From Parcubacteria group bacterium (GTDB taxonomy: Bacteria > Patescibacteriota > Microgenomatia > UBA1400 > PJMF01): a stretch of DNA of 64,000 bases. Within the stretch, counting starts at the first letter, position 1, and every line of letters begins with the position of its first letter. This document shows positions 1 to 64,000 of this stretch, piece after piece. The stretch lies in assembly GCA_943350175.1 (NCBI GenBank), contig CALQZX010000005.1, forward strand, positions 150 through 64,149, read 5' to 3'. The translations under genes and the position numbers were made by a program. Under the pieces are notes generated by a model, which worked only from the letters and a program-made list of their open reading frames with translations, had not been told where the DNA came from and searched no databases.

Positions 1-158
1 TAGTCGTTGTTTTAGTCATTGTCCTTGTGTTATTTGGTGGCAAGAAACTCCCAGAACTATCTAAGGGAATCGGTGAAGCCATTAAAAATATTCGTACCGG
101 ATTCTCTGATGATGAAAAAACCAAAGACAAAACTTCAAAAGATAAGTCTAAAAAGTAA
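1..158 (+). CDS. tatA: TatA/E family twin-arginine translocase subunit, 5'-truncated by window edge
   Basis: Frame 3 translates to VVVLVIVLVLFGGKKLPELSKGIGEAIKNIRTGFSDDEKTKDKTSKDKSKK, stop TAA at 156-158. This is the TatA TM helix plus amphipathic helix (FGxxKLPEL...G....FR). Confidence 0.75.
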   Translation, partial: VVVLVIVLVLFGGKKLPELSKGIGEAIKNIRTGFSDDEKTKDKTSKDKSKK

Positions 159-864
159 TCCTCAAGAGAAGCTCCTGATCAAAGAACATCTGAGTGAGTT
201 AGCTCACCGCTTTTACGCTTGGCTCCTGTTCTTTATTGTCGGTTGCGTCATCGGTTACCTCAACTATGCCAGACTCCTTGACTGGCTCATTACTCCACTA
301 CACAAACCTCTGTTTTATACCTCACCCATTGGTGGATTTGAGGCGGTGTTTGGGGTGTCTGCCCTGTTTGGGTTTGTCTTTTCCCTGCCAATTCTCCTAT
401 TTGAGATCATCAAGTTCATCGAGCCAGTCAGTCCCAAGTTCAAAGGCAAAAAGATTATTGCCTATCTCCATATTTCCTTACTACTAGCTATATCAGGCAT
501 CCTCACCTCATATTACTTGGTATTTCCCGCCTCCCTCGAATTCCTCGGCAAGTTTGGTAGTGATCAACTAGAGTCTCTGATTTCCACCAAGGATTACTTT
601 TCATTTGTGACAAGATACCTGCTGGGATTTGCCATCCTGTTCCAGCTCCCGCTTGTGATCTATCTCATCAGTTTGTTCACGCCAGTTTCAGCCAAGTCCC
701 TCCTTAAACAATTCAAGTATGTCTTTGCCTTAAGTTTCCTAATCGCTGCCATTTTGACCCCCACCCCTGATTTAGTTAATCAAACGATCATGGCTACCCC
801 CATCATCCTTCTGTATTTGCTAACCATATTGATATTACTAATCAAAAAGGGTATTGTTAAATAA
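109..864 (+). CDS. tatC: Sec-independent protein translocase TatC
   Basis: Six TM segments, with a TatC-like N-terminus (LIKEHLSELAHRFYAWLLFF) and TatC-like loops. The first in-frame ATG before the conserved EHL motif is at 109/112, overlapping the tatA end by ~50 nt. The ORF track's start at 19 is unlikely to be real. Confidence 0.8.
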   Translation: MMKKPKTKLQKISLKSNPQEKLLIKEHLSELAHRFYAWLLFFIVGCVIGYLNYARLLDWLITPLHKPLFYTSPIGGFEAVFGVSALFGFVFSLPILLFEIIKFIEPVSPKFKGKKIIAYLHISLLLAISGILTSYYLVFPASLEFLGKFGSDQLESLISTKDYFSFVTRYLLGFAILFQLPLVIYLISLFTPVSAKSLLKQFKYVFALSFLIAAILTPTPDLVNQTIMATPIILLYLLTILILLIKKGIVK

Positions 865-867
865 GAT

Positions 868-1077
868 ATGAAAAGTGTAGTCAGGAAATTGTCCTCAGTT
901 AAACTCACAAGGTCTGAGTTTTTAACGTATGTTGGGGTAGTATTCCTTGGTATCCTTGGTATTCCTTCTCTCCTTAAACTTGTCTCAGATGTCAGTCCTA
1001 AATCAAACACTAGCACTAAAAGAGTCGTTAAAAAGCCTGCTCCACATACCTTTGGTTCTGGAGCATACGGAGTTTAA
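868..1077 (+). CDS. small hypothetical membrane protein (one TM)
   Basis: 69-aa ORF with a single hydrophobic helix, tightly packed between tatC and the downstream fibre-like genes. Confidence 0.35.
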   Translation: MKSVVRKLSSVKLTRSEFLTYVGVVFLGILGIPSLLKLVSDVSPKSNTSTKRVVKKPAPHTFGSGAYGV

Positions 1078-1087
1078 ATAAAAATAT

Positions 1088-1528
1088 ATGACAGCAATAC
1101 CAACAGTTGGAGGAAATAATGGATCTTGGGGAACAGTTCTTAATGACTACCTCCAAACAGAACATACCTCAACTGGTACTCATGGCCTTGCAACTGGACT
1201 TGTGACTGATGTAGTCAACACCGTCGCAGATGCAGGAGCTACTAAAACAATCCCAGCTCCAACCGTAGCAGGAATTAACTACTTAACCCTCACCGCCACT
1301 TGTACTCTCACTTTCCCCACAGCCGTAGCAGGTCAATCTTTTACATTAGTACTTAAACAAGGTGGATCAGGTAGTTACACCATCACTTGGCCAGCTAGTA
1401 TCGTGAAATGGGACGGTGGAGTCGCTCCTACCCTCACAACCACAGTTGGTGCAATAGACATCCTTGGTTTCATGTGTGTTGATGGCACTAACTGGTTTGG
1501 CTTTGTCTCAGGCCAAAATATGAGTTAG
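1088..1528 (+). CDS. phage tail-fibre-like protein (N-terminal 'GGxNxSWGtvLNdyL' motif)
   Basis: MTAIPTVGGNNGSWGTVLNDYLQ... resembles the conserved N-terminus of Caudovirales tail-fibre/collar proteins. The rest is Thr/Gly/Ala-rich and beta-rich. Confidence 0.45.
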   Translation: MTAIPTVGGNNGSWGTVLNDYLQTEHTSTGTHGLATGLVTDVVNTVADAGATKTIPAPTVAGINYLTLTATCTLTFPTAVAGQSFTLVLKQGGSGSYTITWPASIVKWDGGVAPTLTTTVGAIDILGFMCVDGTNWFGFVSGQNMS

Positions 1529-1544
1529 GCAATTAACACAACAT

Positions 1545-2558
1545 ATGAAATTATCTAGAAGAAGACTATTTAGAGTAATGATTAGTGGCCGAGCCACTTA
1601 CTCTATCTCTGGCACAGTTTATGACGCTGATGGTACAACGCCCGTAGAAGGTGCAACCGTCGCTCTTGGACTACTTACCACCACAAGCGTAGCTGATGGG
1701 ACATTTACAATAACTGATATTCCCGCTGGCACTTCTGGACCGATGACATGCACAAAAACGGGCTACTCGTGGACGGAGATTAGTATTGCGGCGATGGGTG
1801 GTAGTCTGACTGCGCAGAATTACGTCAATGTGTGGTATGCAATAGGTGGAACTTATAACAACATTAAGGCGTTTTATCACCCGCTAGGCGCGGCATCACT
1901 CGATGCTAGCTACGTAAACTTAATTGACCAAGGTGTAAACAATGCCGTGCCCGGAGTAACACCAACATTTGATACGTCCTATGGATGGTCGTTCAACGGG
2001 TCTAGTGAATATCTGAAATGCCCTCTTAGTATGGGAGATAATTGGACAGTGATTGAAAGATATAGTAATGGAACTGTTGGTGGAAACAAAACTTGGTGGG
2101 GCAGTGCAGATGTGGGATCGTACAAATTGGTATCTGCTAATGACGCTGGGATTGGAGACAAAATAACTGTTCAGCACGGTGGAACTGCATTAAATGTGTT
2201 TTTCCAACAACCCCTGGGAGGAATTATTGGAATTGCTGGTAGGCAACTATATGTAGATGGAGTAGCAAGAGGTTCACAAATGGGTGCAGGTTCTGGGGGC
2301 GCGTATGCCTCAGCAATGGGAATTGGCTGTTTCCTTTCTGGAACCGCACTGACACCCAGTGGTTACTCAGCTAAGCGTACTCAGATATTTATAGCTTATA
2401 ACGTAACTTTGACATTGGCACAAATACAAGTCATAAATTCGGCAATGGCGGCTTCAACAACACCATTAATCGCAGGATTGCCAGAGGATGTTTTTTTGTT
2501 TGCCAGTAGCGAACAACTTATGCTAGACTCGGTAGGCGAAAGATTGCAACAAGGATAA
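1545..2558 (+). CDS. surface protein with carboxypeptidase-regulatory-like beta-sandwich and LamG/concanavalin-like domain
   Basis: N-terminus ISGTVYDADGTTPVEGATVALG...DGTFTITDIPAGT is typical of a CarboxypepD_reg-like domain. The middle segment (SYGWSFNGSSEYLKCP...NWTVIERYSNG) looks like a LamG-like jelly-roll. Gly/Thr/Ser-rich overall. Confidence 0.45.
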   Translation: MKLSRRRLFRVMISGRATYSISGTVYDADGTTPVEGATVALGLLTTTSVADGTFTITDIPAGTSGPMTCTKTGYSWTEISIAAMGGSLTAQNYVNVWYAIGGTYNNIKAFYHPLGAASLDASYVNLIDQGVNNAVPGVTPTFDTSYGWSFNGSSEYLKCPLSMGDNWTVIERYSNGTVGGNKTWWGSADVGSYKLVSANDAGIGDKITVQHGGTALNVFFQQPLGGIIGIAGRQLYVDGVARGSQMGAGSGGAYASAMGIGCFLSGTALTPSGYSAKRTQIFIAYNVTLTLAQIQVINSAMAASTTPLIAGLPEDVFLFASSEQLMLDSVGERLQQG

Positions 2559-2560
2559 CT

Positions 2561-3757
2561 ATGGCACAAATAGGAACATATACAACAAAAGAAACCCCTG
2601 TCAGAGATGATAAATTGATAGGAACAAGCTCGAACGGAGGATCAACAAATAACTTTTTATTATCTGCCATTCGTCAGGTGTACTACCCCGAAGATTATGG
2701 CGCTGTAGGTGATGGAGCTGCAGATGATACTACTGCGTTGATAAACTGTGCGTCAGCGGCTGGTGGCAAGATAATGGCACTACAGCCAGGGAAAACCTAT
2801 ATTTATTCAGGCCGAATCATACTGACCGCTAATACGATTTTAAATGGCAATCATGCAATCCTACAGCGCAGGGCCGGGACGACACTTGTGTCTACCACTC
2901 TAACAGCTATTGCCGAAAACGCTCCCAGTGGGGTAACGGTACGGGTTGCTGACCCGTCTAAATTTGCAGTGAATATGTGGGTATCTCTAGATAATAACGT
3001 TCCCTCAATGGCAGAGCCAACTTTCACTTTGGCTGGTCATAAAATCACCAATATATCAGGTGATGTGCTCACTTTGGATAGTGCGTTCACTACTGCTATG
3101 GGGATTGGCTCTTATGTGCGCATGTCTACAACGTGTATCAACGCGGGGGCAGGTTGCAAGATTCGTAACCTGAGAATAGACGGTAACAAGGCCAATCAGC
3201 TTATAGGTGCTGCTGCGTGGGGTTACTGGGGGCAGCATTATGAACTATTAGTTACATCTTCGATAGTCGAAGGATGCGAGATTTACAATGGTCAATCTGA
3301 AGGCATTGGAATGGCTGGGATACACAATGTCATAAAAAATAACAATATTCACGATTGCAATGGGAATGGAATCCATTTGTCTGCATCGGTAAGCGATGAA
3401 ATTACAGGAAATCGACTTATAAATAATAATTTGCTAGACAACAACGCATCTAACCTGCTAACCGAGAACACGGGACACAACGAAGGACATATCTGCTTTT
3501 CTGACACAACAGAAAGTACAGTTGTGTCAGGTAATCATATTATGGCAACAGGCGCGTATGGCATCGGTGCATTCGACGCTACAAATAAATATATAATTGT
3601 TAACGCTAATATTTTTGACAGTTGCGTATCTGCCCCCATGCAAATTGGTGCTGGTGCAGATGGTGTTATCCTGACCTCTAATTTCTTTATTGATTGTGGA
3701 GTACAAGGTACAGTAGGAGGCTCAGTAATTGAGCATAATCACGTTATAAACAGATAG
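2561..3757 (+). CDS. pectate-lyase-superfamily / right-handed parallel beta-helix protein (tailspike-like)
   Basis: YYPEDYGAVGDGAADDTTALINCASAAGG is the hallmark motif of Pectate_lyase_3/tailspike proteins. Repeated NNxIHDCNGNGIHL / ITGNRLINNNL coils of a parallel beta-helix follow. Confidence 0.6.
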   Translation: MAQIGTYTTKETPVRDDKLIGTSSNGGSTNNFLLSAIRQVYYPEDYGAVGDGAADDTTALINCASAAGGKIMALQPGKTYIYSGRIILTANTILNGNHAILQRRAGTTLVSTTLTAIAENAPSGVTVRVADPSKFAVNMWVSLDNNVPSMAEPTFTLAGHKITNISGDVLTLDSAFTTAMGIGSYVRMSTTCINAGAGCKIRNLRIDGNKANQLIGAAAWGYWGQHYELLVTSSIVEGCEIYNGQSEGIGMAGIHNVIKNNNIHDCNGNGIHLSASVSDEITGNRLINNNLLDNNASNLLTENTGHNEGHICFSDTTESTVVSGNHIMATGAYGIGAFDATNKYIIVNANIFDSCVSAPMQIGAGADGVILTSNFFIDCGVQGTVGGSVIEHNHVINR

Positions 3758-3795
3758 AAAACCACCTCGGACATGCAATAGGTTTCTCTTGAAGA

Positions 3796-3984
3796 CTATT
3801 TTTGAGCTTTAGTTTTTGGAGTTTTCTCTTTTTTGTTTTCGTTATCGCTAAAGCCTGATCGAATATTCTTGATAGCTTCCCCAATTCCTCTAGATAGCTC
3901 AGGTAGCTTCTTGCCACCAAATAACACAAGGACAATAACCAAAACAACAATAAATTCTTGTACCCCTATTCCAAACATATACAT
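3796..3984 (-). CDS. tatA: TatA/E family twin-arginine translocase subunit (second copy, opposite strand)
   Basis: MYMFGIGVQEFIVVLVIVLVLFGGKKLPELSRGIGEAIKNIRSGFSDNENKKEK... Near-identical at protein level, and ~85% identical at nucleotide level over the TM/hinge region, to the partial tatA at 1-158. The two copies are in inverted orientation. Confidence 0.8.
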   Translation of the reverse strand: MYMFGIGVQEFIVVLVIVLVLFGGKKLPELSRGIGEAIKNIRSGFSDNENKKEKTPKTKAQK

Positions 3985-4194
3985 AGATATTATTCGTAAT
4001 CTACAAGGAATGCAATAGTTTGAATCCCACCAGCCCCACCTGGGCGTGAAATGATCTAGACATCTCGTGATTTATAGCTAACTACCACCACTACTCTTTC
4101 ACACACATCACTGGTGAAGCAAAATTTTTATATTTTATCTGTTAGTTGCTTTTTTCCTCTGGAGCGATATAATTCTCTCAAGTTTACAAGAGCT

Positions 4195-4217
4195 GCCCCT
4201 CCGATAGGGGCTTTTTT
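4195..4217 (+). terminator. rho-independent terminator-like hairpin (gcccct-ccgat-aggggc + T6)
   Basis: A 6-bp GC-rich stem with a 5-nt loop, followed by TTTTTT on the plus strand only. It lies in the 285-nt spacer before the pilin-like gene. Confidence 0.4.
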
Positions 4218-4269
4218 GTAGCTAGACCTGCCTAAAGTTATAAATTATTGATTTATATGGAGGTAGGCT

Positions 4270-4605
4270 ATGAATAAAAAAATAATTGTTACATCTTCTC
4301 TCGCCATCATGGCACTAATCTTTGCGTCACCAGTCTTGGCTGCTTCAGCTGACGTAACCAAGATCGAGACATTCATCAAAAGTATTATCCAAATCTTAGT
4401 GACACTTGCCGGACTCATTTCCGCTGGATTCTTTGTCTGGGGTGGTGTTAGTTATATAACCAGTTCGGGCAACCCAGTTGCGTTGGATCAGGCAAAAAAC
4501 ACGATTAAATATTCAGCCATTGGATTGATCGTTGTCTTGGGAGCATTCATCTTGACTAATATCATCTCTGATTTAGCAACTGGAGCATTTGGAGCTACTC
4601 AATAG
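4270..4605 (+). CDS. VirB2/TrbC-like pilin-type protein (signal peptide + two TM helices)
   Basis: Signal peptide MNKKIIVTSSLAIMALIFASPVLA, then two hydrophobic helices separated by a short loop (…GGVSYITSSGNPVALDQAKNTIKYSAIGLIVVLGAF…). This matches the T4SS pilin architecture. Confidence 0.5.
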   Translation: MNKKIIVTSSLAIMALIFASPVLAASADVTKIETFIKSIIQILVTLAGLISAGFFVWGGVSYITSSGNPVALDQAKNTIKYSAIGLIVVLGAFILTNIISDLATGAFGATQ

Positions 4606-4631
4606 TTCCAATCTTTGGATTATGAACAACT

Positions 4632-5924
4632 ATGAAATTATTGAGTCTGGCACTAATCACCATACTTACGACACTCTTCTTCCCTTCTGTGGCCTATGCA
4701 GCAAGTAGCGCACCATCGGAAGTAACCGCTTTTACGAGTGATGCCCTCACTCTCATTACGATAATATCGGCCGCCTCAGCGGTCTTTTTTTTAATTCGCG
4801 GTGGCTATGTCTACATTACCTCAACTGGCAAGCCAGACGCGCTTGAAGAAGCAAAGAAAACTATTCGCAACTCTATCATTGGTTTAGTACTTGTCCTCGC
4901 CTCCAGTTCAATAGTCTCTGTTTTATCTGGCGCTTTGGTGGGAGGTGGCACTGCCACAAATACAGCCACTCTTCCATTAACTCAAATTGAGAGTGTTGCT
5001 CCAAGTGATGGGTTGACCCAAGTACTAATTGATGCGGTCAACGGATTTATTCAAAATATAGTTGAGAGTTCTACTAAGCCAATAGTCGATGGAATTATGA
5101 CCTTTCTTGGCTCAACTCCATCGCTTCTTGAAAATGCCTCAATCGTCAAATTCTGGCTCATTATGCTCGGTATCACCGATACTCTCTTTGTCCTTGTCGT
5201 CGCACTCCTTGGCCTCCAATTCATGAGTGCCTCCACCTTTGGCTTTGAAGAGATAGAGTTTAAACATTTACTTCCTAGAATTGGCCTGGCGTTCTTAGGG
5301 GCGAATGTCTCACTCTTTTTGGCCGATTATGCAATTAAAGCCAGCAACGCTCTGGTATCTGGGGTAATCTCTGCCACAGGAGGCCTCAATCATGCATGGA
5401 TCACGAACGCTATTACCATATCTAGTCTAACTAATGGCACTGCGCCATTTATTATTCTCATTTTCCTTTTGATATTTCTCATTGTCGCCATCGTACTACT
5501 GCTTATGTACATCAGTCGTTTGATCGTCATAGTACTTGGAGCTGTCCTTTCTCCTTTTATATTCTTACTCTCTGCTATTCCTAAAACTGCTGACTTTGCT
5601 GAGATGGCAGTTAAAGGCTATCTTGTCTCTGTATTTACGATCTTTGTTCATGTCGTAACTATTCAACTGGCTGGAACATTTTTAACCTTGCCAGAGCAAA
5701 CCAATAACTCTCTGATTTCTGTCGCTGTGGCTATCGGGTTATTACTCACTCTCTTGAAAATTCCTAGCTTCATGATGCAACTTATTCTATTTTCCCGAAG
5801 TGTTGGAGCAGTTCGACATATGGGGAGTCAAATCACCAATGTGTTAAGTACTGACTCGAGCTCAAATGTAGCCTACAAGGGCGCGAGAGCAGTCAAGATG
5901 CCCAGAAGGAGTGCAAACCTATGA
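4632..5924 (+). CDS. VirB6/TrbL-like polytopic membrane protein with N-terminal pilin-like domain
   Basis: The N-terminal ~110 aa repeat the architecture and motifs of the preceding pilin-like protein (signal peptide, RGGYVYITSTGKPDALEEAKKTIRNSIIGLVLVL). At least five further TM helices follow, typical of VirB6/TrbL. Confidence 0.5.
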   Translation: MKLLSLALITILTTLFFPSVAYAASSAPSEVTAFTSDALTLITIISAASAVFFLIRGGYVYITSTGKPDALEEAKKTIRNSIIGLVLVLASSSIVSVLSGALVGGGTATNTATLPLTQIESVAPSDGLTQVLIDAVNGFIQNIVESSTKPIVDGIMTFLGSTPSLLENASIVKFWLIMLGITDTLFVLVVALLGLQFMSASTFGFEEIEFKHLLPRIGLAFLGANVSLFLADYAIKASNALVSGVISATGGLNHAWITNAITISSLTNGTAPFIILIFLLIFLIVAIVLLLMYISRLIVIVLGAVLSPFIFLLSAIPKTADFAEMAVKGYLVSVFTIFVHVVTIQLAGTFLTLPEQTNNSLISVAVAIGLLLTLLKIPSFMMQLILFSRSVGAVRHMGSQITNVLSTDSSSNVAYKGARAVKMPRRSANL

Positions 5925-6397
5925 GAACTACCATCATCCCAGCACAAATCACTACAGTTGAGGACAAGATTGCCGGCAGTCTTAACATGACTCAAATCCT
6001 CATTATGATGTTTCCAGTTTTATGGACAGCACTCGTATACATTCTTCTTTTCCCCAGCATGAAACTAACTTCTTTCAAACTGGTATTAATTATTTTTGCC
6101 ACAGCAACCTCGGGTATTTTGGCCCTACGAATCAAAGACAAGATAGTAGCCGAGTGGTTAGGAGTTCTTCTTAAATATCGCCTCAGGCCAAAGTACTACC
6201 TATTTAACAAAAATGATTTAACTAATCGATCACTCGATATACCAGAACTACCAGTTGAGAATGTTGTCGTCAAAAAGAAGGCAAAGAAATCTATCCGAAA
6301 CGAAAACTTTGATCTGGATATCCTTGATCAGGTTAAGCTTGAGCATTTAATAAACTCAGGCAAAGTCGCCCTACACTATCAACTGAGTAAAAAATAA
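5921..6397 (+). CDS. small two-TM protein, VirB3/PrgI/TcpE-like (T4SS)
   Basis: 158 aa with two TM helices, sitting immediately upstream of VirB4. Overlaps the upstream gene by 4 nt. Confidence 0.4.
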   Translation: MRTTIIPAQITTVEDKIAGSLNMTQILIMMFPVLWTALVYILLFPSMKLTSFKLVLIIFATATSGILALRIKDKIVAEWLGVLLKYRLRPKYYLFNKNDLTNRSLDIPELPVENVVVKKKAKKSIRNENFDLDILDQVKLEHLINSGKVALHYQLSKK

Positions 6398-6398
6398 T

Positions 6399-7019
6399 AT
6401 GAAGAACTTACTACATAAATCAGGTAGCACCAGTAGTCGCCAACAAATTCAGATTAAGGAAGTGGTGGATAACATCCTCGTGCTCCCTAATAACGAATAC
6501 CGCCAGATCCTTGAAACTTCCTCGGTCAACTTCGAGCTCAAAAGTGAAGAAGAGCAGGATGTGATCATCGACAGTTTTCAAAACTTCTTAAATGCTCTGC
6601 CCTGTCAGATCCAAATTCTCGTCAGGGTACGCGAAATGGATATTGATAAATATCTCGAAGACATCGCTAAAACAAAAGATAAGGAAAAAGTTCCTGCCTA
6701 CAAAAAACAAATTGAGGGTTACTGTGCTTTTGTGAAGAAGTTGGTCTCGGGAAATAAGATCCTATCAAGACGCTTCTATATTATCGTTCCCTACAAACAT
6801 ACTGAACGTCATCAAGACATGAAGCTCATTAAAGAACATCTAAATCTTGAGAAAGACATCATCGTCAAAGGACTCGAGCGCATGCAGATGAAAGCGAGAT
6901 CGCTCTCAGGCATAGAAATCCTCAATCTCTTTTACGGTTTTTACAACGGTGAGAGCATGAAAACTCAACCCCTTACCAAAGAATCCGTGGAGGCGTTACT
7001 ACGAAATAACTATGTTTAA
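6399..7019 (+). CDS. VirB4/TrbE-type ATPase, N-terminal domain (split gene, part 1)
   Basis: QIKEVVDNILVLPNNEYRQILETSSVNFELKSEEEQDVIIDSFQNFLNALPCQIQILV matches the N-terminal domain of Gram-positive VirB4 homologues. It ends in an ATGTTTAA overlap with the next ORF. Confidence 0.55.
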   Translation: MKNLLHKSGSTSSRQQIQIKEVVDNILVLPNNEYRQILETSSVNFELKSEEEQDVIIDSFQNFLNALPCQIQILVRVREMDIDKYLEDIAKTKDKEKVPAYKKQIEGYCAFVKKLVSGNKILSRRFYIIVPYKHTERHQDMKLIKEHLNLEKDIIVKGLERMQMKARSLSGIEILNLFYGFYNGESMKTQPLTKESVEALLRNNYV

Positions 7020-8811
7020 TCTAACCAAAAAACTATCAAATCTAAAACCAATTAAAAATTGGAAACGCCAACAGCTCAAGAAGAAGTTGACCAACCAGTC
7101 GATTAACATTGCCTACGGGCAGCAAGATCAGCTCGACATGATCTCTTATGCTGGTCTTAAAGAAGAATCCAGCTATTTGCAGATCAACGATCGCTACGTC
7201 AGGACATTGTTTGTTTCAGGCTATCCCTATGTAGCCTCAACTGGCTGGCTCTCTATGCTCATTAATTTCAATCACAATATTGATATCAGCTATCACATTG
7301 AACAAGTTGATCCACTCATTGCTCTGCCCAAACTCAATAGAAAGATCACGGAGCTTGAATCCACCAAACGCACCATGCTTAAAGAAGGTAAGGTCATAGG
7401 GAGCGAAATTACTGATCCCCTCGAATCGGCTATGGAGCTTAAAGACAAAATTCAGCGGGGCATGGAGAAGCTTTTCCAAATCTCTATCTATATGACGATT
7501 AGTGCCGAGAGTTTATCAGAACTCAATAAAGTCACCAAACTCCTCGAAACGGTTATGCAGACAAGACTTTTCTACATCAAGCCCGCTACCTTCCAACAGA
7601 TCGAGGGGTTGCAGTCTATTCTCCCTAGAGCCGAGAATAAACTAGCTCAAAAACGTAATCTTGATAGCTCAAGTGCTGCCCTGACCTTCCCCTTTGTCTC
7701 CTCTGAACTCGTCCAAGAATCAGGTATCTTGTACGGTATCAACAAATCAAATAATTCTCTGGTCATTATTGATCGCTTTAGTTTAAATAATGCCAACTCT
7801 ATTATTTTTGCCCAGTCGGGATCTGGTAAAAGCTATACCGCCAAGGTGGAGATTTTAAGACACCTGATGCAGGGTACAAAGGTCATCATTATTGACCCTG
7901 AGCGCGAGTACAAACAACTGGCTAAGAGTGTGGACGGCACATATATCAAACTCTCTAGCTCATCCAAAGAAAAGATTAATCCTTTTCAGTTCTCAGAGCA
8001 CTCAGTTACCCAAGAAAACAATTTATCCGAACATATTCAGGATTTAACCGAGCTCATCTCCCTGATGGTTGGGTCACTCACCTCAGAAGAGAGGGCATCA
8101 GTTGATCGCGCACTACTTCTCACCTACAAAGAAGCCAAGCTTACTCCGCGTAAAAATGCCAAGAGATCAAAAGCAATAGAGTATCCGCTCCTGAAAGATT
8201 TCTATAAAAATTTAAAATTAATGAAACAGAAAGATTTATGCGACCGACTTGAGAGATTTGTAAAAGGATCGTTATCTACCGTCTTTGATTCCCAAACTAA
8301 TATCAAACTGGATAATCGTCTAATTGTCTTTGATATTAAAGATTTAAACGAATCAATCAGATCAATCATGATGATGGTGGTTGCTAACTTCGTTAATAAC
8401 GAAGTTAAACAAAATCCCCAGAAACGAATGCTCGTGATTGATGAGGGTTGGATGCTCCTGCAAGAACCAGAGAGTGCCAGGTTTATCTCAGGTCTAGTTC
8501 GCCGAGCAAGAAAATATTACTTAGGCGTCACGATCATCACTCAGCAAGCCAATGACTTCCTCAACCAAGACTATGGCAAAGCCATTGCTAGCCAATCATC
8601 CCTGAGAATTCTAATGCGCCAAGATACGACAACTATTAAAAAAGTGGCTGACGAGTTCCATTTATCTGCCTATGAACAACACTATCTGCTAACCTGTGAT
8701 CGAGGTGAGGCTTTAATTATTGCCGATCAAAACCATGTTGCAGTGAAAATTGTGGCCTCAGAGCAAGAACATCCACTTCTGACTACTGATCCCCGGGAAG
8801 TCTATATCTAG
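7012..8811 (+). CDS. VirB4/TrbE-type T4SS ATPase, C-terminal ATPase domain (split gene, part 2)
   Basis: Walker A IIFAQSGSGKSYTAKVEIL, Walker B RMLVIDEGWMLL, and the overall VirB4/CagE/TrbE C-terminal layout. Confidence 0.8.
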   Translation: MFNLTKKLSNLKPIKNWKRQQLKKKLTNQSINIAYGQQDQLDMISYAGLKEESSYLQINDRYVRTLFVSGYPYVASTGWLSMLINFNHNIDISYHIEQVDPLIALPKLNRKITELESTKRTMLKEGKVIGSEITDPLESAMELKDKIQRGMEKLFQISIYMTISAESLSELNKVTKLLETVMQTRLFYIKPATFQQIEGLQSILPRAENKLAQKRNLDSSSAALTFPFVSSELVQESGILYGINKSNNSLVIIDRFSLNNANSIIFAQSGSGKSYTAKVEILRHLMQGTKVIIIDPEREYKQLAKSVDGTYIKLSSSSKEKINPFQFSEHSVTQENNLSEHIQDLTELISLMVGSLTSEERASVDRALLLTYKEAKLTPRKNAKRSKAIEYPLLKDFYKNLKLMKQKDLCDRLERFVKGSLSTVFDSQTNIKLDNRLIVFDIKDLNESIRSIMMMVVANFVNNEVKQNPQKRMLVIDEGWMLLQEPESARFISGLVRRARKYYLGVTIITQQANDFLNQDYGKAIASQSSLRILMRQDTTTIKKVADEFHLSAYEQHYLLTCDRGEALIIADQNHVAVKIVASEQEHPLLTTDPREVYI

Positions 8812-8813
8812 CT

Positions 8814-9416
8814 ATGAATCCAAAGCTAGTACTTACACTCTGGTCGTTTCGCAAAGAACTTAAATTCGTCCTCCTCGCATTCCTCACCATCCTCATGCTT
8901 CCTGTCATTGCGGTCATTCTGCTGACTCAGGTGGGTATAAATATTATCTCCGACAAGTTGGTTGATCAAAATCCGACCAATCAAAGCATCCAGATCAAAG
9001 ACCCAACAACTGGAGAGGTAGTCAAAGAAATTAATCCGACAGTTGTCTGGCCCACCAAAGGGGTAATTACTCTGGAATTTGCACAATCGAGCATGTATCA
9101 GGTCTTCCATACTGGCATAGATATTGCCAGTAAGCTAGATGAACCAGTGAACCCCGCTATGGAAGGCACTGTTATTTATGCGGGAGAGATATTTTGGGGA
9201 TTTGGTAAGCATGTCATTATTGATCACGGAAATAATGTCGTGACTATCTATGCCCACCTAAACAAGATTTACGTCTTTAAAGGCCAAAAGGTGACCACCA
9301 GCGACGTAATTGGTGGCCAAGGTCAAACAGGTTGGGCTACTGGAGTTCACCTTCACTTTCAGGTGAATATATATGGGATACCAGTCAATCCGAGGGTGTT
9401 TTTGGATATTAGATAG
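8814..9416 (+). CDS. M23 family metallopeptidase with N-terminal TM anchor (putative T4SS-associated cell-wall hydrolase)
   Basis: HTGIDIA…GTVIYAG…HVIIDHGNNVVTIYAHL…GWATGVHLHFQV gives the M23 LytM-type HxxxD / HxH motifs. Confidence 0.8.
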   Translation: MNPKLVLTLWSFRKELKFVLLAFLTILMLPVIAVILLTQVGINIISDKLVDQNPTNQSIQIKDPTTGEVVKEINPTVVWPTKGVITLEFAQSSMYQVFHTGIDIASKLDEPVNPAMEGTVIYAGEIFWGFGKHVIIDHGNNVVTIYAHLNKIYVFKGQKVTTSDVIGGQGQTGWATGVHLHFQVNIYGIPVNPRVFLDIR

Positions 9417-9484
9417 ATTATAAGCTAAGTTATATAATTGGGATGTAAATGGTATTTTGTAAATAATGACTAAAAGAATAAACC

Positions 9485-11860
9485 ATGACCAAAAACAATA
9501 AAGGACTATTTAATAAAAAGGTTGAAAGTCTTTTGCGTAGATTACTTAGAAATGGCAACCGAAAATTTATTTCTATCAATAAGCTCATAGCGTTCAATTA
9601 TTACCTCATTGCGCTGAGAGCAAAAACATTTTTCAGATTTCGAGTTCTCCATTTTCTTAACGCCAAGAAAATGCTTATTGGTTCGTTGATTTATTTTTTG
9701 CTCCTGATAGGCTCTATACTTTTATTAGGGCAGTTTATTGATCCAGCATTTGCTAGGAGTGATGCCATCACCTTTTTTACAGCAGTAGCGGCCATGATCG
9801 GTGGTATCTTAGCAATTATCTTTTCACTTAGTATTCTCCTGATGGGAAATGCAGCAGAGCGTATTCCGGTAGGTTTTTATGAGACTGCTGCAAGAGATTG
9901 GTTGCACGATGTGATATTTTTTCTCATTAGCATTTGTTCTTTAGTGGTCTTCTCTTTTGCACTACTATTTAGCAAACTCAATCTAGGGCTTACGGTACTC
10001 TCTTTTCAGTCAGCTATATTTTTGATTGGCTTTGTTTTCTACCTAACCTTTGTCTTCTATCAAAGAGTTCGAGACAGGCTTGACCCAAATAATGTATTAA
10101 AAATTGCCTCTAAGCAAGCCTTCGCCAAGTTAGACTTCACTCATAAACGAGCTCAAGAAATCGCTGACGTTTTGATTAGACAGCCAAAGTTGGATAAAAA
10201 GGTCACTAAAGAGGAAGCATTGGCAACTTCTTTTCAATATTTGAAACCAGAGTTTGCTTACATCAATAGCAGACTCAACTATCTTTTTGACTATCATGGA
10301 AAATTGGTGGCCTCCAACGAGAGAAGCTCTGCTCTTGGTGTTCTGCAGGTAATAACCAATATTCTTCAAAAGTATTTTCAAACCAGAAAAGATTCCTCGT
10401 TCGTACTACCTGCCGGATTTATTTTAGCCACCACGAGCGATTCTTGTGCTTTCCTAACTCCTCCACTAGAAAGACTAGTGGCTGTTGGTGAAAATTACAT
10501 GAGAGAAAATGACAATGAAGGGATTACCCGAGTAATTTCTATCTTTGTGCAGTTATGTAAGTCAGCCAGTGAGATCAACTATCTGACCAAACATAAGGTA
10601 GAAAGCCCAATAATGGAGCAATGTAGAGGCTACCTAAACCAACTGCTTGAGAGTGCTATTAAATTTAACTATCAGGAGGCTCTATTCCAAGGCATATTAG
10701 CATATGAAGAAATAATTCCAATCGTAATAAAACAGAATCTCCACCATGAGTTTATATCGATTTATGACATGCTCGACAAGATTGCCATGAGTGCCCTAAC
10801 AAACAAATATAACGTAGTTTTAGGTCAGGTAATAAATACTTACACTTCGATTCTGTCTCAACTGATAGCGACAAAATACTTTAACTTGGAAATGGAACTA
10901 GGTTCTTTATGGGAACACTTGAGGAATATTATTTTTTACGCATATGTTTCTATGGTGACTGGCTCTCTTGATAACAGCTTTTCAGTTCAAACAAACTTAG
11001 CAAACCCATTCACAGCAATGTCCTCGATGATTTTCCAAACAGCAAGAGCAGCTACGAACGCTAAAACTGAAGAAGAAATCAACGACTGGAAGGAGGCATT
11101 CTTTACTACTACAGAGGAGTTAAGATCTACTCTCCGCTACCTTTCAGAAAAGATGAAGACAGCCAATCACATTTTGATCAGCACCTTTGGTGAGATTATT
11201 TCCGATGTAGGTTGTTTATTAGTCGACTTGACTAAAAACGGGAAATGGGCAGGTGATAAAGAAGAACTCACAAAACAAATTGGTTGGTATATCTTCCAGA
11301 CAGAATGGTTTACCCATGACCTTAAAAAGATCAAAGATAACAATTCGTTTGACTCTCTAATTGAAGCAGCATCAAAAATAGGTATAAGAGCCATGCAACA
11401 AGAGTTAGATCAAACTGCCAAGGATGCAATTAAAATTCTTTACAACTTTGCCATTAAGATGATGACTTTAGGTGAAGGTGATAGTTATGGTTTTACGGAA
11501 CCAAGAATAATGGAGAGAGCTTGCTACATTGGAGTGCTGGCTCTTAAATTGGGTAAAACAGAGATTATAGACGATTTGAAAGGTTATATAAAAACCTTTG
11601 AAGATGCATATCGAAAAAAATGGTATCCAGAAGGGCCACCAGAAAAAGGAAAGTTAATCTCGCCAAGTTATGATCAACTAATGATGGAAGTGCATGGTCT
11701 TGTAGAAAAGAAAAGAAGTCGTTACGGGCTTTTACCAATTATGGATCGAGCAGATGATGATCTACTACCACTCATCACAGAAGAAGATGTAAACAAATTT
11801 ATTATGGAAGTCTGGGGTGTAACGATTGAAACTAAGACTAGTAGCAGTATGTTTTTTTAA
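9485..11860 (+). CDS. large membrane-anchored protein of unknown function (5-6 N-terminal TM helices + ~600-aa helical domain)
   Basis: Hydrophobic N-terminal third, long soluble C-terminal part, no recognisable catalytic motif. Confidence 0.4.
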   Translation: MTKNNKGLFNKKVESLLRRLLRNGNRKFISINKLIAFNYYLIALRAKTFFRFRVLHFLNAKKMLIGSLIYFLLLIGSILLLGQFIDPAFARSDAITFFTAVAAMIGGILAIIFSLSILLMGNAAERIPVGFYETAARDWLHDVIFFLISICSLVVFSFALLFSKLNLGLTVLSFQSAIFLIGFVFYLTFVFYQRVRDRLDPNNVLKIASKQAFAKLDFTHKRAQEIADVLIRQPKLDKKVTKEEALATSFQYLKPEFAYINSRLNYLFDYHGKLVASNERSSALGVLQVITNILQKYFQTRKDSSFVLPAGFILATTSDSCAFLTPPLERLVAVGENYMRENDNEGITRVISIFVQLCKSASEINYLTKHKVESPIMEQCRGYLNQLLESAIKFNYQEALFQGILAYEEIIPIVIKQNLHHEFISIYDMLDKIAMSALTNKYNVVLGQVINTYTSILSQLIATKYFNLEMELGSLWEHLRNIIFYAYVSMVTGSLDNSFSVQTNLANPFTAMSSMIFQTARAATNAKTEEEINDWKEAFFTTTEELRSTLRYLSEKMKTANHILISTFGEIISDVGCLLVDLTKNGKWAGDKEELTKQIGWYIFQTEWFTHDLKKIKDNNSFDSLIEAASKIGIRAMQQELDQTAKDAIKILYNFAIKMMTLGEGDSYGFTEPRIMERACYIGVLALKLGKTEIIDDLKGYIKTFEDAYRKKWYPEGPPEKGKLISPSYDQLMMEVHGLVEKKRSRYGLLPIMDRADDDLLPLITEEDVNKFIMEVWGVTIETKTSSSMFF

Positions 11861-11868
11861 CATGCATA

Positions 11869-12090
11869 ATGAACTATAATAACTTTATGTCGCCAGAAAA
11901 GATTGGTAAAAAACTAAAAGAAGCACGTATAAGGCTTGGACTTACGCAATCTGATGTGGCTGAAAAAGCTGGCATTAGCGCGAATTATTACGCCAGAGTT
12001 GAACGAGACGAGGAAAACACTACGGTTGAAACCTTGAAAGGAATCTGTAAGGTTCTGAAGATCAAATCCTCGAAAGTACTTTCTTTTTAA
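11869..12090 (+). CDS. XRE-family (Cro/C1) HTH transcriptional regulator
   Basis: IGKKLKEARIRLGLTQSDVAEKAGISANYYARVERDEE is a canonical HTH_3 motif. Confidence 0.7.
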   Translation: MNYNNFMSPEKIGKKLKEARIRLGLTQSDVAEKAGISANYYARVERDEENTTVETLKGICKVLKIKSSKVLSF

Positions 12091-12320
12091 TCTTTCTTGA
12101 GCTTGATTGGATCAATTTTTCCGGACTGTTCGTCTTCTACAAGTTTGTGTGCTAGTTCATGAGCCATATCTGCATTTTCCTCTAGAAACTTGATTGCATC
12201 CTCCCGAGTAGCGTTCTTATCTTTGTTCGTGCGAAGATATCCGAGAATCCCGTCAATATCTTTCTCGGTAATTTGGTAGCCTGAGTTTTGCGTCATATGG
12301 TCGAAGTATAACACTTTCAT
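12087..12320 (-). CDS. small hypothetical protein (last gene of PLD-nuclease operon)
   Basis: 77-aa ORF overlapping the stop of the nuclease gene by 4 nt. Its own 3' end overlaps the convergent XRE gene by 4 nt. Confidence 0.4.
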   Translation of the reverse strand: MKVLYFDHMTQNSGYQITEKDIDGILGYLRTNKDKNATREDAIKFLEENADMAHELAHKLVEDEQSGKIDPIKLKKD

Positions 12321-12763
12321 ATGTATCTCCCAAAATTCAAATAATTAAACATATCTACGGCGAAGCCGCCGCCCTCCATGCGGCGCATGATTTCTCTACT
12401 ATGAATCTGCGATAAAATGTTCAAACTGCCTTCCCAAAGAATGCTTCTATCAATAATTGCTAGTTTCCGGTGATGATTGCCTGTGCAGAGCAAAACCTGT
12501 ATTCCTAAGGCTTCACAAGCCTCGATTTCACTCTCCGACTGGACTTCGTAGCCATCACTGTGGTCTTGGGGATCACGGGTGATAATATAGATTTTAACTC
12601 CCTTGGAGTAGGCATGCTTTAAGCTCGGCCAGAGCATTTTCATTCGACTGGAGGTGATAAACGGACTTTCGATGATTATTTCCTCGGCAGCTTGGTCAAG
12701 ATCCCTCAAGAAGGCTTTGTAGAACGTCTTTTCATCATAGAGAGTGGAGTTGTAGTTATTCAT
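12317..12763 (-). CDS. phospholipase-D-family (HKD) nuclease, Nuc-like
   Basis: A single HKD motif, HHRKLAIIDRSILWEGSLNI (HxKx4D…GSxN). At 148 aa it is the size of the Nuc/BfiI-type minimal PLD nuclease domain. No signal peptide. Confidence 0.65.
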   Translation of the reverse strand: MNNYNSTLYDEKTFYKAFLRDLDQAAEEIIIESPFITSSRMKMLWPSLKHAYSKGVKIYIITRDPQDHSDGYEVQSESEIEACEALGIQVLLCTGNHHRKLAIIDRSILWEGSLNILSQIHSREIMRRMEGGGFAVDMFNYLNFGRYI

Positions 12764-12956
12764 GGCTCACCTCCATGTTATCAATATAGACAATTTTCCC
12801 GTTTACCTCTTGGATACCAAGTTCTTGAAGTTTATAATACGTCTTGATCACACTGTCAAAAAGCAGTTCCACCTGTAAGACAGTGGGCTCACATATAAAA
12901 ACAGACGCATTTATGCGTCTTTTTTTATATGTGAGAGCCGGTATTGATGAGAGCAC
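12756..12956 (-). CDS. doubtful small ORF overlapping hairpin repeat
   Basis: 66-aa ORF whose 5' part is embedded in the terminator-like palindrome at 12886-12950. It may be spurious. Confidence 0.2.
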   Translation of the reverse strand: MLSSIPALTYKKRRINASVFICEPTVLQVELLFDSVIKTYYKLQELGIQEVNGKIVYIDNMEVSHE

Positions 12957-12960
12957 ATGG
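12886..12960. repeat. bidirectional terminator-like repeat unit, copy A (A-run / hairpin / T-run, plus a conserved 3' extension)
   Basis: ggctcacatataaaaac-AGACGCAtttaTGCGTCT-ttttttatatgtgagagcc, followed by ggtattgatgagagcacatgg. Confidence 0.55.
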
Positions 12961-13053
12961 TTCGCGTTATTGAGCTAAATAATGCACATGAGCATAGCGA
13001 GGCGCATTATGCTCAATAATCTGAGGCGGCGTAGCACGCTCAGCGTCTCCACC

Positions 13054-13131
13054 GGACTCACTTTATAAAAAAATCACGCTGCAAGCGTGTTTTTTTATAA
13101 ATGAGGCTGGTTTTGATGAGAACACATGTGG
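13054..13131. repeat. bidirectional terminator-like repeat unit, copy B
   Basis: ggactcactttataaaaaaat-CACGCTtgcAAGCGTG-tttttttataaatgaggctgg, followed by ttttgatgagaacacatgtgg. Same architecture as copy A, with a different but self-complementary stem (compensatory changes). Confidence 0.55.
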
Positions 13132-13778
13132 CAGGTTGTAGTAGAATTCAATTATTAACCTTCCAAACGTCGCATATACAGGCGACGTTTGGCGACTTAT
13201 TCCGCATAGGCTTTATGGCTATCATCTTAATACATCTACTCAATTATTCGGGACTTGTGAGTATAGTTCTCAGCTTGGCGTTGTTTTCGTGGAGTTGGGT
13301 TGTTAGCGGGCTTAGCCTAAAATCCAACGTTTTGTGTGATTGTGGCAGTAATAAGTGTTCCAAGATATTCAACCCAGCTCTATCAATATTCGGCACTTTG
13401 CAAGTTATCTTCACTTGGGTTATTATCAACAAGTTTCTCCTAGCTCCATTTCATTGGATTATTCTTCCGCCATTAATGGCGGGCTTAATGGTTTTGGGAT
13501 TATCTGTATTTGATAATGCCAAGCATAAGCCTCTTCATGAAGCACTAGGCTATTCGACTTTTATTATCCTATCTGTTTGGGCGATCATTTTCTCGCTTAT
13601 GCTTGGTACCGCCAATAATTTTATTGGTTTCGTTTCCGGAATTATTGCCACATTTTTAGCTCTTGGAACGCTTATTGCCTATCGTAAGTACAGGCTCTGC
13701 GCTATTCCAGAGTTAGTATTCATCCTAGGGGTGTTCATTTGGAATATTTTCTTTACTTACTCGATATTCTTTCTCTAA
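13101..13778 (+). CDS. hypothetical polytopic membrane protein
   Basis: At least five TM helices. The first 38 codons lie inside repeat copy B, so the true start is more likely the ATG at 13215 (MAIILIHLL…). Confidence 0.4.
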   Translation: MRLVLMRTHVAGCSRIQLLTFQTSHIQATFGDLFRIGFMAIILIHLLNYSGLVSIVLSLALFSWSWVVSGLSLKSNVLCDCGSNKCSKIFNPALSIFGTLQVIFTWVIINKFLLAPFHWIILPPLMAGLMVLGLSVFDNAKHKPLHEALGYSTFIILSVWAIIFSLMLGTANNFIGFVSGIIATFLALGTLIAYRKYRLCAIPELVFILGVFIWNIFFTYSIFFL

Positions 13779-13868
13779 TCCAGCCTATGCGAAATACGTC
13801 GCCTAACTAGCGTGTATGTGGTTTGGGCTCAGCTCGTCCTCACTTTATATTGTATAATTTCCTAGAAT

Positions 13869-14492
13869 ATGTCTCCAATCAATCCTATTCATTTTATCTA
13901 CTTTGATGTTGGCGGAGTTCTTCTTGAATTTGAACGCTCTCGCACTGAAATTCCTCAAATATTTGGTATTGATAAAGTAAGCTATAGTCAAATTATGGCC
14001 AACGTCGCTCATCAGCGCAACATTGGTAAATTAAATGGTCAAGAATTGGAAGTTATTTTTAATAAAGAATTTGGCAAAGTATTTCCTAAAGGATACTGGG
14101 TTACTGGCCAATCCGCAGAGTTCTTTTCTCCTATCAAAGAAATGCATGATTTTATTGTAAAACTAGCTACACATTATCGCTTAGGTTTATTAACCAATGT
14201 TAATCGTGAAATTCATGAGAGAATACAAAAAGATTTTATCACTGTACTTTACCCACCAGTAGATTTTGAAATAAAAATCACTTCTTTTGAAGAAGGTGTG
14301 GCTAAACCAGACTTAGAAATTTATCGTCGTGCTATTGCTCGCACCAACCTTCACGCAGCAGAAATTTTATTTATTGACGATAAATTAGAAAATATTACCG
14401 CAGCCAAACAGGCAGGTATGCAAGCAATGCTGTTTGAAACTAAAAATCCACAAAAAATGATAGAAAATTTGAGCAAACTGCTTTTGTCGTAG
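13869..14492 (+). CDS. HAD-superfamily hydrolase (subfamily IA-like)
   Basis: Motif I YFDVGGVL, motif II GLLTN, motif III AKPD, motif IV FIDD. Confidence 0.75.
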   Translation: MSPINPIHFIYFDVGGVLLEFERSRTEIPQIFGIDKVSYSQIMANVAHQRNIGKLNGQELEVIFNKEFGKVFPKGYWVTGQSAEFFSPIKEMHDFIVKLATHYRLGLLTNVNREIHERIQKDFITVLYPPVDFEIKITSFEEGVAKPDLEIYRRAIARTNLHAAEILFIDDKLENITAAKQAGMQAMLFETKNPQKMIENLSKLLLS

Positions 14493-14494
14493 GT

Positions 14495-16294
14495 TTGCAC
14501 TTCCCTCTTTTTTCCTTTATAATTTTTGTCATGCCCACCGACACACGTTTACTTTATGTTCTAGCCGACTTGGCTTATATAGCCAAATTAATTCCTGGCA
14601 AAAAAGCCCACGATTTCATTTTGTCCGACTTTCGCCAGATCAATGGTGAATTTTTGGACGAAAATATTTTACTTGAAGCAAATTTAACTAAACTTTTTTC
14701 TAAATTAGAAGCCGGAAGTTATAAATTGATTCTTCCAGACTTTCTATTTACCAGCACCATCATCAATGTTGAATTTGATAATGAAGAAGCAGTCAAAGAG
14801 CATCTAAAAAATAAATTGTTGCCAGAACTTGGTATTAATAGTGAAGATTATTATCTTGATACAACGGTTCTTAGTAACTATAAAGGATCGTTCAAAGTTC
14901 AGCTGACTGCTTTGGAGAAATCAGTGGTCGCTCCGCTTGCCAAAATTCTCAAGGAAAACAAAGAAGTCAAAATTGACGCCATTTCCCCACTTAGTTGGAC
15001 CACTAAATCAATAATTAGCCTAGAGCCTTCCGTGGCGATCTTACAAATGGGCAATCATTTGTTTTTGGCAGAGCATTACATCGGTGTTGACCAATGCTAT
15101 GCTGTCGAAGTTGCAGAAGCTGCTAATTTTACCGACACAGTTCAGACTCTCAAAGGTGCTGAGCCAAGTTTGCAAACTGTCTATTTATTAACCAATAGTT
15201 TGGTTGATGACGCCATCAAAGAAAAACTTAAAGAAACTTTACCAGTTCAGCAATTGGCAGATCTGGCTAGTGAAGGTGGCAACATGCCTTCCTACGTCAA
15301 GCAAATCATTGAATCTGGAGCAAAAACCTTTTCTATTCCAGAATTTTTATTGCCACAGTTTGTTTTAGATAAGAACTACGAAGCCAAAGCAGCTGCGTCG
15401 AATAAAAAAGAAGACGAAGATTTAAGCAATCTAGTTAAACCAGCAGTGATCGGTGAAATTGTCTCGCCTACCCCAATCAATGTCAAAATTGAAGAAAAGG
15501 TTGAGGTGGCCGTAGAAAGTTTAGACGAAGAGGTGGAAGATAAGCCTGAACTTGTCGAAGAAAAAGTCGAAGAAAAAATAGTTGAAAAAGAACCAGAAAA
15601 AGTTGAGGAGCTTAAAATGCCAGAAAAACCAATAGAAGTAAAAGAAAAAGAAGTAGATTTTAGTCAATTTGCCAATTTAGCCATCGATTCATCAGTATTT
15701 AACAAAAACAAACAGTCTGCAGCTGGACAAACACAGCCAGCTAAAGACGGAAAGGGAGAGATGCCTTTAACAGATCTTCCAGAGAAAAAAATAATCAAAA
15801 ACCAAAATGATGGCTCTTCAGTGGCCAAGATGATTTTTATTGGCTTCTTGAGTTTTGTAGTCACCATTGCTCTTGGAATTGGAATTGGTTTGGCCTATTT
15901 AAAGTGGACAAATAGCAGCGACAATAGCAAGCCAGTGGTTGAAATTAACCCTACCGTTACTCCAACAATCGTAGCTACTGCCACTCCAGCTCCATTACCA
16001 ACAATCAAGAAAGCTGATTATAAGATTATAGTCGTAAATGCCACCACTAAAGCTGGTTATGCTTCTACCATTGTTGCCAAAGTTAAGGCAGCAGACTTTA
16101 AAGATGTATCTGCCAAGAATGCTAAAGGCATTTATGACAAAGGCGATTATCTTTTAGTCAAAGAAGATACTGCTGTGAATCAATCTTTATTAAAAGAACT
16201 AGAAAAAGCAACTTCTCTAACTTTGACTCTCAAAACTGGGATTGAGAAGGAAGACGCTAGTAGTGCTAGCGCCGTCATCGTACTCGGACAGTAG
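14495..16294 (+). CDS. membrane-anchored protein with E/K-rich low-complexity linker and C-terminal LytR_C-like domain
   Basis: The C-terminus (KIIVVNATTKAGYASTIVAKVKAA…AVIVLGQ) matches the LytR/CpsA/Psr C-terminal domain. There is an internal TM helix (MIFIGFLSFVVTIALGIGIGLAYL) and a long EEKVE/KEPEK repeat region. Confidence 0.45.
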   Translation: MHFPLFSFIIFVMPTDTRLLYVLADLAYIAKLIPGKKAHDFILSDFRQINGEFLDENILLEANLTKLFSKLEAGSYKLILPDFLFTSTIINVEFDNEEAVKEHLKNKLLPELGINSEDYYLDTTVLSNYKGSFKVQLTALEKSVVAPLAKILKENKEVKIDAISPLSWTTKSIISLEPSVAILQMGNHLFLAEHYIGVDQCYAVEVAEAANFTDTVQTLKGAEPSLQTVYLLTNSLVDDAIKEKLKETLPVQQLADLASEGGNMPSYVKQIIESGAKTFSIPEFLLPQFVLDKNYEAKAAASNKKEDEDLSNLVKPAVIGEIVSPTPINVKIEEKVEVAVESLDEEVEDKPELVEEKVEEKIVEKEPEKVEELKMPEKPIEVKEKEVDFSQFANLAIDSSVFNKNKQSAAGQTQPAKDGKGEMPLTDLPEKKIIKNQNDGSSVAKMIFIGFLSFVVTIALGIGIGLAYLKWTNSSDNSKPVVEINPTVTPTIVATATPAPLPTIKKADYKIIVVNATTKAGYASTIVAKVKAADFKDVSAKNAKGIYDKGDYLLVKEDTAVNQSLLKELEKATSLTLTLKTGIEKEDASSASAVIVLGQ

Positions 16295-16336
16295 CTATTG
16301 CCAAAGACAGAAATTTATTTATACTAAGCAACTATT

Positions 16337-16807
16337 ATGGTAGACACAATTTCTATTACTCAGGAAGGCTTCGAAGAGCTTCAAGCAGAACTTCTCGAAC
16401 TCAAAGATGTAAAAATGCCTAAAGTGATCGAGCGTATTTCTAACGCTAGAGAACAAGGTGATCTATCTGAAAACGCTGACTATCATAGCGCCAGAGACGA
16501 GCGAGACATGTTGCAGGCTCGTATCAATGCTATCGAAGAAATTTTACTCAAAACCACCGTCACAGCTTCTGTCAAAACCGTTGCTGGAATTATTGCTCTT
16601 GGTTCAACTGTAACTTTGGAAATAGTTGGCAAGAGTAAAAAACTCACTTACGTAATGAGTGGTGAATATGAATCTAATCCTGCAGAGGGCAAGATCTCTA
16701 TTGAATCACCAGTTGGTAAGGCTTTGCTCAAGAAGAGCAAGGGCGATAAGGTGGAAGTGCAAACCCCGGCGGGACAAGTCACTTACAAAATTTTAGAAAT
16801 TAAATAA
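16337..16807 (+). CDS. greA: transcription elongation factor GreA
   Basis: N-terminal coiled-coil TQEGFEELQAELLEL…, plus the C-terminal FKBP-like domain. Confidence 0.9.
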   Translation: MVDTISITQEGFEELQAELLELKDVKMPKVIERISNAREQGDLSENADYHSARDERDMLQARINAIEEILLKTTVTASVKTVAGIIALGSTVTLEIVGKSKKLTYVMSGEYESNPAEGKISIESPVGKALLKKSKGDKVEVQTPAGQVTYKILEIK

Positions 16808-16831
16808 AAATTAAGAAAATAAGAATTTAAA

Positions 16832-16856
16832 AGCCCCGCTAGAAACGGGGCTTTTT
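16832..16856 (+). terminator. rho-independent terminator of greA (agccccg-ctagaaa-cggggct + TTTT)
   Basis: Perfect 7-bp GC stem followed by a T-run, 25 nt after the greA stop. Confidence 0.7.
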
Positions 16857-16890
16857 CGAATCAATTCATCGAGTATAATAAAGGAAAGAT

Positions 16891-18543
16891 ATGACAGAAA
16901 ATCAAACATTACAAAGCAAACATTGGTTAGACAAAGTTGTGGACGGAATTCTCAAGTGGCAAGAAAAGAATCAGATCTCAACTCTACACGTTGATGATAT
17001 GAAGACTCCATCAGGCAGAGTTCACACTGGTGCACTTCGTGGTGTTTTATTACATGATCTCGTCGCTCAAGTTTTACGTGAAAGAGGTGTGGAACCAAAA
17101 AACACCTATGTTTTTAATGACATGGATCCAATGGATGGTTTGCCAGCTTATCTAGATGAAAGCATTTTCGCAGAACATATGGGCAAACCACTTTTTCAAA
17201 TTCCAAGACCAGATTTAGATAAATGTGGTATCGATCTCAGTCAAGCTTCCGAATCTGAGCTAGAAGATCTCAAAAATGCCAAAAATTTTGCTGAAATTTA
17301 CGCCTTCGATTTTATTCATGCCTTTCGTTCTCTAGGCTGTTCACAGGATATTGTTTGGAGTCATGAACTTTACCAGGCTGGCAAAATGGATGAAGTAATT
17401 CGTTTGGCTTTGGATAGTGTTGCTGCAATGAAAAAGATTTACAAAGATGTGGCTAAATATGAATTGCCAGAAAATTGGTATCCTTTCCAAGTCATTTGTC
17501 CAGTTTGTGGAAAACTCGGCACTACCCTAGTCACTGACTGGGATGGCAATGAAGTCACTTTTGAGTGTCAAGAAAATAAAGTCACATGGGCCAAAGGTTG
17601 TGGCAATAAGGCCAAAATTAGCCCATTTGGCGGCACAGGTAAGCTACTTTGGAAAGTTGATTGGCCAGCTCATTGGACTGCCATGGGCATCAACATTGAA
17701 GGTGCTGGTAAAGATCACTGTAGCGCCGGTGGTTCTCGTGATATGGCTAATGCCGAGTGTGAGCAGGTTTTTAAAATTCCAGTGCCTTTCAATATTCCTT
17801 ATGAATGGATTTTGATCCGTGGTGCCAAAATGAGTTCGAGTAAAGGCGTCGGTACTTCTGCTCGTGAATTTACCAAACTTTTCCCACCTGCTGTCGGCCG
17901 TTTCTTATTTGCCAGTCATAATTATTCTCAAGTCATAGATTTCGATCCAAGCACTATGGCTATTCCAGATCTTTTTGATGAATATGATCAGGGCGCTAGA
18001 ATTTCTTGGAAACAAGAAGAAGGTGATGAAAGATTGGCTCGCGCTTTTGTTTTAGCTCAAGTTGCCAAGGTCCAAGAGAAATCTTTCCTACCTAGATTCC
18101 GAGATTTAGCAATGTGGATGCAGTATCCAGACAAAAATTTATTTGAGGAGTTCGCCAAAGTTAAAGGTAGCGAATTAAATGATCTTGAAAGATCTTTGCT
18201 TGAAGAACGCAAGGGTTATGCAGAAATTTGGTTGGCTAATTATGCCCCAGCTGAATATCAATTGCGTCCAAAAGCAGAGATGCCAGAGGAAGCTAAAAAC
18301 TTGAGTGAAGAGCAGCGTACTTTCTTGAAACAATTGCAAGCTTTATTAGCTGAAAACAAGGATTTATCTCCAGCTGATTTGCAACAAGCTATTTTTGATT
18401 TGTCTAAAGATGGCATTGGTCCTAGAAAAGCTTTTGAAAGTATTTATTTGCTGTTGCTCGGCAAAAAAGCTGGTCCAAGAGCAGGTTGGTTGTTGAGATC
18501 AACAAGTGAAGAGCTACTAGTTAGTCGCTTTAAGGAAATTTAA
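16891..18543 (+). CDS. lysS: lysyl-tRNA synthetase, class I
   Basis: Class I LysRS signature PSGRVHTGALRG (HIGH-like) and KMSSSKG (KMSKS), plus a Zn-binding CPVCG…C motif. Confidence 0.75.
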   Translation: MTENQTLQSKHWLDKVVDGILKWQEKNQISTLHVDDMKTPSGRVHTGALRGVLLHDLVAQVLRERGVEPKNTYVFNDMDPMDGLPAYLDESIFAEHMGKPLFQIPRPDLDKCGIDLSQASESELEDLKNAKNFAEIYAFDFIHAFRSLGCSQDIVWSHELYQAGKMDEVIRLALDSVAAMKKIYKDVAKYELPENWYPFQVICPVCGKLGTTLVTDWDGNEVTFECQENKVTWAKGCGNKAKISPFGGTGKLLWKVDWPAHWTAMGINIEGAGKDHCSAGGSRDMANAECEQVFKIPVPFNIPYEWILIRGAKMSSSKGVGTSAREFTKLFPPAVGRFLFASHNYSQVIDFDPSTMAIPDLFDEYDQGARISWKQEEGDERLARAFVLAQVAKVQEKSFLPRFRDLAMWMQYPDKNLFEEFAKVKGSELNDLERSLLEERKGYAEIWLANYAPAEYQLRPKAEMPEEAKNLSEEQRTFLKQLQALLAENKDLSPADLQQAIFDLSKDGIGPRKAFESIYLLLLGKKAGPRAGWLLRSTSEELLVSRFKEI

Positions 18544-18545
18544 TC

Positions 18546-19076
18546 ATGAATTTACCAAGCAGAGAATCTAGTGAGAATTTGCTTAAAAAATACATGGAAA
18601 ACGAAGCTTTGCTTCGTCACTCCAGAATGGTCGCGGCAGCCATGGAAGCCTACGCAGAATTTTTAGGCGAAGACGTAGAATTATGGTATGCCACTGGTCT
18701 ACTCCACGATTTGGACTGGGAAAAATATCCAGACGAGCATCCGATGAAAGCCGTAGCTGAATTTTTTGGCGATTATCCAGAGGAAATGAAACAAGCAATT
18801 TTAGCTCATGCCCCAGGTAGAACTGGAGCTAAAGCTGAGAGTTTGCTGGATCGCTATTTGTTCGCTTGTGATGAATTAAGTGGTTTAATGAATGCAGTGT
18901 CTCTAATGAGACCAAATGGTTTTGCAGATATGGAAGCTAAGTCCGTCAAGAAAAAGATCAAAGACAAATCTTTTGCTGCTAATGTTAGTCGCGAAGATAT
19001 TACTCTAGGTTTTGAGTTGATTGGTAAGACATCAGATGAACACATTGAATTTTTGATAGAGGTTTTTGGGAAATAA
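18546..19076 (+). CDS. HD-domain phosphohydrolase
   Basis: H…HD motif (LLHDLDWEKYPDEHP) and downstream His/Asp ligands. Confidence 0.65.
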   Translation: MNLPSRESSENLLKKYMENEALLRHSRMVAAAMEAYAEFLGEDVELWYATGLLHDLDWEKYPDEHPMKAVAEFFGDYPEEMKQAILAHAPGRTGAKAESLLDRYLFACDELSGLMNAVSLMRPNGFADMEAKSVKKKIKDKSFAANVSREDITLGFELIGKTSDEHIEFLIEVFGK

Positions 19077-19085
19077 AAAAATAAT

Positions 19086-19475
19086 TTATCTCTTGTTTAT
19101 TTTTTTCATGAAACTGTTGAGAGGTGCAATTGGAACTATCTTGCCGCTTTTTCCAGAGTCTTTTTCCCATTTCATCAACATAGAACCCTTCATTGCGCTT
19201 CTTATAGATTCAATACGCTTATTTTGAGGAATATTTTCTTTTCCGTATTGAGTGATGTCAATTGCGCCTAAATGTTCAAGCATCAATTTGTGAAAGTCAT
19301 CGTTTTCCATTGCTTCTTTTTTTATTTTTCTTTTCCATTCAAAATCAAGAAATTCTTCATATAATTTAGCTAACGTGCTTGGAATGCCAGCGGTATTCAT
19401 ATATTCTAAAACGAATTGATGGAAATCATTGATATTTGTCTCTTCTTGCCATGGATATTTTTGTTCTTCAGTCAT
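19086..19475 (-). CDS. hypothetical protein
   Basis: 129-aa ORF with no recognisable motif. Coding-like composition. Confidence 0.4.
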   Translation of the reverse strand: MTEEQKYPWQEETNINDFHQFVLEYMNTAGIPSTLAKLYEEFLDFEWKRKIKKEAMENDDFHKLMLEHLGAIDITQYGKENIPQNKRIESIRSAMKGSMLMKWEKDSGKSGKIVPIAPLNSFMKKINKR

Positions 19476-19849
19476 ATGTTTTTAATCTTTCATTTTTTAC
19501 ACTCAATCGCTTATTTTCATGTGTTACTTTTTGCAATTGCATCCTCTAGAGCATTTTTTGAGTTTTCTGCAGCTATTTTTCCAGCTTCTGCTCAACGCAT
19601 GTTTAAATCTAATTCTTCTCTCATTTCTTTCCAGTTTGGTTCAGCCTTTTTAGCAGGTTCGGCTTCCATAGCTTTTCTTATAGCTTCGCTAATTTTTTTG
19701 TACTCAGACTTTAATGTTTCAGTAATTTTTTCAATATAATTAATTTTTTCTTTACCTGCACATCTTAGTACTATAAACTATAGGATACTTGTCAAATTAT
19801 CTATCAATTTATTGACATTTTGACAGATAAGCAGTAAAATAGATCATTC

Positions 19850-20995
19850 ATGAACAAATTGACACATTTTGTTCCATCTAGCCTTGAAAAACAGTTTGAT
19901 GCTTGGCTCAATCCTTTAAAATTCGGGGAGATTTCTCTGGTGGTTGGTTATCCATGGAATGATCATGAAAGACGATTCAGTCAACTTTTAACTGACGAGA
20001 AACAAATTTGGCAGTCAATGTTTGGCAAAAATGCCAAATGGCAGCTGGTGGATTTTAGAGAACCAGAGATTACCCTGACCAATTTCGATGAATCTGCTCA
20101 GCCAAAAAACGAAAATCAGCTCTTAGCCATCTTTGGTTTTGAGCGACTGCTGGCATCTAAAAATGAAGCAGAAATAAACCAAATCATTAAATTATATCGC
20201 TCGCCTTTTGTCAAAATATTACTTTTTTCTGATCAAAATTTATACGATCCAGATTTCGAAGAATTTTTAAGCAATTTAAAGTCATTTCAACCCAGAGTTT
20301 TTGTTGGTCAATTTTATGATCCAAATGATGCAGAAAAATTTATTGATTACTTGGAAAATAAATGGCAATTTAAAGTTGATCCTATTTTACGCCAAAAAAT
20401 TATAGCTAATTCTGGCGGAGCACTCGGCTTAATTAAGGAAATGGTTTGGTTTGCTCGCGACAATTCGCAGGCCAGCTTTGAAGAAAATGCAAATCATGCT
20501 CAGTTACAGTCAATTCTCAAGTCATTTTGGAATCAATTCTCAAAGTCAAGCCAGTTGGTTTTGGCAGATGTAGTTCATAATCAAAAAGCAGGTGGTTTAA
20601 GCACGGTAATTGCGTATTTAAAACAAATTAAAATAATCAATAATGAAGGCACTAAGCTTTTATTACCATTGCTAGAAAAATATATTAAAGAATATGTTTC
20701 TAATCCCCTGTCACCTATGTTTGATGGGCAACAAATTTTCATTGATCAGCAGAATGTGACCAATTTTTTCACCAAAAAACAACGCAGAATTTTGAAGAAA
20801 CTGATTGCCAATCCAGAGAAAATAATTTCTAGAGAAGATTTAATGAATGAGATTTGGCAACAAAATGATCTTGAGGCATCAGATTGGGCTTTAGACTGTC
20901 ATATTAATAGATTGCGCCATCGCCTAGAAGAAATTGGTCTTGGTGAAAAACATTTGATTACCAAGCGCGGGAAAGGGTTTTTATGGAAGCCATAG
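19850..20995 (+). CDS. transcriptional regulator with C-terminal OmpR/PhoB-type winged-helix DNA-binding domain (no receiver domain)
   Basis: The C-terminal ~95 aa (TKKQRRILKKLIANPEKIISREDLMNEIW…INRLRHRLEEIG…ITKRGKGFLW) match trans_reg_C. The N-terminal 280 aa lack receiver-domain Asp motifs. Confidence 0.6.
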   Translation: MNKLTHFVPSSLEKQFDAWLNPLKFGEISLVVGYPWNDHERRFSQLLTDEKQIWQSMFGKNAKWQLVDFREPEITLTNFDESAQPKNENQLLAIFGFERLLASKNEAEINQIIKLYRSPFVKILLFSDQNLYDPDFEEFLSNLKSFQPRVFVGQFYDPNDAEKFIDYLENKWQFKVDPILRQKIIANSGGALGLIKEMVWFARDNSQASFEENANHAQLQSILKSFWNQFSKSSQLVLADVVHNQKAGGLSTVIAYLKQIKIINNEGTKLLLPLLEKYIKEYVSNPLSPMFDGQQIFIDQQNVTNFFTKKQRRILKKLIANPEKIISREDLMNEIWQQNDLEASDWALDCHINRLRHRLEEIGLGEKHLITKRGKGFLWKP

Positions 20996-22461
20996 CACCC
21001 AGAGTTATTTTACGCGAGACTGCGGAAGTCAATTCAGAACGAAAGGCAGGACTATCGCCTTACGTTCTTGGAAAAATCGATCTCGTATTAAGAGAAGTTT
21101 TAATTGACTCTTTTTATCATAATACAGATCGTGGCAGCAGACTACTTTCTCCTGGTGGAGAGAGTATGGCTGCCATGTTGCAGCAATCCGGGCTATATAG
21201 TGAAAAAGGTTTAATTGATGGTGTTCCAACGTTAATGCTGATGCTTAGAGAAAAAATGGTTTCTAAAGAAAATGTAGATTTAGAAAAGATTGCAAGGCAA
21301 GCGGTTGATCTAGTGATTGATGAGGCTGGTAATAGCGATTGGAAATGTTCAACAAAAGATTATCAAGTTGTGGACAATCTTTTGAGCAGTGGCAATTTAC
21401 TAAAAATGATTTTAGAATCGTTCTCTATTTTGGGTGCCAGTGGCGTAAATTGCCTGCACGGTCAAAACGGAGAATTTGAATTAATTTGGAATATTGAGTC
21501 TGGTTTGCCAAAATGGTTATCTTTACCAAAGCTCAAAGTGCTTAGAAATATGCGAAATGGTTTTATTGGTGATACTGAGGTAGAGCTATTTCCTCTAGGA
21601 GCAAAATTTTTTAAATTGAAATGCTGTAGACAAAAATCAGGCAACGAAGCAATGCCGTCAGTGATCACTTTTCTCAGTGGTTTCTTTGATGATGACAATA
21701 ATCAAGTCTTGCGTGGTGCTACTAAAATACGTATTAGTCCTTTGGGTGTAGCAGCTGACGCGCGCACAGGCCTGGTTTCTAGTTTACAGGCACTTCAATT
21801 GGATATTTCTTACAATCAGGGACAAGATAAGAGAGGTTATCGTTTTCTTGATCAGAAACCTGGTGATTTTTGCCACGTTGAAAAAAGTATACCTGCCGAT
21901 AAGATTCAAGATCCAGAAATATTAAACAGTCCAAGACACTCCTTAATTGCTCTTGGCAGAATGGTTCTTAATCAAGCCAGAATTAGCTCTTTTGATTCTG
22001 AAATGAAAACTGATGAGTCGACTTTGGTAAGTTTAAATTCTTTGGTGGAAGCGGTAGAAAAATTTCAATCACAAAAATTAATACCAGAGTTGGCTTTGAA
22101 AGAAACTATTAGTCGTTTAATTGGGGCAATCATTATTAATCCGTTTGTCATAATTAGACTGCTTCGATCAACAAGAATGGAAAGACTTTTCCCAAGGTTG
22201 GAAAATTTATTTCAATTAATTGGTCAAGTAAATCTAAGGGGTTCTGATGACGTCCATAATTATTTGGCTAGAAATGCCTATCAATTGCCATTTGCTTATA
22301 AACAAAGTGGAGAAATTAGGCTAAGTAAAAAAAGTTACAAAAAATTCTTCCCATTCATGTTGGAGAGATTGAATGATGAAAGTAGTCTCAGCATTGATCA
22401 AAAACCTCCTTTAAATTTGTCACCAGTGGCTAAATTGGCTTGGTATTTTGAGCAAGTTTAG
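20983..22461 (+). CDS. hypothetical protein, translationally coupled to the upstream regulator (13-nt overlap)
   Basis: 492-aa ORF with no recognisable motifs. Confidence 0.4.
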   Translation: MEAIAPRVILRETAEVNSERKAGLSPYVLGKIDLVLREVLIDSFYHNTDRGSRLLSPGGESMAAMLQQSGLYSEKGLIDGVPTLMLMLREKMVSKENVDLEKIARQAVDLVIDEAGNSDWKCSTKDYQVVDNLLSSGNLLKMILESFSILGASGVNCLHGQNGEFELIWNIESGLPKWLSLPKLKVLRNMRNGFIGDTEVELFPLGAKFFKLKCCRQKSGNEAMPSVITFLSGFFDDDNNQVLRGATKIRISPLGVAADARTGLVSSLQALQLDISYNQGQDKRGYRFLDQKPGDFCHVEKSIPADKIQDPEILNSPRHSLIALGRMVLNQARISSFDSEMKTDESTLVSLNSLVEAVEKFQSQKLIPELALKETISRLIGAIIINPFVIIRLLRSTRMERLFPRLENLFQLIGQVNLRGSDDVHNYLARNAYQLPFAYKQSGEIRLSKKSYKKFFPFMLERLNDESSLSIDQKPPLNLSPVAKLAWYFEQV

Positions 22462-22512
22462 AAGTGCTTCTAATCAGAAAAAAGCAAAATATGTTAAAAT
22501 CTATAGCTAGTT

Positions 22513-23769
22513 ATGCTAGACATTAATTTCATTCGCCAAAACAAAGATCAGGTCAAAGAAGCCTGTGTGAATAAAAATCTTGATTCTTCAATTATCGATC
22601 AACTTCTATCTGTAGATGAAGAGCGTCGTAATTTGCAAAAGGAAATGGATGCTTTGCGCAGTGAAGCTAATACTAATGCCGATTCCATCAAGAAAATGGT
22701 GGCAGAAGGTGGTCGTCCAAGTGTTGATTTAGTTGAAAATGGCAAATCCATTAAGGCTAAATTGAAGGATCTCGAGCCAAAAGATAAAGAAATTAATGAA
22801 AAGTTTTTGGAATTAATGAGCGGTGTGCCAAATGTGCCCGCAACCGATGTACCAATTGGTAAAGATGAATCTTTCAATCAAGTAGTGAGAGAAGAAGGTA
22901 GTAAGCGTGAATTTGACTTTACTCCAAAAACTCATGAAGAAATCATGAAAAATTTGGATTGGTTGGATACGGAGCGAGCCACCAAAATTGCAGGATTCAG
23001 AGGATATTTTCTCAAGAACGATGCTCTTTTTCTGGAGCAAGCTTTGCTCCTTTATGCTCTTTCGATCATGAAGAAGCATGGTTTTTCTGCCATGTCGGCG
23101 CCAATTTTGGTCAATAAAGAAGCGATGTTTGGTACAGGTTATTTCCCATGGGGAGCTGAAGATCATTATTACACTCAAGATGGTCAAATTTTGGCTGGCA
23201 CTGCTGAAGTGGCCCTGACCTCTTATTATGGTGGCGAATTGCTGCGTGAAAAAGACCTTCCTATTAAAATTTGTGGTATTTCGCCATGTTTCCGTCGTGA
23301 AGTTGGTTCTTACGGCAAAGACACCAAAGGCATTATTCGAGTTCATCAATTTAACAAAGTTGAGCAAGTGGTTCTGACTGTAGCAGATGAAGAAGTCACG
23401 AGAGATTGGCATACCAAGATGGTGGGCTTTTCTGAAGAATTGCTCAAAGGCTTAAATTTGCCTTATCAAGTGCTCCTGATGTGTTCTGGAGATATGGGTG
23501 CTGGTCAGCGCAAGAAATATGACATCGAAACTTGGTTCCCTGGTCAAGCTAAATATCGCGAGACTCACTCTGCTAGTTACTTCAACGATTTTCAGGCTCG
23601 TCGCCTCAACATTCGCTATCAAGCTAAAGACGGCAGCACTAAATTTGTTTACACTTTGAACAACACTGTAGCCGCTTCCCCACGTTTATTGGCAGCAGTG
23701 ATTGAGAACTATCAGCAAGCTGATGGCTCGGTGGAAATTCCAGAGGTTTTGAAGCCTTTTATGGTCTAG
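22513..23769 (+). CDS. serS: seryl-tRNA synthetase
   Basis: N-terminal coiled-coil MLDINFIRQNKDQVKE… and class II core motifs (FRRE, GAGQRK…). Confidence 0.9.
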   Translation: MLDINFIRQNKDQVKEACVNKNLDSSIIDQLLSVDEERRNLQKEMDALRSEANTNADSIKKMVAEGGRPSVDLVENGKSIKAKLKDLEPKDKEINEKFLELMSGVPNVPATDVPIGKDESFNQVVREEGSKREFDFTPKTHEEIMKNLDWLDTERATKIAGFRGYFLKNDALFLEQALLLYALSIMKKHGFSAMSAPILVNKEAMFGTGYFPWGAEDHYYTQDGQILAGTAEVALTSYYGGELLREKDLPIKICGISPCFRREVGSYGKDTKGIIRVHQFNKVEQVVLTVADEEVTRDWHTKMVGFSEELLKGLNLPYQVLLMCSGDMGAGQRKKYDIETWFPGQAKYRETHSASYFNDFQARRLNIRYQAKDGSTKFVYTLNNTVAASPRLLAAVIENYQQADGSVEIPEVLKPFMV

Positions 23770-23793
23770 AGATTTTGTAGCTTTCTTGTAATC

Positions 23794-24654
23794 TTGGCGA
23801 GGTATACTTGGATTATGCTAGAAAAAGCCAGTCAACCAATTCATAAGGTTGCAATTTTTCAGGGAATAAAGGTACGTAGAATTATCCACGATGGGGAGTG
23901 GTGGTTTTCGGTGGTGGATGTGATTAGAGTGTTGACGAATAGCAATAAACCAGCAGTTTATTGGAGCGTCATGAAGACTAGAGTTGAATCTAACGATGGT
24001 TTCCAGTTGTTTACAATTTGTAAACAACTGAAAATGAAATCAAATGATGGCAAAAGTTATGCTACCGATTGTGCTAATACCGAAGGTCTTTTTCGCATTA
24101 TTCAATCCATCCCCTCTCCCAAAGCCGAACCTTTTAAACGTTGGTTAGCCAAAGTTGGCTTTGAGCGTATTCAAGAGATTGAAAATCCAGAGTTAGCCAG
24201 CAAACGAACAAGACTACTTTACAAGTTGAAAGGCTATTCGGATGCCTGGATTGAAAAAAGGATGCGTGGCATTACCATTAGAGAAGAATTAACTGATGAA
24301 TGGAAAAAAAGAGGTGCAGAGCAACAAAAAGATTTTGAAATTTTAACAGCCGAAATATCCAAGGCAACATTCGGTCTCACACCGAGTGAATACAAAGAAC
24401 TAAAAGGTCTCAAGCGAGAAAACTTGCGTGATCACATGGATGATTTCGAGCTAATCTTCACCATGCTTGGCGAACGTTCTACCACAGAAATTCACAGAAT
24501 TGAAGATTCCAGTGGCGTGCCAAAATTGCAGTCTGATGCCAAGCGAGGTGGTGGGATTGCTGGTGTAGCCAGAACAGAGTTGGAAAAAGAAATTGGGAAA
24601 AAGGTGATGAGGGAAGAAAATTTTTTGCCAAAAGATGTGGAAAAATTAAAGTAA
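23794..24654 (+). CDS. Bro-N domain protein (phage antirepressor / DinD-like)
   Basis: KVRRIIHDGEWWFSVVDVIRVLTNSNKPAVYW is a typical Bro-N core. The C-terminal part is KilA/ANT-like. Confidence 0.6.
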   Translation: MARYTWIMLEKASQPIHKVAIFQGIKVRRIIHDGEWWFSVVDVIRVLTNSNKPAVYWSVMKTRVESNDGFQLFTICKQLKMKSNDGKSYATDCANTEGLFRIIQSIPSPKAEPFKRWLAKVGFERIQEIENPELASKRTRLLYKLKGYSDAWIEKRMRGITIREELTDEWKKRGAEQQKDFEILTAEISKATFGLTPSEYKELKGLKRENLRDHMDDFELIFTMLGERSTTEIHRIEDSSGVPKLQSDAKRGGGIAGVARTELEKEIGKKVMREENFLPKDVEKLK

Positions 24655-24713
24655 ATCTACCTTAAATTAGCCTAGATAAAACCACTCCTTGCCTCTATAA
24701 TCTAGCTCATTCT

Positions 24714-27700
24714 ATGTTTAAATTCCTCAAAAAATTCTTCGACGAAGAAGCCAAAAAACTCAATAAATACCAGTTGGTAGTTGATCAAATTAATTCTTTT
24801 GAGCCAGCTATGCAAGCTCTAAGCGACGCTGAGCTAGCCGCTCAAACCGCCAAATTCAAAGCACAAATTGCTGAGGCAGTCGCTGGAGCCAGCAAAGAAA
24901 ATCTCAAGGAAAAAGAACAAGCCATCTTAAGTGAAATTTTGCCAGAAGCCTACGCTACTGTGCGTGAAGCCTCTCATCGTATCCTTGGTATGCGTCATTT
25001 TGATGTTCAGCTTTTGGCTGGTGTAGCACTCAATGACGGCAACATCACTGAACAGAAAACTGGTGAAGGTAAAACTTTGACTGTCACTGCTCCGCTCTAT
25101 CTCAATGCTTTGCTTGGCAAGAGTGTTCAGTTGATTACAGTTAATGACTACTTGTCAGAAATTGGTCTTGGTTGGATGGGACCTTTGTATCATTTCTTGG
25201 GTCTTAAGGCTGCGGTTATCGTCCATGATCACGCCCGTCTATACAATCCAGATATTGATAGCGAGGAGCGTGGCGATGAGCGCTTGGAGCATTTCCAAGA
25301 AATTCCTCGCCAAGATGCTTATTTAGCTGACATCACTTATGGTACTAACAATGAGTTTGGTTTCGATTATTTGCGTGACAACATGGTTCAAAGTTTGGAT
25401 CAAATGGTTCAGCGTCAAAATATGCCTCACTATTTCGCCATTGTTGATGAGGCTGACTCTATTTTGATTGATGAGGCTCGCACTCCTCTCATTATTTCTG
25501 CTCCAGATAGCGAACCAACAGACAAATACTTTGAATATGCCAAAATGGTTCGCTCGCTGGTGATTGATCAAGATTTCAAATTGGATGAAAAATCAAAAAC
25601 CGCCACTTTGACTGATCTTGGTGTCAAACGTATTGAAGCCAAATTAGGTGTTAAAAATCTTTATGAAGAAAGTTTTGACACCATTCACCATGTTGAGTCT
25701 TCCCTCAAAGCCTCGACTCTTTATCGCCGTGATAAGGAATATATCGTTAAAGATAACCAAGTTGTGATCGTTGATGAGCACACTGGTCGTTTGATGTTTG
25801 GTCGTCGTTATAGCGATGGCTTACATCAAGCTATCGAAGCCAAAGAAGGCGTGCCGATTCAACAAGAATCTCGTACTCTGGCCACTGTTTCCCTGCAAAA
25901 CTACTTCCGTATGTACCAGAAACTTTCTGGTATGACTGGTACGGCTTTGACTGAAGCTGAAGAATTCAATCAAATTTATCATGTGGATGTTTTGTCTATT
26001 CCAACCAACCAAGCCGTCGTTCGTCAAGATTTACCAGATCAAGTTTACAAAAATACCGCTGCTAAATATTCAGCAATTGTTAGAGCAGTTGAAGAAATTC
26101 ACGCTGATGGCAGACCTGTTTTGATTGGAACTCGCTCCATCGAACATAACCAAATCGTTGCCAACTTTTTGAAACGCAAAAATATTCCTCATCAAGTTTT
26201 AAACGCTAAAAATCATGAAAAAGAAGCTTTCATTATTGCCGACGCAGGGCGAAGAGGCGCCATCACCGTGGCCACCAACATCGCTGGTCGTGGTGTGGAC
26301 ATTGTTCTTGGTGGCGCTAAGCCAGAGCTCAAGGATTTCTTGAAAGCAGAGCGTAGTAAAAAACGCACTGTTTTAGCTAAGAAATATGAGAAACTTGGTT
26401 TGCCAACCTCCATCAATCCAGCCAATTATGATTTAGATGCTTATGCTACCGCTTTGGAAAAATGGCAGGCTGATCATGATGACGTCGTGTCTGTGGGTGG
26501 TCTTGCTATCGTAGCTACAGAGCGTCACGAATCTCGTCGTATTGATAATCAATTGCGTGGTCGTGCTGGCCGTCAGGGTGATCCTGGAACTTCACAGTTT
26601 TTTGTGGCTTTGGATGATGAAATTATGCGTATTTTTGGTGGTGAGCAAATTGCCAAAGTCATGGATTTCTTGAAAATTGATGAAGATCAGGCTATTGAAA
26701 ATCCAATGGTTAGTAAAGCGATTGAATCAGCTCAGGTCAAAGTGGAAACTTTTTTCTTTGATCAACGCAAACGCTTGGTGGAGTTTGACGATGTCATGAA
26801 TAAGCATCGTGAGATTATTTACAAACGCCGTCGCCGTTTATTGGAAGCAGGGACAGTTGATGTTAAGCCAGGCAAAGGTTCTGATGATAAGCTTGCAACT
26901 GTTTTAATTGATGAGGAAGGCAAAAAGATCACTCTTAAAGATCAGATCATGAATTATCTCAGCAACGAAATTACTGGTTTGGTTTCCTTGCGTGCTCCTG
27001 AAAATTTCACCGATGAAGAATTTGAGGCAATTAGCAAAGAATTTGTCAAAATTATTCCTTTTGATGATGCTTCACAAAAACGTTTAAGTCAAAAAATTAG
27101 TAAACTTTCCAATACTGATGAGATTTCTTCAGAATTATTGGAAGTGGTGAGTAAAACTTATGAATCTAGAGAAAAAACTCTTGGTGAAGCGATTATGCGC
27201 GAGTTAGAAAAATATGTTGTCCTCTCTACCATCGACGAAAAATGGATGGATCATTTGGATGGTATTGAAGATTTGCGTGAAGGAATTTGGTTGCGTGGTG
27301 ATAAAAACACCGTTCTGGCTGAATACAAAAAAGAAGCTTTCGCTATGTTTGAAGGTTTAATTTCTAGTGTTGAAAGTACCATCGCGGCTCGTATTTTCCG
27401 CGTTCAGCCAATGATGCAGAGATCAACCATGCCAACTCAAGTGCAGCTCCAAGCCCCCTCAGAAGCCACGCCAAGTTTGGGTCAGGCAGTGCAAGTTGAG
27501 AGAAGACAAGAAAATGTTAATTCCAGTTCAGCCAACAGATCTGGTGGTAATGGCAAAACTAGTGATTTGGCAGCAGCTCTTGGAAAAATGGGCGGTGGAA
27601 ATGGCAACAATCTTAGGTCTGGATTATCTGGTAATGGCGGACAAGCTGAATCAGATAAATATGCCAAGGTTGGTCGCAATGATTTGTGCCCATGCGGATC

Positions 27701-27755
27701 AGGACTTAAATATAAGAAATGTGGATTGATCGGAGCGAGTGAGCATAAGGAGTAA
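24714..27755 (+). CDS. secA: preprotein translocase ATPase SecA
   Basis: DEAD-motor motifs, preprotein cross-linking domain, and the C-terminal zinc finger CPCGSGLKYKKCG. Confidence 0.95.
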   Translation: MFKFLKKFFDEEAKKLNKYQLVVDQINSFEPAMQALSDAELAAQTAKFKAQIAEAVAGASKENLKEKEQAILSEILPEAYATVREASHRILGMRHFDVQLLAGVALNDGNITEQKTGEGKTLTVTAPLYLNALLGKSVQLITVNDYLSEIGLGWMGPLYHFLGLKAAVIVHDHARLYNPDIDSEERGDERLEHFQEIPRQDAYLADITYGTNNEFGFDYLRDNMVQSLDQMVQRQNMPHYFAIVDEADSILIDEARTPLIISAPDSEPTDKYFEYAKMVRSLVIDQDFKLDEKSKTATLTDLGVKRIEAKLGVKNLYEESFDTIHHVESSLKASTLYRRDKEYIVKDNQVVIVDEHTGRLMFGRRYSDGLHQAIEAKEGVPIQQESRTLATVSLQNYFRMYQKLSGMTGTALTEAEEFNQIYHVDVLSIPTNQAVVRQDLPDQVYKNTAAKYSAIVRAVEEIHADGRPVLIGTRSIEHNQIVANFLKRKNIPHQVLNAKNHEKEAFIIADAGRRGAITVATNIAGRGVDIVLGGAKPELKDFLKAERSKKRTVLAKKYEKLGLPTSINPANYDLDAYATALEKWQADHDDVVSVGGLAIVATERHESRRIDNQLRGRAGRQGDPGTSQFFVALDDEIMRIFGGEQIAKVMDFLKIDEDQAIENPMVSKAIESAQVKVETFFFDQRKRLVEFDDVMNKHREIIYKRRRRLLEAGTVDVKPGKGSDDKLATVLIDEEGKKITLKDQIMNYLSNEITGLVSLRAPENFTDEEFEAISKEFVKIIPFDDASQKRLSQKISKLSNTDEISSELLEVVSKTYESREKTLGEAIMRELEKYVVLSTIDEKWMDHLDGIEDLREGIWLRGDKNTVLAEYKKEAFAMFEGLISSVESTIAARIFRVQPMMQRSTMPTQVQLQAPSEATPSLGQAVQVERRQENVNSSSANRSGGNGKTSDLAAALGKMGGGNGNNLRSGLSGNGGQAESDKYAKVGRNDLCPCGSGLKYKKCGLIGASEHKE

Positions 27756-28395
27756 AAATATGTCAAATGACCGAGAAAAAATGGTTAGTCAAGAAAAAAT
27801 TGCTGAATTAGTTAAGCTAATTTTGAGAGTTGGCGGAGTAGGAGTTTTTGTTAATCTTTTTAAAGATGCAAAAATTACTTGTAATGGAGAAATCATGGAG
27901 ATTAATGGTGGTCTGCCTTACCAACAAATAACTGGTGTTTATGAATTAGCTGGTCCATTAAAAATTTTTTCCAACGAAGCAATGGATAGGACAATGTCTT
28001 TTGTTGAAGGAGACTTGTTTAATAGAGGAACTGAGCAACTTGGTATAGCAATAGCAGACATGCAGCTTGGAGAACTAAGAAAAGAGATGTTGGCTTTTAA
28101 TATAATATTTGAAACTAAGGATTTTCCTTCAAAAAATGTTTTTATAATTACCTTGCCAAAAGTTGATGGTGAAGAATTAATTTCCACTTTAAAACAAGAT
28201 CCAAGTGTTGCAATTAAACTTTTTGAATCCATAGTTACTGGTCTCGATGAGGCTAGTCCAAGGGCTGCAAACGATGCTTACAAAATGATAATTAGTCTTC
28301 AAAAAAGATTGTTTGGAATTCCAGTTCCGCTCCGACCTCAATATAGGAAAAAAGAGGTTTTGACAGGAAGTTTAATTAAAGAAGAAGATAAATAG
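27739..28395 (+). CDS. hypothetical protein (overlaps secA stop by 17 nt)
   Basis: 218-aa ORF with no recognisable motif. Confidence 0.4.
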   Translation: MSIRSKNMSNDREKMVSQEKIAELVKLILRVGGVGVFVNLFKDAKITCNGEIMEINGGLPYQQITGVYELAGPLKIFSNEAMDRTMSFVEGDLFNRGTEQLGIAIADMQLGELRKEMLAFNIIFETKDFPSKNVFIITLPKVDGEELISTLKQDPSVAIKLFESIVTGLDEASPRAANDAYKMIISLQKRLFGIPVPLRPQYRKKEVLTGSLIKEEDK

Positions 28396-28397
28396 AA

Positions 28398-29063
28398 ATG
28401 CTCTTATCTGTTCTGTCTAAAACTATCAATAATAAGCCAGACATAATTCAGTTTGCCAAAGATCGCAAATATGAAGAAGCTTGGATAATTCCGTTAGAAT
28501 CAAACAAGCCTTCAGAGCAAGGCATTTCTGCCTATTTAAGTAAAAATAACTACGAGCTTCTAATTGTTGAGTATATTTGGAACAGCAAGATCGATAATGA
28601 ACGTTTTGTTTTAACTGTTTTTCTAGATCAAAATTGTCAGCTTCGAGACCATAAAATTTTCATAGATTTATGTTTAGAGATGTTTTTTAATTACGATACT
28701 TTTACTAACTTTATTGAGCTTTTTGATCAAAAAATTATTGGTCGATCATATTTGTTTTTGAATTCACCAGAAACTTGCAACATGAGCATTTTTAATTATT
28801 GGCTATCGGTCGGGCCAGTTGACTTGTGGAATCATGGCGAAGTTTATAATTTTGAAGTCATAAAACAAAAAATTGAATCTAGACCAGAAGTAGAAAAAAC
28901 AAAATTAAATTATCAAGGCTTGCTCTTTCGATTTAATATTTCAGGAAAAGAGAATGGACCTATTTATGGTTTAAAAACACCGTGTTGTCAAAAAGACGGT
29001 GAAGAATGGACGGTTGATTGCGATTTGGTGAATGAGTGGATGAAAAAGATAATAAAAATATGA
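28398..29063 (+). CDS. hypothetical protein
   Basis: 221-aa ORF, 2 nt after the preceding gene. Cys-rich C-terminus (TPCCQKDGEEWTVDCD). Confidence 0.4.
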   Translation: MLLSVLSKTINNKPDIIQFAKDRKYEEAWIIPLESNKPSEQGISAYLSKNNYELLIVEYIWNSKIDNERFVLTVFLDQNCQLRDHKIFIDLCLEMFFNYDTFTNFIELFDQKIIGRSYLFLNSPETCNMSIFNYWLSVGPVDLWNHGEVYNFEVIKQKIESRPEVEKTKLNYQGLLFRFNISGKENGPIYGLKTPCCQKDGEEWTVDCDLVNEWMKKIIKI

Positions 29064-29638
29064 AAAACGCTCTTATCCTCCATGGCACAGGCGGTTTTCC
29101 CACAGAAAATTGGTTTGATTGGTTGCGCCAAGAATTGGAAAAATTAAATTTCACTGTAGCTGTCCCACAGTTGCCAAGTTGTGATCGCCCAAATATTAAA
29201 ACTTACAATAATTTTTTACTCGAAGAAAAATCCTACAAATTTAATGAAGAAAGTATTTTAATTGGTCATTCTTCTGGAGCAGTGGCAATCTTTGGCTTAC
29301 TTCAAGCTTTGCCAGAATCAGTTAAGGTTGACACCTGTTATTTAGTTGGTGCTTTTAAAGATAATCTAAATTGGGATTCTCTAAATGGTTTGTTTGAGGA
29401 ACCTTTTGACTTTGCCAAAATCAAAAATAAAGCCAAGCATTTTGTTTTTATTCATTCAGATAATGATCCTTACTGTCCACTAGAACATGCTAAATTTTTA
29501 GCGAAAGAATTAGACGGTGAGTTAATAATTAAAGAAGGTCAAAAACATTTTAGTGTTGGGACCTTCGGTAAAGAATATAGAAAATTTCCATTTTTACTTG
29601 AATTAATTGAGAAAGGTCAAAATGCAATTAAAAAATAA
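29036..29638 (+). CDS. alpha/beta-fold serine hydrolase (RBBP9/YdeN family)
   Basis: ALILHGTGGFPTENWF…, GHSSGA nucleophile elbow, and the short ~200-aa fold typical of PF06821. Confidence 0.6.
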   Translation: MDEKDNKNMKNALILHGTGGFPTENWFDWLRQELEKLNFTVAVPQLPSCDRPNIKTYNNFLLEEKSYKFNEESILIGHSSGAVAIFGLLQALPESVKVDTCYLVGAFKDNLNWDSLNGLFEEPFDFAKIKNKAKHFVFIHSDNDPYCPLEHAKFLAKELDGELIIKEGQKHFSVGTFGKEYRKFPFLLELIEKGQNAIKK

Positions 29639-30323
29639 ATCAGTAGTAATTACTGGCGGCTCAGATGGACTTGGATTCTCTTTGGCAAAAGTACTATCGG
29701 CGAAAGGTGCTTTAGTTAATCTAATTGCTAGAGACAAAAAAAAGCTTGACTCGGCAGTTAAAGAGTTGGGCTCAAATGCTAATGGTTTTGTGGCAGATGT
29801 GAGTAACTGGCAGGAAATTGAGAGAGTCGCACAAAAGATCGAATCGATCGATATTTTGATTAATAATGCTGGAGTTTGGATTGAGGGATCTCTTCTTGAT
29901 TGCGAAATTGCTAGGATTGACCAAGCAATCGACATTAATTTAAAAGGTGTAATTTATGCAACTAAAGCCTTTTTGCCAAAGTTAAAAAAAGGAACAGAAG
30001 CTCATGTCCTAAATGTGGTTTCAACTTCTGGTCTAAAAGGTAGAGACGGTCAAAGCGTTTATTGTGCTAGCAAATTTGGCGTCTCAGGTTTTACAGAAGC
30101 CTTAAAAATTGATTTAGAAAAAACAAACGTCAAAGTGACTGGCTTTTATCCAGGTGGAATGAAAACTCATTTGTTTGATAAGGCCGGCAATCCAAAAGCC
30201 AATCAGGACTGGATGAACACTGACAAAGTAGCAGAAATTATTGTCTTTATGCTAGAACAAGATATGAATATGGTCATGGATCAGGTGGTGCTTAATAAGC
30301 GCATGACGCAAACTTCTAACTAA
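29607..30323 (+). CDS. short-chain dehydrogenase/reductase (SDR)
   Basis: TGGSDGLG Rossmann motif, NNAG, and catalytic YxxxK (YCASKFGVSGF). Confidence 0.8.
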   Translation: MRKVKMQLKNKSVVITGGSDGLGFSLAKVLSAKGALVNLIARDKKKLDSAVKELGSNANGFVADVSNWQEIERVAQKIESIDILINNAGVWIEGSLLDCEIARIDQAIDINLKGVIYATKAFLPKLKKGTEAHVLNVVSTSGLKGRDGQSVYCASKFGVSGFTEALKIDLEKTNVKVTGFYPGGMKTHLFDKAGNPKANQDWMNTDKVAEIIVFMLEQDMNMVMDQVVLNKRMTQTSN

Positions 30324-30325
30324 AT

Positions 30326-31189
30326 ATGCCAGAGCTACCAGAAGTCGAGTCAATAAGGCGCAAACTCAATCAAATTTTGTCCGAGCGCCAGATCAGAAGC
30401 ATCGAAGTCCGTCGCGATAAAAGCTTTCTAGCCTTCCCTACTACCGGTGAGGAAATTTTAAATAATATTGTTGTGGGAGTTAAGCGTCGGGCAAAAATTT
30501 TGCAAATTGTTTTGGATGGCAAGCGTGATCTTTTAATTCATTTGAAAATGACTGGTCAATTAATTTTTATGGATATTGATGGTCAAAGAGCTGGCGGTGG
30601 TCACCCATCAGCTGACTGGGTTAATGATCTGCCTGGGAAGCACACCAGAGTTATTTTTTATCTGACTGATGGCTCGCGACTTTTTTTCAACGACATGCGT
30701 GTCTTTGGCTGGATTCGCTCGCCCCTCAAAATAGACGTCGACCAAGAATTTGTTAATTATGGTCCAGATATTGATGATCCAAATTTGACTGTCGATTATT
30801 TGCTAGACGCTGCTAAAAGGCGTCAAATTCCCATTAAACAATTCATTATGGATAACGCAGTGCTTTGTGGTGTTGGTAACATTTACGCTAGCGAGTCTTT
30901 ATTTGCAACCGGCATTAATCCAACAAAATCAACCAAAGAAATCACAAAAAAGGAAATGACAATTTTGCTCAAAGCGATGCAAAAAATCATTGCTCGTTCC
31001 ACTGAGTTAGGCGGGACCACTTTTGATGGCAAATACGTGGGAGTCGATGGTTTTGCTGGTGGCTTTCAAAATGAACTTAAAGTCTATGGTCGCGATGGTC
31101 AACCGTGTTTAAGCTGCAAAACCAAAATTTCCAAAATTAAGCAAGGTGGTCGTGGGACATTTTACTGTCAGTCTTGTCAACAAAAATAA
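30326..31189 (+). CDS. fpg: formamidopyrimidine-DNA glycosylase
   Basis: N-terminal MPELPEVE, H2TH domain, and C-terminal zinc finger CLSCKTKISKIKQGGRGTFYCQSCQ. Confidence 0.85.
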   Translation: MPELPEVESIRRKLNQILSERQIRSIEVRRDKSFLAFPTTGEEILNNIVVGVKRRAKILQIVLDGKRDLLIHLKMTGQLIFMDIDGQRAGGGHPSADWVNDLPGKHTRVIFYLTDGSRLFFNDMRVFGWIRSPLKIDVDQEFVNYGPDIDDPNLTVDYLLDAAKRRQIPIKQFIMDNAVLCGVGNIYASESLFATGINPTKSTKEITKKEMTILLKAMQKIIARSTELGGTTFDGKYVGVDGFAGGFQNELKVYGRDGQPCLSCKTKISKIKQGGRGTFYCQSCQQK

Positions 31190-32237
31190 CCGCTAAAAAA
31201 GTACTAATCGGTACTGCCAAGATTAGACCAATACTTCCAACTAAAGTACGTATTATTTCATCAGCAATAATTTCATAATTAACTATTTCTGCGAATGGTC
31301 GAGCTGCATCATTGAAAAGTAAAAGTAGTGGTAAAGAGGCACCGGCATAAACTAGAACCAAAGTATTAACCATGGAAGAAATATGATCGTGACCAACTTG
31401 CATGGCTCTCACATAAAGCTCTCCTGCTTTTAATTTTGGATTGGCAATTTTTAATTGTTGCACGATAGAAGCTTGTGAAACTGTAATGTCATCCAAAACT
31501 CCAAGGACACCAATAATTACTCCGGCCAATAGTAAGCCTTTCATATTTAATAATCCTGGATACATGACTTGTAGGAATCCGGCTTCTTCTGAAGATAAGC
31601 CACTTAATTTGGCGAAATTAATAAAAAAGCTGGCAAGAAATCCAGTGACTAATAAAGCCAAAAGTGTACTAAAGACAGCCACTGTAGTTTTGCGATTAAC
31701 ACCATGTGAAGGATAAAAAGTAGCAGGAATAATCATCAGTGATCCAAGAATAGCGATCAAAATTGGATTATTACCCTCAGCAATTTTTGGCAAAATGAAA
31801 TAGATAATCACTAGAAATGAAAAAGCCATGCCGAGCAAAGAGCCAAGTCCTCGCCACTTGGAAATGAGTAAAACCATAAAAATAAAAATCACAAATAAAA
31901 TCAATAAAGCATTAGTACGAACTTGATCGGCAATAAAAAATGTCTTTTCATCAGCTTGATAGATCATTAATTTATTTCCGACTTTATATTCAATTCGTGG
32001 ATCAAGATTTTCGACACTGATTTTTTGTCCAAAAAGATCTCCTTTGCTGGTGATAGTCAGTTCCAGTTTTTGAAACATTTCTCCAGCATTAAAAGTGCCG
32101 GAAGTTTTCTTTTCTAGAATTTGAGTGATGGTTCCTTGATAATTTTTTGGTTGATTTTCGGATTGAGCACTTATTTTGTTAGTAAAAATACTAAAAAAAA
32201 CAAAAGCAAAAAAGATGGCTATAAGTATTTTTTTCAT
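31137..32237 (-). CDS. YibE/F-like polytopic membrane protein
   Basis: Signal peptide plus a soluble N-domain, then ≥6 TM helices. Layout resembles the YibE/F family. Confidence 0.45.
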   Translation of the reverse strand: MKKILIAIFFAFVFFSIFTNKISAQSENQPKNYQGTITQILEKKTSGTFNAGEMFQKLELTITSKGDLFGQKISVENLDPRIEYKVGNKLMIYQADEKTFFIADQVRTNALLILFVIFIFMVLLISKWRGLGSLLGMAFSFLVIIYFILPKIAEGNNPILIAILGSLMIIPATFYPSHGVNRKTTVAVFSTLLALLVTGFLASFFINFAKLSGLSSEEAGFLQVMYPGLLNMKGLLLAGVIIGVLGVLDDITVSQASIVQQLKIANPKLKAGELYVRAMQVGHDHISSMVNTLVLVYAGASLPLLLLFNDAARPFAEIVNYEIIADEIIRTLVGSIGLILAVPISTFLAVIFVDKTDSKMSHDHLA

Positions 32238-33133
32238 GAGTTTAGTTTTTTCTTTTTCTCTAGAACTAATTTTACTTTTTTAATAATGCCTAAATAATCT
32301 AAACCATATTTATGCAGCAAATCACTATCTTTGCCCGACTCGCCAAAAGTATTGTCGGTGCCGATACTTTCAATAGCAATTGGTTTTTGTAATTGTTTTC
32401 CAGCAGCTTTGGCGATAGTCTGAATCACTAAAGCATTCAAACCAGAGTTAATTTCATGCTCGCTAGCGACAATTGCTGCGCCAGTTTTAGCCACACTTTT
32501 AATAATTGATTCTTCATCAAGTGGTTTGATAGTATGCAAGTTAATAACCTCAACGGAGAGACCAATTTTTTCCAACTCCAGAGCAGCTTTGAGCGATTCT
32601 TGAACCATTAATCCACAGGCAAAAATACTTAAATCTTTTCCTTCTTTGAGAACTTGGGCTTTGCCAATTTTTATTTCTGATAAATTGACAAAACTAGCAA
32701 TAGCTTCTAATTTTTTTCTACCAAGTCTTAAATAACATGGGCCGTTATGAGCGGCAATTTGTTTGGTTAAGATGAAAGTTTGTTCGCTATCGGCAGGCAC
32801 GATGACAGTCATCTTTGGGAGTGCGCACATAATTCCTATATCCTCTAAAGCTTGGTGAGTGGCCCCATCTTCTCCAGTACTTAAGCCAGCATGACCGCCA
32901 ATGACTTTAATATTTAAACCACTATAGGTAGCAACCCTCAACTGATCTAAATTGCGGCCAGGATTAAAAACAGCAAAGCTGCCAATGAAAGGAATTTTTC
33001 CTGCCAAAGCAAGTCCAGCACCAACGCCCATCATATTTTGTTCGGCCACGCCGCATTCGACGAAGCGATCAGGAAAATTTTCTTTAAATTTATCCAAACG
33101 CAAAGATTCGCTAAGGTCAGCACATAAGACCAC
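32234..33133 (-). CDS. transketolase, C-terminal (pyrimidine-binding) subunit
   Basis: FPDRFVECGVAEQNMMGVGAGLALAG… is the Transket_pyr domain plus the C-terminal domain. The true start is probably a non-ATG codon upstream, near 33200. Confidence 0.85.
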   Translation of the reverse strand: MVLCADLSESLRLDKFKENFPDRFVECGVAEQNMMGVGAGLALAGKIPFIGSFAVFNPGRNLDQLRVATYSGLNIKVIGGHAGLSTGEDGATHQALEDIGIMCALPKMTVIVPADSEQTFILTKQIAAHNGPCYLRLGRKKLEAIASFVNLSEIKIGKAQVLKEGKDLSIFACGLMVQESLKAALELEKIGLSVEVINLHTIKPLDEESIIKSVAKTGAAIVASEHEINSGLNALVIQTIAKAAGKQLQKPIAIESIGTDNTFGESGKDSDLLHKYGLDYLGIIKKVKLVLEKKKKLNS

Positions 33134-33203
33134 GATTTGCTCGTCGACTGCACCAAGCTCAAGTATAGCCTCGCCAAATCCATCCCTAGTAGCTTTTAAT
33201 TCT

Positions 33204-34061
33204 TCATTGTTCAGATGCTTTTTCCTTAAGATTTAACTCGTTAATAGCTTGGTTGTACTCACTCTCATTTGGAGCCTTGCCATGCCACTTATAATCATTT
33301 TCCATGAAAGAAACGCCTTTGCCAGGAACGCTTTTGGCCATAATCATAATTGGTTTATGAGTTTCATTTTTGGCTAATTCTAATTTAGCGAAAATATCTA
33401 CAAAATCATGAGCATTCATTTCCAAAACTTTAAAACCAAAACTCAGTAATTTTAATTTCAGATTACCAAGTGATAATGTTTTATCAACTGACCCGGAAAT
33501 TTGAATATTATTGCAGTCAATAATGCCAATTAAATTATTTAATTGATGATGAATGATAAATTGATAAGCTTCCCAAATTTGTCCCTCTTGTTGTTCTCCG
33601 TCACTCATCATACAAAAAACTTTGTTCTTCTTTTTGTCCATTTTCAAAGCGACGGCCATGCCAGCGGCTTGCGATAAACCTTGGCCGAGCGGACCGGAGC
33701 TATTTTCAACACCAGGGACTTTGTATCTTAGATCAAAAGTAAAATGTGGGTGGCCCTGCAAGCGAGAATTAATTTGACGGAAAGTTTTGAGTTCCTCTTT
33801 TGGAAAATAGCCATCGCGAGCTAGAGTTGCATAAAAAACTGGACTGATGTGACCATTGCTGAGGAAAAAATAATCTCGCTTGTCCCACTCTGGTCTTTTT
33901 GGATCGTGGCGCAAAATTTTACCGATAAAAAGAGCAGTAAAAATATCCGTCATGCCCAAAGAACTGGCAGGATGACCGCTTTGTGCCTCATAAATCATGG
34001 TCAGAAGATCGCGACGAATTTGCCAGGCAGCTTTGCTGATGGATTGATAATTGGCAGGCAT
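33204..34061 (-). CDS. transketolase, N-terminal (TPP-binding) subunit
   Basis: SGHPASSLGMTDIF… and GDGEQQEGQIWEA give the TPP-binding motif of split transketolase. Confidence 0.85.
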   Translation of the reverse strand: MPANYQSISKAAWQIRRDLLTMIYEAQSGHPASSLGMTDIFTALFIGKILRHDPKRPEWDKRDYFFLSNGHISPVFYATLARDGYFPKEELKTFRQINSRLQGHPHFTFDLRYKVPGVENSSGPLGQGLSQAAGMAVALKMDKKKNKVFCMMSDGEQQEGQIWEAYQFIIHHQLNNLIGIIDCNNIQISGSVDKTLSLGNLKLKLLSFGFKVLEMNAHDFVDIFAKLELAKNETHKPIMIMAKSVPGKGVSFMENDYKWHGKAPNESEYNQAINELNLKEKASEQ

Positions 34062-34088
34062 AATTAATTGTTTAATTAATTCTATTTT

Positions 34089-37000
34089 TTAGCTTAGAAT
34101 TTCTTCAATTTTTTTGATCAATACTTCATCATAATTGACTTTGTATGGCAAAACAATTCTTTCAGCTTTGATATCATTAGGAATAACGATAACGATTTTC
34201 TCGCTACCGAGATTAGCTTTTAAAAGTGTCCCAAGTTTTTTGAGAGTTTCCGGAGAAGTTTTGCGGGGCACAAAAATTTCTTGGAAATCTTGACCGCGAG
34301 CGAATTCCACTTCTTCATCTTTGGGAATAATAATTTTTTCCGCAATAATTTTAAATTCCTCTTCTTCATGTTGAACTTTACCACGAACCAGAACTACTTG
34401 ATCTTGTTCGAGCTGAAAACCTAGTTCAGCATAGGTGCGAGGGAAAATAATTAATTCAGCTTTGCCGGATTGATCTTCCAAAGTGGCGAAGGCCATTTTT
34501 TGACCTTTCTTGGTCATAATTTCTTTGAAACGACTGAGCAAACCACCAAATAAGAAAACTTGATCTTGGCTAAATTCTGGATCAAGTTCACCAATTTTCA
34601 TATTTGATCTTTTATTAACCAAATTTAGAGCATCAGCTAAAGGATGATCGGTTAGATACAAGCCAAGCAATTCCTTTTCGAATGACAGCAACTCAGCTTC
34701 TGGATATTCTTTAAGTTTGGGGAAACTATCTTTGATTTCGGCGCTTTTTTCACCGACGTCGGCAAATAAATGATCCTGGCCATCAACTTCTGACTGAAAT
34801 TGACTGGCAGTCTGACGAATACTTTCCAAATTTTCCAGCATAGATGCGCGGGTGGCAAAACTATCCATCGCGCCAACTTTGATCAGACATTCCAGAGTAG
34901 TTTTGTTGACTTTACGGCCATCAGTGGATTGAATGAAATGAGTAAATGATGTGAATTTTTTTTCTTTTTTGCGAGTTTCGATAATGTTTTCAATGGAGGC
35001 GTTGCCGACGTGTTTAATGGCAGTTAGACCAAAGCGAACAGCCATATTTTCTTTGGAAGTTTTATCCTCCTCAATGGTGAAATCCTGACCAGAAAGATTG
35101 ATTTCTGGGGCCAGAATTTTGATGCCCATCTTGCGACAGTTTTCGATGGCAACAGCAATCTTTTCATCACGGTTCATGCCGTGAGAATTGGATTCCACAC
35201 TCATCAAAGCAGTCATATACTCAACTGGATAGTTAGCTTTGAGCCAGGCTGTTTGGTAAGCAATCATAGCGTAACAAGCAGCATGTGCTTTATTAAAACC
35301 ATAATTAGCAAAAGCTTCAATGAAACCCCAGATTTTTTCGACAGTGGCTTTTTCGTAACCATTTTTGACTGATTCTTCAATAAAGCGACTTTTGTTTTTG
35401 TCTAAAATCTTTTTCTTTTTCTTACCAATGGCGCGACGCAACATGTCAGCTTCACCCATGGTGTAGCCAGCCATAAAGTGGACAATTTCCAAAATCTGCT
35501 CTTGGTAAACCATGATCCCGTAAGTTTCCTTCAAAAATGGCTTAAGCGAATCATGAGGATACTCGATCGAATCTGGATTGTGTTTACCTTCAATGAAACG
35601 AGGGATAAGATCCATTGGACCAGGACGATATAGGGCCACCATAGCGGTAATATCTGAGAAAGCACTAGGTTTGAGAGTCTTGGCTACACGACGCATGCCC
35701 GCTGACTCTAGTTGAAAGACTCCAGTTGTCTCACCGGAAACTAAGAGATCAAAAGTTTTTTGATCATCAATTGGAATTTTGTCAATTTCGATGTCTTGGT
35801 TTTTATATTTTTTAATTAATTTAAGAGCTTCCTGAATGATGGATAAATTACGCAGACCCAAAAAGTCAAATTTGAGCAAACCGATGGCGTTGTCATCAAT
35901 GTTGCAGTCCATTGAGTACATATCTAATTGAGTCAAGGTTTTGCCAGAGCGAGAATCTTTTTGAATTGGCGTGTAATTATCCAAACCTTTGTCAGCGATA
36001 ATGATGGCGCAGGCGTGCACACCAGAGTGTCTAATGGTGCCTTCAACTTTGGAGGCTAAATCCATTAAACGTTTGAATTTATCTTGTTTATAGAGACTAT
36101 TCAGTTCAGGAATAGTTTCTATAGCAGATTTAATAGAGACTTTTTTACCTGGCTCATTGGGAATTAATTTGGCTACACGGTCAGGGTCTTCATAGGCCAT
36201 GCCAAGCACGCGACCAATGTCGCGAATGGCAACTCTAGATTCCATTCTTCCAAAAGTGATGACCGAAGCAACATGATCTTCTCCGTATTTCTTGGCCACA
36301 TAATTGATAACCTCATCACGCTTAATATCAGCGAAATCCATATCAATATCAGGCGGCGTAGGGCGTTCAGGATTGAGAAAACGTTCAAATGGTAAGCCGT
36401 GCTGTATTGGATCTAAGGTCGTAATGTTGAGCGAATAAGACACAATCGAGCCAGCCGCACTACCTCTACCAGGACCCACAGCAATGCCTTGGTTTTTGGC
36501 CCAGTTCACAAAATCCTGAGTGATTAAAAAATAAGCTGGGTAGCCTTTGCCGTTAATAATTTCAATTTCATAGTCCAAGCGTTTTTTAATTTCGGGAGTT
36601 ATTTCGCCATATTTTTTCTTGGCTCCTTCAAAACTGAGTTTGCGTAAATAAGAATCATAAGTTTCACCTTCCGGCAAAGTATAGCCTGGAAAAATTAATT
36701 TGCCGGTTGGTATCTCCAGATCACAGCTCTCGGCAATTTTGACGGTGTTTTCAATGGCTTCTGGAACATCAGCAAAAAGCTCAATCATTTCCTCAGTAGA
36801 CTTGAGATAAAAGTCTGGCTTATCAATCATTTTCATGCGTTTCTCATCTGCAATTAACTTGCGAGTTTGTACGCATAAAAGAGCATCTTGAGCCTCTGCA
36901 TCTTCTTTTTCTAAGTAATGAACGTCATTAGTGGCAACCAGTGGTAAATTGAGTTGGCGAGCAATTTGAATCAGCTTGTCACGTAAAATTTTTTCTTCTG

Positions 37001-37568
37001 GAATGTGAGGATGACTTTGGATTTCGATGTAGAAACGATCTTTAAAGATTTTCTTGTATTTCTCTAGAATCTCTATGGCTTGCTCATCCTTACCGTCGGC
37101 TAGGAGACGATTGGCGCGGCTGCTCATGCAGCCGCTAAGCAGAATGACGCCTTCGCTATATTTTTCCAAAGTTTCATCGTCAACGCGAGGCTTATAGGAA
37201 AAGCCTTCAAAGTTGGCAACGGTGACCATCTTCATTAGGTTTTTGTAGCCTGCATAATTTTGAGCGAGAAGTGTTAAGTGGGATTGATCAGCGCCCATGC
37301 GAATTTGCTTGTCGAAGCGGGAATTTTTGGCCACGTAAACTTCAACGCCAACAATAGCCTTAATGCCTTCTTTTTTGCATTCGTTATAAAAAGCGATATT
37401 GCCGTGCATATTGCCATGATCAGTAATGGCAACTGCTGTTTGACCGAGCTCTTTAACTCTTTTGATTAAATCGGGAAGTTTACTCAAACCATCCAGCATT
37501 GAGTACTCAGTGTGAACATGTAGATGAACAAAATCTTGCTTAGACATACCTCTGGAAAAGTCTAGCAT
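34089..37568 (-). CDS. dnaE: DNA polymerase III alpha subunit
   Basis: PHP domain FVHLHVHTEYSMLDG, polymerase core, OB fold. Length 1159 aa. Confidence 0.95.
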   Translation of the reverse strand: MLDFSRGMSKQDFVHLHVHTEYSMLDGLSKLPDLIKRVKELGQTAVAITDHGNMHGNIAFYNECKKEGIKAIVGVEVYVAKNSRFDKQIRMGADQSHLTLLAQNYAGYKNLMKMVTVANFEGFSYKPRVDDETLEKYSEGVILLSGCMSSRANRLLADGKDEQAIEILEKYKKIFKDRFYIEIQSHPHIPEEKILRDKLIQIARQLNLPLVATNDVHYLEKEDAEAQDALLCVQTRKLIADEKRMKMIDKPDFYLKSTEEMIELFADVPEAIENTVKIAESCDLEIPTGKLIFPGYTLPEGETYDSYLRKLSFEGAKKKYGEITPEIKKRLDYEIEIINGKGYPAYFLITQDFVNWAKNQGIAVGPGRGSAAGSIVSYSLNITTLDPIQHGLPFERFLNPERPTPPDIDMDFADIKRDEVINYVAKKYGEDHVASVITFGRMESRVAIRDIGRVLGMAYEDPDRVAKLIPNEPGKKVSIKSAIETIPELNSLYKQDKFKRLMDLASKVEGTIRHSGVHACAIIIADKGLDNYTPIQKDSRSGKTLTQLDMYSMDCNIDDNAIGLLKFDFLGLRNLSIIQEALKLIKKYKNQDIEIDKIPIDDQKTFDLLVSGETTGVFQLESAGMRRVAKTLKPSAFSDITAMVALYRPGPMDLIPRFIEGKHNPDSIEYPHDSLKPFLKETYGIMVYQEQILEIVHFMAGYTMGEADMLRRAIGKKKKKILDKNKSRFIEESVKNGYEKATVEKIWGFIEAFANYGFNKAHAACYAMIAYQTAWLKANYPVEYMTALMSVESNSHGMNRDEKIAVAIENCRKMGIKILAPEINLSGQDFTIEEDKTSKENMAVRFGLTAIKHVGNASIENIIETRKKEKKFTSFTHFIQSTDGRKVNKTTLECLIKVGAMDSFATRASMLENLESIRQTASQFQSEVDGQDHLFADVGEKSAEIKDSFPKLKEYPEAELLSFEKELLGLYLTDHPLADALNLVNKRSNMKIGELDPEFSQDQVFLFGGLLSRFKEIMTKKGQKMAFATLEDQSGKAELIIFPRTYAELGFQLEQDQVVLVRGKVQHEEEEFKIIAEKIIIPKDEEVEFARGQDFQEIFVPRKTSPETLKKLGTLLKANLGSEKIVIVIPNDIKAERIVLPYKVNYDEVLIKKIEEILS

Positions 37569-37596
37569 TAATGAGGAGATTTGTAAAATTTAGATG

Positions 37597-37866
37597 CTAT
37601 TTAAGAAGTTTTTCTTCATGGTCTTCTTCTTCCAAAGAAAAACCCATTCTTACTAGCTGTTCGTCTCCAAGAGCATTAGCTCCTAGGTATTTTGCTGAAA
37701 GTTCTAGAACTAATTTATTAGTTTTCTCTCCATGTTCGCCACGCATCATAATTGCATCAATTAAGTTACTTTTTTCTGTCTTTTCCATTCTGTCGTAAAA
37801 AGAACACAATTTAGCTGCAATTTTTACTGCTTTTTCTTCATCAATTATTGAAACCATTTCAGCCAT
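37597..37866 (-). CDS. small hypothetical protein
   Basis: 89-aa acidic ORF between dnaE and gatB. Confidence 0.3.
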   Translation of the reverse strand: MAEMVSIIDEEKAVKIAAKLCSFYDRMEKTEKSNLIDAIMMRGEHGEKTNKLVLELSAKYLGANALGDEQLVRMGFSLEEEDHEEKLLK

Positions 37867-37935
37867 AAGAATCTTCCTTTGGCAGGCTTAAATACTATTA
37901 GAATTCTAATCCTTATATCAATCTATGTCAAATTT

Positions 37936-39276
37936 TTAACTGAGTGAAGCAACCAACTGTTCTCTAACGATGGCAATATCAACTTTCTTACCAAGTTCTT
38001 TCATCACTTGCCCAATTAAGAAACCAGCGACGGCAGTTTTGCCGGCTTTATATTTATCTACCGCATCTTGATTTGCAGATAAAACTTTATCGATTGTGAT
38101 TTGCAGTTCTTTGGTATCGACAGTATCACTCGTAGTAGCAGTTTTGAATCTAGCTAAAACATCAGCAGCCTTCTCTTCAAAAGAAAATTCGATTTTTTTA
38201 TTGAGCAAACTATTAATTACCTTTTGACATTCTAAGCTCTCATTTTTAGCGAGGGAAAGAACTTCTTCAAAGAAAACCGACTCAGTTCTATTAATCGTTA
38301 GATCTTTAGCGCTTTTTTCATTAAGATTATATTCTTTGGTAAAGCGAACAGATTTGGCATCTGGTAATTCGCCAATTTTATTTTTGATAGTGTCGATTTC
38401 TGCTTGTGTAAATTCAATTGGCGGAAGGTCTGGATCTGGGAAATAGCGATAGTCAGCTGCATCTTCTTTGCTGCGCTGTGAAAAAGTTTTCCCGGTGCTT
38501 GGGTTATAGCCACGAGTTTCTTGAATTGGTGTGCTGCCGTTTTGTAAGATTTCAGTCTGGCGATCTATTTCAAATTTAATTGCTGCCTCTAAGAATTTAA
38601 AGGAATTAATATTTTTGCATTCAACTTTATAGTCAGGTAATTCAGTGCGACTTTCTTTACGCAAAGAAATATTGGCTTCGAGACGCATGCCGCCTTTTTC
38701 CATATCGCAGTCGGCAATATCTAGGTAACGCATGATTTGACGTAATTTTTGACCATATTCTTTGGCTTGTGTAGCTGATTTAATGTCTGGCTCCGTCACA
38801 ATTTCAATCAAAGGGACACTACTGCGATTGAAATCTACCAAAGTGACTTTTTCCAATTCTCCGTCGCCATCCAAATCAATTTCTTGATGTGAAAGCTTGG
38901 CAGTGTCCTCCTCTAAATGAATGCGGTGGATGCCAACTCTACCCTCGCTGGTATCGATATAGCCATCATGACAGAAAGGAATATCAAACTGACTAATTTG
39001 ATAGCCCTTGGCCAGATCTGGATAAAAATAATTTTTACGATCGAATTTGGAAAAAAGATTGATTTGACAATTAAGAGCGAGACCGAGTTTAATAGTCAAT
39101 TCAATGGCTTTACGATTGGCGACTGGTAAACCACCAGGCATACCAAGACAAACTGGACAGGTATAAATATTTGGCTTTTCTGCGCCAAATGGATCGTTCT
39201 TACAAGAACAAAACATTTTAGAATTTGTTTTTACTTCAGCGTGAATTTCAAGTCCGCAGACTAATTTGTATGGCAT
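37936..39276 (-). CDS. gatB: Asp-tRNA(Asn)/Glu-tRNA(Gln) amidotransferase subunit B
   Basis: GLEIHAEVKTNSKMFCSC…CPVCLGMPG plus the GatB/YqeY C-terminal domain. Confidence 0.9.
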   Translation of the reverse strand: MPYKLVCGLEIHAEVKTNSKMFCSCKNDPFGAEKPNIYTCPVCLGMPGGLPVANRKAIELTIKLGLALNCQINLFSKFDRKNYFYPDLAKGYQISQFDIPFCHDGYIDTSEGRVGIHRIHLEEDTAKLSHQEIDLDGDGELEKVTLVDFNRSSVPLIEIVTEPDIKSATQAKEYGQKLRQIMRYLDIADCDMEKGGMRLEANISLRKESRTELPDYKVECKNINSFKFLEAAIKFEIDRQTEILQNGSTPIQETRGYNPSTGKTFSQRSKEDAADYRYFPDPDLPPIEFTQAEIDTIKNKIGELPDAKSVRFTKEYNLNEKSAKDLTINRTESVFFEEVLSLAKNESLECQKVINSLLNKKIEFSFEEKAADVLARFKTATTSDTVDTKELQITIDKVLSANQDAVDKYKAGKTAVAGFLIGQVMKELGKKVDIAIVREQLVASLS

Positions 39277-40658
39277 TATTTATTTCTCCATGAATTCCAC
39301 TTGGTGTTTTTTTCAAAAGCATCGGCAACTTTGATGATTGATTCCTCTTTCCACATTGGGGCAACGAAGCTAGCACCAAGGTAAAGATTACTTGTCTCAT
39401 CGCGGTAAAAAGGCACATTGATGCCTGGTAAGCCAGTTATGGAGCTTGGCTCCAAGAGCATATCTTCTAATTCTCCAAACATCGCAGCATCAAGTGAGGC
39501 ACCGATTTTTTTGGCATAAGAAGGTGAAGTTGGCGACACTAAAATATCATATTTTTTAAATAATTCTTTGTAGTTTTCAAGATACAGAGTGCGGACTTTT
39601 TGAGCCAAATTATAATATTGATCGGCGTGACCTTTGGTTAAGGTGTAAGTGCCGAGCATGATGCGTTTTTTACCTTCCTCACCAAAGAAACTGCGATCTT
39701 TGCCATAGCGAATCCCGTCATAACGAGCCAAATTGCTACTGACTTCCGCTCTCTGCACCACTGTGTAAACACCGATGGCGTGATGAGGATCCATGGCTTT
39801 GACGATTTCAACTTCTGCCCCAAGCTCTTTGAGGATATTTAATTCTTGAAGTAGTTTTTGATTGGTTTCACCGATTTCTTTAACATCTTGGTAAACTACG
39901 CCAATTTTCATGCCCTTAATACTCTGACCAATAAAGCTAGTAAAATCTGGAGATTTTTCTACATTGCAGGTAGCATCTCTTTCGTCTGGGCCAGCAAAAG
40001 CATTGAGTAGTAAACAAGCGTCTTCAACAGTTTTGGTCAAAGGACCTGGGCTATCAGTAGATGAAGCCATGGAAACAACTCCAAAGCGACTGACTCGACC
40101 ATAGCTTGGTTTGAAGCCAACAGTGCCGCACCAAGCAGCTGGTTGTCTGATGGAACCGGCAGTCTCACTACCGATGGCAGCAATACTCATGTCTGCGGCA
40201 ATAGCGGCAGCACTGCCACCTGAAGATCCACCAGGTAAATGTTCAATATTACGTGGGTTTAAAGTGCGTCCAAAATCGCTAGTTTCAGTAGATGAGCCAT
40301 GGGCCCAAGCGTCCATATTCGTCTTGCCAAAAATTACCCCACCATTTTCTTTGAGTTTTTTTGTAACAGTTGATTCGTATGCAGGCATGAAGCCATCTAG
40401 AACGTTGGATGAAGCAGTGGTTGGTAAGCCAATGGTGCAAAAATTATCTTTGACTGCGATAGGCAGGCCACGAAGTGGCTTTTGGCTGGCTTTTTTGGCC
40501 TCATTGAGGGCTTCTTTATTAACACTCAAATAGATATTTAAATCTTTATTTTTAGCCTGATAAACTTGATCTAAATCTTCGTAGATTTCTTCGATTTTAA
40601 CTTCTTTTTTATCCAGGGCATCAATGCTCTCTTTGAGAGTGAGTTCATTTAATTTCAT
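39276..40658 (-). CDS. gatA: Asp-tRNA(Asn)/Glu-tRNA(Gln) amidotransferase subunit A
   Basis: Amidase signature GGSSGGSAAAIAA with the Ser-cisSer-Lys triad context. Confidence 0.9.
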   Translation of the reverse strand: MKLNELTLKESIDALDKKEVKIEEIYEDLDQVYQAKNKDLNIYLSVNKEALNEAKKASQKPLRGLPIAVKDNFCTIGLPTTASSNVLDGFMPAYESTVTKKLKENGGVIFGKTNMDAWAHGSSTETSDFGRTLNPRNIEHLPGGSSGGSAAAIAADMSIAAIGSETAGSIRQPAAWCGTVGFKPSYGRVSRFGVVSMASSTDSPGPLTKTVEDACLLLNAFAGPDERDATCNVEKSPDFTSFIGQSIKGMKIGVVYQDVKEIGETNQKLLQELNILKELGAEVEIVKAMDPHHAIGVYTVVQRAEVSSNLARYDGIRYGKDRSFFGEEGKKRIMLGTYTLTKGHADQYYNLAQKVRTLYLENYKELFKKYDILVSPTSPSYAKKIGASLDAAMFGELEDMLLEPSSITGLPGINVPFYRDETSNLYLGASFVAPMWKEESIIKVADAFEKNTKWNSWRNK

Positions 40659-40660
40659 GA

Positions 40661-40966
40661 CTAATTATCCTTGTTCTGTAAAACGTAAGGGACGACAAAA
40701 AATCCATTATAAGTAGATTTGGCATTTGCTAAGGCTTCTTCTTGAGTGAAGCTCTGTTCAGGTTTGACGACGTCATCGCGCAAAATATTTTTGAAGCCAG
40801 TCACTTGATGAGTGATGGCTGTTTTATTAGCGCCAGCTTTTTTGAGACGGTCAACGACAATTAAAGTTTCAGTGAAAGCTTCGGCTAGTTTAACGCTTTC
40901 TTCTTCAGTAACTGGAATGTTAGCTAATTGGGCAATATGTTTAACTTGGGTGTTGTTGACTGACAT
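40661..40966 (-). CDS. gatC: Asp-tRNA(Asn)/Glu-tRNA(Gln) amidotransferase subunit C
   Basis: VKHIAQLANIPVTEEE…, ~100 aa, sitting upstream of gatA-gatB. Confidence 0.8.
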   Translation of the reverse strand: MSVNNTQVKHIAQLANIPVTEEESVKLAEAFTETLIVVDRLKKAGANKTAITHQVTGFKNILRDDVVKPEQSFTQEEALANAKSTYNGFFVVPYVLQNKDN

Positions 40967-41002
40967 ATGAATCTAAGTGCTTAGTTTAACACAAATCCTT
41001 GA

Positions 41003-41914
41003 CTAATTTCTGCTCATTTCTCTTAAAATTGCGATTCTTTCTTCGATTGGCGGATGGGTGTTAAAAAGTTTGGCAAAGGCGTGTACTGCACCTGTAGTAT
41101 TTTTAAGCGGATTGCTGATGTAGAGATGAGCGGTGGCTTTATTGGCGACTTCAAGAGGTTCACTGTCTGTAGAAATCTTAGCCAAGGCTTTGATTAAGCC
41201 TTCTGGATTCTTGGTCATTTCTACGCCGCTGGCATCAGCCAGGAATTCTCTACGTCTGGAAATAGCTAATTGAATTAATTGAGCAATGATTGGTGAAAGA
41301 ATAGCTAAAATGACTGCGACGATGGTGACAATAACGCCAATCTGGTCATTATCATTGTCTCTTTTTCTGTTCCCTCCCCAAAATGACATGCGCAACATCC
41401 AGTCTGCTAGTAAGGCGATTAAACCAACCAAAACTGAGACGATGGACATGAGCAGAATATCATAATTTTTGACGTGGCTGAGTTCATGAGCAACGACGGC
41501 CTCTACTTCGCTGCGGTTGAGGCGACTAAGTAAGCCAGTGGTAGCACAAACGACAGCGTGTTCCGGATTGCGTCCGGTGGCAAAGGCGTTCATAGCAGTG
41601 TCTTCAATGACATAAAGCTTAGGCATGGGCATTTTTTGACCCAGACAAATATTTTCAGTGACGGTATAAAAGTCAAAGAATTCATTTCTCTTTGCTTCTT
41701 TGGCACCAGAAATACCGAGAATAATTTTGTCGCTGTAGTAGTAACTGAAAAATGATGCTCCACCAGAGAAAACGAGCGCCCAGCCGACTATATCAAGTGA
41801 ATAGCCAAAACCTTTGGCCATTAAATAAGCGGCTCCAACAATGAAGATAATAAATAAGCTAATGATAAAGAAAGATCGCTGCTTGTTTTTCGCAACTAAC
41901 TGATAATGAGTCAT
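41003..41914 (-). CDS. htpX: M48 family heat-shock protease HtpX
   Basis: HEXXH motif (AHELSHVKNYD), four TM helices, HtpX layout. Confidence 0.85.
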   Translation of the reverse strand: MTHYQLVAKNKQRSFFIISLFIIFIVGAAYLMAKGFGYSLDIVGWALVFSGGASFFSYYYSDKIILGISGAKEAKRNEFFDFYTVTENICLGQKMPMPKLYVIEDTAMNAFATGRNPEHAVVCATTGLLSRLNRSEVEAVVAHELSHVKNYDILLMSIVSVLVGLIALLADWMLRMSFWGGNRKRDNDNDQIGVIVTIVAVILAILSPIIAQLIQLAISRRREFLADASGVEMTKNPEGLIKALAKISTDSEPLEVANKATAHLYISNPLKNTTGAVHAFAKLFNTHPPIEERIAILREMSRN

Positions 41915-41933
41915 ATTTTGTTATTAGTCTTTT

Positions 41934-42515
41934 TTAAAGGCTAACTTTGGGGCTTTTTTCTTCTTCACTGCTGACTTCCATATGAGAGCCAGTTTCTGAA
42001 GTAGCAATGCCTTTTTCTTCTTTAAAACCAAACATGTTGGCAATTAAGTTTGAAGGAAAGACCACTAATTTTTCGTTGAAGTCCTGAGACAGGTCAATGA
42101 CGCTACGACGAGCATAGGTCAATTTGTCGGCAGTATCAGTTAGTTCATCCATGAATTTAGTAATAGCTTCATTGGCTTTTAATTCTGGATTACTTTCAAC
42201 CACGACTTGAATTTGTGGTAGTAAGTTTTGAATTTTGCTAACTGCCTGATCGATATCTTTGGCAGAACCTGAAGAGTCAGCTTTGGCGACAGATTGGCGA
42301 GCTTCGGTTAAAAGCTTGTAAATGCCTTGTTCATGTTTGAGTTGACCTTTGACGGCAACTTCAAGGTTTGGAATAAGACCGGCTTGACGTTTCAATTGAT
42401 TGCCAATCTCTTGAATACTGGCTTTGATTTGCGTCTTGAGAGTCTGGAGAGAGTTGTAAACACCAACAACGTAAAAGAAGACGAGAGCTAAGATAATAAT
42501 GAGAGGAATCATCAT
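41934..42515 (-). CDS. lemA: LemA family protein
   Basis: N-terminal TM followed by the YNSLQTLKTQI…Q…GLIPNL LemA signature. Confidence 0.8.
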   Translation of the reverse strand: MMIPLIIILALVFFYVVGVYNSLQTLKTQIKASIQEIGNQLKRQAGLIPNLEVAVKGQLKHEQGIYKLLTEARQSVAKADSSGSAKDIDQAVSKIQNLLPQIQVVVESNPELKANEAITKFMDELTDTADKLTYARRSVIDLSQDFNEKLVVFPSNLIANMFGFKEEKGIATSETGSHMEVSSEEEKSPKVSL

Positions 42516-42761
42516 ATTGGGTCCTTTATTAGATGTTAATTAGAGATTTTATTATAGCATTTGCTCACGCAAAGTAACTACTGACAAAGAATAGGTTTTT
42601 GACCGAGCTTTGCGAGGGAATGTCCGAAGTGGAGACGGAGGACGCACTCCATCAGAAAAAAGGGTCTGAAATTCGCTAAAGCATCTTTATATACCTGCTG
42701 CTTTTTGCAATACGTTGCATTGCAAAAAGACAGGGTCTGAAATATAATAAGAACTTCGAAA

Positions 42762-42837
42762 TGGCCTCGTGGTGTAGCGGTTAACATGTCTCCCTGTCAC
42801 GGAGAAGACCGTCGGTTCGAATCCGATCGAGGTCGCC
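42762..42837 (+). tRNA. tRNA-Asp (anticodon GTC), CCA encoded
   Basis: Cloverleaf folded by hand. Acceptor GGCCTCG/CGAGGTC, D-stem GTGT/ACAT, anticodon arm TCTCC-cTGTCac-GGAGA, T-arm GTCGG-TTCGAAT-CCGAT, discriminator G + CCA. Confidence 0.85.
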
Positions 42838-44472
42838 ATTTCGGATTTCTTGCTTACTTAGTTTGAAATACTCGGCTAAGTAAGCGGTTCCATCTACAAT
42901 TTGATTGTAAGTTGGCAATTCATTAAACATCATTCCAAAAAGTTGCTCTTGTCTACGCACATTCTCGGTGTCTATTAGCAGTTCTTCCAAGTGTTCCATG
43001 AAATAGCGAGCATATTGGAAACCAAGCTTAGCATTGAGTTCTTTTTTAACTTGTTGGTCTCTCATTTCTCTTGCTGATTTTAGCTTTTTTTCTACTCCCT
43101 CATAGTCCTCTTCTAAGGCCTTTCTGACTAATTCGCTATCTACTTGTTTGATGCGTTGAAAAATGGCGTTTTGCTCGGCTAGGAGGTCTGAGACGTACTT
43201 CTCTTTGTTCTGGCTTTCTTCAATTACATCAGATCTTTTTTTATCCCATTCTTCATAGAACAAAGCCTCCAGCAGCTTATGAAAATTTTCATCAAATTTT
43301 ATTTGTTTGATAAATTCATAAACATTCTTATTAAATTCGCTGGCTCCTTCAGACCACTGCTTATGACCTTGGTGGCAATGATAATATTTATACTTTTTTC
43401 CACCCCTACCTTTTGAAGCACTCCCTCTCAATTCGTGATTACAGATTGGACAAAGAACGACTCTTTTAAATGGGAATTCAGGATTGTGCTTCATGATGCG
43501 CTTTTTGGTTCTCTCTGTTTGCGCCTCATTCCCGTAAAAGATTTTGACCTCATCACCTGAAATTTCCAGTAAGATCTTATCTTTATTAGCTTGATTAAAT
43601 AACTCTGCATCAATAAAACCCGGAAATTTGGCTTTAACAGGCTGGTAATTTGTCCATTTTTCACAAAAGACTCCTGTGTAAATAGTTCTAGTCAAGAACT
43701 CAGCTATTCTGCTGGCACTTGCTTGATTTCCGCCGATCTTGCCAATTGGTTTTTTAGTTCTTCTATCACGCTTATTTTTAATTCTAGACCTATATCCAAG
43801 TCTATTTATTTCATTTGCTATTTCTGGTAAATTAAAGCCCTTAGCTTTCATTTGAAAAATCTTCTTTATAAAAAAAGACTCTTTTGGGTTTTCTATTAGA
43901 ATAAATCGTTTACCACTATCAGTTTCTATCCTCTTAGATTCAAATCCAAATGCCGAGCCATGTATACGATAACCTTGGCGAGTGTAAGTAACTTCAGCTC
44001 CTATTGTTTGAGTTAAGATGTTTCTTCTATCAGCTTTGGCTTGTTCTGCTGCCTCTATTTCAGCTGGTTCTGATGGTGAATATTTACTCCAATCATACTC
44101 AATTCCTAAATGATCCAGAGTGTTTATTTTTTCTCCGATAGTGTTGTAAACATCTGTTATTCTTACGCCATTTTGCTCAAGTTTTGTTTTCCATTTTAAG
44201 TAATCTACTCCACCACCTCTAGTGAATCTACTAATATTTTTAAATAACAATATATCGATTTTGTTCTCTTTATTGATGACATGGTCTAAAACTTCTTGGA
44301 AGAACTCTCTTTCTTTTAAAGCTCCACTTTCGATCAAAGAGAAAACTTTCTTTTCCTCTAAATTTTCTTTTTTTATATAGTGGCGGCACTGTTCTAACTG
44401 ATGCTCTAGACCGTCTCCTTCGGAAGCTTGTTTTGGTGATGATGCTCTAACGAGGATTACTGTGTTTTTCAT
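42781..44472 (-). mobile_element. large serine recombinase (resolvase catalytic domain + recombinase domain + zinc ribbon); 3' end reads antisense through tRNA-Asp 3' half
   Basis: Catalytic VILVRASSPKQ (Ser nucleophile) and ISRFTRG, recombinase domain, zinc ribbon CPICNHELRGSASKG…YKYYHCHQG, and a C-terminal coiled-coil. The last 19 codons are the reverse complement of tRNA-Asp positions 20-76. Confidence 0.8.
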
Positions 44473-45269
44473 TAGCAGTTCTCCTTATAGCTAACTTCTA
44501 AAACTTTGTCCACCATACAGGCGGCCAATTGTCGAAGTTTGGAAATTATTTTTTCAATTTCATTGTTGGACAAATTATTGAATTTGTTCCCCAACAATTT
44601 ACGTGCTAATTCTATCGTCATCTGGGACCTTTCCCAGTTAACGAAGAGATGAACTGCAAAAAAACCTGATCAATCAACAATCGATTTGTCTACAAAAACT
44701 AATAACCCATAACGAGCAATAAATAGTTTGATTATGTTTGTTATTAATTAATGAGAGAACAGAATTGTGTGATTGACCCAATTATTAATTGATCTAAAAA
44801 TACTTTTATAAATATTCTTAGATCAATTCTTCTGTTAACTATATTGTCTGGTTTTGAGCAGTAATTTGATGCCATCTAAATAGTATCAAATGGTCGCCCA
44901 AAACCTTTCAATTATTAATTATTACTAATTTGGTTTATATCACCCCTAATTTTTTTTGCAAGCTATTAAAAAATAATTAAATTTGTTTTAAAAACCCCAA
45001 CCCACAACAAGCTATTGGCTAAGGTTTTTACTGCTCTCTATAAACCTGCCTTGGTACGCGATATTTTTCAGTGTAGAAACTATCCTATAATTTATAAAAT
45101 AATTTACCTTATTTATGTAAAGGAATGTCCATAGATAGAGGACGTCCTTTAGGCCTCTTTAGGTGTAGGAGGGGTGTAATCTTTGTCAGACGATTGATGA
45201 TTTGTTATCTAGATAAGGAGCTAAGCAAGCCGGCCGGCAGGTGGCTACACTCATGTTTTAAATAAGCGC

Positions 45270-45641
45270 TTATTTTAGTATCTGTTGTTTTAACAGAACC
45301 AGCTTTGTTCGTTTAACAAATAGCCTTTTAAGAAATTCATAATAATCTAGATCTACTTTTTCAACTGCTTTTTCTAAGGCTTCATTAATTCTCTTAATAT
45401 CCAAAGATGGCAAAGTATTAATCTTTAAATTCAATTGGCGTAATGCATATTTATTCTCAACTCTCATAGCGTATTGTTCTGTTGTTTCTAACTCATCAAG
45501 AAATGGAGGGGCTGGATCAAAGAAACAAAGTATTTTAAAGATGAGAGTATGAATGAAAACCTTATTTACCATGCCGGGGATAACGTATTCGGCAATAATA
45601 AAACTCGAATTGCCATCGTGTTTAATCCTTTTTATTTTCAT
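45270..45641 (-). CDS. hypothetical protein (island)
   Basis: 123-aa ORF. AT-rich codon usage, distinct from the core genes. Confidence 0.3.
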   Translation of the reverse strand: MKIKRIKHDGNSSFIIAEYVIPGMVNKVFIHTLIFKILCFFDPAPPFLDELETTEQYAMRVENKYALRQLNLKINTLPSLDIKRINEALEKAVEKVDLDYYEFLKRLFVKRTKLVLLKQQILK

Positions 45642-45918
45642 GGTTTTTCATTTTGAACAAAATATTATCAATTCTTTCTTTCTTTTCTTGTTCATTTTTT
45701 GCATATGTTCTATAAAAAAAAAGTCCAGACAGCCACATAAAAATTGTTCCTCCATCATAAATACCGTGGCTCATGGCATAAAGTCCAATAAGAAATGAAA
45801 TTGAACAAAAAACACCAGACGTTTCAGATTTCGGTATTTTATCTTTGTGCAATTTGCTTATGACTAATGGTCCAACGCAGATAAGTATAATTATTATTAA
45901 TAAAGTTTCTTCTGTCAT
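45622..45918 (-). CDS. small hypothetical membrane protein (island)
   Basis: 98 aa with two TM helices. Overlaps the downstream ORF by 20 nt. Confidence 0.3.
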   Translation of the reverse strand: MTEETLLIIIILICVGPLVISKLHKDKIPKSETSGVFCSISFLIGLYAMSHGIYDGGTIFMWLSGLFFYRTYAKNEQEKKERIDNILFKMKNHENKKD

Positions 45919-45964
45919 AATGATGTTTATTATATACCACCAGTAAGTCGACCACAGGTAAAGA

Positions 45965-46201
45965 TTGCATCAAAATTTACCCATGGTCGACAAGCAAGAA
46001 TTATCAGCAAGGTTGGGTCAAAGATTGGCGGAACTGAGATCTCTTAAGGGATTTACTCAGGAGAGGTTGGCTTATGATGCTGAACTTAATAGGGCTTATG
46101 TTGGCTATATTGAGCGCGGAGAAAGAAATCCATCTGTTGTGACGATGGCAAAGATAGCGCTTGCCTTAAAAGTTGAGTTGCATGAGCTTTTTAGGTTATA
46201 A
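45965..46201 (+). CDS. XRE-family HTH regulator (island)
   Basis: LGQRLAELRSLKGFTQERLAYDAELNRAYVGYIERGERNPSVVTMAKIALAL is an HTH_3 motif. Confidence 0.65.
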   Translation: MHQNLPMVDKQELSARLGQRLAELRSLKGFTQERLAYDAELNRAYVGYIERGERNPSVVTMAKIALALKVELHELFRL

Positions 46202-46267
46202 ATAATTGTTTATTTAAGATTAATATCCACAATTCAAGTACGACCCAATTTTTGAAAATTTATCCAA

Positions 46268-47920
46268 TTAGGAGTACATTTCAGCTGACTTCAAAGCTAT
46301 TCTATTTATTGATTGACGTATATCGAATATTGGATCTGAAACATCTACATACGGATCATATTTATTCAATTCAAATGCTAGAGCGATAGCATACTCAGTG
46401 AAGGCAACTTCATATGCCAGGCGCCTAAATACAGGATCTTCAGGAGAACGATCTTTTTTAGCTGCAATAATTTGAGGATGGTCGAGATTGATGTAAATAG
46501 TTCTAAATTCTGATTTATATTCTGCTCTATCTGGCATATTTGATCCTAAATGGGAAAATTCAATGCTAAATCCGCCTCCACTTCTCTTTTTTTTGCCATC
46601 ATCGCCAACATAATGTCCTTTTGAATCTCCCATCACTTTAGGCTTTACTATTGGGTTTAATTCCGGTGGCTCCTCGTCTTTATTCATGGAGTTTTGTACC
46701 TCTTTTAGGTTTAAAAAACCAACTTCTCCAATGTCATTTTCTATAGTTGCTGGATTGTTTCCTCCAAATAGAAAATCATTGGTTCCTTTAGTTTTTTCTC
46801 CAAATTCTATATTTCCTGTGTCAGGACCGTGTTTTAGCTCAGTTGTTTGTATTTTTTTTAGTTTCATCCTAAATGAATCAAAATCTGAATTTATAATATT
46901 TTCAATCTTTGATGCTTCATCTCGTAGTCTGTTAGCTTCTTCTGAAGCTTTTTCATTTTTATATTCTTCAACAAGTTCTTTTCTAACTTTTTCAAACAAC
47001 GGTCCAATAAATTGATACACTTCATTTACAATTTCGTTTTGTGGATTCAACTTCATTGATCTAGAAGCATCAAATGCTGAGGGTACTGAGTTGTCATCTG
47101 CGAGAGTCTCGACATCAATTTCTCCAAAAATAAAATTTGCCATTTCTTTACCTTCAAATCCGAGCATTGATGTTTCAAGCCATACTCCATTGGAAAAAAT
47201 TGAAATTCCACGAAAATCTTTCTCTAATGGTGACCTTGAAACCCTGATAATTAGTTTTGTTTTTCCAACGCGAGACATTTTTTTATTAAACGTTTCAAAA
47301 ACTTCTTCTCTTTCAATAGATGGTTCTATGAATTCACATAGGTGATTGTTAACTATCACAGAGACATCTTTTGGCCATTTTACAAGGTGCCTCTCTATAT
47401 ATTCAATTACACTTGATTGATCAATTAATTTTAGGTGAATTTTCTCAATCTCGACAAGTGTTCCATCATTTAAATCAGTTGGCTTTTCTTTGTAGATAGT
47501 TGTAACAGGCACAGGACTTCCAGATGAGCAATTTTCTAAATCTTTTCTTAGTAACTGAACGGCAGATGTTTTGCCATTTTTTGTTGTAGTAATTTTTAAA
47601 GAGTCGGCAATTCCAAAAGCCGCTGATTTTCCAGTTCCAAAATAACCTCTTCCAGGTTGTCCTGTTTTTCGATCTTGATTCTCTCCATGCATAATGAAAT
47701 AGTTTTCTAAGTCAGCCCAATTCATTCCTCTTCCATTATCTAGAATACTAATGCTTTTGTTTTTACTATTTAGGGATACTCTGATTTTTGGACTTACACC
47801 CTTATTAACATATTGAAGGCTATTCGAAACATACTCCCAAACGACCAGGCGTTCATTTTTAAACATTCCTGCTGATTGAAGCAAGTCTCTGGATATGTGA
47901 GATTTAACTAATATTGGCAT
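46268..47920 (-). CDS. GHKL-superfamily (HATPase_c_3 / MORC-like) ATPase with ~350-aa C-terminal extension
   Basis: Bergerat-fold motifs: N box EYVSNSLQY, G1 box ILDNGRGM, G2 box GQPGRGYFGTGKSAAFG. No histidine-kinase HisKA, gyrase or MutL C-terminal domains. Confidence 0.65.
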   Translation of the reverse strand: MPILVKSHISRDLLQSAGMFKNERLVVWEYVSNSLQYVNKGVSPKIRVSLNSKNKSISILDNGRGMNWADLENYFIMHGENQDRKTGQPGRGYFGTGKSAAFGIADSLKITTTKNGKTSAVQLLRKDLENCSSGSPVPVTTIYKEKPTDLNDGTLVEIEKIHLKLIDQSSVIEYIERHLVKWPKDVSVIVNNHLCEFIEPSIEREEVFETFNKKMSRVGKTKLIIRVSRSPLEKDFRGISIFSNGVWLETSMLGFEGKEMANFIFGEIDVETLADDNSVPSAFDASRSMKLNPQNEIVNEVYQFIGPLFEKVRKELVEEYKNEKASEEANRLRDEASKIENIINSDFDSFRMKLKKIQTTELKHGPDTGNIEFGEKTKGTNDFLFGGNNPATIENDIGEVGFLNLKEVQNSMNKDEEPPELNPIVKPKVMGDSKGHYVGDDGKKKRSGGGFSIEFSHLGSNMPDRAEYKSEFRTIYINLDHPQIIAAKKDRSPEDPVFRRLAYEVAFTEYAIALAFELNKYDPYVDVSDPIFDIRQSINRIALKSAEMYS

Positions 47921-47922
47921 AT

Positions 47923-48495
47923 TTAAGACCTTAATTTTTGTGCTATCGGCGCTAAGATTTTAATAAGTGGACCAAGCTCTGGGTCGTTTGAAAAAAGATT
48001 TTGAATTTTTGTGATTTTATTGATTCTAGTTTGGCCATCGATGTAATTATTTAAGCGAAAGAAATCATCTGCCATGGTTTTTGAAATTATCGACAGATCA
48101 TGTTCATTGTGAGATAAATAGTAATGATAAGCATCTGTATTCATCAGCCTATCTTTTTCTCTTTGAATCTGAGCTTGCTCTTTATCTGGTCTTTTTTTAA
48201 TATATCCCGACCATTTTTCAGGCAAATTATTTTTGGAGAATTTCAATCCAATTGGAGATAACATCCAACCATTTTTATGAGAACCAACAACGTAATTGTC
48301 GATATTTCCAGCGGCGGCGATAGCTTTTCTAACTGACTCTAGATCAATATTTTGTTTAAATTTCCTCCAAGAAAATATTCCTGGCGCAATTTCCGCTACC
48401 TTCATAGCAATGTTCTCAGTATCAACTGATTCTTTAACTCCATTAAGTGCGTACAAGGCTAAAGTGACAAGTTGTTTTTGATTTAGTTCACTCAT
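47923..48495 (-). CDS. hypothetical protein, co-transcribed partner of the GHKL ATPase (2-nt spacing)
   Basis: 190-aa ORF immediately upstream on the same strand. Possible winged-helix-like N-terminus. No catalytic motif recognised. Confidence 0.35.
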   Translation of the reverse strand: MSELNQKQLVTLALYALNGVKESVDTENIAMKVAEIAPGIFSWRKFKQNIDLESVRKAIAAAGNIDNYVVGSHKNGWMLSPIGLKFSKNNLPEKWSGYIKKRPDKEQAQIQREKDRLMNTDAYHYYLSHNEHDLSIISKTMADDFFRLNNYIDGQTRINKITKIQNLFSNDPELGPLIKILAPIAQKLRS

Positions 48496-48523
48496 AATTA
48501 ATATTAATAGTTGTATTTATACG

Positions 48524-50704
48524 TTGTATCATATAATACAACTATTGAATATGAAAATGGAATACCCATCTAGAAAATCACCTCTCGTTCCAAAGCCGCT
48601 TCTTTCAGTTTTAGAAAAAATTATTATTCCAGAGGAGATTTGTCAAAAGCATGGCATTAAATTTAATAGCAATATTTTAGACATTGCTCAGATCCAATTG
48701 CTGGATTTATCGGCAGATGCCATAGAGGATCTTGGGAGATTTGTTGCAGCATGTGTTGGTGAAAAAAATAGTGAACTTAAGAAAATTAATGGCATGATAT
48801 CTTCAATTTCTTTAAAAGCTAAATTTGTTATGTCTAAAATTAATATTCGTAATAAAAATTCTCTCATGAGATCTGGGTTTAAAGATTCAGATGATTTTTC
48901 TCAAATTCCACTTTCAAGCCTATTTAAAGTTAAGAATCTTGGTCCATTGGGAATATTGGAAATATTTTCAGTTCTATATTTATTTACTGATAAAAACTCT
49001 TATGATAATAAAAATAACGACCTAGTGTTTTCTAAAGCCCTTTCGAATTTAGCTTTAGAGTTATCAAAAAAAGATTGGGCAACGAATGTCTACATAAATG
49101 ATCCAAGAATTGCAGACGATTTAGAATTGCTAGATATGGGATTTGAAAATTTAACTTTAGCTGAGGTTGCTAAAAAAATTGAATCTTCAGCTCATCAAGT
49201 TGAAACAGTGCAATCAAAAAAATATTTACTTAGAAGTTTTATTTTAAAAAATGAACAAAGGTTAAATTTTAATTTAAAACAAGAGGTTGTTGAAATTATT
49301 GAATTCATTGAAACAAACTTTAAGTATAGGCAAATAGTGACTGCCAGGTTGGGATTGGATGGAGAGGATCCTATAACGCTAGAAGAAGTAGGACAAAAAA
49401 TGGGAATTACGCGCGAACGAGTTAGGCAAATTGAGGCAAAAACTATAAAAAAAATTAAAAACTATCTTCCTATTTGGACCCCTGTATTGGACAAAGCAAT
49501 AAAAATAATCTCAAAATATTCCTTAATTCATGAAAATAAACTTCAAATGGTGTTACTTAAAGAGAAAGTTGTCGCAGAAAGGTTTTCAATAAAATCAATT
49601 CAAAAAATAGCAGAAGTTTTTAGTAGAAATATTAGAATTGAATTTGATGCAGAAACAAAGCTAGTTGGTTCTAATGAACTAATTCAATATGTTCCAAAAA
49701 TATTGGGAGTGATTATTAGATTAATTGATCATTGGGGTGCACTAAATATTGATAATGTAGTTTTAAAGTTGGAACAAGATGGGATAAAAGTAAATAGTCA
49801 GCATTTAGTAGAAATACTCGAAATTAATAAAGATATCTGTTGGTTAGACGATGATAAAAAATGGTTTTGGATAAAAACGCGAAATAGTAGGAACAGGGTA
49901 TTAAACTCTATTGAGAAAATAATGTCTGTGGCTGGAGAAATTAATCTTGGAGATTTAAGAAATGGAACAGGTCGCAGCAATAGAATGCATGGCGTTAGAT
50001 TGCCAAGTAAAATTTTGCTTTCTCTTTGTTTGTCGTCAGGCAAATATATTGAGCTAGAAGGTAAAAGGATAGGTGGAATTAATCTACCAGATTGGGGTGA
50101 AACACTAACAGGTGTTGAAAAAACACTTGTTGAAATTTTATTTAGAAATGGATTTGTAATGAAAAGGGAAAAGCTTGAAGAAGCAGCAATATCTTCTGGA
50201 ATAAACAAATCAACATTCTATGTTTATCTGGGTTATTCACCAGTAATTCAAAGATATGCTCATGGAGTCTATGGTTTAAGAGGGGCTTCTATTAATGCAG
50301 CTAAAGTTAAATCTCTAATTCCTCAGCTTATTAGAAAAGGTAAGTCCATTCAGGACTATGGATTTACTGATTCCGGAAATCCATGGATAGGATTTAAAAT
50401 GTCACGCTCCTCCACAGCAAGTGGAGTTTTAGGTTCTCCAAGTTCATTTTCGAGATATATTATCGGTTCATATAAACTCATCACTGAAACAAAAGAAGTA
50501 GTTGGGACACTTGTTGTAAAAAGTAATAATATGTGGGGATTATCTCCATTTTTCAGAACATGGGGAGTTGAAAGCGGTGATTACATAGTTTTGGAATTTA
50601 AAAAAAGTAATGATACTGTATTAGTGACGGCAGGAGATCAAGAATTACTTGGTTGCTATCAGAACAAAGAAGAATTCCAATTTGTAGAGCAAGTGCTTAT
50701 TTAG
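48524..50704 (+). CDS. large hypothetical protein with embedded sigma-70 region-4-like HTH
   Basis: Residues ~283-312, DPITLEEVGQKMGITRERVRQIEAKTIKKIKN, match the sigma70_r4 consensus (TLEEVG…TRERIRQIE.KAL.KL). The rest is unrecognised. The true start is probably at 48551/48557 (MKMEYP…). Confidence 0.45.
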   Translation: MYHIIQLLNMKMEYPSRKSPLVPKPLLSVLEKIIIPEEICQKHGIKFNSNILDIAQIQLLDLSADAIEDLGRFVAACVGEKNSELKKINGMISSISLKAKFVMSKINIRNKNSLMRSGFKDSDDFSQIPLSSLFKVKNLGPLGILEIFSVLYLFTDKNSYDNKNNDLVFSKALSNLALELSKKDWATNVYINDPRIADDLELLDMGFENLTLAEVAKKIESSAHQVETVQSKKYLLRSFILKNEQRLNFNLKQEVVEIIEFIETNFKYRQIVTARLGLDGEDPITLEEVGQKMGITRERVRQIEAKTIKKIKNYLPIWTPVLDKAIKIISKYSLIHENKLQMVLLKEKVVAERFSIKSIQKIAEVFSRNIRIEFDAETKLVGSNELIQYVPKILGVIIRLIDHWGALNIDNVVLKLEQDGIKVNSQHLVEILEINKDICWLDDDKKWFWIKTRNSRNRVLNSIEKIMSVAGEINLGDLRNGTGRSNRMHGVRLPSKILLSLCLSSGKYIELEGKRIGGINLPDWGETLTGVEKTLVEILFRNGFVMKREKLEEAAISSGINKSTFYVYLGYSPVIQRYAHGVYGLRGASINAAKVKSLIPQLIRKGKSIQDYGFTDSGNPWIGFKMSRSSTASGVLGSPSSFSRYIIGSYKLITETKEVVGTLVVKSNNMWGLSPFFRTWGVESGDYIVLEFKKSNDTVLVTAGDQELLGCYQNKEEFQFVEQVLI

Positions 50705-51075
50705 AAGTTATTGAGATTTATGACTGTGAGTAATCGCTTAGCTTTTTAATATGTTTCTATAAACATATAGGTAATATCTAACCTAAATTAAGATCAAACC
50801 CTACTTCCTCAGGCGTAAACCAATTCCCCATCACATTTAAAATCTTCTCAAGTGACTGACTTAAATTTTCCACCCAATTTATATCTGGTTCGCCAAGTAA
50901 AAGAAGGACGTCAGAAATGGCGTCTTTTTTTGTTTATGATCTTAAATCTGAGTCGGACGGCGAAACTAGTTCGCGACGGAAAGTGAATCCGATTTTTGGT
51001 GAATACGACTCTTTATCGTTATTTGTGATATATTTTAATTGTTTTGTGAACACAAGCAATTAAAATGAAGGATTT

Positions 51076-51381
51076 TTGATGTGCGAAGATGATTCTAAAC
51101 AGGAAAGTATATTGCTGGGGCAACTAGATAGAACTAATCCAGCGACACGTGCAGAGCAGCCTTCTCAAGAAATTTTAACTGAAATGACCAAGCTTTTATT
51201 GGCAAGTAATACGTTTATAGAGTGGAATGCCTTCATATCAAGTATTATTTCAAGAAATAGAGGAATTATTCCACAGTCTTTGCTTAATGAAATCGCTCAG
51301 CCTGGTTCTGCACTTCAGAATCATCTCAACGATTTAAAAATTAAAGAATTTGGCAACACTTTTTCAAGAAAAAAATATTAA
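51076..51381 (+). CDS. doubtful small ORF at island edge
   Basis: 101-aa ORF with no motif. Confidence 0.2.
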   Translation: MMCEDDSKQESILLGQLDRTNPATRAEQPSQEILTEMTKLLLASNTFIEWNAFISSIISRNRGIIPQSLLNEIAQPGSALQNHLNDLKIKEFGNTFSRKKY

Positions 51382-51397
51382 AATATTTATAATTAAT

Positions 51398-51471
51398 GCG
51401 ACCGTAGTTCAGCGGTAGAATGCAAGCTTCCCAAGCTTGAGGTGAGGGTTCGACTCCCTTCGGTCGCTCCA
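51398..51471 (+). tRNA. tRNA-Gly (anticodon CCC), CCA encoded
   Basis: Acceptor GCGACCG/CGGTCGC, anticodon arm CAAGC-ttCCCaa-GCTTG, T-arm GAGGG-TTCGACT-CCCTT, 3' TCCA. Confidence 0.85.
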
Positions 51472-51472
51472 G

Positions 51473-51811
51473 ATGAATAAAAAAATATTAGTTTCAACAT
51501 CGGCTATCATTTTTTCCTGCTTAGCACTATTGCTATTAAATTCGCAGTCTCTTTTACTTTGCTCAACCCTAATCTTGTTGGCTTTTGCAAAACACAAGAT
51601 TTATCCAATTAAAAAAGAATTATTTTGGTATTTATTAGTTGGATTTGGAGGAGCATTTGTTGAAATTATTTTAGTAAATTTTGGAAATGCTTGGAGTTAT
51701 TCAGCTCAGCATCTTTTCAATATTCCAATTTGGATGCCATTTTTTTGGGCAACATTAGGGACTACAATAATATCGTTATACGAAGGAATTAATCTTAAGG
51801 AATCTAAATGA
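51473..51811 (+). CDS. small hypothetical membrane protein (3 TM)
   Basis: 112-aa hydrophobic ORF starting 2 nt after tRNA-Gly. Overlaps the next gene by 4 nt. Confidence 0.35.
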   Translation: MNKKILVSTSAIIFSCLALLLLNSQSLLLCSTLILLAFAKHKIYPIKKELFWYLLVGFGGAFVEIILVNFGNAWSYSAQHLFNIPIWMPFFWATLGTTIISLYEGINLKESK

Positions 51812-52392
51812 GACATCACCAAGTCGCAAAATTAGTTGAACAAGCTTATCTTTCTTCCAAGCAAAACATCGCTCTTTGGATGTGGCAAAATCATTTGCAG
51901 TTTGTAGCTCAAAAAGCTTCGGAACTTTCAGACAAATTTAACGCCAATGCAGACTTAGCTGTTGCTGGAGCTTTTTTACATGACTTTGGCGATGCTTTTG
52001 TCAGTCGTCACGCTGATAACCATGAAGAAATCTCTAAGCAAGAATCCATTAAAGTTTTACAAAAGGCAGACTATTCCTCACAAGAAATTCAAGAAATCTT
52101 AGAAAAAATTATCGCTCCCCACTCCTGCTACGAAGGAAATATGCCAGAAACTTTGGAGGGCAAGGTTTTGGCAACTGCTGATGCGCTCGCTCATTTGACC
52201 ACTGATTTTTATGTCCAGTTCGCTTGGAAAAATATGCCGGACGGAAAATCTTATCAAGAGTTCTTGGTTTGGGTCGGTGAAAAACTTGAGCGAGATTTCA
52301 ACGATAAAATCTTTTTTGAAGAAATCAAAGATGAAGTGCGAGAAAAATATTTAGCTTTAAAATTAGTATTTAGTTCTTCAAAAATGCTTTAG
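51808..52392 (+). CDS. HD-domain phosphohydrolase
   Basis: AGAFLHDFGDAFVSRHADNHEE (H…HD…D) metal-ligand pattern. Confidence 0.6.
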   Translation: MRHHQVAKLVEQAYLSSKQNIALWMWQNHLQFVAQKASELSDKFNANADLAVAGAFLHDFGDAFVSRHADNHEEISKQESIKVLQKADYSSQEIQEILEKIIAPHSCYEGNMPETLEGKVLATADALAHLTTDFYVQFAWKNMPDGKSYQEFLVWVGEKLERDFNDKIFFEEIKDEVREKYLALKLVFSSSKML

Positions 52393-52398
52393 TTTCTC

Positions 52399-53085
52399 TT
52401 ATCTAATTCTCTCTCCAGTCCCACCATCGTAGGCGACTAAATCTTCAGGTCTAGATGAAGTAGATTCAATAATCGAGCGCTGTTTGGTGAAATATGCTTC
52501 GTTTTCGCGATAAAACTGTTCATCATTGGCATAAGGAACCGCTCCGTCTGGATATCTTGCAAATTCTTTTTTGAACAAATCTGTGATCAACTTTTCTCTT
52601 TCAGGCAGAACTAGTCCATTTGCAGGATTACTTAATGGATTTGCCTCGTAGGAATAACCCTGCCCAAAAAATTTATGGAGTATTGCTTCGATGCGTGGGT
52701 AATGTTGAGTATCAGAATTATATGTAAACCTCCTCCATTCAGGATGATATTCTCGAATATATTTAAGCATTGCGCCTGCTTCAGTGGCTGTATCAAACCC
52801 GGCTTTCATTGGAGTTACATTAGTAAAACCGTCGTAGCCTGTTAATAAACGTGATGTAGTGATGGACATAGATTCATCTGGATAATTTTTACCAGTGTGA
52901 TAATTATGTTGTCCACCACCAACTAATATTGGAAAATCACTACTAATCATTCCCTCATCTCGTAATCTATAAATTTGAAGTATGCGACCGATGCTTAAAT
53001 GGTTCGCCTGGTATTTTTCTTGAAGTACATCTAGAGTCACTCCACCCATAAAACACAAAATTGCATCAGAATCAAGTTTGCTCAT
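52399..53085 (-). CDS. hypothetical protein
   Basis: 228-aa ORF with coding-like composition and no confident motif. Weak DUF218-like GGG segment. Confidence 0.4.
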   Translation of the reverse strand: MSKLDSDAILCFMGGVTLDVLQEKYQANHLSIGRILQIYRLRDEGMISSDFPILVGGGQHNYHTGKNYPDESMSITTSRLLTGYDGFTNVTPMKAGFDTATEAGAMLKYIREYHPEWRRFTYNSDTQHYPRIEAILHKFFGQGYSYEANPLSNPANGLVLPEREKLITDLFKKEFARYPDGAVPYANDEQFYRENEAYFTKQRSIIESTSSRPEDLVAYDGGTGERIR

Positions 53086-53159
53086 ATCTGTATTTTAAAT
53101 TAAAATAACTCTAGAGTCATCACAAATATCATCCGGAACTCTATTAATAAAATTATAAT

Positions 53160-54077
53160 ATGCAAAATTTCATCACCCTCAGCAATGGCCAGCAAATGCC
53201 AAGCCTCGGCCTTGGTACTTGGAGGTCTTTGACTGGAACTGGTAAAACAGCGGTCAAATACGCCATAGAAAAAGTCGGCTATCGTCATATCGATTGCGCC
53301 AGTGTCTATAAAAATGAAAAAGAGATTGGCGAGGCTTTTAATGAAGTTTTTAGCAGTGACAAAATCAAAAGAAGCGAAGTTTTTATTACCAGTAAATTAT
53401 GGTGTACCGATCATCACAGCGATAATGTAGAAAAAGCTTGTCGCCAAACTTTGGCAGATCTAAAGCTTGAATATTTAGATCTCTATTTAATGCATTGGGG
53501 AATTGCTTTTGAACATGGTGGCGATCTAGAGCCAATCGGCAGCGATGGCGTTATCAAAACAGCAGCAGTTTCTACGCAGGAAACTTGGCAAGCTATGGAA
53601 AAGTTGGTGGAAAAAGGCTTAGTTAAAGCAATCGGTGTCGCTAACTTCACAACCGCGATGTTAATTGATCTGCTTGGCTACGCTAGGATTAAACCAGCTG
53701 TCAATCAAATTGAAATTCACCCATACAATAGTCAACCTGAATTGGTTTCTTTTTGCCAAAAAAACAATATTGCAGTAACCGCCTATTCTCCACTTGGTTC
53801 TGCTGGAGATTTGGACAACAAACCTTTGAGTGATGAAGTTGTTGTAGAAATCGCCGGAACACACGCTAAATCCCCTGCACAAATTTTAATTAAATGGTCA
53901 ATGCAGCGCGGTCTAATTGTCATTCCAAAAAGTATCAAAGAATCACGCATGGATGAAAACTTCAATGTCTTTGATTTTGAATTAACTGATGAAGAAATGA
54001 ACAGAATTAATAAGCTAAATAAAAATCATCGTTTTATAAATCCAATTGAGTGGTGGGGCGTGCCATATTTCAATTAA
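53160..54077 (+). CDS. aldo/keto reductase
   Basis: LGLGTWRS, catalytic tetrad context (D…Y…K…H), and the IPKS motif of the AKR family. Confidence 0.85.
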   Translation: MQNFITLSNGQQMPSLGLGTWRSLTGTGKTAVKYAIEKVGYRHIDCASVYKNEKEIGEAFNEVFSSDKIKRSEVFITSKLWCTDHHSDNVEKACRQTLADLKLEYLDLYLMHWGIAFEHGGDLEPIGSDGVIKTAAVSTQETWQAMEKLVEKGLVKAIGVANFTTAMLIDLLGYARIKPAVNQIEIHPYNSQPELVSFCQKNNIAVTAYSPLGSAGDLDNKPLSDEVVVEIAGTHAKSPAQILIKWSMQRGLIVIPKSIKESRMDENFNVFDFELTDEEMNRINKLNKNHRFINPIEWWGVPYFN

Positions 54078-54130
54078 TTGTAGTAAAATTATCCGTTGAG
54101 CGTGATCATTTTTGTTTAAATTTTACAAAG

Positions 54131-54203
54131 TGCCAAAGTAGCTCAGCTGGTAGAGCAACGGTATCGTAAACCGTAGGTCGTGGGTTCGATCCCCACCTTT
54201 GGC
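54131..54203 (+). tRNA. tRNA-Thr (anticodon CGT), CCA not encoded
   Basis: Acceptor GCCAAAG/CTTTGGC, D-arm GCTC-AGCTGGTAG-AGC, anticodon arm ACGGT-atCGTaa-ACCGT, T-arm GTGGG-TTCGATC-CCCAC. Confidence 0.8.
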
Positions 54204-54237
54204 TCAAAAGTAGTAATATAAAATATAGTAAAAACCT

Positions 54238-55002
54238 ATGTTTAACTCTAAAAATTATTCATCTATGTATCAACAAAAAAATGATAAAAAAGGTTTTGCC
54301 TCTTCCCGCTTGGTAAAAAGAGAAGAAAAGAAACTCAAAAAACAAACTTTTTATTATCTTTTTTTTGGCATTTTAATTCTTCTACTATTTATTTTTTTAA
54401 TCGTGCCAAATTTGATTAAGCTTTTCTTTGCGGTAATAGATAAAGATTCTCCTTTTGTAGAAAAAGACACCACTCCTCCACAAGTGCCGATTCTTTCTAG
54501 TTCTCCAGTTGAGGCGACTTTTTCTGCGAGCCTCAATCTTCGTGGTTTTGCTGAACCAAAGAGCAAGGTGGTTTTCTTGCTCGACTCAGTTAAAACAGCT
54601 GAAATTCAAGTGGCTGAAGATGGAAAGTTTGAACATGAGTTAGCTTTGACAGACGGTGCAAACGAATTATTGATTTTTGGTATTGATGAAGCAGGCAATG
54701 AATCGCTCAAAACTAAATCCTATATGATCGCTCGTGATGGCGAAGCTCCAATTTTGGAAATAGAAGAACCAAAGGATGGCTCAGTGATTGAATTAAAGAA
54801 AAACCGCACCACCACCATCAAAGGCAAGACTGAATCAGAAGCTAAAGTGATGATTAATGACCGCTTGGTTTTGGCTGATAAAGAGGGAAATTTTTCCAGC
54901 AACTACTATCTGACTGAGGGTAAAAACGAACTTAAATTTATAGTGACTGATAAGGCTACTAATAAAACAGAGCGAACAATTGAAGTTGAATTTAAACTCT
55001 AG
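54238..55002 (+). CDS. membrane-anchored secreted protein with tandem Ig-like/beta-sandwich domains
   Basis: N-terminal TM (FYYLFFGILILLLFIFLIV), then beta-rich repeats. Confidence 0.4.
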   Translation: MFNSKNYSSMYQQKNDKKGFASSRLVKREEKKLKKQTFYYLFFGILILLLFIFLIVPNLIKLFFAVIDKDSPFVEKDTTPPQVPILSSSPVEATFSASLNLRGFAEPKSKVVFLLDSVKTAEIQVAEDGKFEHELALTDGANELLIFGIDEAGNESLKTKSYMIARDGEAPILEIEEPKDGSVIELKKNRTTTIKGKTESEAKVMINDRLVLADKEGNFSSNYYLTEGKNELKFIVTDKATNKTERTIEVEFKL

Positions 55003-56111
55003 TCTTCCGCCAAAAATAATCCAAGGAAAATTAAGACCACAAAGCTTTGGGTGATTCCATTATTAAACATGGCGTGGGTAACTAAACTAGAGATCAGGTA
55101 TAGGTTTTCTTTTTTACTGTACTTTAGTGAATTAGTTACTAGTAGTAAAAAAAATAAACCGCCCGCAACTCCCAAATTGCTAAGTAAAAAAACAATTAAA
55201 TTGTCAGCGAAATGAGAGTGGCTCGGAATATTTTTTGCAATTTGTCTATTTTGATTGGGAATAAAAAGGCCTTGGCCAATTAACCAATCTTTACCGCTTA
55301 TACTCTGTAAGATTTCTTGATCGTTGCTGATTCTAGCCTGCGTAGAAGTAGTTCTAAGGAGGTTCACTCCATCGCCGCCACTTTGCTTGGGTAGAAAAGG
55401 CAAACTAATAAAAAAGAAAACCAGAACTAAAAGAATTGTTTTTTTATTATTATTTTTATCAATAAAAAATATAAATAAACTGCTGATTAGAAAAGCTAAG
55501 TAAGATGCTCTAGAGTAAGTCAAAAGTAGCCCTACAGCGAATAAAGCAATAGCAGCCCAATTTTTCTTTTTTTGCCATAGATAATAATTCAAATTGAACA
55601 CGAAGATTAGTCCAGTGAAGGCAGGATCGAGAATAGTGCTAGTCAATCTATACAGGTGGTCGTCATAGCCAGAGTAAATTAAGAAACGCAAATCTGGCAA
55701 AAATAAATATTGAATGAATCCAAGAATCAGAATGTTAAAAGAAACCAATCTCCACAGCCAACTTTTATCTTTTAGTTGTCTTTGGAGCAGTAAAACAAAG
55801 ACAAAATAAGCAAGCAAGCGACCTAAATAAAGAATCGCTCTATAATCAAAGCGACCTTCAAATAAAGCGACGATCCAAGATATAAAAACAACTCCTAAAA
55901 AAAGAAAAATGATTTTTTTTGGAAAATCTTGAATTTTTTTCAACTTTTGAATAATTTTTTTTCGCTGCACTATTGCTGCAAAAAGATCTTTCATCAAAAA
56001 GCCAACAATCAATAGATCATGCAAGTAAAAAGCGACATTATTTGTCAATTGAACTCTTTGTAATTGTCCAAGAGAAAGCAGAAAAACAAAAGCAATTAAG
56101 AAGAATTTCAT
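54999..56111 (-). CDS. O-antigen ligase / Wzy_C-like polytopic membrane protein
   Basis: At least 10 TM helices and a central periplasmic loop with LLTYSRASYLAF, typical of the Wzy_C domain. Confidence 0.5.
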   Translation of the reverse strand: MKFFLIAFVFLLSLGQLQRVQLTNNVAFYLHDLLIVGFLMKDLFAAIVQRKKIIQKLKKIQDFPKKIIFLFLGVVFISWIVALFEGRFDYRAILYLGRLLAYFVFVLLLQRQLKDKSWLWRLVSFNILILGFIQYLFLPDLRFLIYSGYDDHLYRLTSTILDPAFTGLIFVFNLNYYLWQKKKNWAAIALFAVGLLLTYSRASYLAFLISSLFIFFIDKNNNKKTILLVLVFFFISLPFLPKQSGGDGVNLLRTTSTQARISNDQEILQSISGKDWLIGQGLFIPNQNRQIAKNIPSHSHFADNLIVFLLSNLGVAGGLFFLLLVTNSLKYSKKENLYLISSLVTHAMFNNGITQSFVVLIFLGLFLAED

Positions 56112-56137
56112 ATTTTATTTCGCTACAAGTCTATTAG

Positions 56138-57397
56138 TTACTCTAAACTTTTTTTCGCTCCAAATAGAGCGACGGGCAGAGCAACTATTCTACCAAGTAA
56201 AATACCAGAGACTGCTCCGACCAAGCCATAACTCTTGCCGAGAAAAGTAATCCCAGCCACTACTAAAACCAAAGAAATAATCATGTGTAGATTTAAATAA
56301 AAATACTTCTTCTTGGCGATAATTAGAGCATAAGTCATATTGGCAATGGTATGTACGATGCCAGCTAGAGTCAGAATGCGTAAGATTGGAACAGCATCTA
56401 GCCATTCTTTACCAAGCAACAGATCGACCAAGAGTTTTGGAAAAAATATTAATGGTGCAGAAACAACCGAAACAATTAATAAGGTAGAAAATAACGATTT
56501 GTAAAAAGCTCTTTTGAGACGTTCTTTCTCGTGATTTTCAGTCATCTTATTAAAGATTGGAGTAATGCCGTGATAAGCTGATTTTGAAAGCTCATAATTA
56601 GCTTTATGACTCAAGGCATAGGCATTGTGGTAAATACCGAGTTTGTAAGTGCCGACTATTTTGCCAAGTAAAAAATCGTCCACATTGTCATTGAGATAAC
56701 TGAGCAAGCTACTTAAGCTCAGCCATTTGGCATTTTTGAAAATAGCCTCTCCTCTACTTTTGATGTAATGGAAAATTGGTTTTTCCTTCAACATCAAAAA
56801 GGATAGAATTACCTCAAAAATTGCGCCAATAATTACTCCAAGACAAAGAGCCCAGACGGAATGGAGGGCAAAGGCTAGCCCAATTTGAGCGATTGTCTCA
56901 ACTGTTATACGCAAAGATTTATAAAGACTATCTTTGGAAAATTCAAATTTTTTCTGCCAATTAACAATGGCTGGATTGATAAAGCCTTTAATAATTGGCA
57001 CAAGAGCGACGATTGCAATCATTTGAAACAAGTTTGGCTCGTTGTAATAACTGGCCATGAAATAACCCATCAAAATCATAATTGAACCAATGACAAATCC
57101 TCTAATAATGGCAATCACAAAAGCAGTGTCGAGAAAATATTTAACTGGCTGTTTTGATTGCAACATGGTGATGTTGACGCCAGTTTGGGTGATACTCTCG
57201 GTAGTCCCAAGAGCGATCATTACTAGGGAGAAAAGACCAAACTGCTCAGGGCCAAGTAATCTAGCTAAGATAAAAATCTTCAAAAAACTAAGAGAAGAGG
57301 TAAAAATTTTCTCCAGGGTTTGCCAGCTAAAACCAGCGATAGCGTGTTTTTGATAGGTCACAACTCTATTGTAAGTTAAAAATGATGCTGCTTGCAA
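56138..57397 (-). CDS. polysaccharide biosynthesis protein / Wzx-type flippase (MOP superfamily)
   Basis: Twelve to fourteen TM helices and the N-terminal region LSFLKIFILARLLGPEQFGLFSLV, typical of Polysacc_synt. Confidence 0.6.
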   Translation of the reverse strand: MQAASFLTYNRVVTYQKHAIAGFSWQTLEKIFTSSLSFLKIFILARLLGPEQFGLFSLVMIALGTTESITQTGVNITMLQSKQPVKYFLDTAFVIAIIRGFVIGSIMILMGYFMASYYNEPNLFQMIAIVALVPIIKGFINPAIVNWQKKFEFSKDSLYKSLRITVETIAQIGLAFALHSVWALCLGVIIGAIFEVILSFLMLKEKPIFHYIKSRGEAIFKNAKWLSLSSLLSYLNDNVDDFLLGKIVGTYKLGIYHNAYALSHKANYELSKSAYHGITPIFNKMTENHEKERLKRAFYKSLFSTLLIVSVVSAPLIFFPKLLVDLLLGKEWLDAVPILRILTLAGIVHTIANMTYALIIAKKKYFYLNLHMIISLVLVVAGITFLGKSYGLVGAVSGILLGRIVALPVALFGAKKSLE

Positions 57398-58017
57398 GCC
57401 ACCTTCGCAAAGTAGTAATATTAGCTCTTATGAGCAGTACAGTTGAAAAAATTGGAGCCACTTTTCTTGATTTGATAGAGACCATGGCTATTTCCTTCTC
57501 TATTTTTTTAGTCGTTTATTTGTTTTTCTTACAGCCACATCAAGTTAATGGTCAGTCGATGGTGCCAAACTTTCAAAGTGGTGAGCATGTTCTAACTGAT
57601 AAAGTAACTTTTAAAATGAGAGATCCACAAAGAGGCGAGATAGTTGTTTTTCATGCTCCGCCAGATGCACACTGTCCAGAAGGAACGGGCTGTGATTTTA
57701 TCAAAAGAGTGCTTGGGGTTCCTGGAGACACAGTTGAGGTAAAAGAGAACGCCATTTGGGTAAATAGTGAAAAGCTACCAGAGCCATACATTCCAAGTGA
57801 TTATTTGATCTTGCCAGGTAATGCCACCAAGGGTAAAGGTGTTTATTTGGGTCCTAATGAATACTTCGTTTCTGGAGATAATAGACCTTATTCTAGTGAT
57901 TCTAGAGCCTGGGGAGCAATTACTAAGGATATGATTGTTGGGAGAGTTTTCTTTAGATATTGGCCTGTGGTCGCCATTAGTACGGTTGGCAAAGCTAGTT
58001 ATCCAGAACCATTTTAA
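57382..58017 (+). CDS. lepB: signal peptidase I
   Basis: Catalytic Ser box GQSMVPNF, Lys box KRVLGVPGD, and the GDNRPYSSDSRAWG box. The start is probably the ATG at 57430. Confidence 0.8.
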   Translation: MMLLASHLRKVVILALMSSTVEKIGATFLDLIETMAISFSIFLVVYLFFLQPHQVNGQSMVPNFQSGEHVLTDKVTFKMRDPQRGEIVVFHAPPDAHCPEGTGCDFIKRVLGVPGDTVEVKENAIWVNSEKLPEPYIPSDYLILPGNATKGKGVYLGPNEYFVSGDNRPYSSDSRAWGAITKDMIVGRVFFRYWPVVAISTVGKASYPEPF

Positions 58018-58756
58018 AGTCTTCTGCTTGAAGTTTAATGCCTCTTTTCACGTGAAATTTACCAATTTTAAGACGTCTCAGAATACTGACATTTGCTCCA
58101 CATTCTAATTTTTTGCCAATGTCTTGAATCAAGGAACGAATATAGGTGCCACTTGAGCAGGCAACTAGCAATTCAAAACTAATTTCTTCATTTTTCACGT
58201 CTTTTTTGAATTTTTTTAAAGCAATTTTCTTTATTTCAATTAGCCGACTAGGCAGTTCAATAGTCTCGCCTTTTCTGGCTTTTTGATAAAGCTTCTGTCC
58301 TTTGATTTTAACTGCGGAAAAAATTGGGACGGTTTGTTGAATTTCTCCTTTAAATTGCTTTATTATTTTACCTAAGTCGGCTTTCTTTATGTCCTTAAGC
58401 TGTTGCCAATCTGTTTGGTTGACGATTTTACCAGTCTGATCGTAAGTGTCAGTTTCGATGCCAAGCCTAGCAGTTACTAAATACTCTTTATCTTTTTTCA
58501 AATAAAGACTTTGCTCTCTGGTGTATTCTCTACCGACCAGAATAATTAACAGACCAGAGGCAAGCGGATCTAAGGTGCCACAATGACCGATTCTTTTAAT
58601 CCCACTTATTTTTCTGAAATAATTAACCACGTCATGGCTACTTGGGCCACTCGGCTTATCTACCAAATAAACACCTGGTTTGATATCTAGCACGTTTGAC
58701 ATTATAGACCTTGTGCTAAAATGATTGCAGATCATGAATCTAGAACAACTTTTCAA
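57995..58756 (-). CDS. truB: tRNA pseudouridine(55) synthase TruB
   Basis: GHCGTLDPLASGLLIILVG catalytic-Asp motif. The start is probably the internal Met at ~58702. Confidence 0.85.
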   Translation of the reverse strand: MKSCSRFMICNHFSTRSIMSNVLDIKPGVYLVDKPSGPSSHDVVNYFRKISGIKRIGHCGTLDPLASGLLIILVGREYTREQSLYLKKDKEYLVTARLGIETDTYDQTGKIVNQTDWQQLKDIKKADLGKIIKQFKGEIQQTVPIFSAVKIKGQKLYQKARKGETIELPSRLIEIKKIALKKFKKDVKNEEISFELLVACSSGTYIRSLIQDIGKKLECGANVSILRRLKIGKFHVKRGIKLQAEDFKMVLDN

Positions 58757-59696
58757 GCAAAATTTCCCTTCTTTTGATTTTATTTTTGATTATCCTTTGG
58801 CAAATAAGAGCTATTTCAAAATAGGTGGCAACGCTGAAGTTTACTACGCTGCCAAAAATCGCCAAGAAGTCATTGATCTGCTTGTTTTCTGCAAAAAACA
58901 AAACATCAAATACAATATTTTAGGTGGAGCCAGCAATATAATTATTGCCGATGAAGGCTTGACTGGTTTGGTGATTGGTTTTGATTTTAATGAATTAAAA
59001 ATTGTTGAAGAAACGCAGGACAAAATAATTTGTCAAGCTGATGCTGGCATTAAAACCTCTGTTTTAGTTGCCAAAATAGCTGCCAAAGGTGGCAGCGGCC
59101 TAGAGGGTTTCATTGGTGTGCCAGGAGTTTTAGGAGGAGCGATCTATAACAATGCGCATTATTTAAAAGATTTAATCAGTGACAACTTAATCCAGGTTGA
59201 AGTTTTTGATTTAGAAAAAGAAGAGATTTCTTTATTCACACGTGAAAAATGCCAGTTTGCTTATGAGCAGTCTATTTTCCAAACGAACAAGAGCCTTCTT
59301 ATATTATCCGCATATTTTGAGTTAAAAAAAATATCTCCAGATATAGCTAAAGAAAAAGTGAGAGCTGCCATAGAAAAAAGAGAGCTGACTCAGCCTTTGG
59401 ATCTGCCAAGCTGTGGCTGTGTTTTTCAAAATCCTGCAAATAATGAACAGTTGAAGAAGCTTTTCCCCCAGTTCAGTGAGGCGGAATTTGTGCCAGCAGG
59501 CTTCTTAATTGATCAAGCTGGACTAAAAGGCAGTAAAGAGGGCGATGTGCAGGTTAGTGAAAAGCACGCTGCCTTTTTTGTTAATCTTGGCCAAGGTAAA
59601 GCAGAGGACGTGAAAAAGTTAATTCACAGAGTCAAGACGGTGGTTTTAGAAAAATTTAATGTTATTCTAAAGGAAGAAGTTTTTTATTTAACTTAA
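58725..59696 (+). CDS. murB: UDP-N-acetylenolpyruvoylglucosamine reductase
   Basis: FAD-binding domain (IGGNAEVYY…ILGGASNII) and MurB C-terminal domain. Confidence 0.85.
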   Translation: MQIMNLEQLFKQNFPSFDFIFDYPLANKSYFKIGGNAEVYYAAKNRQEVIDLLVFCKKQNIKYNILGGASNIIIADEGLTGLVIGFDFNELKIVEETQDKIICQADAGIKTSVLVAKIAAKGGSGLEGFIGVPGVLGGAIYNNAHYLKDLISDNLIQVEVFDLEKEEISLFTREKCQFAYEQSIFQTNKSLLILSAYFELKKISPDIAKEKVRAAIEKRELTQPLDLPSCGCVFQNPANNEQLKKLFPQFSEAEFVPAGFLIDQAGLKGSKEGDVQVSEKHAAFFVNLGQGKAEDVKKLIHRVKTVVLEKFNVILKEEVFYLT

Positions 59697-59753
59697 GTTT
59701 TTGCACTTTAAATAAAGTCACGCTCGACGAAAATTATTTATAGAAAGAAAATT

Positions 59754-61085
59754 ATGAGCAAGGCAAGTTTTGTAGTTACTGGCGGTACTCCACTTTATGG
59801 TTCAGTCAGAGTTGGTGGAGCCAAAAATGCTTCATATAAGCTAATGATCGCGGCTCTACTTGGTAGTAAAGAAAGTCGCCTGCTTAATTTACCTGATATC
59901 TCAGATGTTGATCTGGTGGCTCAAATTATTAATGAGCTGGGCGCCAAGGCTTATCGAGTTGGTGAGCGTACTTTTTTTATCGATACTCGCAACCTTCGCT
60001 TTTCAACAGTTCAGGCAAAACATGGCGAACAATCCCGTGCTTCTACCCTTTTCATACCAGTTTTATTGGCCAAATTTGGTCATGCAGAGGTTCCCCTGCC
60101 TGGTGGAGATAAAATCGGCAAACGTCCTTTAGAGCGCCACATGATGGGCCTAGAAATGATGGGCGCTAAGTTTTCTCAGGAAAACGGAGTTTTAGTGGCA
60201 ACTTGCAAAGAACTCGTTGGCTGCACTTATCGATTTGAAAAAAATACCCACACTGGCACTGAAACTTTGATCATGGCTGCAGTTTTGGCTAAAGGCAAAA
60301 CCATTCTCGAAAATGCCGCTGAAGAACCAGAAATTGACGACTTAATTTCCTTTCTCAATCAAATGGGAGCCAAAATTCGCCGTCGTTCTTTCCGTAAAAT
60401 CGAAATTGATGGCGTTGAAAAACTCGATGGAGCGATTCACAAAATTATGCCAGATCGCAACGAGGCGGTTAGCTATGCTTGTGCAGCCATTGCTACTAGA
60501 GGTGACATCGTGGTGGAAAACGCCAGACAAAAAGATCTCAAAGCTTTCTTAGACAAGTTGGATGAAATTGGCGCTGGTTATGAAATTGGTGACTATGGCA
60601 TTCGCTTCTACTACAAAGGCCCAATGAGAGCTACAGATCTGGAAACAGAAATTCATCCTGGCTTTATGACTGATTGGCAGCCTCTTTTTGCCACTCTGCT
60701 CTGTCAATGTCATGGTGAAAGCATTATTCACGAAACAGTTATGCAAAATCGTTTTCAATATGTTGAGGATTTGCGAGCTATGGGGGCGAAGATTGAATAT
60801 TTTAATCCAACCGTCAAAAATCCTGATGATTTTTATAATTTTAACTGGCAAGATCATAGTGAAAATGATCGACACGCCATTAAAATTTCTGGCCCTACTG
60901 ATTTTAAAGGCGGTGAGTTCACGATTCATGATTTGCGAGCCGGAGCCACCATTCTTTTGGCAGCCATTGGTGCCAAAGGACAGACCACATTGCACAACAT
61001 TGAACAAGTTGAGCGTGGCTACCAAAAAATAGATGAGAAATTGATTTTAATGGGTGCTAAGATAGAAAGAGTTATATCGCAGTAG
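59754..61085 (+). CDS. murA: UDP-N-acetylglucosamine 1-carboxyvinyltransferase
   Basis: VRVGGAKNASYKLM, the EPSP-synthase fold repeats, and a catalytic Cys-region equivalent. Confidence 0.9.
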   Translation: MSKASFVVTGGTPLYGSVRVGGAKNASYKLMIAALLGSKESRLLNLPDISDVDLVAQIINELGAKAYRVGERTFFIDTRNLRFSTVQAKHGEQSRASTLFIPVLLAKFGHAEVPLPGGDKIGKRPLERHMMGLEMMGAKFSQENGVLVATCKELVGCTYRFEKNTHTGTETLIMAAVLAKGKTILENAAEEPEIDDLISFLNQMGAKIRRRSFRKIEIDGVEKLDGAIHKIMPDRNEAVSYACAAIATRGDIVVENARQKDLKAFLDKLDEIGAGYEIGDYGIRFYYKGPMRATDLETEIHPGFMTDWQPLFATLLCQCHGESIIHETVMQNRFQYVEDLRAMGAKIEYFNPTVKNPDDFYNFNWQDHSENDRHAIKISGPTDFKGGEFTIHDLRAGATILLAAIGAKGQTTLHNIEQVERGYQKIDEKLILMGAKIERVISQ

Positions 61086-61097
61086 GCATGAAACTAT

Positions 61098-62141
61098 ATG
61101 GGATCATTAGCACTTTTTCTTGGTATATTAATTTTTTCTTTCACTTTAACTAGCAGTGCGGTAGTACCTTTCATTAATTTGCTTTATCAATTGCGTTTTC
61201 GTCGCGCCAATCAGGAAACTTTAGATGCCTTTGGTGACAGAACGCCTATTTTTGATAAGTTCCACTCTGGAAAAGCTGGCGTCCCAGTAGGCGGCGGTCT
61301 ATTAGTGGTAATGATGGTTTCTTTACTCTTCGCTACTATGATTCCTGTTCTGCACTACTTCGGCATTGATGTGACCAGCATTCATCGCAATTCTCAGGCA
61401 GAGGTAAATATTTTGTTTTTCACCTTTTTATCTTTTGCGATTTTGGGATTGTATGACGATATAAAGAAATTTTTTCATTTTGACGATAGTAAGTTTTTTG
61501 GTTTGCGTATGCGTCAAAAATTGATTTTACAAATAGCTTTGGCAGTTATTATTTCTTGCATGATTTATTTTCAGCTGGGAATTTCTATTTTACACGTGCC
61601 TTTTATCGGCACGCTTAATTTGGGTTATTTTTACATTCCTTTTGCAACTTTTGTCATTGTTGCTTTTGCCAATGCAGTCAATATCACCGATGGTTTGGAT
61701 GGCTTGGCAGCTGGAGTCTTGATGTTTTCATTATTTGGCTTGTGGGTTCTATCGTCAACAATTTTAGATGTGCCTTTGTCCGTTTTTATTGCTCTTTGGC
61801 TTGGTTCTTTAATATCTTTTCTATACTTTAATGTTTTTCCAGCCAGAATTTTTATGGGTGATGTTGGCTCAATGGCTTTTGGAGCCACTTTGGCGGTGAT
61901 TGGTTTATTGCTTGGTAAGATCTTGGCGCTTTTTATCATTGGTTTTATTTTTGTGATTGAAATAACTACTTCTTTGGCTCAATTACTTTCTAAAAAGTAC
62001 TTAAAAAAGAAACTTATGCCTGCCGCTCCATTCCACCTAACTTTGCAAGAAAGAGGTTGGGTCGAGCCAAAAATTGTCCAGAGAGCCTGGTTGATTCAGA
62101 TCATGCTGACAATTTTTGGAGTTTGGCTGGCGGTTATTTAA
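61098..62141 (+). CDS. mraY: phospho-N-acetylmuramoyl-pentapeptide transferase
   Basis: NAVNITDGLDGLAAG and the DD..K motifs. Ten TM helices. Confidence 0.9.
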   Translation: MGSLALFLGILIFSFTLTSSAVVPFINLLYQLRFRRANQETLDAFGDRTPIFDKFHSGKAGVPVGGGLLVVMMVSLLFATMIPVLHYFGIDVTSIHRNSQAEVNILFFTFLSFAILGLYDDIKKFFHFDDSKFFGLRMRQKLILQIALAVIISCMIYFQLGISILHVPFIGTLNLGYFYIPFATFVIVAFANAVNITDGLDGLAAGVLMFSLFGLWVLSSTILDVPLSVFIALWLGSLISFLYFNVFPARIFMGDVGSMAFGATLAVIGLLLGKILALFIIGFIFVIEITTSLAQLLSKKYLKKKLMPAAPFHLTLQERGWVEPKIVQRAWLIQIMLTIFGVWLAVI

Positions 62142-62149
62142 CTGCCAAT

Positions 62150-63226
62150 ATGTCATCGTCTTCTAAACTTTTTCTCGGCCTAATCATTTTCCTTTCTTTG
62201 CTTGGATTATTTTTTGTTTTTGAAGCTTCTACTGTAGAAAGTTTCAAATTATTTGGTCATCAGTACTATTTTTTCAGACAGCAAGCTCTGTGGCTAACCT
62301 TGTCTTTTGTGGTGCTATTTTTGGCTAGCAAATTTAAGGTCAGCTTTTTTGAAAAATATGCTTTGCAAATTTATGCTTTTGCGGTTTTACTCCTTATTTT
62401 AACCTTGATTCCTGGCATTGGCCTGAAGCTCAATGGCGCTCGCCGTTGGATTGCTTTGCCTTTTGGAACTTTGCAAACGGTGGAGGTTTTTAAGTTTGTT
62501 TTGATCAGTTTTTATGCCTATCTTTTGTCAAAGAAATTAGATTTAGGCAGTTTCTTATTTTTTCTATTTTGGCCGATTCTTTTGGTTTTATTACAACCAG
62601 ACTTCGGTTCATTGATGGTCTTAGTAGCCAGTAGTATTATCATGTATTTCTTGGCTGGTGGAGAAATAAAAATTCTATCAATTATTTTTGGGGGCGGATT
62701 TTTATTAGCGCTTTTGGTAGTTATATTTAGTCCTTACAGAAGAGAAAGATTGACCACCTTCTTAAATCCAGAAGAAAATATTCAAGGGGATTCTTATCAT
62801 GTTCGCCAGATTACTTTAGCTTTGGGCGGCGGATCTTGGTTTGGTAGGGGCATCGGCAACTCTCAACAAAAATATTCTTATGTGCCAGAAGCAAGCAGTG
62901 ATTCGATCTTTGCTATTGTGGCAGAAGAAGTTGGTTTTGTCGGTTCTTTCTTGATCATTTGTGCTTTCATTGCTTATTTCATTGCAGCCAATTCAATGGT
63001 TAAAAATAAAGTTTTGAGTAAATATGAATATCTGCTTTATTATGGAATTTTGGGTTGGATAGCAATTCAATTGCTGTTTAATTTATCGGCAGTGGTTGTT
63101 TTGCTGCCGCTTAGCGGCATGCCTTTGCCGTTTTTCTCTCAGGGCGGCTCGTCTCTTTTGATGTCATTTTTTGCAAGTGGGGTTTTACTCTCAATCGCTT
63201 CCCATGCTAAGATTAAAAAGTCATGA
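62150..63226 (+). CDS. ftsW: SEDS-family peptidoglycan glycosyltransferase FtsW/RodA
   Basis: Ten TM helices with SEDS motifs (RRWIALPFGTLQ…, FSQGGSS). Start set to the first ATG after the mraY stop (the track start at 62057 overlaps mraY). Confidence 0.85.
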   Translation: MSSSSKLFLGLIIFLSLLGLFFVFEASTVESFKLFGHQYYFFRQQALWLTLSFVVLFLASKFKVSFFEKYALQIYAFAVLLLILTLIPGIGLKLNGARRWIALPFGTLQTVEVFKFVLISFYAYLLSKKLDLGSFLFFLFWPILLVLLQPDFGSLMVLVASSIIMYFLAGGEIKILSIIFGGGFLLALLVVIFSPYRRERLTTFLNPEENIQGDSYHVRQITLALGGGSWFGRGIGNSQQKYSYVPEASSDSIFAIVAEEVGFVGSFLIICAFIAYFIAANSMVKNKVLSKYEYLLYYGILGWIAIQLLFNLSAVVVLLPLSGMPLPFFSQGGSSLLMSFFASGVLLSIASHAKIKKS

Positions 63227-64000
63227 AAATCTTAATGAGTGGTGCTCACCTAACTCCTGCTTTGGCGATGATTGATTTCATCAAGGCAAGTCACCCTGAG
63301 CACGAAATTTTGTTTGTAGGGCGTTTGTACAGCCAAGAAAAACTTGCTCAGAAGGCGGTTGAAAAGGAAGAAGTAGAAAAACGTGAGGTCAAATTTATTC
63401 CTTTTTCCGCTGCTAAATTTGTTAATTATTCTCTCCTCTCTACAGTTGCTACTTTTTTATCTTTTCCCAAAACTGTGGCTGATGCGCGTAAAATTCTAGT
63501 TAGAGAAAAAATTGATCTTTTTCTTTCTTTTGGTTCTTATCTGGCTGTGCCCTTTGCTTTGGCAGCTAAAAGTCTCGGTATTGCTGTGGTTACTCACGAG
63601 CAGACAGTGGTGATGGGCAAAGCCAATCAATTTATTGCCACTATCGCTGACAAAGTGGCAGTTTCTTATCAAGAGACGGCTAAATATTTAAAAAGAAAAG
63701 ACTTTGTTCTGACGGGGAATCCAGTCAGAGCTAGAATATTTGCCAAAGATTTGGCAAAACCAAGTTGGTTGCCAAAAGAAGCAAAAAATATTTTATTAAT
63801 TATGGGTGGCAATCAGGGTTCTTTTGTGATCAATGACTGCATTCAAAACAATCTTGTAGCTCTTCTTGAAGATTATCTAATAATTCACCAATGCGGCAGA
63901 GCTAATAAAATAAAAAATTCTTCTAAGCAACTGGAAAAATTCAAAGAAAATTTACAAAAGGATCTACAAGAAAAATATTTTATTAAAGAATGGATTGAAG
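63223..64000 (+). CDS. murG: UDP-GlcNAc:lipid I GlcNAc transferase MurG (3'-truncated by window edge)
   Basis: MKILMSGAHLTPALAM… has the GT28 N-terminal domain signature. Overlaps the ftsW stop by 4 nt. Not in the ORF track because it is partial. Confidence 0.8.
   Translation, partial: MKILMSGAHLTPALAMIDFIKASHPEHEILFVGRLYSQEKLAQKAVEKEEVEKREVKFIPFSAAKFVNYSLLSTVATFLSFPKTVADARKILVREKIDLFLSFGSYLAVPFALAAKSLGIAVVTHEQTVVMGKANQFIATIADKVAVSYQETAKYLKRKDFVLTGNPVRARIFAKDLAKPSWLPKEAKNILLIMGGNQGSFVINDCIQNNLVALLEDYLIIHQCGRANKIKNSSKQLEKFKENLQKDLQEKYFIKEWIE

Follow-up and report, generated by a model that had tools for sequence, protein, structure and literature searches.

Phage-fibre-like genes at the variable 3' end of a Tat-linked operon in a Patescibacteria bacterium, beside an inverted copy of tatA

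Why should three genes resembling those of phage receptor-binding proteins (RBPs) lie between two inverted copies of tatA? The locus occupies positions 1-4217 of the window, i.e. the whole 64,000-nt stretch of DNA analysed here. The original prediction described a partial tatA (1-158, plus strand), tatC, the three phage-RBP-like genes and a complete inverted tatA (3796-3984, minus strand), all of which were found at or near these positions, and it considered an inserted cassette, an invertible segment, epibiont adhesins and a prophage remnant. Our analysis places the three phage-like genes in the variable 3' region of an operon that is linked to Tat and conserved among Patescibacteria (Microgenomates-type). 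As a whole, we consider it fairly probable that positions 1-4217 hold one chromosomal operon of such a bacterium plus a relic, with strain-variable cargo at the 3' end and proteins proposed to be Tat-exported, and that the repeat is no regulatory inversion switch.

The gene order is tatA, tatC and the genes for proteins of 69, 146 (p146), 337 (p337) and 398 aa (p398). The left tatA (1-158, plus strand; Pfam TatA_B_E match over 3-158, E 9.5e-12) has its first codons cut by the start of the window; it is complete in the source contig (L016, 125-307) and encodes 60 aa. Its 3' end overlaps by 47 nt the start of tatC (112-864, plus strand, 250 aa; called at 261-1013 in L016), which is matched by TIGR00945 with 148.7 bits (cut-off 132.7) and by Pfam TatC with E 2.7e-45. 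The gaps between the following genes are 3, 10, 16 and 2 nt, and all ORFs of the locus are intact and tightly coupled.

Related metagenomic loci comprised three TatC-anchored genome loci and then 125 fetched loci, among which distinct loci were counted. In all three of the former, tatA, tatC and a small gene are followed by a gene whose product has the same N-terminal motif as p146. Among the latter, about 20 distinct chromosomal loci carry, tightly spaced and in the same order and orientation, tatA/tatC, the small gene, the p146 gene and then a variable protein. The original prediction had pointed to related genomes as a check on an inserted cassette between tatC and a second tatA; the same order recurs in these loci without a second tatA, so that the supposed cassette is no insertion. 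The small gene lies directly 5' of the p146 gene in 21 of the 29 distinct full-length p146 loci, and the small or tat gene was undetectable in the other eight. The relatives' loci are flanked by DnaG, rpsF/ssb and PRPP synthetase, and the window continues with a T4SS cluster syntenic with that of L060, then GreA and LysRS. Against the closest relative, L014 (84% identical across positions 1-1559), tatC, the small gene and p146 have dN/dS values of 0.07, 0.15 and 0.08, respectively, so that p146 is under purifying selection as strong as that on tatC. Of note, p146 occurs in a different context in L026, while L006, L008 and the second module of L004 possess the small gene, p146 and cargo with an intact tatAC not immediately adjacent.

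The key to the locus is the 69-aa gene (868-1077, plus strand), which sits between tatC and the p146 gene and was absent from the original list of genes. With its basic N-region containing T-R-S-E-F-L, one hydrophobic helix, a K-rich tail and a C-terminal FGSGAYGV, its product has, judging from sequence, the make-up of a Tat-signal-like membrane mini-protein. The family, analysed through 87 cluster representatives of 45-137 aa, has the motif x-R-(K in 60%, R in 23%)-x-F-L followed by a TM helix, and FGxGxYG is present in 77% of the representatives. NCBIfam NF038009 ('twin-arginine translocation system-associated protein') is the only model matched by each small protein tested (E 1e-7 to 2e-13), apart from one negligible second match; the protein of the window reaches E 6.9e-8 and 32.6 bits. 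Size and architecture are the same as in NF038009, but with 32-50 bits, where the curated cut-off is 100, these proteins are distant relatives outside the curated family, the name of which carries no function.

The adjacent 'mini tail fibre', p146 (1088-1528, plus strand), bears the predicted N-terminal tail-fibre motif NGSWGTVLNDYL and matches PHROG tail-fibre families (best phrog_9017, E 7.6e-15). It combines a phage fibre N-terminal motif (PTVGGxxGxWGxxLNxxL) with a C-terminal beta-sandwich tip domain, and over residues 83-145 it shares 48-57% identity with the C-termini of annotated tail fibres. The structure comparison with phage RBP folds, proposed as a further check, came out in favour of the resemblance: the AF2 model (pLDDT 86.9) has 291 BFVD matches at E ≤ 1e-3, many of them named tail fibre (top match E 3e-13, TM 0.69), and the top PDB fold matches are phage spike and baseplate proteins, although weak (E 0.03-0.2). 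Most of its 130 homologues measure 145-149 aa.

Concerning the cargo genes proper, the first, p337 (1545-2558, plus strand), begins with the tag MKLSRRRLF, and its start at 1545 (1578 according to the gene caller) is backed by the same tag in the relatives' cargo genes. Its description as a CarboxypepD_reg plus LamG-like protein stands: the CarboxypepD_reg match has E 4e-7, just under the Pfam cut-off, and the LamG/ConA-like lectin jelly roll was recognised by structure model (AF2, pLDDT 83.6) and fold search, the Foldseek PDB matches being lectin domains of trans-sialidases, BoNT Hc and the Pan3 tailspike (E about 1e-6). Laminin_G_3 is matched by six of 40 members of the p337 family. The second, p398 (2561-3757, plus strand), is indeed a pectate-lyase-type right-handed beta-helix with the YGAVGDG..DDT motif (Beta_helix 41.2 bits vs. 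25.9; weak NosD and Pect-lyase matches), preceded by a phage-tailspike-type N-terminal segment; PHROG tailspike families match only residues 20-96. Residues 44-383 are 30% identical to a 625-aa protein of L059, which has a p146-type N-terminal motif where p398 has its own N-terminus. No match to p398 was found in cultured phages or IMG/VR.

In L014, an unrelated 340-aa gene occupies the slot after position 1559 and homology returns at 4153-4217, and in L018 the cargo has its first 10 residues in common with p337 and is divergent thereafter. The cargo between the p146 gene and the terminator element is thus swapped between close relatives, just after the conserved N-terminal tag. This tag (M-K-L-x-R-x-R-L; here MKLSRRRL) occurs in 16 of the 26 cargo genes and is devoid of a hydrophobic h-region. 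Elsewhere the cargo genes bear LamG, GDSL lipase or CBM_4_9+BNR domains, and in L001 a protein with full anchor, beta-helix and Phage_depo_C lies at the same operon position. The element at 4153-4217 (plus strand, 65 nt, found by terminator scan) ends in a terminator-like hairpin (4195-4211) with a T-run; it shares 86% identity with the sequence that directly follows the L014 variable gene and with an L032 element located between the 3' end of an fn3 gene and an IS200-type tnpA. This element was probably the operon's ancestral terminator, and it marks the 3' edge of the variable slot. In Rhs, CDI and other polymorphic toxins, C-terminal domains are swapped behind a conserved N-terminus, and the slot is similar in that loci almost identical elsewhere carry unrelated domains behind a conserved short tag, with the recombination border right after the tag; the cargo is, however, glycan-binding or -degrading rather than toxic, and neither immunity genes nor orphan cassettes were observed.

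The kinship of the enclosed proteins to phage RBPs, as originally put forward, is supported by the p146 fold, its tail-fibre C-terminus matches and the p337 homologues in viral contigs; cargo and fibre domains are shared with phages. Could the three genes then be the decaying leftovers of a phage integrated beside the tat genes? Besides the PHROG, fold and sequence matches to fibres and tailspikes, the viral p337 homologues (40-48% identity) speak for it, one of them lying two genes 3' of a terminase-like gene and another preceding a beta-helix gene, as does the GC skew of p337 and p398, which is positive where that of the five flanking same-strand genes compared is negative. Yet capsid, terminase, integrase, baseplate and att site are all absent from the window and the relatives' loci, the neighbours are housekeeping genes with no flanking phage genes, the ORFs are intact and tightly coupled, and the cargo N-terminus is a lineage-specific MKLSRRRL tag, not a phage N-terminus. 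Moreover, divergent genomes have the 146-aa gene at one and the same place in the operon, and its dN/dS is on a par with that of tatC. This conserved operon context refutes the prophage-remnant reading, which we regard as very unlikely, although the cargo slot has likely captured domains from phages.

Modular phage RBPs and depolymerases such as the phi92 and CBA120 tailspikes (N-terminal anchor, beta-helix, C-terminal beta-sandwich) resemble the present system in several respects: p146 shares the N-terminal fibre motif and the tip domain, the L001 protein has the complete arrangement, and domain swaps fall exactly at module borders. The differences are the cellular operon with tatAC and no virion genes nearby, the missing central shaft or enzyme domain of p146, and the cargo N-termini, which consist of the lineage-specific R-x-R tag in place of phage anchor domains.

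The right tatA (3796-3978, minus strand; 60 aa from the conserved MFGIG start, with the ORF extending to 3984) is matched by TatA_B_E (E 2.4e-14) and TIGR01411 (57.3 bits vs. a cut-off of 53.9). The two tatA genes are, as had been proposed, paralogous copies in inverted orientation. With 79% nucleotide identity to the left copy (dS about 1.0; dN/dS 0.06-0.12) and its closest match in the tatA of another lineage, L032 (87%; dS 0.38), the right copy is no recent duplicate. It is a mosaic, as 20 of 22 informative sites in nt 76-183 are of L032 type whereas four consecutive sites at nt 48-63 are of left type, a patch hinting that the arms have exchanged sequence at least once. The left tatA is 98% identical in nucleotides to that of L014, and the neighbouring tatC has a dS of 0.84 against L014. 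Overlapping the end of the right tatA is a dead tatC 5' stub (3784-3842, minus strand), where homology to the left copy and the relatives carries on for about 12-14 nt past the stop codon of tatA, a stretch that codes for TatC in the left copy, with the tatC start codons ATGATG changed to ATAACG. On its other side, a 43-nt upstream region (3979-4021, minus strand; putative promoter/RBS) aligns with that 5' of the left tatA and of the L032 and L014 tatA; in relatives it extends to the start of a divergent fn3 surface-protein gene.

The inverted tatA is thus a mosaic copy, for the larger part of L032-lineage type, of a ~245-nt tatA unit that includes the dead stub of tatC. It appears to be what is left of a second or imported tat locus, brought in with the slot rearrangement. 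Since the gene is still intact and purifying selection acts on it, it probably functions as an additional TatA. TatA paralogues are known from E. coli (TatA/TatE) and B. subtilis (TatAd/TatAy/TatAc), with which it has in common a second intact TatA-family gene under purifying selection, away from its tatC; it differs by its own upstream region, its stub, its mosaic structure, its closeness to another lineage's allele and its absence from all sampled relatives (125 loci fetched), the second copy being confined to this contig.

The right-hand junction (p398/tatC stub/right tatA) is known from one metagenomic contig; a second record most likely represents the same assembly as deposited in GenBank. 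A chimeric join during metagenome assembly would account for this restriction to a single assembly, for the affinity of the right tatA to another lineage and for the position of the left arm only about 125-330 nt from the contig end. We hold it to be extremely unlikely, however: the arms share at most 29 identical nucleotides, far under the assembler k (141, going by the name of the contig), which rules them out as the cause of a mis-join; the right copy departs from a normal L032-type locus by a deleted fn3 gene, a truncated tatC and its mosaic structure; and the left part is independently confirmed by L014.

As for inversion, recombination between the two tatA copies would flip tatC and the fibre genes, thereby acting as a switch of phase or expression. 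The segment is indeed bracketed by an inverted repeat of at least 165 nt (arms 6-170 and 3784-3948; 165 nt, 78% complementary), the homology of which is far beyond chance and, with the upstream sequence of the source contig, reaches from about 45 nt upstream of the ATG to about 14 nt downstream of the stop codon; the predicted identity of roughly 85% over some 60 nt corresponds to one 58-nt stretch about 90% identical, as read from the alignment. The left-type patch in the right copy also suggests past gene conversion between the arms. Against a switch, the 78% identity, the dS of about 1 and a longest identical run of 29 nt indicate that the arms are not being homogenised, no recombinase (invertase/integrase) was found within 22 kb, the second arm is absent from every relative and both records found carry a single orientation. 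In addition, a crossover inside tatA would restore two intact tatA genes and merely place the operon on the other tatA promoter, with little change. An inversion switch at this repeat is accordingly unlikely, to the point of being highly improbable. The Mu G/Gin, P1 C/Cin and R64 shufflon systems use short near-identical sites with an adjacent site-specific recombinase, and inversion there swaps alternative C-terminal exons. Fibre-like genes between inverted repeats are common to both situations, but the repeats here are diverged whole genes (78%), with neither recombinase nor alternative exons.

How, then, might the proteins leave the cell? None of p146, p337 and p398 has a signal peptide, and fibre and beta-helix proteins would fold, and probably oligomerise, in the cytoplasm. 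On these two grounds we propose that Tat exports the signal-less, pre-folded fibre, lectin and beta-helix proteins to the cell surface. Tat hitchhikers are exemplified in E. coli by HybO/HybC and DmsA/DmsB. As in these and in PaoABC, signal-less folded proteins are encoded beside a partner with a Tat-type N-region and h-region, and the Tat pathway moves pre-folded or oligomeric proteins, export being inferred in the present case. The partner here measures only about 65 aa and has no domain for catalysis or a cofactor, R-K predominates in its motif (R-S in the window), the cargo consists of phage-fibre, lectin and beta-helix proteins instead of redox enzymes, and the genes lie inside the tatAC operon itself. 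In such a hitchhiker-type export, for which a ternary concept is given in PMC4273604, the mini-protein would be both the partner that carries the signal and the anchor in the membrane, and the S-R-R-x-L cargo tag may contribute.

The R-K/R-S motif of the small proteins is atypical for transported Tat substrates and fits a TatC-bound subunit or regulator equally well. Were the small protein such a component, the fibre-like proteins could leave via the T4SS, lysis or vesicles, or stay intracellular, and the linkage would reflect co-regulation only. The NCBIfam name 'TatB_1' may suggest a TatC-bound role, the R-K/R-S motif is poor for transport, the syntenic T4SS cluster adjoining the module in the window and in L060 offers an alternative route, and the L004 second module, L006 and L008 lack an immediately adjacent intact tatAC. 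However, even in loci that lack tatAC or have it in degraded form, the small gene stays linked to the 146-aa gene (with a 4-nt overlap in L012), so that it travels with the fibre gene rather than the translocase; the conserved extracytoplasmic FGxGxYG suggests a function outside the membrane; and the cargo domains (CBM, LamG, GDSL, beta-helix, BNR) are typically extracellular. We consider this alternative rather unlikely and favour Tat export.

The operon couples Tat, an exporter of folded proteins, with phage-fibre-like sugar-binding proteins. Its product would be the surface display of glycan-binding or -degrading proteins, used on the envelope of a host or prey, and a role as surface adhesins of an epibiont, among those first suggested for the enclosed proteins, is the most plausible.

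The genes named in the original prediction, namely a pair of tatA genes in inverted orientation, tatC and three phage-like genes, were all found by ORF listing and Pfam/NCBIfam scans, together with an overlooked gene at 868-1077, coding for a 69-aa protein. The left tatA (3-158, plus strand), cut by the window start, gave 44.4 bits with PF02416 and, because of this truncation, just 50.3 bits with TIGR01411. As for the complete right tatA (3796-3984, minus strand), it reached 52.8 bits with PF02416 (cut-off 21) and 57.3 bits with TIGR01411 (cut-off 53.9), as a member of the TatA/TatE family. Both products read MFGIGVQE..LVLFGGKKLPEL, with an N-terminal transmembrane helix, the FGG hinge and an amphipathic helix. 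The tatC gene (112-864, plus strand) scored 148.7 bits vs. a cut-off of 132.7 for TIGR00945 and 155.2 bits for PF00902, covering positions 1-208 of the 208 profile positions. TatA and TatC, like the beta-helix and LamG folds described below, are ordinary members of their own families.

The phage-like genes had been read as a surface-protein cassette inserted next to tat genes. Comparison with relatives speaks against this, the order tat genes, small gene and p146 (the gene for a 146-aa fibre-like protein) recurring in about 20 distinct related loci. When one genome per species was scanned with TatC as the anchor, three relatives came up, labelled Patescibacteria or Microgenomates MAGs, with one in an archaeal-labelled bin; in all three, tatA-tatC is followed by a gene for 64-65 aa and by a protein sharing the N-terminal motif of p146, PTVGGxxGxWGTILNxxL, which is a 142-aa orthologue in locus L003 and a 568-aa protein with a central beta-helix in locus L001. 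Further contexts were fetched by exact look-up and a metagenome scan, and all ORFs of 125 loci were scored with phmmer. About 20 distinct loci (the counts include some redundant samples of one population) carry tatA and/or tatC, the small gene and p146 in the same order and on one strand. Their TatC E-values range from 1e-41 to 1e-142, and the genomes are therefore quite divergent. The small gene lies directly upstream of p146 in 21 of the 29 distinct full-length p146 loci; in the exceptions L026 and L027, p146 stands in another context. The genes are closely packed: tatA overlaps tatC in the window, the following gaps are 3, 10, 16 and 2 nt, and in the related locus L012 the small gene and p146 share 4 nt.

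Relative to L014, the closest relative with a contig, tatC has a dN/dS of 0.07, the small gene one of 0.15 and p146 one of 0.08 (dS about 0.84), and these are therefore working genes, with no decaying prophage among them. The prophage remnant that had been considered is also contradicted by the surroundings, phage genes being absent from the first 22 kb of the window and from the flanks of the relatives, while the operon is kept with tatAC. The flanks are chromosomal: a T4SS-like cluster, then PLD, HAD, GreA and LysRS genes on the 3' side in the window, and DnaG, thioredoxin reductase, rpsF/ssb and PRPP synthetase genes, among others, in the relatives. The T4SS-like cluster (4270-11860, plus strand) comprises two T4SS_pilin genes, PrgI, a TraC-like gene, a VirB4-like 599-aa ATPase, an M23 peptidase and a 791-aa protein for which Pfam gave no match. 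It is collinear (65-75% nucleotide identity) with positions 5033-9444 of the related locus L060, where it also follows a module of small gene, p146 and cargo (the strain-variable gene or genes after p146); its adjacency to the tat module is therefore conserved, and this is no fresh island. A plus-strand string at 4018-4040, GTTTGAATCCCACCAGCCCCACC, resembling a tRNA T-loop/acceptor 3' end, was considered as the att site of a T4SS island. No repeat of it was found in the window, nor any Rfam tRNA match at E<=5, and the island was dropped because the cluster is syntenic in L060 and is followed by housekeeping genes.

On the 951-kb contig of L004, another relative, two modules lie about 3.6 kb apart in divergent orientation, at 515-3118 and 6786-9383. 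In one, tatA-tatC-small gene is joined by a fused fibre protein of 491 aa; the other consists of small gene, 146-aa protein gene and cargo, without tat genes.

The 69-aa product matches NCBIfam NF038009, 'twin-arginine translocation system-associated protein', with 32.6 bits, and 32-50 bits for eight relatives. None of these nine small proteins reaches the curated cut-off of 100 bits, but the architecture is the same, and they are therefore distant relatives only. A word-indexed search with the 69-aa protein found just 10 close relatives, while an exhaustive profile search extended the family to 87 cluster representatives, almost all of 45-94 aa. The family layout is a basic N-region, a hydrophobic helix of about 18 residues and a K-rich tail, with FGxGxYG at or close to the C-terminus in 77% of the members. 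Tat signal peptides follow the consensus S/T-R-R-x-F-L-K, then an h-region. In the family, the corresponding motif is x-R-[K 60%, R 23%, A 7%]-x-F-L. The version found in the window protein is T-R-S-E-F-L, with an 18-aa h-region, and its close relatives have R-S, R-K or R-Q. The first arginine, F-L and the h-region are conserved, the second arginine is not, and judged by its sequence the small protein resembles a Tat signal peptide in layout, with a relaxed second arginine. A regex scan of the 64-kb window found no other RR/RK signal proteins, a sample too small for conclusions. A candidate 'true' Tat signal 3' of a p146-like gene in locus L036 was set aside, its frame being unconfirmed in a GC-rich fragment running off the contig.

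The kinship of p146 (1088-1528, 146 aa) with phage receptor-binding proteins, as first proposed, is borne out by structure prediction, PHROG and tblastn. Its 130 homologues are mostly 145-149 aa long and 55-97% identical. In the AF2 model (pLDDT 86.9), the N-terminal helix is of low confidence and the beta-sandwich of residues 43-146 is very confident. Matches to solved structures are weak (E 0.03-0.2), yet phage spike or baseplate proteins take all of the first five places. Of the predicted viral structures (BFVD), 291 match at E<=1e-3 (the best at 3e-13, TM 0.69), many of them named tail fibre or fibre C-terminal domain. The protein also matches phrog_9017 (E 7.6e-15), and its residues 83-145 are 48-57% identical (tblastn) to the ends of annotated tail fibres or minor tail proteins of cultured phages. 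By both sequence and fold homology, p146 ends in a tail-fibre C-terminal tip domain, a common phage domain. A role as gp10-like adaptor was downgraded, given the weak PDB matches and the BFVD matches to this common tip domain. A precomputed, weak assignment of p146 homologues to PF26209 (Phage_phiTE_241_C) was not reproduced by a local scan. Matches in IMG/VR mostly have the N-terminal motif (residues 1-31) on one contig and the C-terminal domain (63-146) on another, and those covering the full length reach just about 30% identity. Since it joins the anchor motif to the tip domain without a shaft, p146 can be called a 'mini fibre'. The 568-aa protein of L001, in the same operon position, combines the anchor with Beta_helix and Phage_depo_C (PF25692) domains.

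What follows p146 differs from locus to locus, the genes being unrelated and coding for LamG, GDSL lipase, CBM_4_9+BNR or Pfam-negative proteins of 340-760 aa, and 16 of 26 such cargo genes start with M-K-L-x-R-x-R-L. In the window, the first cargo gene is p337 (1545-2558, 337 aa), whose assignment as a LamG-like protein with a CarboxypepD_reg domain was upheld. Its AF2 model (pLDDT 83.6) shows a disordered N-terminus, the CarboxypepD_reg domain and a jelly roll. The Foldseek matches of this jelly roll in the PDB (E ~1e-6, probability 1.00) include the lectin domains of trans-sialidases, BoNT Hc and AbnA domain 4, and a cyanophage tailspike is matched as well (E ~1e-6). The fold is of the LamG/concanavalin-A-like lectin type, with Laminin_G_3 (PF13385) matches in 6 of 40 family members. 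Homologues 40-48% identical to p337 occur in viral or phage-like contigs. In L126 (4989-7882), a terminase-like gene stands two genes upstream of the homologue; in L127 (6535-8984), a beta-helix gene comes next, mirroring the p337-p398 pair of the window. The public gene call of p337 starts at 1578 (326 aa) and loses the conserved MKLSRRRLF tag, a mark of the cargo genes of relatives; the cargo of locus L018 has MKLSRRRLFR in common with p337 and then diverges, which argues that the start is at 1545.

The second cargo gene, p398 (2561-3757, 398 aa), codes for the predicted pectate-lyase-type right-handed beta-helix, with 41.2 bits for PF13229 (cut-off 25.9), 23.0 bits for PF12708 (under its cut-off of 27) and the YGAVGDG..DDT N-cap motif at residues 45-57. 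Its likeness to tailspikes is limited to the first 96 residues or so: PHROG tailspike families cover residues 20-96, and phi92 gp150 in the PDB matches residues 31-91 (E 0.009). A phage tailspike proper was rejected, INPHARED and IMG/VR giving no match and the likeness not being full-length. Residues 44-383 are 30% identical to residues 44-366 of a 625-aa protein of locus L059, whose N-terminal 43 residues are instead the p146-type motif; aligned in this way, the two sequences indicate a clean module swap just ahead of EDYGAVGDG. Sequence inspection found no signal peptide in p146, p337 or p398.

Over window positions 1400-3600, p337 and p398 have a positive GC skew (+0.09 to +0.14), while five same-strand flanking genes compared (tatC, p146, pilin2, PrgI and VirB4) have a negative one (-0.08 to -0.22), which fits either a foreign (phage-pool) origin of the cargo or its Gly/Thr-rich composition.

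The limits of the variable slot are given by the comparison with L014, which is collinear with the window (84%) up to the first cargo codons, then wholly different, the homology returning at 4153-4217. This 65-nt element (plus strand), ending in a terminator-like hairpin GCCCCTCCGATAGGGGC and a T-run, directly follows the cargo gene in L014 (86% identity); in the related loci L032 and L037, it lies between the 3' end of an fn3 surface-protein gene and an IS200/IS605-type tnpA. It was considered as an IS200/IS605 end, but it is present in a single copy with no tnpA in the window, and is kept only as a terminator-like marker. The slot content in the window is p337, p398 and the inverted tatA unit.

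The arms of the tatA inverted repeat, at 6-170 and 3784-3948, are 165 nt long and 78% complementary. The window starts about 149 nt from the contig end; once the upstream sequence is added from the source contig (L016; ENA ERZ27280308, k141_2037864, 94,847 nt, identified by exact protein look-up), the repeat spans from about 45 nt 5' of the tatA start to about 14 nt beyond its stop, a unit of about 245 nt. In the left copy, the final 60 nt or so double as the tatC start, whereas the right copy has ATAACG in place of the start codons ATGATG and therefore carries a dead tatC stub. Among the loci compared, the second tatA is confined to this contig, and the right-hand junction of the locus is known from one assembly.

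The two copies have 79% nucleotide identity, with a dS of about 1.0 and a dN/dS of 0.06-0.12, values that indicate no recent duplication of the left copy. The right tatA is nearer to that of L032 (87%, dS 0.38), although the tatC genes of these two genomes are saturated at synonymous sites; the homology to L032 extends over 238 nt, 43 of them upstream. It is a mosaic, being of L032 type at 20 of 22 informative sites in nt 76-183 and of left type at four consecutive sites in nt 48-63, where the identical run of 29 nt lies (p = 0.007 by Fisher's test, with a breakpoint picked post hoc). From about -60 (or -85) to about +180 of the window, the left tatA and L014 have 93-100% identity, vs. mostly 70-90% in the flanks; this patch (L016 65-330, about 250 nt) ends about 25 nt beyond the tatA stop. 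The synonymous difference between the window and L014 is 0.07 for tatA and 0.50 for tatC, while in L001-L002, the only other unsaturated pair, the two genes differ far less (0.17 vs. 0.26). By this divergence pattern, the left tatA itself is a recombination patch between lineages, and the tatA unit is therefore subject to exchange from one lineage to another. On the simplest reading, the extra tatA, a strain-specific recombination relic, would derive from a second or imported tat locus and have arrived with a slot rearrangement. Since it is intact and has been under purifying selection, the extra copy is probably still working as a TatA paralogue. Its position would be antisense, ahead of the terminator at 4195, where transcripts of the operon are likely to read through at the 3' end.

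These data leave little room for the inverted repeat as a switch turning over the segment between the tatA copies, which would call for near-identical repeats: identity between the arms is 78%, with no identical stretch longer than 29 nt, and their synonymous divergence is saturated. Neither an invertase nor a recombinase was found among the annotated genes up to window position 22461, no relative examined has the second arm, and the two records found, probably of the same assembly, show one orientation only. Moreover, all that a crossover inside tatA would do is place this operon behind the promoter of the other tatA. The short left-type patch in the right tatA suggests that the arms may have interacted once, so that a rare inversion stays conceivable; as a switch, the arrangement is unlikely. 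The invertible or prophage cassette between tatA repeats, as first described, is thus largely explained away.

Proteins of the tail-fibre and beta-helix kinds leave the cytoplasm already folded, and usually as trimers. Considering the extracellular-type domains without signal peptides and the tatAC operon next to a Tat-signal-like mini-protein, export by Tat is proposed: p146, p337 and p398 would leave the cell folded, with the mini-protein as signal-bearing partner and membrane anchor, by analogy with hitchhiker-type export, and the S-R-R-x-L tag of the cargo may aid TatC recognition or docking. Hitchhiker-type Tat export is described for PaoABC in PMC4273604. A hitchhiker complex would join the signal-bearing partner physically to the signal-less ones; here, the coupling shown is that of genes in an operon. 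The main rival reading makes the mini-protein a Tat subunit or regulator, with the fibre proteins exiting otherwise, e.g. through the adjacent T4SS. Under Tat export, the product would be a strain-variable surface set of glycan binders and degraders, suited to an epibiont. From the genomic evidence, the locus would be a variant of Tat hitchhiker export and of modular receptor-binding-protein or polymorphic cargo loci. The literature was searched without success for papers on fibre operons linked to Tat in CPR bacteria, and no earlier account came up in which tatAC is coupled, in a conserved way, to a Tat-signal-like mini-protein, a mini fibre and a cargo slot that is swappable and marked by a tag; NCBIfam names a related mini-protein Tat-associated and nothing more.

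A joint reading of these features, to which we give a rather low probability, is that Tat in small-genome Patescibacteria is largely dedicated to exporting pre-folded phage-derived fibre, lectin and depolymerase proteins to the surface, via a two-part targeting device and with cargo captured from phages. In this device, the R-K/R-R motif, the h-region inserting into the membrane and a docking tail outside it (FGxGxYG) would come from the mini-protein of about 65 aa, the short S-R-R-x-L tag would come from the cargo, and new phage cargo would be captured by recombination just 3' of this tag. Such a dedication would account for Tat being kept in organisms with almost no redox enzymes, and would show how the proteins that an epibiont uses for attachment or attack are re-tooled. 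If Tat export holds true, it would give Tat a concrete role in CPR bacteria and a first example of a cellular operon displaying phage-receptor-binding-type proteins via a folded-protein pathway, with a compact targeting device made of a 65-aa carrier and a 9-aa cargo tag, and the swapped cargo slot would be a marker of changes in host or prey specificity in epibiotic bacteria.

Follow-up and report, generated by a model that had tools for sequence, protein, structure and literature searches.

An intact Patescibacteria-type type IV secretion operon with a pilin-VirB6 fusion, most likely in, or recently from, an integrative conjugative element

Type IV secretion systems (T4SSs) of Patescibacteria have been described in several studies (McLean et al., 2020, PMC7427843; Wang et al., 2023, PMC10633639; Quinonero-Coronel et al., 2025, PMC12102498), which report VirB6 as scarce in Microgenomatia, place the system in proximity to dnaA/dnaN in this group and regard it as largely non-conjugative. 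Of 3,035 Patescibacteria genomes in a published survey, 2,417 had a T4SS and only 103 a relaxase. Southlakia epibionticum, a saccharibacterium, cannot grow as an epibiont without the homologous system, but does not need its coupling protein (T4CP) for this (PMC10633639; PMC12102498), which argues for a host-directed role, protein export or another function being suggested by the authors.

The locus analysed here is a further member of this T4SS type, published between 2020 and 2025 and derived from Gram-positive machinery. It shares with the Patescibacteria clade a TrsD and a PrgI/VirB3-like protein that precede VirB4, VirB2-like pilins adjoining virB4 in a monoderm, a downstream peptidase as substitute for VirB1 and a chromosomal location without relaxase or T4CP in the immediate cluster. 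In contrast to the published descriptions, a pilin-VirB6 fusion is found here, neither dnaA nor dnaN lies in the window, and the subfamily is repeatedly linked to a serine recombinase, a T4CP and MOBC. DnaA and DnaN were also not identified among the protein families common to at least 4 of 80 related loci, several of these families being unannotated.

The window, 64,000 nt of a 94.8-kb source contig of which about 149 nt precede it, is Patescibacteria (Microgenomatia-like) chromosome, and named homologues of its proteins come from Collier-, Shapiro-, Gottesman- and Pacebacteria. Positions 4146-9416 form a single operon, the envelope-spanning module of a Patescibacteria-type T4SS, which descends from the conjugation machinery of monoderms (MPF_FATA). 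The features of the operon and of the region 3' of it are as follows.

4146..4173, + strand: sigma-70-like promoter (-35-like TTGCTT 4146-4151, -10 TATAAT 4168-4173)
4195..4217, + strand: terminator-like hairpin GCCCCTCCGATAGGGGC followed by T6, in the 5' leader between promoter and pilin start codon (terminator scan)
4227..4267, + strand: CCTGCC (4227-4232), for which the minimum-free-energy fold predicts pairing with the Shine-Dalgarno region GGAGGTAGG (4259-4267)
4270..4605, + strand: VirB2-like T4SS pilin, 111 aa (Pfam; hydropathy)
4632..5924, + strand: VirB2-VirB6 fusion, 430 aa (Pfam, pairwise and profile-profile comparison, AF2, conservation profile)
5921..6397, + strand: PrgI/VirB3-like protein, 158 aa (Pfam PrgI 29.5 bits, cut-off 27)
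6399..7019, + strand: TrsD, 206 aa, homologous to the N-terminal part of VirB4 but a separate protein (NCBIfam)
7012..8811, + strand: VirB4 ATPase, 599 aa (NCBIfam conju_CD1110, Pfam P-loop_TraG and AAA_10, motifs)
8814..9416, + strand: membrane-anchored M23 metallopeptidase, 200 aa (Pfam Peptidase_M23 97.4 bits)
9485..11860, + strand: variable-slot gene, 791-aa protein with about five N-terminal hydrophobic segments
11869..12090, + strand: XRE-type HTH regulator, 73 aa, conserved backbone (NCBIfam and PADLOC HTH matches)
12087..12320, - strand: conserved small protein, 77 aa, its gene flanked by those for HTH and PLD (tblastn/blastp homologues)
12317..12763, - strand: PLD-family nuclease-like protein, 148 aa (NucT/DrmC-like), conserved backbone (PLDc_2 in relatives)
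12903..12920, no strand assigned: bidirectional terminator-like hairpin (terminator scan)

The six ORFs at 4270-9416 are tightly packed on the same strand, neighbouring genes overlapping or being spaced by 1-2 nt, and the gene order given in the initial annotation (pilin, VirB6-like protein, protein with two transmembrane segments, split VirB4, M23 peptidase) was confirmed. Likewise, the proposal of a compact Gram-positive-style T4SS of the kind found in small-genome epibionts is borne out, as every component assignment held in HMM tests and the system matches the one published for Patescibacteria. The 111-aa pilin exceeds the Pfam cut-offs for T4SS_pilin (43.8 versus 26.6 bits) and for TrbC/VirB2 (29.0 versus 27.9 bits), and its sequence contains a signal peptide of the Sec type (..PVLA/AS) as well as a pair of hydrophobic helices. 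Two hydrophobic segments are also seen in the hydropathy profile of the PrgI/VirB3-like protein, the gene of which occupies the equivalent position in 69 related loci. The M23 peptidase, with an N-terminal hydrophobic anchor and the motifs HTGID and HLH, is the probable cell-wall hydrolase in the role of VirB1; in one Saccharimonadia relative a CHAP hydrolase takes its place.

What is the second pilin-like protein of the operon? It is VirB6. Its 430 residues comprise a signal peptide (1-23), a pilin hairpin (about 24-106), a Gly/Thr-rich linker (about 101-120) and a polytopic domain of the TrbL/VirB6 type (about 115-395). As noted from the outset, the N-terminus repeats the pilin: residues 30-98 match T4SS_pilin (E 1.5e-11) and 96 residues align with the 111-aa pilin at 33% identity (E 1e-13). 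The Pfam TrbL models do not match the window's own protein; TrbL_4 is, however, passed by homologues of 75-86% identity, over residues of about 128-405, TrbL PF04610 is matched by 8 of 38 diverse relatives, and profile-profile comparison (hhalign) with a set of pilin-less TrbL_4-type proteins gave a probability of 100% (E 8e-46). An AF2 model of moderate confidence (pLDDT 69) contains a helix hairpin (29-63/68-102), a low-confidence linker (102-125) and further long helices, and had no significant match to solved VirB6 structures. More than 1,000 homologues of the fusion exist across Microgenomatia and Saccharimonadia. The fusion was initially considered unusual, which is true with respect to classical T4SSs and does not apply to this phylum, where it is old, widespread and the normal form of VirB6. 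This age and spread go beyond the published papers, and the fusion probably accounts for the reported scarcity of VirB6 in Microgenomatia.

The VirB4 ATPase, with Walker A GSGKS at residue 270 and Walker B IDEGW at residue 476, reaches 365.3 bits with conju_CD1110 (cut-off 325; model positions 179-733) and is thus a CD1110-type VirB4 and not an FtsK/HerA-type or type IV pilus ATPase. TrsD covers model positions 3-171 (E 5e-12) and matches the TrsD/TraD family (E 1.7e-6), both scores lying below the cut-offs for full-length proteins, and its relatives carry a precomputed Pfam TraC-like annotation. The two parts jointly tile a full-length VirB4; what the initial annotation called a split VirB4 is a conserved TrsD and VirB4 pair and not a frameshift, the same 8-nt trsD/virB4 overlap being found in 56 of 71 loci.

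A gene set of pilin, VirB6-like protein, small transmembrane protein, VirB4 and hydrolase could also work without T4CP or relaxase. ComB of H. pylori is a DNA-uptake system derived from a T4SS, and a VirB4-like ATPase is at the core of the archaeal Ced system for DNA import. By analogy the operon might import host DNA as a source of nucleotides, for which it would need neither relaxase nor coupling protein. We consider this unlikely. Patescibacteria lack de novo nucleotide synthesis and VirB4 weakly matches CedD (NCBIfam, E 9e-10, far below cut-off), but the families that it matches best are conjugative CD1110, Mycoplasma ICE and TraC, not Ced, and relatives carry T4CP and MOBC next to the module. 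Moreover, loss of comEC in Southlakia abolishes competence and leaves viability unaffected, with which a separate import route would still be compatible.

Upstream of the pilin gene, an alignment of 14 loci shows TTGACT-N17-(T/G)AT(A/C)AT at the position of the promoter, DNA homology with related loci starting at 4145-4169; the window's own -35 element is too weak for detection in a consensus scan. In 51 of 62 loci a hairpin with U-run precedes the pilin ATG by 40-80 nt, in 40 distinct sequences with stems that vary yet keep their pairing. The minimum-free-energy fold of 4180-4290 has a z of -3.6. CCTGCC and GGAGG are invariant in the 14-locus alignment, and the predicted pairing was seen only in the closer subgroup. 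The conserved promoter followed by a terminator-like hairpin in the leader, an arrangement just 5' of the pilin gene that is new relative to the published papers, suggests that expression is controlled by regulated read-through, for which attenuation would be the mechanism. The leader also bears on the view that the operon is the remnant of a decayed mobile element, neither expressed nor assembled any more. Such decay would fit a -35 element weaker than that of relatives and a window without visible T4CP, relaxase or integrase, but conservation extends to the leader and the Shine-Dalgarno sequence, none of the six ORFs is truncated, their catalytic motifs are intact, and many relatives share 71-96% identity with them, frameshifts being absent. 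The operon is intact, and decay is very improbable.

Downstream of the operon, the 791-aa protein has no match in Pfam, NCBIfam or PADLOC and its gene no similarity in any related locus; in relatives this slot holds Qat, PHP-ATPase or type I R-M genes. The HTH regulator, in contrast, has homologues of 46-73% identity at the equivalent position of related loci. The 77-aa protein, without family match in NCBIfam and PADLOC, has homologues in four of these loci and others, and the PLD gene, the product of which matches NucT weakly and the MkoC and DrmC domains of PADLOC, occurs in 49. Homology to related loci stops at about 12897, the bidirectional hairpin lying directly beyond this right end, and downstream of the PLD gene follow the ordinary chromosomal genes lysS, serS, secA and dnaE.

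In 80 genome loci the order of the six genes is invariant, with VirB4 71-96% identical, and the relatives appear to carry the operon in a mobile conjugative element. In their ICE-like backbone a serine recombinase and a small ORF come before a VirD4-like coupling protein, a Replic_Relax (MOBC-type) relaxase candidate and DUF2958; the six-gene module follows, with a cargo slot on either side of it, and then HTH, small ORF and PLD nuclease. Pfam Replic_Relax has been equated with the MobC relaxase superfamily (PMC5357655). The T4CP (TrwB_AAD_bind, T4SS-DNA_transf and TraG-D_C domains) adjoins the Replic_Relax and DUF2958 proteins, and this triad lies upstream of the module in nine loci and downstream of PLD in two. 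The triad recurs in 51 T4CP-centred metagenome loci, and the module follows the last triad gene detected by 1-6 kb in L088/L091/L097, L108, L118 and L121. A large serine recombinase adjoins the T4CP, and in one locus (L034) its 3' end overlaps a tRNA-Gly gene. At least 16 relatives link the module in fixed order to serine recombinase, T4CP and MOBC. Genes for defence and resistance occupy the slots (Qat, type I R-M, methylases, PLD-SNF2, efflux, metal resistance), and this cargo differs between modules otherwise near-identical. An invariant module in an ICE-like backbone with variable cargo slots likewise goes beyond the published papers. Neither oriT nor att sites nor an excised circular form were identified, which counts against such an element.

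Only the module, one cargo gene and HTH-small ORF-PLD are visible of this backbone in the window. Pfam scans of the larger ORFs found no VirD4 or relaxase, as initially reported, tblastn with the relatives' coupling protein and Replic_Relax protein gave no match in the window, and no coupling protein, relaxase or integrase adjoins the cluster within it. Since no more than 4.4 kb of contig precede the pilin gene, it is not to be concluded that coupling protein and relaxase are absent; the recombinase and coupling-protein side of an element would fall past this end. For the same reason, and given the adjoining backbone genes of relatives, the apparatus is not obviously minimal, as had been proposed.

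The same surroundings have a second possible, though less probable, reading as a core chromosomal T4SS, vertically inherited and serving the epibiotic lifestyle by effector delivery or extraction of host material, the coupling proteins and relaxases near some relatives belonging to unrelated or parasitic elements that share the channel. The cluster lies among housekeeping genes with no adjoining integrase, and the wide distribution of the T4SS, the rarity of relaxases and the Southlakia phenotypes point the same way. Against a core system speak the fixed backbone order with recombinase, T4CP and MOBC, the variable cargo in slots, and two divergent module copies on one contig, as in two genomes. 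Conservation also reaches further for module proteins than for SerRS: 18 database clusters share at least 90% identity with the fusion protein and only 2 with the window's SerRS, which is at most 71% identical to its named Microgenomatia matches, whereas Collierbacteria and Gottesmanbacteria MAGs contain VirB4 copies of 93% identity. These differences and the paired copies are signs of horizontal spread, as is a GC content of 0.41-0.45 (mostly 0.41-0.43) in the module as compared to 0.36-0.47 in the flanks (close subgroup). High conservation could, however, stem from strong purifying selection instead of transfer. An epibiotic role and conjugation are not mutually exclusive.

We favour, with moderate confidence, that this T4SS envelope module lies in, or recently came from, an integrative conjugative element and has a conjugation-type function. 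Against this count that the cluster lacks an adjoining coupling protein, relaxase and integrase and PLD is followed by ordinary chromosome, that in most related loci no T4CP lies within the available 7 kb of upstream flank, and that relaxases are rare in the published survey. By established T4SS biology, the M23 peptidase would open the peptidoglycan locally, PrgI/VirB3, TrsD and VirB4 would form a membrane-bound ATPase platform, and the TrbL/VirB6-type domain would provide membrane channel and pilus-assembly platform on which the Sec-exported 111-aa pilin could polymerise. It could be imagined that the tethered hairpin most plausibly serves as a fixed first layer or as docking site for free pilins. 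DNA would reach this channel through the action of coupling protein and relaxase.

How does the operon compare with systems outside the phylum? Among Firmicutes MPF_FATA systems (pGO1/pSK41 Trs with TrsC, TrsD and TrsE; pCF10 Prg with PrgH, PrgI, PrgJ and PrgK; the C. difficile CD1110-type conjugative-transposon VirB4) it shares a VirB4 above the CD1110-family equivalog cut-off, a VirB4 N-terminal region split off as in TrsD, a member of the PrgI family, and an operon that encodes both a polytopic VirB6-like protein and a cell-wall hydrolase. Unlike these, it contains no detectable PrgL/VirB8-like protein or adhesin, its hydrolase is M23 instead of SLT/CHAP, and it has a free pilin and a pilin domain on VirB6, whereas Gram-positive systems are generally described without VirB2 pilins. 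Actinobacterial TrbL-family proteins (Pfam TrbL_4, e.g. Spirillospora MFC9973893.1) are homologous to the C-terminal ~280 residues of the fusion (phmmer E 3e-16 with P0244), but their C-terminal tails are longer and their N-terminal region is rich in Cys/Pro and not a pilin, T4SS_pilin being found in only 2 of 15 in this set. Gram-negative VirB/Trw systems are similar in working principle; in the 2022 cryo-EM model of R388 by Mace and colleagues, VirB6 is reportedly the platform for VirB2 pilin assembly. The N-out topology of VirB6 is compatible with a C-out pilin hairpin; VirB2 (TrwL) and VirB6 (TrwI) are separate proteins there, and VirB5, VirB7-10 and VirB11 are also present. Neither PDB profile search nor Foldseek (E 6.5, not significant) detected similarity of the fusion to TrwI. 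Finally, both pilin domains match Mycoplasma ICE Mbov_0395 pilin-like (E 3e-9 for the 111-aa pilin, and 1e-5) and VirB4 matches Mbov_0397 (314 bits), all scores lying below the equivalog cut-offs of 40 and 590 bits, respectively. Mycoplasma ICEs use a DDE transposase as opposed to the serine recombinase of the window's relatives, and both cases concern wall-less or monoderm organisms with small genomes and an ICE-borne system.

What kind of machine does the gene cluster at 4270-9416 encode? The initial annotation had placed six open reading frames here, naming a pilin, a protein with two transmembrane segments, a VirB4 ATPase and an M23 peptidase among them. All six frames are present on the plus strand, and each of these assignments was confirmed by HMM searches:

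4270-4605, plus strand: VirB2-like pilin, 111 aa (Pfam T4SS_pilin 43.8 bits, cut-off 26.6; TrbC/VirB2 29.0 bits, cut-off 27.9)
4632-5924, plus strand: VirB2-VirB6 fusion protein, 430 aa (T4SS_pilin 44.6 bits at residues 30-98)
5921-6397, plus strand: PrgI/VirB3-like protein, 158 aa (Pfam PrgI 29.5 bits, cut-off 27; two hydrophobic segments)
6399-7019, plus strand: TrsD, 206 aa (positions 3-171 of the NCBIfam CD1110-type VirB4 model; TrsD/TraD family match)
7012-8811, plus strand: VirB4 ATPase, 599 aa (positions 179-733 of the CD1110-type VirB4 model; conju_CD1110 365.3 bits, cut-off 325)
8814-9416, plus strand: membrane-anchored M23 peptidase, 200 aa (Peptidase_M23 97 bits; HTGID and HLH motifs)

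Adjacent genes overlap or are spaced by 1-2 nt, except for a 26-nt gap after the pilin gene, and such tight packing of six reading frames on one strand fits a single operon. The ATPase contains a Walker A motif (GSGKS at residue 270) and a Walker B motif (IDEGW at residue 476), matches TraC and VirB4_CagE of NCBIfam in addition, and has an MPF_FATA-type VirB4 as its best curated model. An FtsK/HerA-type or type IV pilus ATPase (PilB/PilT) in place of VirB4 would have spoken against a T4SS. HerA/DUF87 appears as a weaker, secondary and overlapping P-loop match in Pfam, no T2SSE match was found in HMM scans, and VirB4/TraC matches are the best and exceed the curated cut-off. Moreover, four further T4SS components adjoin the virB4 gene. 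The close VirB4 homologues (71-96% identical) all come from Patescibacteria MAGs or from MAGs that are obviously mislabelled, which, like the best curated model, would indirectly fit a place of this VirB4 in the monophyletic Patescibacteria clade nested in MPF_FATA (PMC12102498). The identity of the cluster as a Patescibacteria-type T4SS membrane module is secure. The VirB4 had initially been called split, and two reading frames do match one protein, TrsD and VirB4 jointly tiling full-length VirB4 along the 752 positions of the CD1110-type model; the division is, however, not damage but the known TrsD-VirB4 arrangement. The 8-nt overlap of the two genes is kept in 56 of 71 loci and the lengths of both reading frames are conserved across loci, which rules out a frameshift or pseudogene as cause of the split.

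The fusion protein is the second gene product of the module. Both pilin modules start with a Sec-type signal peptide ending in an A-x-A motif, and the free pilin and the fused pilin module are 33% identical over 96 residues (E 1e-13). The C-terminal region of the window protein stays below the Pfam filters for TrbL models; homologues 75-86% identical to it pass TrbL_4 (PF19597), with residues about 128-405 covering almost the entire model. When 1.84 billion representatives were searched exhaustively, about 50 full-length relatives of 380-500 aa with 22-61% identity emerged, each aligning in a single stretch across both halves, and T4SS_pilin was detected in 36 of 38 fusion relatives, classical TrbL (PF04610) in 8 and TrbL_4 in 3. 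In addition, a 136-member family profile aligned at residues about 115-392 with a set of TrbL_4-type proteins that mostly lack a pilin domain (hhalign probability 100%, E 8e-46), one of which is annotated as Spirillospora 'conjugal transfer protein TrbL family protein'. Judged by these comparisons the 430-aa protein is a genuine VirB2-VirB6 fusion. Its origin as a gene-calling artefact is ruled out: over 1,000 homologues are similar in length and align in one stretch over both domains.

The AlphaFold2 model built on the 136-sequence alignment (pLDDT 69, pTM 0.61) comprises a helical hairpin (29-63 and 68-102), a low-confidence Gly/Thr linker (102-125) and then long membrane helices; a model from a shallow alignment (30 sequences, at least 75% identical) was discarded as useless (pLDDT 46). 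Sequence conservation in the fused pilin domain centres on the hairpin-loop region, and the ends vary. A Foldseek search of the 430-aa model against the PDB gave nothing at an E value of 0.001 or better, R388 TrwI/VirB6 appearing at E 6.5-7.9 and TM 0.13-0.19, which is not evidence, and a PDB profile search with the family alignment gave nothing relevant. The VirB6 call is thus made from sequence profiles alone, as neither fold nor sequence searches of the PDB matched a solved VirB6 significantly. The initial annotation had regarded a pilin domain joined to VirB6 as unusual; the fusion is real and, though unusual for classical T4SSs, not rare in this phylum: more than 1,100 homologues were found, and the architecture is shared with Saccharimonadia. 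Homologues of 480-500 aa from Saccharimonadia/Saccharibacteria combine T4SS_pilin with TrbL_3 and/or TrbL, and a Saccharimonadia locus has the same order of pilin, fusion, PrgI, TrsD, VirB4 and hydrolase. On the evidence of these homologues the pilin-VirB6 architecture is neither recent nor local. A different arrangement is seen in five proteins (P0192, P0203, P0213, P0226 and P0232), single polypeptides of 546-820 aa with 6-8 separate stretches matching fusion residues about 25-102. They resemble 'polyproteins' made of tandem pilin domains, in contrast to arrays in which each pilin has its own gene.

In what genomic setting does the module occur? A scan of one genome per GTDB species yielded 80 loci whose VirB4 is 71-96% identical to that of the window, in MAGs of Collier-, Gottesman-, Shapiro-, Roizman-, Davies-, Levy- and Woykebacteria, WWE3 and Pacebacteria, and the order of the six module genes is constant across them. 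DNA homology between the window and its relatives starts sharply at 4145-4169, ends at 9403-9416 and resumes at 11871-12897 with a block of HTH gene, small ORF and PLD-family nuclease gene, a trio found in 49 loci. Between the two homology blocks lies a variable slot, which in relatives holds Qat, PHP-ATPase, type I R-M, DISARM-like PLD-SNF2 or Dsb/heavy-metal genes and in the window is filled by an orphan:

9485-11860: 791-aa protein with about five N-terminal hydrophobic segments

Nothing in Pfam, NCBIfam, PADLOC or the roughly 130 related loci matches this protein, which stands in the place of the relatives' defence systems. Upstream of the module a further gene set recurs, consisting of a large serine recombinase, a small ORF, a VirD4-like coupling protein (T4CP), a Replic_Relax protein and a DUF2958 protein, and a second variable slot of 0.3-7.6 kb separates it from the module. 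The T4CP of the relatives measures approximately 870 aa and has TrwB_AAD_bind, T4SS-DNA_transf and TraG-D_C domains. Replic_Relax is a family of PD-(D/E)XK fold, and the Pfam family has been equated with the MobC relaxase superfamily (Coluzzi et al. 2017, PMC5357655). The upstream set is seen in loci L003, L008, L014, L022, L031, L034, L036, L053 and L057 and is partly visible in L001, L020, L024 and L025; in L027 and L058 it is placed after the PLD gene, a circular permutation of the same order, and in L034 the element recombinase abuts a tRNA-Gly gene. A metagenome search with the T4CP retrieved 51 loci in which T4CP, Replic_Relax and DUF2958 recur together with the upstream recombinase, and in four independent cases among these T4CP-centred loci the module was detected 1-6 kb after the last of the three genes. 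On balance we lean towards the view that the module serves an ICE-like element as its transfer apparatus, or did so until recently.

Two loci differ from this layout. In L098 (positions 1-4541) the T4CP gene is directly followed by HTH and PLD genes, and neither module nor Replic_Relax gene was detected there; this locus may derive from the same backbone by reduction to a mobilisable form. In L137, a Saccharimonadia-type locus (Logan SRR8639428), a CHAP hydrolase replaces M23 and a VirD4-like T4CP lies immediately downstream of the module. Its flanking DNA encodes a CBASS-like SMODS protein, Mrr and TIR proteins and a cytochrome oxidase with the full set of COX1-4. The oxidase cluster is unexpected because Patescibacteria have been reported to lack a respiratory chain.

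The window itself contains neither VirD4 nor relaxase, as the initial annotation had observed. Pfam scans and tblastn with the relatives' proteins found no VirD4-type coupling protein in the 64 kb, a tblastn query with the Replic_Relax protein of relatives was likewise negative across the window, and no recombinase adjoins the cluster within it. Search of the remaining genome for VirD4 gave none in about 9 kb past the right end, which is dcw/ftsZ/ileS DNA, and on the left it stops with the contig: the source contig (ENA ERZ27280308 k141_2037864, 94,847 bp) has its end about 149 nt before the first window base, so that 4.4 kb of sequence precede the pilin gene. As the side that carries recombinase, T4CP and relaxase in relatives is unassembled here, their absence from the genome cannot be concluded. 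We consider the chance that the module is a decayed remnant to be very slight.

The window is Patescibacteria chromosome: it encodes a class I LysRS and a split transketolase and has secA, dnaE, gatAB and dcw genes, and the named homologues of its proteins belong to Microgenomatia-type lineages. One recombinase gene is present at a distance from the module:

42781-44472, minus strand: large serine recombinase, overlapping the 3' part of tRNA-Asp (42763-42838)

It is ruled out as the integrase of the module, being 22% identical to the relatives' element recombinase and 30 kb away with housekeeping genes between, and it belongs to a separate low-GC island (0.31-0.35) at 42763-50704. After the recombinase come genes for proteins of 550 aa (HATPase_c_3), 190 aa and 726 aa, the last with a Sigma70_r4 domain and a weak PADLOC match to MzaA; the next tRNA-Gly lies at 51398. 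At the left margin a 165-nt inverted repeat (78% complementary, positions 6-170 and 3784-3948) corresponds to two tatA copies in opposite orientation, the first of them 149 nt from the contig end. They bracket tatC and four genes for proteins of 69 aa, 146 aa, 337 aa (CarboxypepD_reg-like) and 398 aa (beta-helix), a segment that could be invertible or cargo in the upstream slot of the element. Between serS and secA, at 23794-24654, lies the gene of a 286-aa protein with a Bro-N domain, which is typical of phage and mobile-element genes. Cumulative GC skew was rejected as a marker of an origin near the cluster, as it tracks the coding strand here.

Has the module spread horizontally? The polytopic fusion protein has 18 database clusters with at least 90% identity, and identity is still 77% at rank 120. 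For the SerRS of the window there are two clusters only at 90% or more, identity is about 70% by rank 40, and named Microgenomatia matches reach 71% or less. Collierbacteria and Gottesmanbacteria MAGs contain VirB4 copies with 93% identity to that of the window. In two genomes a single contig bears two complete but divergent copies of the module (L052/L054 on CAJQIG010000001.1 and L042/L049 on JBBDPM010000004.1); VirB4 is 90-92% identical between the copies, PrgI 67-74% and PLD 55-57%, suggesting coexistence of related elements and mosaic evolution. Within the module conservation decreases from VirB4 over TrsD and M23, fusion and pilin to PrgI, and identity to the window is itself mosaic: L006 has a pilin of 77% but a VirB4 of 96%, L008 a pilin of 96% but a PrgI of 69%. 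In the close subgroup the GC content of the module is 0.41-0.45 (mostly 0.41-0.43) and that of the flanks 0.36 to 0.47. The variable cargo slots, the wider conservation than that of SerRS, the two copies per contig and the uniform GC content of the module favour horizontal spread but fall short of phylogenetic proof. A core apparatus that acts on the host alone, which has been proposed for Saccharibacteria, seems possible but not probable.

A sigma-70-like promoter marks the start of the conserved block ahead of the pilin gene; its form in relatives is TTGACT-N17-(T/G)AT(A/C)AT, and a second element follows it:

4146-4151 and 4168-4173: sigma-70-like promoter of the window (-35 TTGCTT, -10 TATAAT)
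4195-4217: terminator-like hairpin plus U-run, about 20 nt downstream of the -10 hexamer, followed by the Shine-Dalgarno sequence and ATG of the pilin gene

Of 62 loci, 51 have a hairpin plus U-run that precedes the pilin ATG by 40-80 nt. Its 40 distinct sequences have stems that differ and yet pair (GCCCC/GGGGC, TGCCACC/GGTGGCA, CTGCC/GGCAG, TACTGTC/GACAGTA). The closer subgroup also has an invariant CCTGCC, with predicted base-pairing to the Shine-Dalgarno region of the pilin gene. The leader corresponds to no Rfam family, tRNAs being the only Rfam matches in the window at gathering thresholds. A terminator between promoter and first gene suggests that the operon may be controlled by regulated read-through, and this leader offers a handle on operon regulation.

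How could such a module work? Going by established T4SS biology, the M23 enzyme would open the cell wall, PrgI, TrsD and VirB4 would form the ATPase platform, and the VirB6 domain of the fusion would form the channel and the assembly site at which the free pilin would polymerise. The tethered pilin hairpin may, speculatively, serve as a fixed first layer or docking site, and such a tether is topologically compatible with VirB6 because the C-terminus of the pilin and the N-terminus of VirB6 both lie outside the membrane. Operation as a DNA import machine appears unlikely. ICE-like transfer, host-directed action, DNA import and decay are not mutually exclusive. Bolder than ICE-like transfer by itself, and tentative, is the combined proposal that the module is the transfer apparatus of a large unrecognised ICE family, that the fusion represents a new build of conjugative pilus and that a conserved leader attenuator gates expression. 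If so, these elements would carry islands of defence and resistance genes between Microgenomatia and related Patescibacteria, transfer would use a MOBC-type relaxase and a divergent VirD4, and the monoderm pilus would have a pilin layer permanently tethered to its assembly platform, nucleating or anchoring the filament and replacing VirB5 and the outer-membrane core.

The T4SS of Patescibacteria is currently viewed as essential, mechanistically opaque and probably repurposed away from conjugation. One widespread subfamily lies within an ICE-like backbone that includes a T4CP and a MOBC-type relaxase candidate, which brings conjugation by these ultra-small bacteria back into discussion. Since the VirB2-VirB6 fusion is shared with Saccharimonadia, the essential VirB6 of cultivated Saccharibacteria likely has the same architecture and can be probed genetically there. 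The initial proposal of an apparatus of the type known from small-genome epibionts agrees with the T4SS described in Saccharibacteria (McLean 2020, PMC7427843), found essential for epibiotic growth (Wang 2023, PMC10633639) and surveyed in 3,035 genomes (Quinonero-Coronel 2025, PMC12102498). This survey does not mention a VirB2-VirB6 fusion and describes VirB6 as scarce in Microgenomatia, 'suggesting extreme sequence divergence', with only 22.6% of Microgenomatia VirB3 homologues near virB4. In every related locus with coverage, the PrgI-like and fusion genes lie directly upstream of trsD-virB4, and NCBI annotates the fusion protein as 'pilin'; the missing Microgenomatia VirB6 is probably this fusion. 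The kind of system is otherwise already known, and the window adds nothing categorically new to it: the TrsD-VirB4 pairing, PrgI/VirB3 homologues and peptidases as VirB1 substitutes are reported for the Patescibacteria clade (PMC12102498) and found here, relaxases are rare there and likewise absent from the window, and the reported arrays of VirB2-like pilins have their counterpart in two T4SS_pilin domains detected by Pfam scan 1.8-2.7 kb upstream of virB4.

Follow-up and report, generated by a model that had tools for sequence, protein, structure and literature searches.

Four small genes arranged as a compact unit were found in the window, which is the whole stretch of 64,000 nucleotides that was analysed. 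Three of these genes lie on the minus strand, namely a short open reading frame (sORF; 38 aa, 12756-12872), a PLD-superfamily nuclease with a single HKD motif (148 aa, 12317-12763) and a partner protein (77 aa, 12087-12320), and they face a XRE/Cro-type HTH regulator of 67 aa on the plus strand (11887-12090). The sORF and the PLD gene share 8 nt at their junction, the PLD stop and the partner start share 4 nt (ATGA), and the stop codons of the XRE and partner genes overlap by 4 nt (TTAA, 12087-12090). The 8-nt and 4-nt overlaps and the overlapping stops amount to a tight coupling, which counts in favour of the main reading given below. The locus is a discrete four-gene cassette; when it is compared with loci whose flanks are unrelated, homology at the DNA level is confined to positions 11875-12892 (about 1.03 kb), many unrelated flanks enclose this block with identical sharp ends, and dozens of loci have the genes in this order. 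The gene content of this unit, the coding status, family and fold of its products, its boundaries, its conservation and its neighbourhoods were all established in our analysis. The initial annotation had already reported the 148-aa PLD with one HKD motif, the 77-aa ORF overlapping it by 4 nt and the 4-nt overlap between the 3' ends of the XRE gene and the operon, all of which were confirmed. Of the content of the unit it thus had the PLD, the partner and the XRE gene, but missed the upstream 38-aa gene and the discrete cassette.

The PLD protein contains HHRKLAIIDRSILWEGSLN, an exact fit to the HxK-x4-D-x6-GSxN motif (codons at about 12419-12472, minus strand), in which the catalytic residues are H98-R-K100-LAII-D105-RSILWE-G112-S113-L-N115. 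The HKD residues are identical in 52 out of 52 aligned homologues. Pfam PLDc_2 (PF13091), the profile proposed initially as a check, matched the protein with E=2.7e-12 and a score of 47.1 bits (cut-off 27). A chance origin of the PLD and XRE features is excluded by the profile scores, the invariant HKD and the recurring gene order. Among the PADLOC profiles, the best family match was to the C-terminal domain of Mokosh MkoC (MkoC positions 987-1107; E=2.4e-13), with further matches to MkoB (E=1.6e-7) and DrmC (E=1.5e-5), and by sequence profile the top PDB match was Zucchini (4ggj; 1.3e-5), with NucT at 0.046. The AF2 model of the PLD (pLDDT 79, pTM 0.78) gave 124 Foldseek matches in the PDB at E<=1e-3, the best 50 of the 124 all having the PLD fold; NucT (6ehi) is the best match (4e-10, TM 0.73-0.76), followed by Zucchini (3e-9), while Nuc (1byr) is the ninth (1.8e-8). 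The NCBIfam NucT equivalogs scored below both cut-offs (20.4 bits for a cut-off of 351, and 14.5 bits for one of 297). The N-terminus MNNYNSTLYDEKTFYKAFLRDLDQ, as read by eye, has no hydrophobic stretch that could serve as a signal peptide, and no TM segment was found in the protein. The term Nuc-like used in the initial annotation therefore describes the fold and the single HKD motif but does not extend to membership of the NucT/Nuc family or to a signal peptide. The closest relatives are of two kinds: stand-alone proteins of about 150-165 aa, and C-terminal domains of AAA_11/AAA_12 helicase-PLD-Zn-ribbon proteins of about 1050 aa, which occur in other genomes only and match MkoA (5e-58) and MkoC (1e-45). 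As judged from sequence and model, the PLD appears to be a Mokosh/Zucchini-type nuclease that stays in the cytoplasm.

The sORF (V/M-ELLFDSVIKTYYKLQELGIQEVNGKIVYIDNMEVSHE) specifies an acidic protein with a pI of 4.6 and carries the Shine-Dalgarno sequence of the PLD gene (GGAGGTG, 12768-12774). It is truly coding, with a codon-position entropy of 0.66/0.33/1.13 and a predominance of synonymous changes in this frame only. An exact 38-aa ORF occupies the same position in more than twenty loci, with a GTG start codon that is replaced by TTG in distant loci. A search of 5.8 billion proteins with a 47-aa query stretch yielded only nine annotated homologues, none of them a fusion, and the sORF has no match in Pfam, PADLOC or PHROG; in P0178, however, the sORF helix seems to be naturally fused to a PLD. 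The operon had initially been drawn as 12087-12956. Its minus-strand genes stand, but the bound at 12956 came from a 66-aa ORF whose N-terminal part is spurious, as its first 28 codons cross a non-conserved terminator hairpin and conservation is limited to the last 38. This hairpin (12888-12935), with 23-bp arms and T-runs on both sides, is bidirectional terminator-like, lies outside the cassette and is not conserved in the other loci; in the source genome it shields the PLD operon from upstream transcription. An Rfam scan of 11000-14500 gave sub-threshold miRNA and isrK matches on terminator hairpins and nothing else.

The left edge of the cassette is formed by the 27-nt element GTGAGCCCACTGTCTTACAGGTGGAAC (12866-12892, minus strand), which includes an imperfect palindrome (CCACTGT/ACAGGTGG) and the start codon of the sORF. 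Homology to all of the loci with unrelated flanks starts at this element, which occurs once in the window against zero expected and is near-invariant even in a clade with 60% PLD identity. Its position and palindromy make it a candidate operator or initiation element. In L065 the identical motif precedes both PLD operons while XRE adjoins only one of them, which fits regulation in trans. The RNA fold of the operon leader is not unusual (z=0.6), and a promoter scan detected nothing sigma-70-like that could serve the PLD operon. A manual promoter candidate within the sORF (TTGACA-N17-TATAAA) was not relied on, as divergent cassettes do not conserve it.

The partner is an acidic protein (pI 5.3) of an orphan family, and a Shine-Dalgarno sequence (GGGAG) lies 5 nt before its start. 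It was found 3' of the PLD in every full cassette, its family reaches as far as the clade in which PLD identity is 60%, and two tandem paralogues occur in L048. The AF2 model (pLDDT 73) predicts a helical hairpin made of helices 19-33 and 39-66. No significant match was obtained for the partner in Pfam, PADLOC or in structure and profile searches of the PDB, and neither the sORF nor the partner was found to be similar to a known antitoxin. Proteins located past the XRE gene in type B loci (L013, L021, L044 and L050) carry a DPxNAT-like motif by eye, but they were missed by the iterated HMM and homology to the partner is therefore not claimed; Pfam gave only noise on the partner-like proteins of other architectures.

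The XRE regulator is a basic protein (pI 9.6) recognized by HTH_3 (1.2e-14), and in type A and type B loci alike its gene runs convergently and overlaps at the end. The gene had been placed at 11869-12090; its family and convergent orientation hold, while its start is almost certainly ATG 11887, because the homologues are 67 aa long and a TAnnnT box lies upstream of that ATG, and the longer ORF from 11869 is probably unused. The right edge of the cassette (11875-11886, plus strand) consists of a TATAAT hexamer (11875-11880), at which DNA conservation stops, and a 6-nt spacer to the ATG. A TAnnnT box is present 5-7 nt upstream of the XRE ATG in 18 of the 24 distinct loci, and no Shine-Dalgarno sequence was found before the ATG. 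The placing of TATAAT only 6 nt before the ATG suggests that the XRE mRNA is leaderless. In PADLOC the regulator matches HTH_VI (2.9e-13), CapH (2.9e-11) and R-M control proteins (2.3e-7 to 1e-5), although these are generic matches as many antitoxin and repressor families score alike.

The distribution across CPR is wide, with more than 4,000 matches, and the close homologues, from Collierbacteria, Shapirobacteria and others, are constantly 148 aa long with 70-94% identity. The cassette is confined to CPR/Patescibacteria and its occurrence is patchy, with only fifteen loci in a set of 185,579 species represented by one genome each; two copies per genome were observed in L024 and L065. Comparison of the neighbourhoods across genomes bore out the small partner and the convergent XRE as conserved companions. 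Variants were also observed, in which the PLD and convergent XRE occur without the partner or the sORF and PLD occur alone, together with related helicase-PLD fusions matching Mokosh. The sORF+PLD units (L022-24, L055/56 and copy 1 of L065) have an intact HKD motif and neither partner nor XRE, so that the PLD is tolerated without two of the four genes; in such reduced modules it is the sORF, not the partner, that remains as the constant companion of the PLD. The initial annotation had proposed a toxin/immunity or defence pair; the 77-aa protein may be the immunity or antitoxin member, and PLD copies without it exist. An in-frame stop was found in L060 only, as a single stop. An argument that the toxin decays first was withdrawn, as the apparent break in L051 proved to be an assembly gap (a run of N) and that in L044, which is intact, to be an artefact of ORF calling; the absence of clear toxin-decay signatures and the tolerated sORF+PLD units are points against the main reading.

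No inverted or direct terminal repeats, integrase, recombinase or consistent tRNA target was found for the cassette. The IS3 element in L002, whose transposase is a neighbour of the cassette there, accounts for the difference of that strain only. Membership of the plasmid Nuc/NucT family, with which the initial annotation had compared the PLD, was not supported; no homologue of the PLD was found by tblastn in 72,556 plasmids and 50,697 phages. With no homologues on viral contigs either, a phage or plasmid origin was rejected. The lack of phage and plasmid homologues and of recombinases or repeats for mobility also counts against the main reading.

In at least nine independent lineages the gene order is VirB4, M23 peptidase, a variable slot, and XRE facing the PLD operon (the window, L002-5, L008, L013, L028/29, L046/47, L048, L050 and L065), so that the cassette closes off the CPR type IV secretion system (T4SS) cluster at its distal end. 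The link to a T4SS suggested at the outset is thus borne out as a recurrent genomic association. This set spans distant PLD clades and includes VirB4 proteins that are only about 31% identical; adjacency kept across such deep CPR lineages looks more like that of an old resident than of a rapidly moving defence gene, and the retained T4SS-end position is another point against the main reading. Between the window and L002 protein identity is 97% for VirB4, 95% for M23, 84% for XRE, 81% for the PLD and 64% for the partner, at a DNA divergence that is similar across the compared genes; the cassette proteins evolve faster than the neighbouring T4SS proteins. The M23-XRE slot holds SoFic (1e-53) and Ppl (1.6e-28), and the presence of such recognized defence genes indicates that the T4SS end carries a variable or defence island and not a functional operon. 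Elsewhere AbiEi/AbiEii lie directly upstream and SoFic downstream of the cassette (L028), a PDC-S06/LmuB-like (Lamassu-like) gene and ResIII adjoin it in L026, and Ppl is a neighbour in L065. These neighbours fit the defence or toxin-type role proposed initially, and the defence-island context in independent loci is a point in favour of the main reading. Neither the cassette nor the annotated genes that flank it (window 19-24654) include a helicase, a methyltransferase is missing from the cassette and its flanks, and none of DrmA, DrmB, DrmE or a methylase was found near the cassette.

Among known systems, Mokosh is the closest in sequence, the cassette PLD corresponding to its MkoB/MkoC-type nuclease domain. 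However, Mokosh has an SF1 RNA helicase that is lacking in the cassette and its neighbourhood, and the cassette differs from it in its two small proteins of orphan families, in its convergent XRE and in being restricted to CPR. Zucchini/MitoPLD (PLD6), the endoribonuclease of piRNA biogenesis, has a single HKD motif and a core of similar size; it works by a dimeric active-site logic, and the same would be expected of the cassette PLD. The two are only distantly related, sharing about 20% identity across the fold-aligned region, and Zucchini has an N-terminal membrane anchor whereas the cassette PLD does not. NucT of H. pylori and Nuc of pKM101 (Salmonella) are minimal single-HKD nucleases tied to type IV secretion or uptake, to which the cassette is tied by position, but they are exported with signal peptides. 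DrmC of DISARM is also a stand-alone PLD nuclease, matched more weakly than Mokosh, and DISARM needs the DrmA helicase, DrmB (DUF1998) and a methylase. In three-component toxin-antitoxin (TA) systems such as omega-epsilon-zeta and paaR-paaA-parE, a harmful enzyme is accompanied by small coupled proteins and a separate HTH regulator. The cassette likewise combines a potentially harmful enzyme with an HTH protein and small coupled proteins without DNA-binding domains; the regulator of those systems is first in the operon, whereas XRE is convergent with overlapping 3' ends. For the small antitoxin gene that overlaps the toxin gene in a type II TA system, the cassette has two candidates, the sORF upstream and the partner downstream. 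No PLD was found to be described as a TA toxin family in the literature searched.

No published description of a PLD-XRE module was found in our literature search, and the cassette most likely represents a nuclease module of the defence or TA kind that controls itself and has not been described. The reading we favour, with about an even chance of being right, is that of a regulated nuclease-inhibitor module, either defensive or TA-like. Besides the points named above, the family, fold and invariant motif of the PLD, its Mokosh-like relatives, the cassette structure, the faster evolution of the proteins, the constant presence of the sORF, the conserved XRE promoter geometry and the 27-nt motif before both operons of L065 speak for it, while the ordinary leader fold and the negative promoter scan speak against it. 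We infer that the PLD would act as a cytoplasmic single-HKD enzyme that dimerises to form one active site, as in Nuc and Zucchini, and would cleave nucleic acid through a phospho-histidine intermediate, the likeliest substrate being ssRNA or ssDNA by analogy with the Mokosh nuclease domains, Zucchini and NucT. This activity is potentially self-damaging and may be restrained at both the protein and the expression level. Both small acidic proteins would be translationally coupled to the PLD, with the obligate upstream sORF as the likelier direct binder and neutralizer and the 77-aa helical partner as a dispensable modulator or second inhibitor. The basic XRE repressor, translated from a leaderless mRNA, would probably bind the palindromic 27-nt element, and the convergent, end-overlapping transcription would send XRE transcripts antisense into the nuclease operon and vice versa, giving a mutually exclusive switch. 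Attack by a phage or mobile element, or loss of the module, might then release the nuclease to degrade nucleic acid, in the manner of an abortive-infection, defence or TA-like cassette.

A large share of bacterial diversity belongs to the CPR/Patescibacteria, yet their defence, toxin and regulatory modules are, to our knowledge, almost entirely unexplored and most of their small genes lack annotation. The cassette offers a compact and tractable four-gene system of 1 kb, built without a helicase on a nuclease clade common to Mokosh and animal piRNA biogenesis. Its two conserved orphan micro-proteins are candidate nuclease inhibitors, and the sORF is missing from nearly all annotations. The conserved, convergent and apparently leaderless regulator could show how a dangerous enzyme is controlled in ultra-small bacteria, and the repeated placement at the T4SS end flags a region of variable or defence genes next to machinery that the epibiotic lifestyle is known to require.

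We regard as unlikely a function linked to the T4SS itself, in which the PLD is either a secreted effector or a nuclease that processes T4SS-imported nucleic acid for nucleotide salvage. As an effector it would be delivered to host or competitor cells, with the partner as immunity protein and the sORF as adaptor or chaperone, and the position of the partner directly 3' of the PLD agrees with the usual layout in which an immunity gene directly follows the toxin gene. The recurrent VirB4-M23-slot order and the Fic-domain protein in the slot of L028 are also consistent with such a role. In the uptake version the PLD would act as NucT does in H. pylori, and NucT, the top fold match, has been implicated in natural transformation and purine salvage (PMC5714352). 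Patescibacteria T4SSs are relaxase-less and thought to be co-opted for non-conjugative roles, according to a study whose text is silent on nucleases or PLD genes near virB4 (PMC12102498). Most of the distinct loci with enough flank have no T4SS genes nearby, solo sORF+PLD units adjoin an ABC transporter, the slot contents are recognized defence genes, and neither a secretion signal nor any domain known to be recognized by a T4SS is seen, all of which argue against it.

A new type of CPR-specific conflict module, functionally tied to the T4SS and with a bistable convergent switch, seems distinctly improbable. The helicase-less Mokosh-clade PLD would be an exported effector paired with a downstream immunity protein and an upstream adaptor peptide, or it would be T4SS-licensed, with read-through from the T4SS operon silencing the nuclease operon by antisense transcription and extra XRE. 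Doubtful as well is a regulated CPR housekeeping nuclease that serves RNA or DNA turnover or repair, with XRE as its regulator and the small proteins as accessory subunits, and has no role in conflict or defence. The wide occurrence across CPR, the constant length of the PLD, chromosomal sites whose neighbours include GreA, LysRS and HAD, and the tolerated solo copies are in line with it. Nevertheless, the position of the cassette is not fixed, with wholly different flanks among close relatives; duplicate copies in a single genome, the patchy distribution, protein evolution faster than that of the T4SS neighbours, and defence nucleases and defence genes as relatives and neighbours also speak against housekeeping.

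A solitary restriction-type endonuclease (type IV or BfiI-like) timed by a C-protein-like XRE is very unlikely. PLD nucleases do act as restriction domains in BfiI and SauUSI, and the XRE matches to R-M control proteins and HTH_VI would suit such a system. On the other hand these matches are generic, the 148-aa protein and the cassette have no methyltransferase, DNA-recognition domain or helicase, and the XRE gene is convergent while C-proteins are normally encoded upstream of the nuclease gene and in the same direction. The idea that the PLD is what remains of a lipid enzyme, one half of a cardiolipin or phosphatidylserine synthase, was effectively refuted, as a weak NCBIfam cardiolipin synthase match (1.9e-3) stands against a TIGR04265 score of 17.2 bits (cut-off 290), a ClsB score of 11.3 bits (cut-off 281), a single HKD motif without the membrane segment of two-HKD lipid synthases, a conserved length and motif, and nucleases as the nearest relatives in both sequence and fold, in agreement with the initial preference for a nuclease. 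The automatic JGI names of the homologues (‘phosphatidylserine/phosphatidylglycerophosphate/cardiolipin synthase-like’) still carry the lipid assignment; even if the cassette were ordinary, several thousand ‘cardiolipin synthase-like’ proteins would gain a better annotation.

The ORF of 148 amino acids with one HKD motif (12317-12763, minus strand; hereafter PLD) and the 77-aa partner overlapping it by 4 nt (12087-12320, minus strand) are present in the sequence as the initial annotation described them, the motif being a perfect HxK-x4-D-x6-GSxN. The regulator XRE, encoded on the plus strand and ending at 12090, overlaps the 3' end of this operon as had been noticed, the stops of XRE and partner having TTAA in common. 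Pfam profiles match PLD to PLDc_2 (E=2.7e-12, over the curated cut-off) and XRE to HTH_3 (E=1.2e-14). The operon proposed for 12087-12956 thus stands with the exception of its upper bound, which was taken from an ORF of 66 aa; the first 28 codons of that ORF run across a non-conserved terminator hairpin.

PLD homologues at 70-94% identity were found to be abundant in CPR metagenomes, nearly all of them with 148 aa, and the trio of PLD, partner and XRE recurs in the homologue contigs amid completely different flanks. A blastn comparison of 10500-14500 with the homologous loci gave a single block with constant ends, from about 11875 to about 12892. The true unit is a four-gene cassette of 1.03 kb; the neighbourhood comparison that had been proposed found the companions of PLD conserved and the unit larger than described, with an additional small gene (sORF) and sharp edges. 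The right end, at the blastn edge, is TATAAT-N6-ATG before XRE on the plus strand, and XRE therefore starts at 11887 and has 67 aa like all its homologues. A TAnnnT box lies 5-7 nt 5' of the XRE ATG, without a Shine-Dalgarno sequence, in 18 of 24 distinct loci, a spacing from which a leaderless XRE mRNA is predicted. The conserved left end is a 27-nt element, GTGAGCCCACTGTNNCACAGGTGGAAC (12866-12892), with one occurrence in the window vs 0 expected. Neither terminal repeats nor a recombinase were found for the cassette. Two bidirectional-terminator-like hairpins (12888-12935, with 23-bp arms, and 13075-13089) are each followed by a copy of a direct repeat of about 45 nt (12915-12959 and 13085-13128, spaced by 170 nt), of which the second overlaps the start of a 225-aa membrane ORF (13101-13778), and a further inverted repeat occurs at 12967-13019. 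The repeats and hairpins of 12888-13128 may represent a small duplicated or inserted element.

The sORF (12756-12872, minus strand) is a conserved ORF of 38 codons between the 27-nt element and the PLD start, found at exactly this length and with an identical start position in more than 20 loci. Its codon-position entropy is 0.66/0.33/1.13 and synonymous changes prevail in its own frame only. The start codon is GTG, or TTG in distant loci; 8 nt of the sORF are shared with the PLD start, and the PLD ribosome-binding site GGAGGTG lies within the sORF. It is essentially unannotated, since only nine proteins in a 5.8-billion-protein database are counterparts of this acidic (pI 4.6) orphan, and no Pfam, PADLOC or PHROG match was found. 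In one homologous protein of 161 aa that ends at a contig edge (P0178), the helical part of the sORF seems to be fused to the PLD N-terminus as the stretch LIKSLLQMYNKLLQLGYTSF, in frame with the PLD domain (weak, E=0.007). This hints at a physical association of sORF and PLD, although the fusion may instead be an artefact of gene calling or a frameshift. Antisense within the sORF (12811-12838, plus strand) is the region's best sigma-70-like match (TGGATA-N16-TATAAT, 10/12), which aims at a terminator at 12903-12920; from this site a short antisense RNA could cover the start of the sORF together with the 27-nt element.

PLD is a nuclease-type single-HKD protein of the Mokosh/Zucchini clade, outside the plasmid Nuc family, as judged from its profile, its fold and its helicase-fusion relatives. 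In PADLOC it matches best the nuclease domain at the C-terminus of Mokosh MkoC (2.4e-13), then MkoB and DISARM DrmC, and a PDB search with a profile of 52 homologues, in which all catalytic residues are invariant, found mouse Zucchini/MitoPLD (1.3e-5) and NucT (0.046). The AF2 model (pLDDT 79, pTM 0.78) has its best fold matches in NucT (4e-10), Zucchini (3e-9) and Nuc (1.8e-8). When 1.84 billion representatives were searched exhaustively with HMMER, 571 relatives reached E<=1e-10. They are of two kinds: some stand alone, with 145-170 aa, and others form the C-terminal domain of proteins of about 1050 aa; these long proteins combine an AAA_11/AAA_12 SF1 helicase, PLDc_2 and Zn_ribbon_Top1 and match MkoA (5e-58) and MkoC (1e-45). 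NCBIfam gave far-sub-threshold matches only. The link to plasmid Nuc made in the initial annotation did not hold, with NucT at 20 bits against a cut-off of 351 and no homologue found by tblastn in plasmid or phage collections, nor any on viral contigs. The fragment of a lipid enzyme that the annotation had named as the contrary outcome is effectively excluded (NCBIfam cardiolipin synthase, 17 bits vs a cut-off of 290), the best matches being MkoC, Zucchini, NucT and Nuc. On reading the sequence, PLD has no signal peptide. A separate two-HKD PLDc_2 protein of 381 aa with cardiolipin-synthase-like architecture, unrelated to the single-HKD nuclease, is encoded upstream of the cassette, at a distance of 1.6 kb, in Collierbacteria-like strains (L003-L005, 1276-2421).

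Five architectures were observed. Nearly all loci with PLD of at least 60% identity have sORF-PLD-partner facing XRE (type A, including L048 with two partner paralogues). At about 52% identity (L011-13, L021, L052), PLD faces XRE directly, their ends still overlap, and neither sORF nor partner can be recognised (type B). The sORF and PLD occur alone, with intact HKD, in L022-24, L055/56 and the first L065 copy (type C); types D and E are the helicase-PLD fusions and stand-alone Saccharibacteria proteins of about 160 aa. L024 and L065 (a 1.29-Mb contig) each have a solo unit plus a full cassette, 3.6 kb apart. In L065 the solo unit (2788-3406) and the cassette (6981-7961) are separated by a MarR-ABC transporter operon, a Ppl-like PHP-ATPase and, beyond it, T4SS genes come after the cassette, and both units are preceded by an identical 27-nt element, as would be expected for the operator of a single XRE. 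The 99.98%-identical strains L023 and L024 diverge exactly at TGTGA|GC, the left edge of both PLD units (L023 9081-9153 vs L024 6563; L023 4872 vs L024 2354): L023 has the 3' end of tRNA-Lys(ttt) where L024 has the full cassette, and to the left of the solo unit L024 has two unrelated genes in place of the def gene present in L023. Comparison with L065 shows the L024 arrangement to be the older one.

The cassette is restricted to CPR and most likely belongs with the PLD-nuclease conflict modules; no published description of it was found in the literature. The best-supported reading, to which we give an even chance, takes it as a nuclease-inhibitor module under its own control, of the defence or toxin-antitoxin kind, with every mechanistic step inferred. 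Its effector would be the dimer of PLD. Antitoxin genes are usually upstream, and the sORF, being obligate and upstream, would most likely be the direct inhibitor or a subunit, with the partner as an additional modulator. XRE would repress through the left-edge 27-nt element. As the stops overlap where the two units meet head-on, which leaves no space for terminators, transcription of each would run antisense into the other, which could make expression switch-like. The initial interpretation of a toxin/immunity or defence pair is borne out in part only, while its observation is upheld and extended.

The window, a chromosome segment of Patescibacteria (CPR, Microgenomates-like) in ENA assembly ERZ27280308, encodes TatC, a CPR-type T4SS cluster, GreA, class I LysRS and SerRS. 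The T4SS-like cluster (4270-9416, plus strand) comprises two T4SS_pilin/TrbC genes, PrgI, a 206-aa ORF (its homologues in L002 and L028 match the TraC-like family PF26593), a 599-aa ATPase of the VirB4/TraG-P-loop type and an M23 peptidase. The annotated part of the window showed no relaxase. According to a published analysis, the Patescibacteria T4SS has no relaxases and is probably co-opted for non-conjugative functions; that analysis makes no mention of a nuclease (PMC12102498). The suspected T4SS link has its counterpart in at least nine independent lineages, in each of which the cassette adjoins the cluster at its distal end and the order is invariably VirB4, M23, a variable slot and the XRE that faces the PLD operon. 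Among these lineages are type B loci and some whose VirB4 has only about 31% identity with that of the window. A functional tie, either as effector and immunity or as an uptake or salvage nuclease like NucT, is conceivable and in our judgement unlikely. The T4SS proteins of the window share 95-97% identity with those of L002, and PLD, XRE and partner 81, 84 and 64%; the cassette proteins are under weaker or diversifying constraint, because their identity is lower at similar DNA divergence (83% vs 78%). A Bro-N domain protein of a phage-associated family (23794-24654, plus strand) and the following 1013-aa ORF without annotation (24714-27755, plus strand) may be a prophage or mobile remnant.

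The slot is occupied in the window by a 791-aa orphan (9485-11860, plus strand) between the M23 peptidase and XRE. This protein has hydrophobic segments in its N-terminal part and matches nothing in Pfam, NCBIfam, PADLOC or PHROG; its gene ends 26 nt before the XRE ATG without a terminator. Elsewhere the slot holds a 316-aa orphan (L002), SoFic (L028, 1e-53), Ppl (L065, 1.6e-28) or membrane proteins of about 260 aa (L013, L048, L050). The cassette abuts AbiEi/AbiEii in L028, a PDC-S06/LmuB-like ATPase and ResIII in L026, and an IS3 transposase in L002. That it is a regulated housekeeping nuclease appears somewhat less probable than the T4SS tie. With a pI of 9.6 XRE is basic, and its matches are unspecific, spread over many repressor, antitoxin, C-protein and CapH models. 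That PLD is a lone restriction-type nuclease under a C-protein-like controller is improbable indeed. The partner is acidic (pI 5.3), is predicted by AF2 as a helical hairpin (pLDDT 73) and has no relatives in PDB, Pfam, PADLOC, PHROG or NCBIfam. In L048 the two tandem partner paralogues (73 and 62 aa; 1582-1999) are placed between PLD and the XRE convergent with it.
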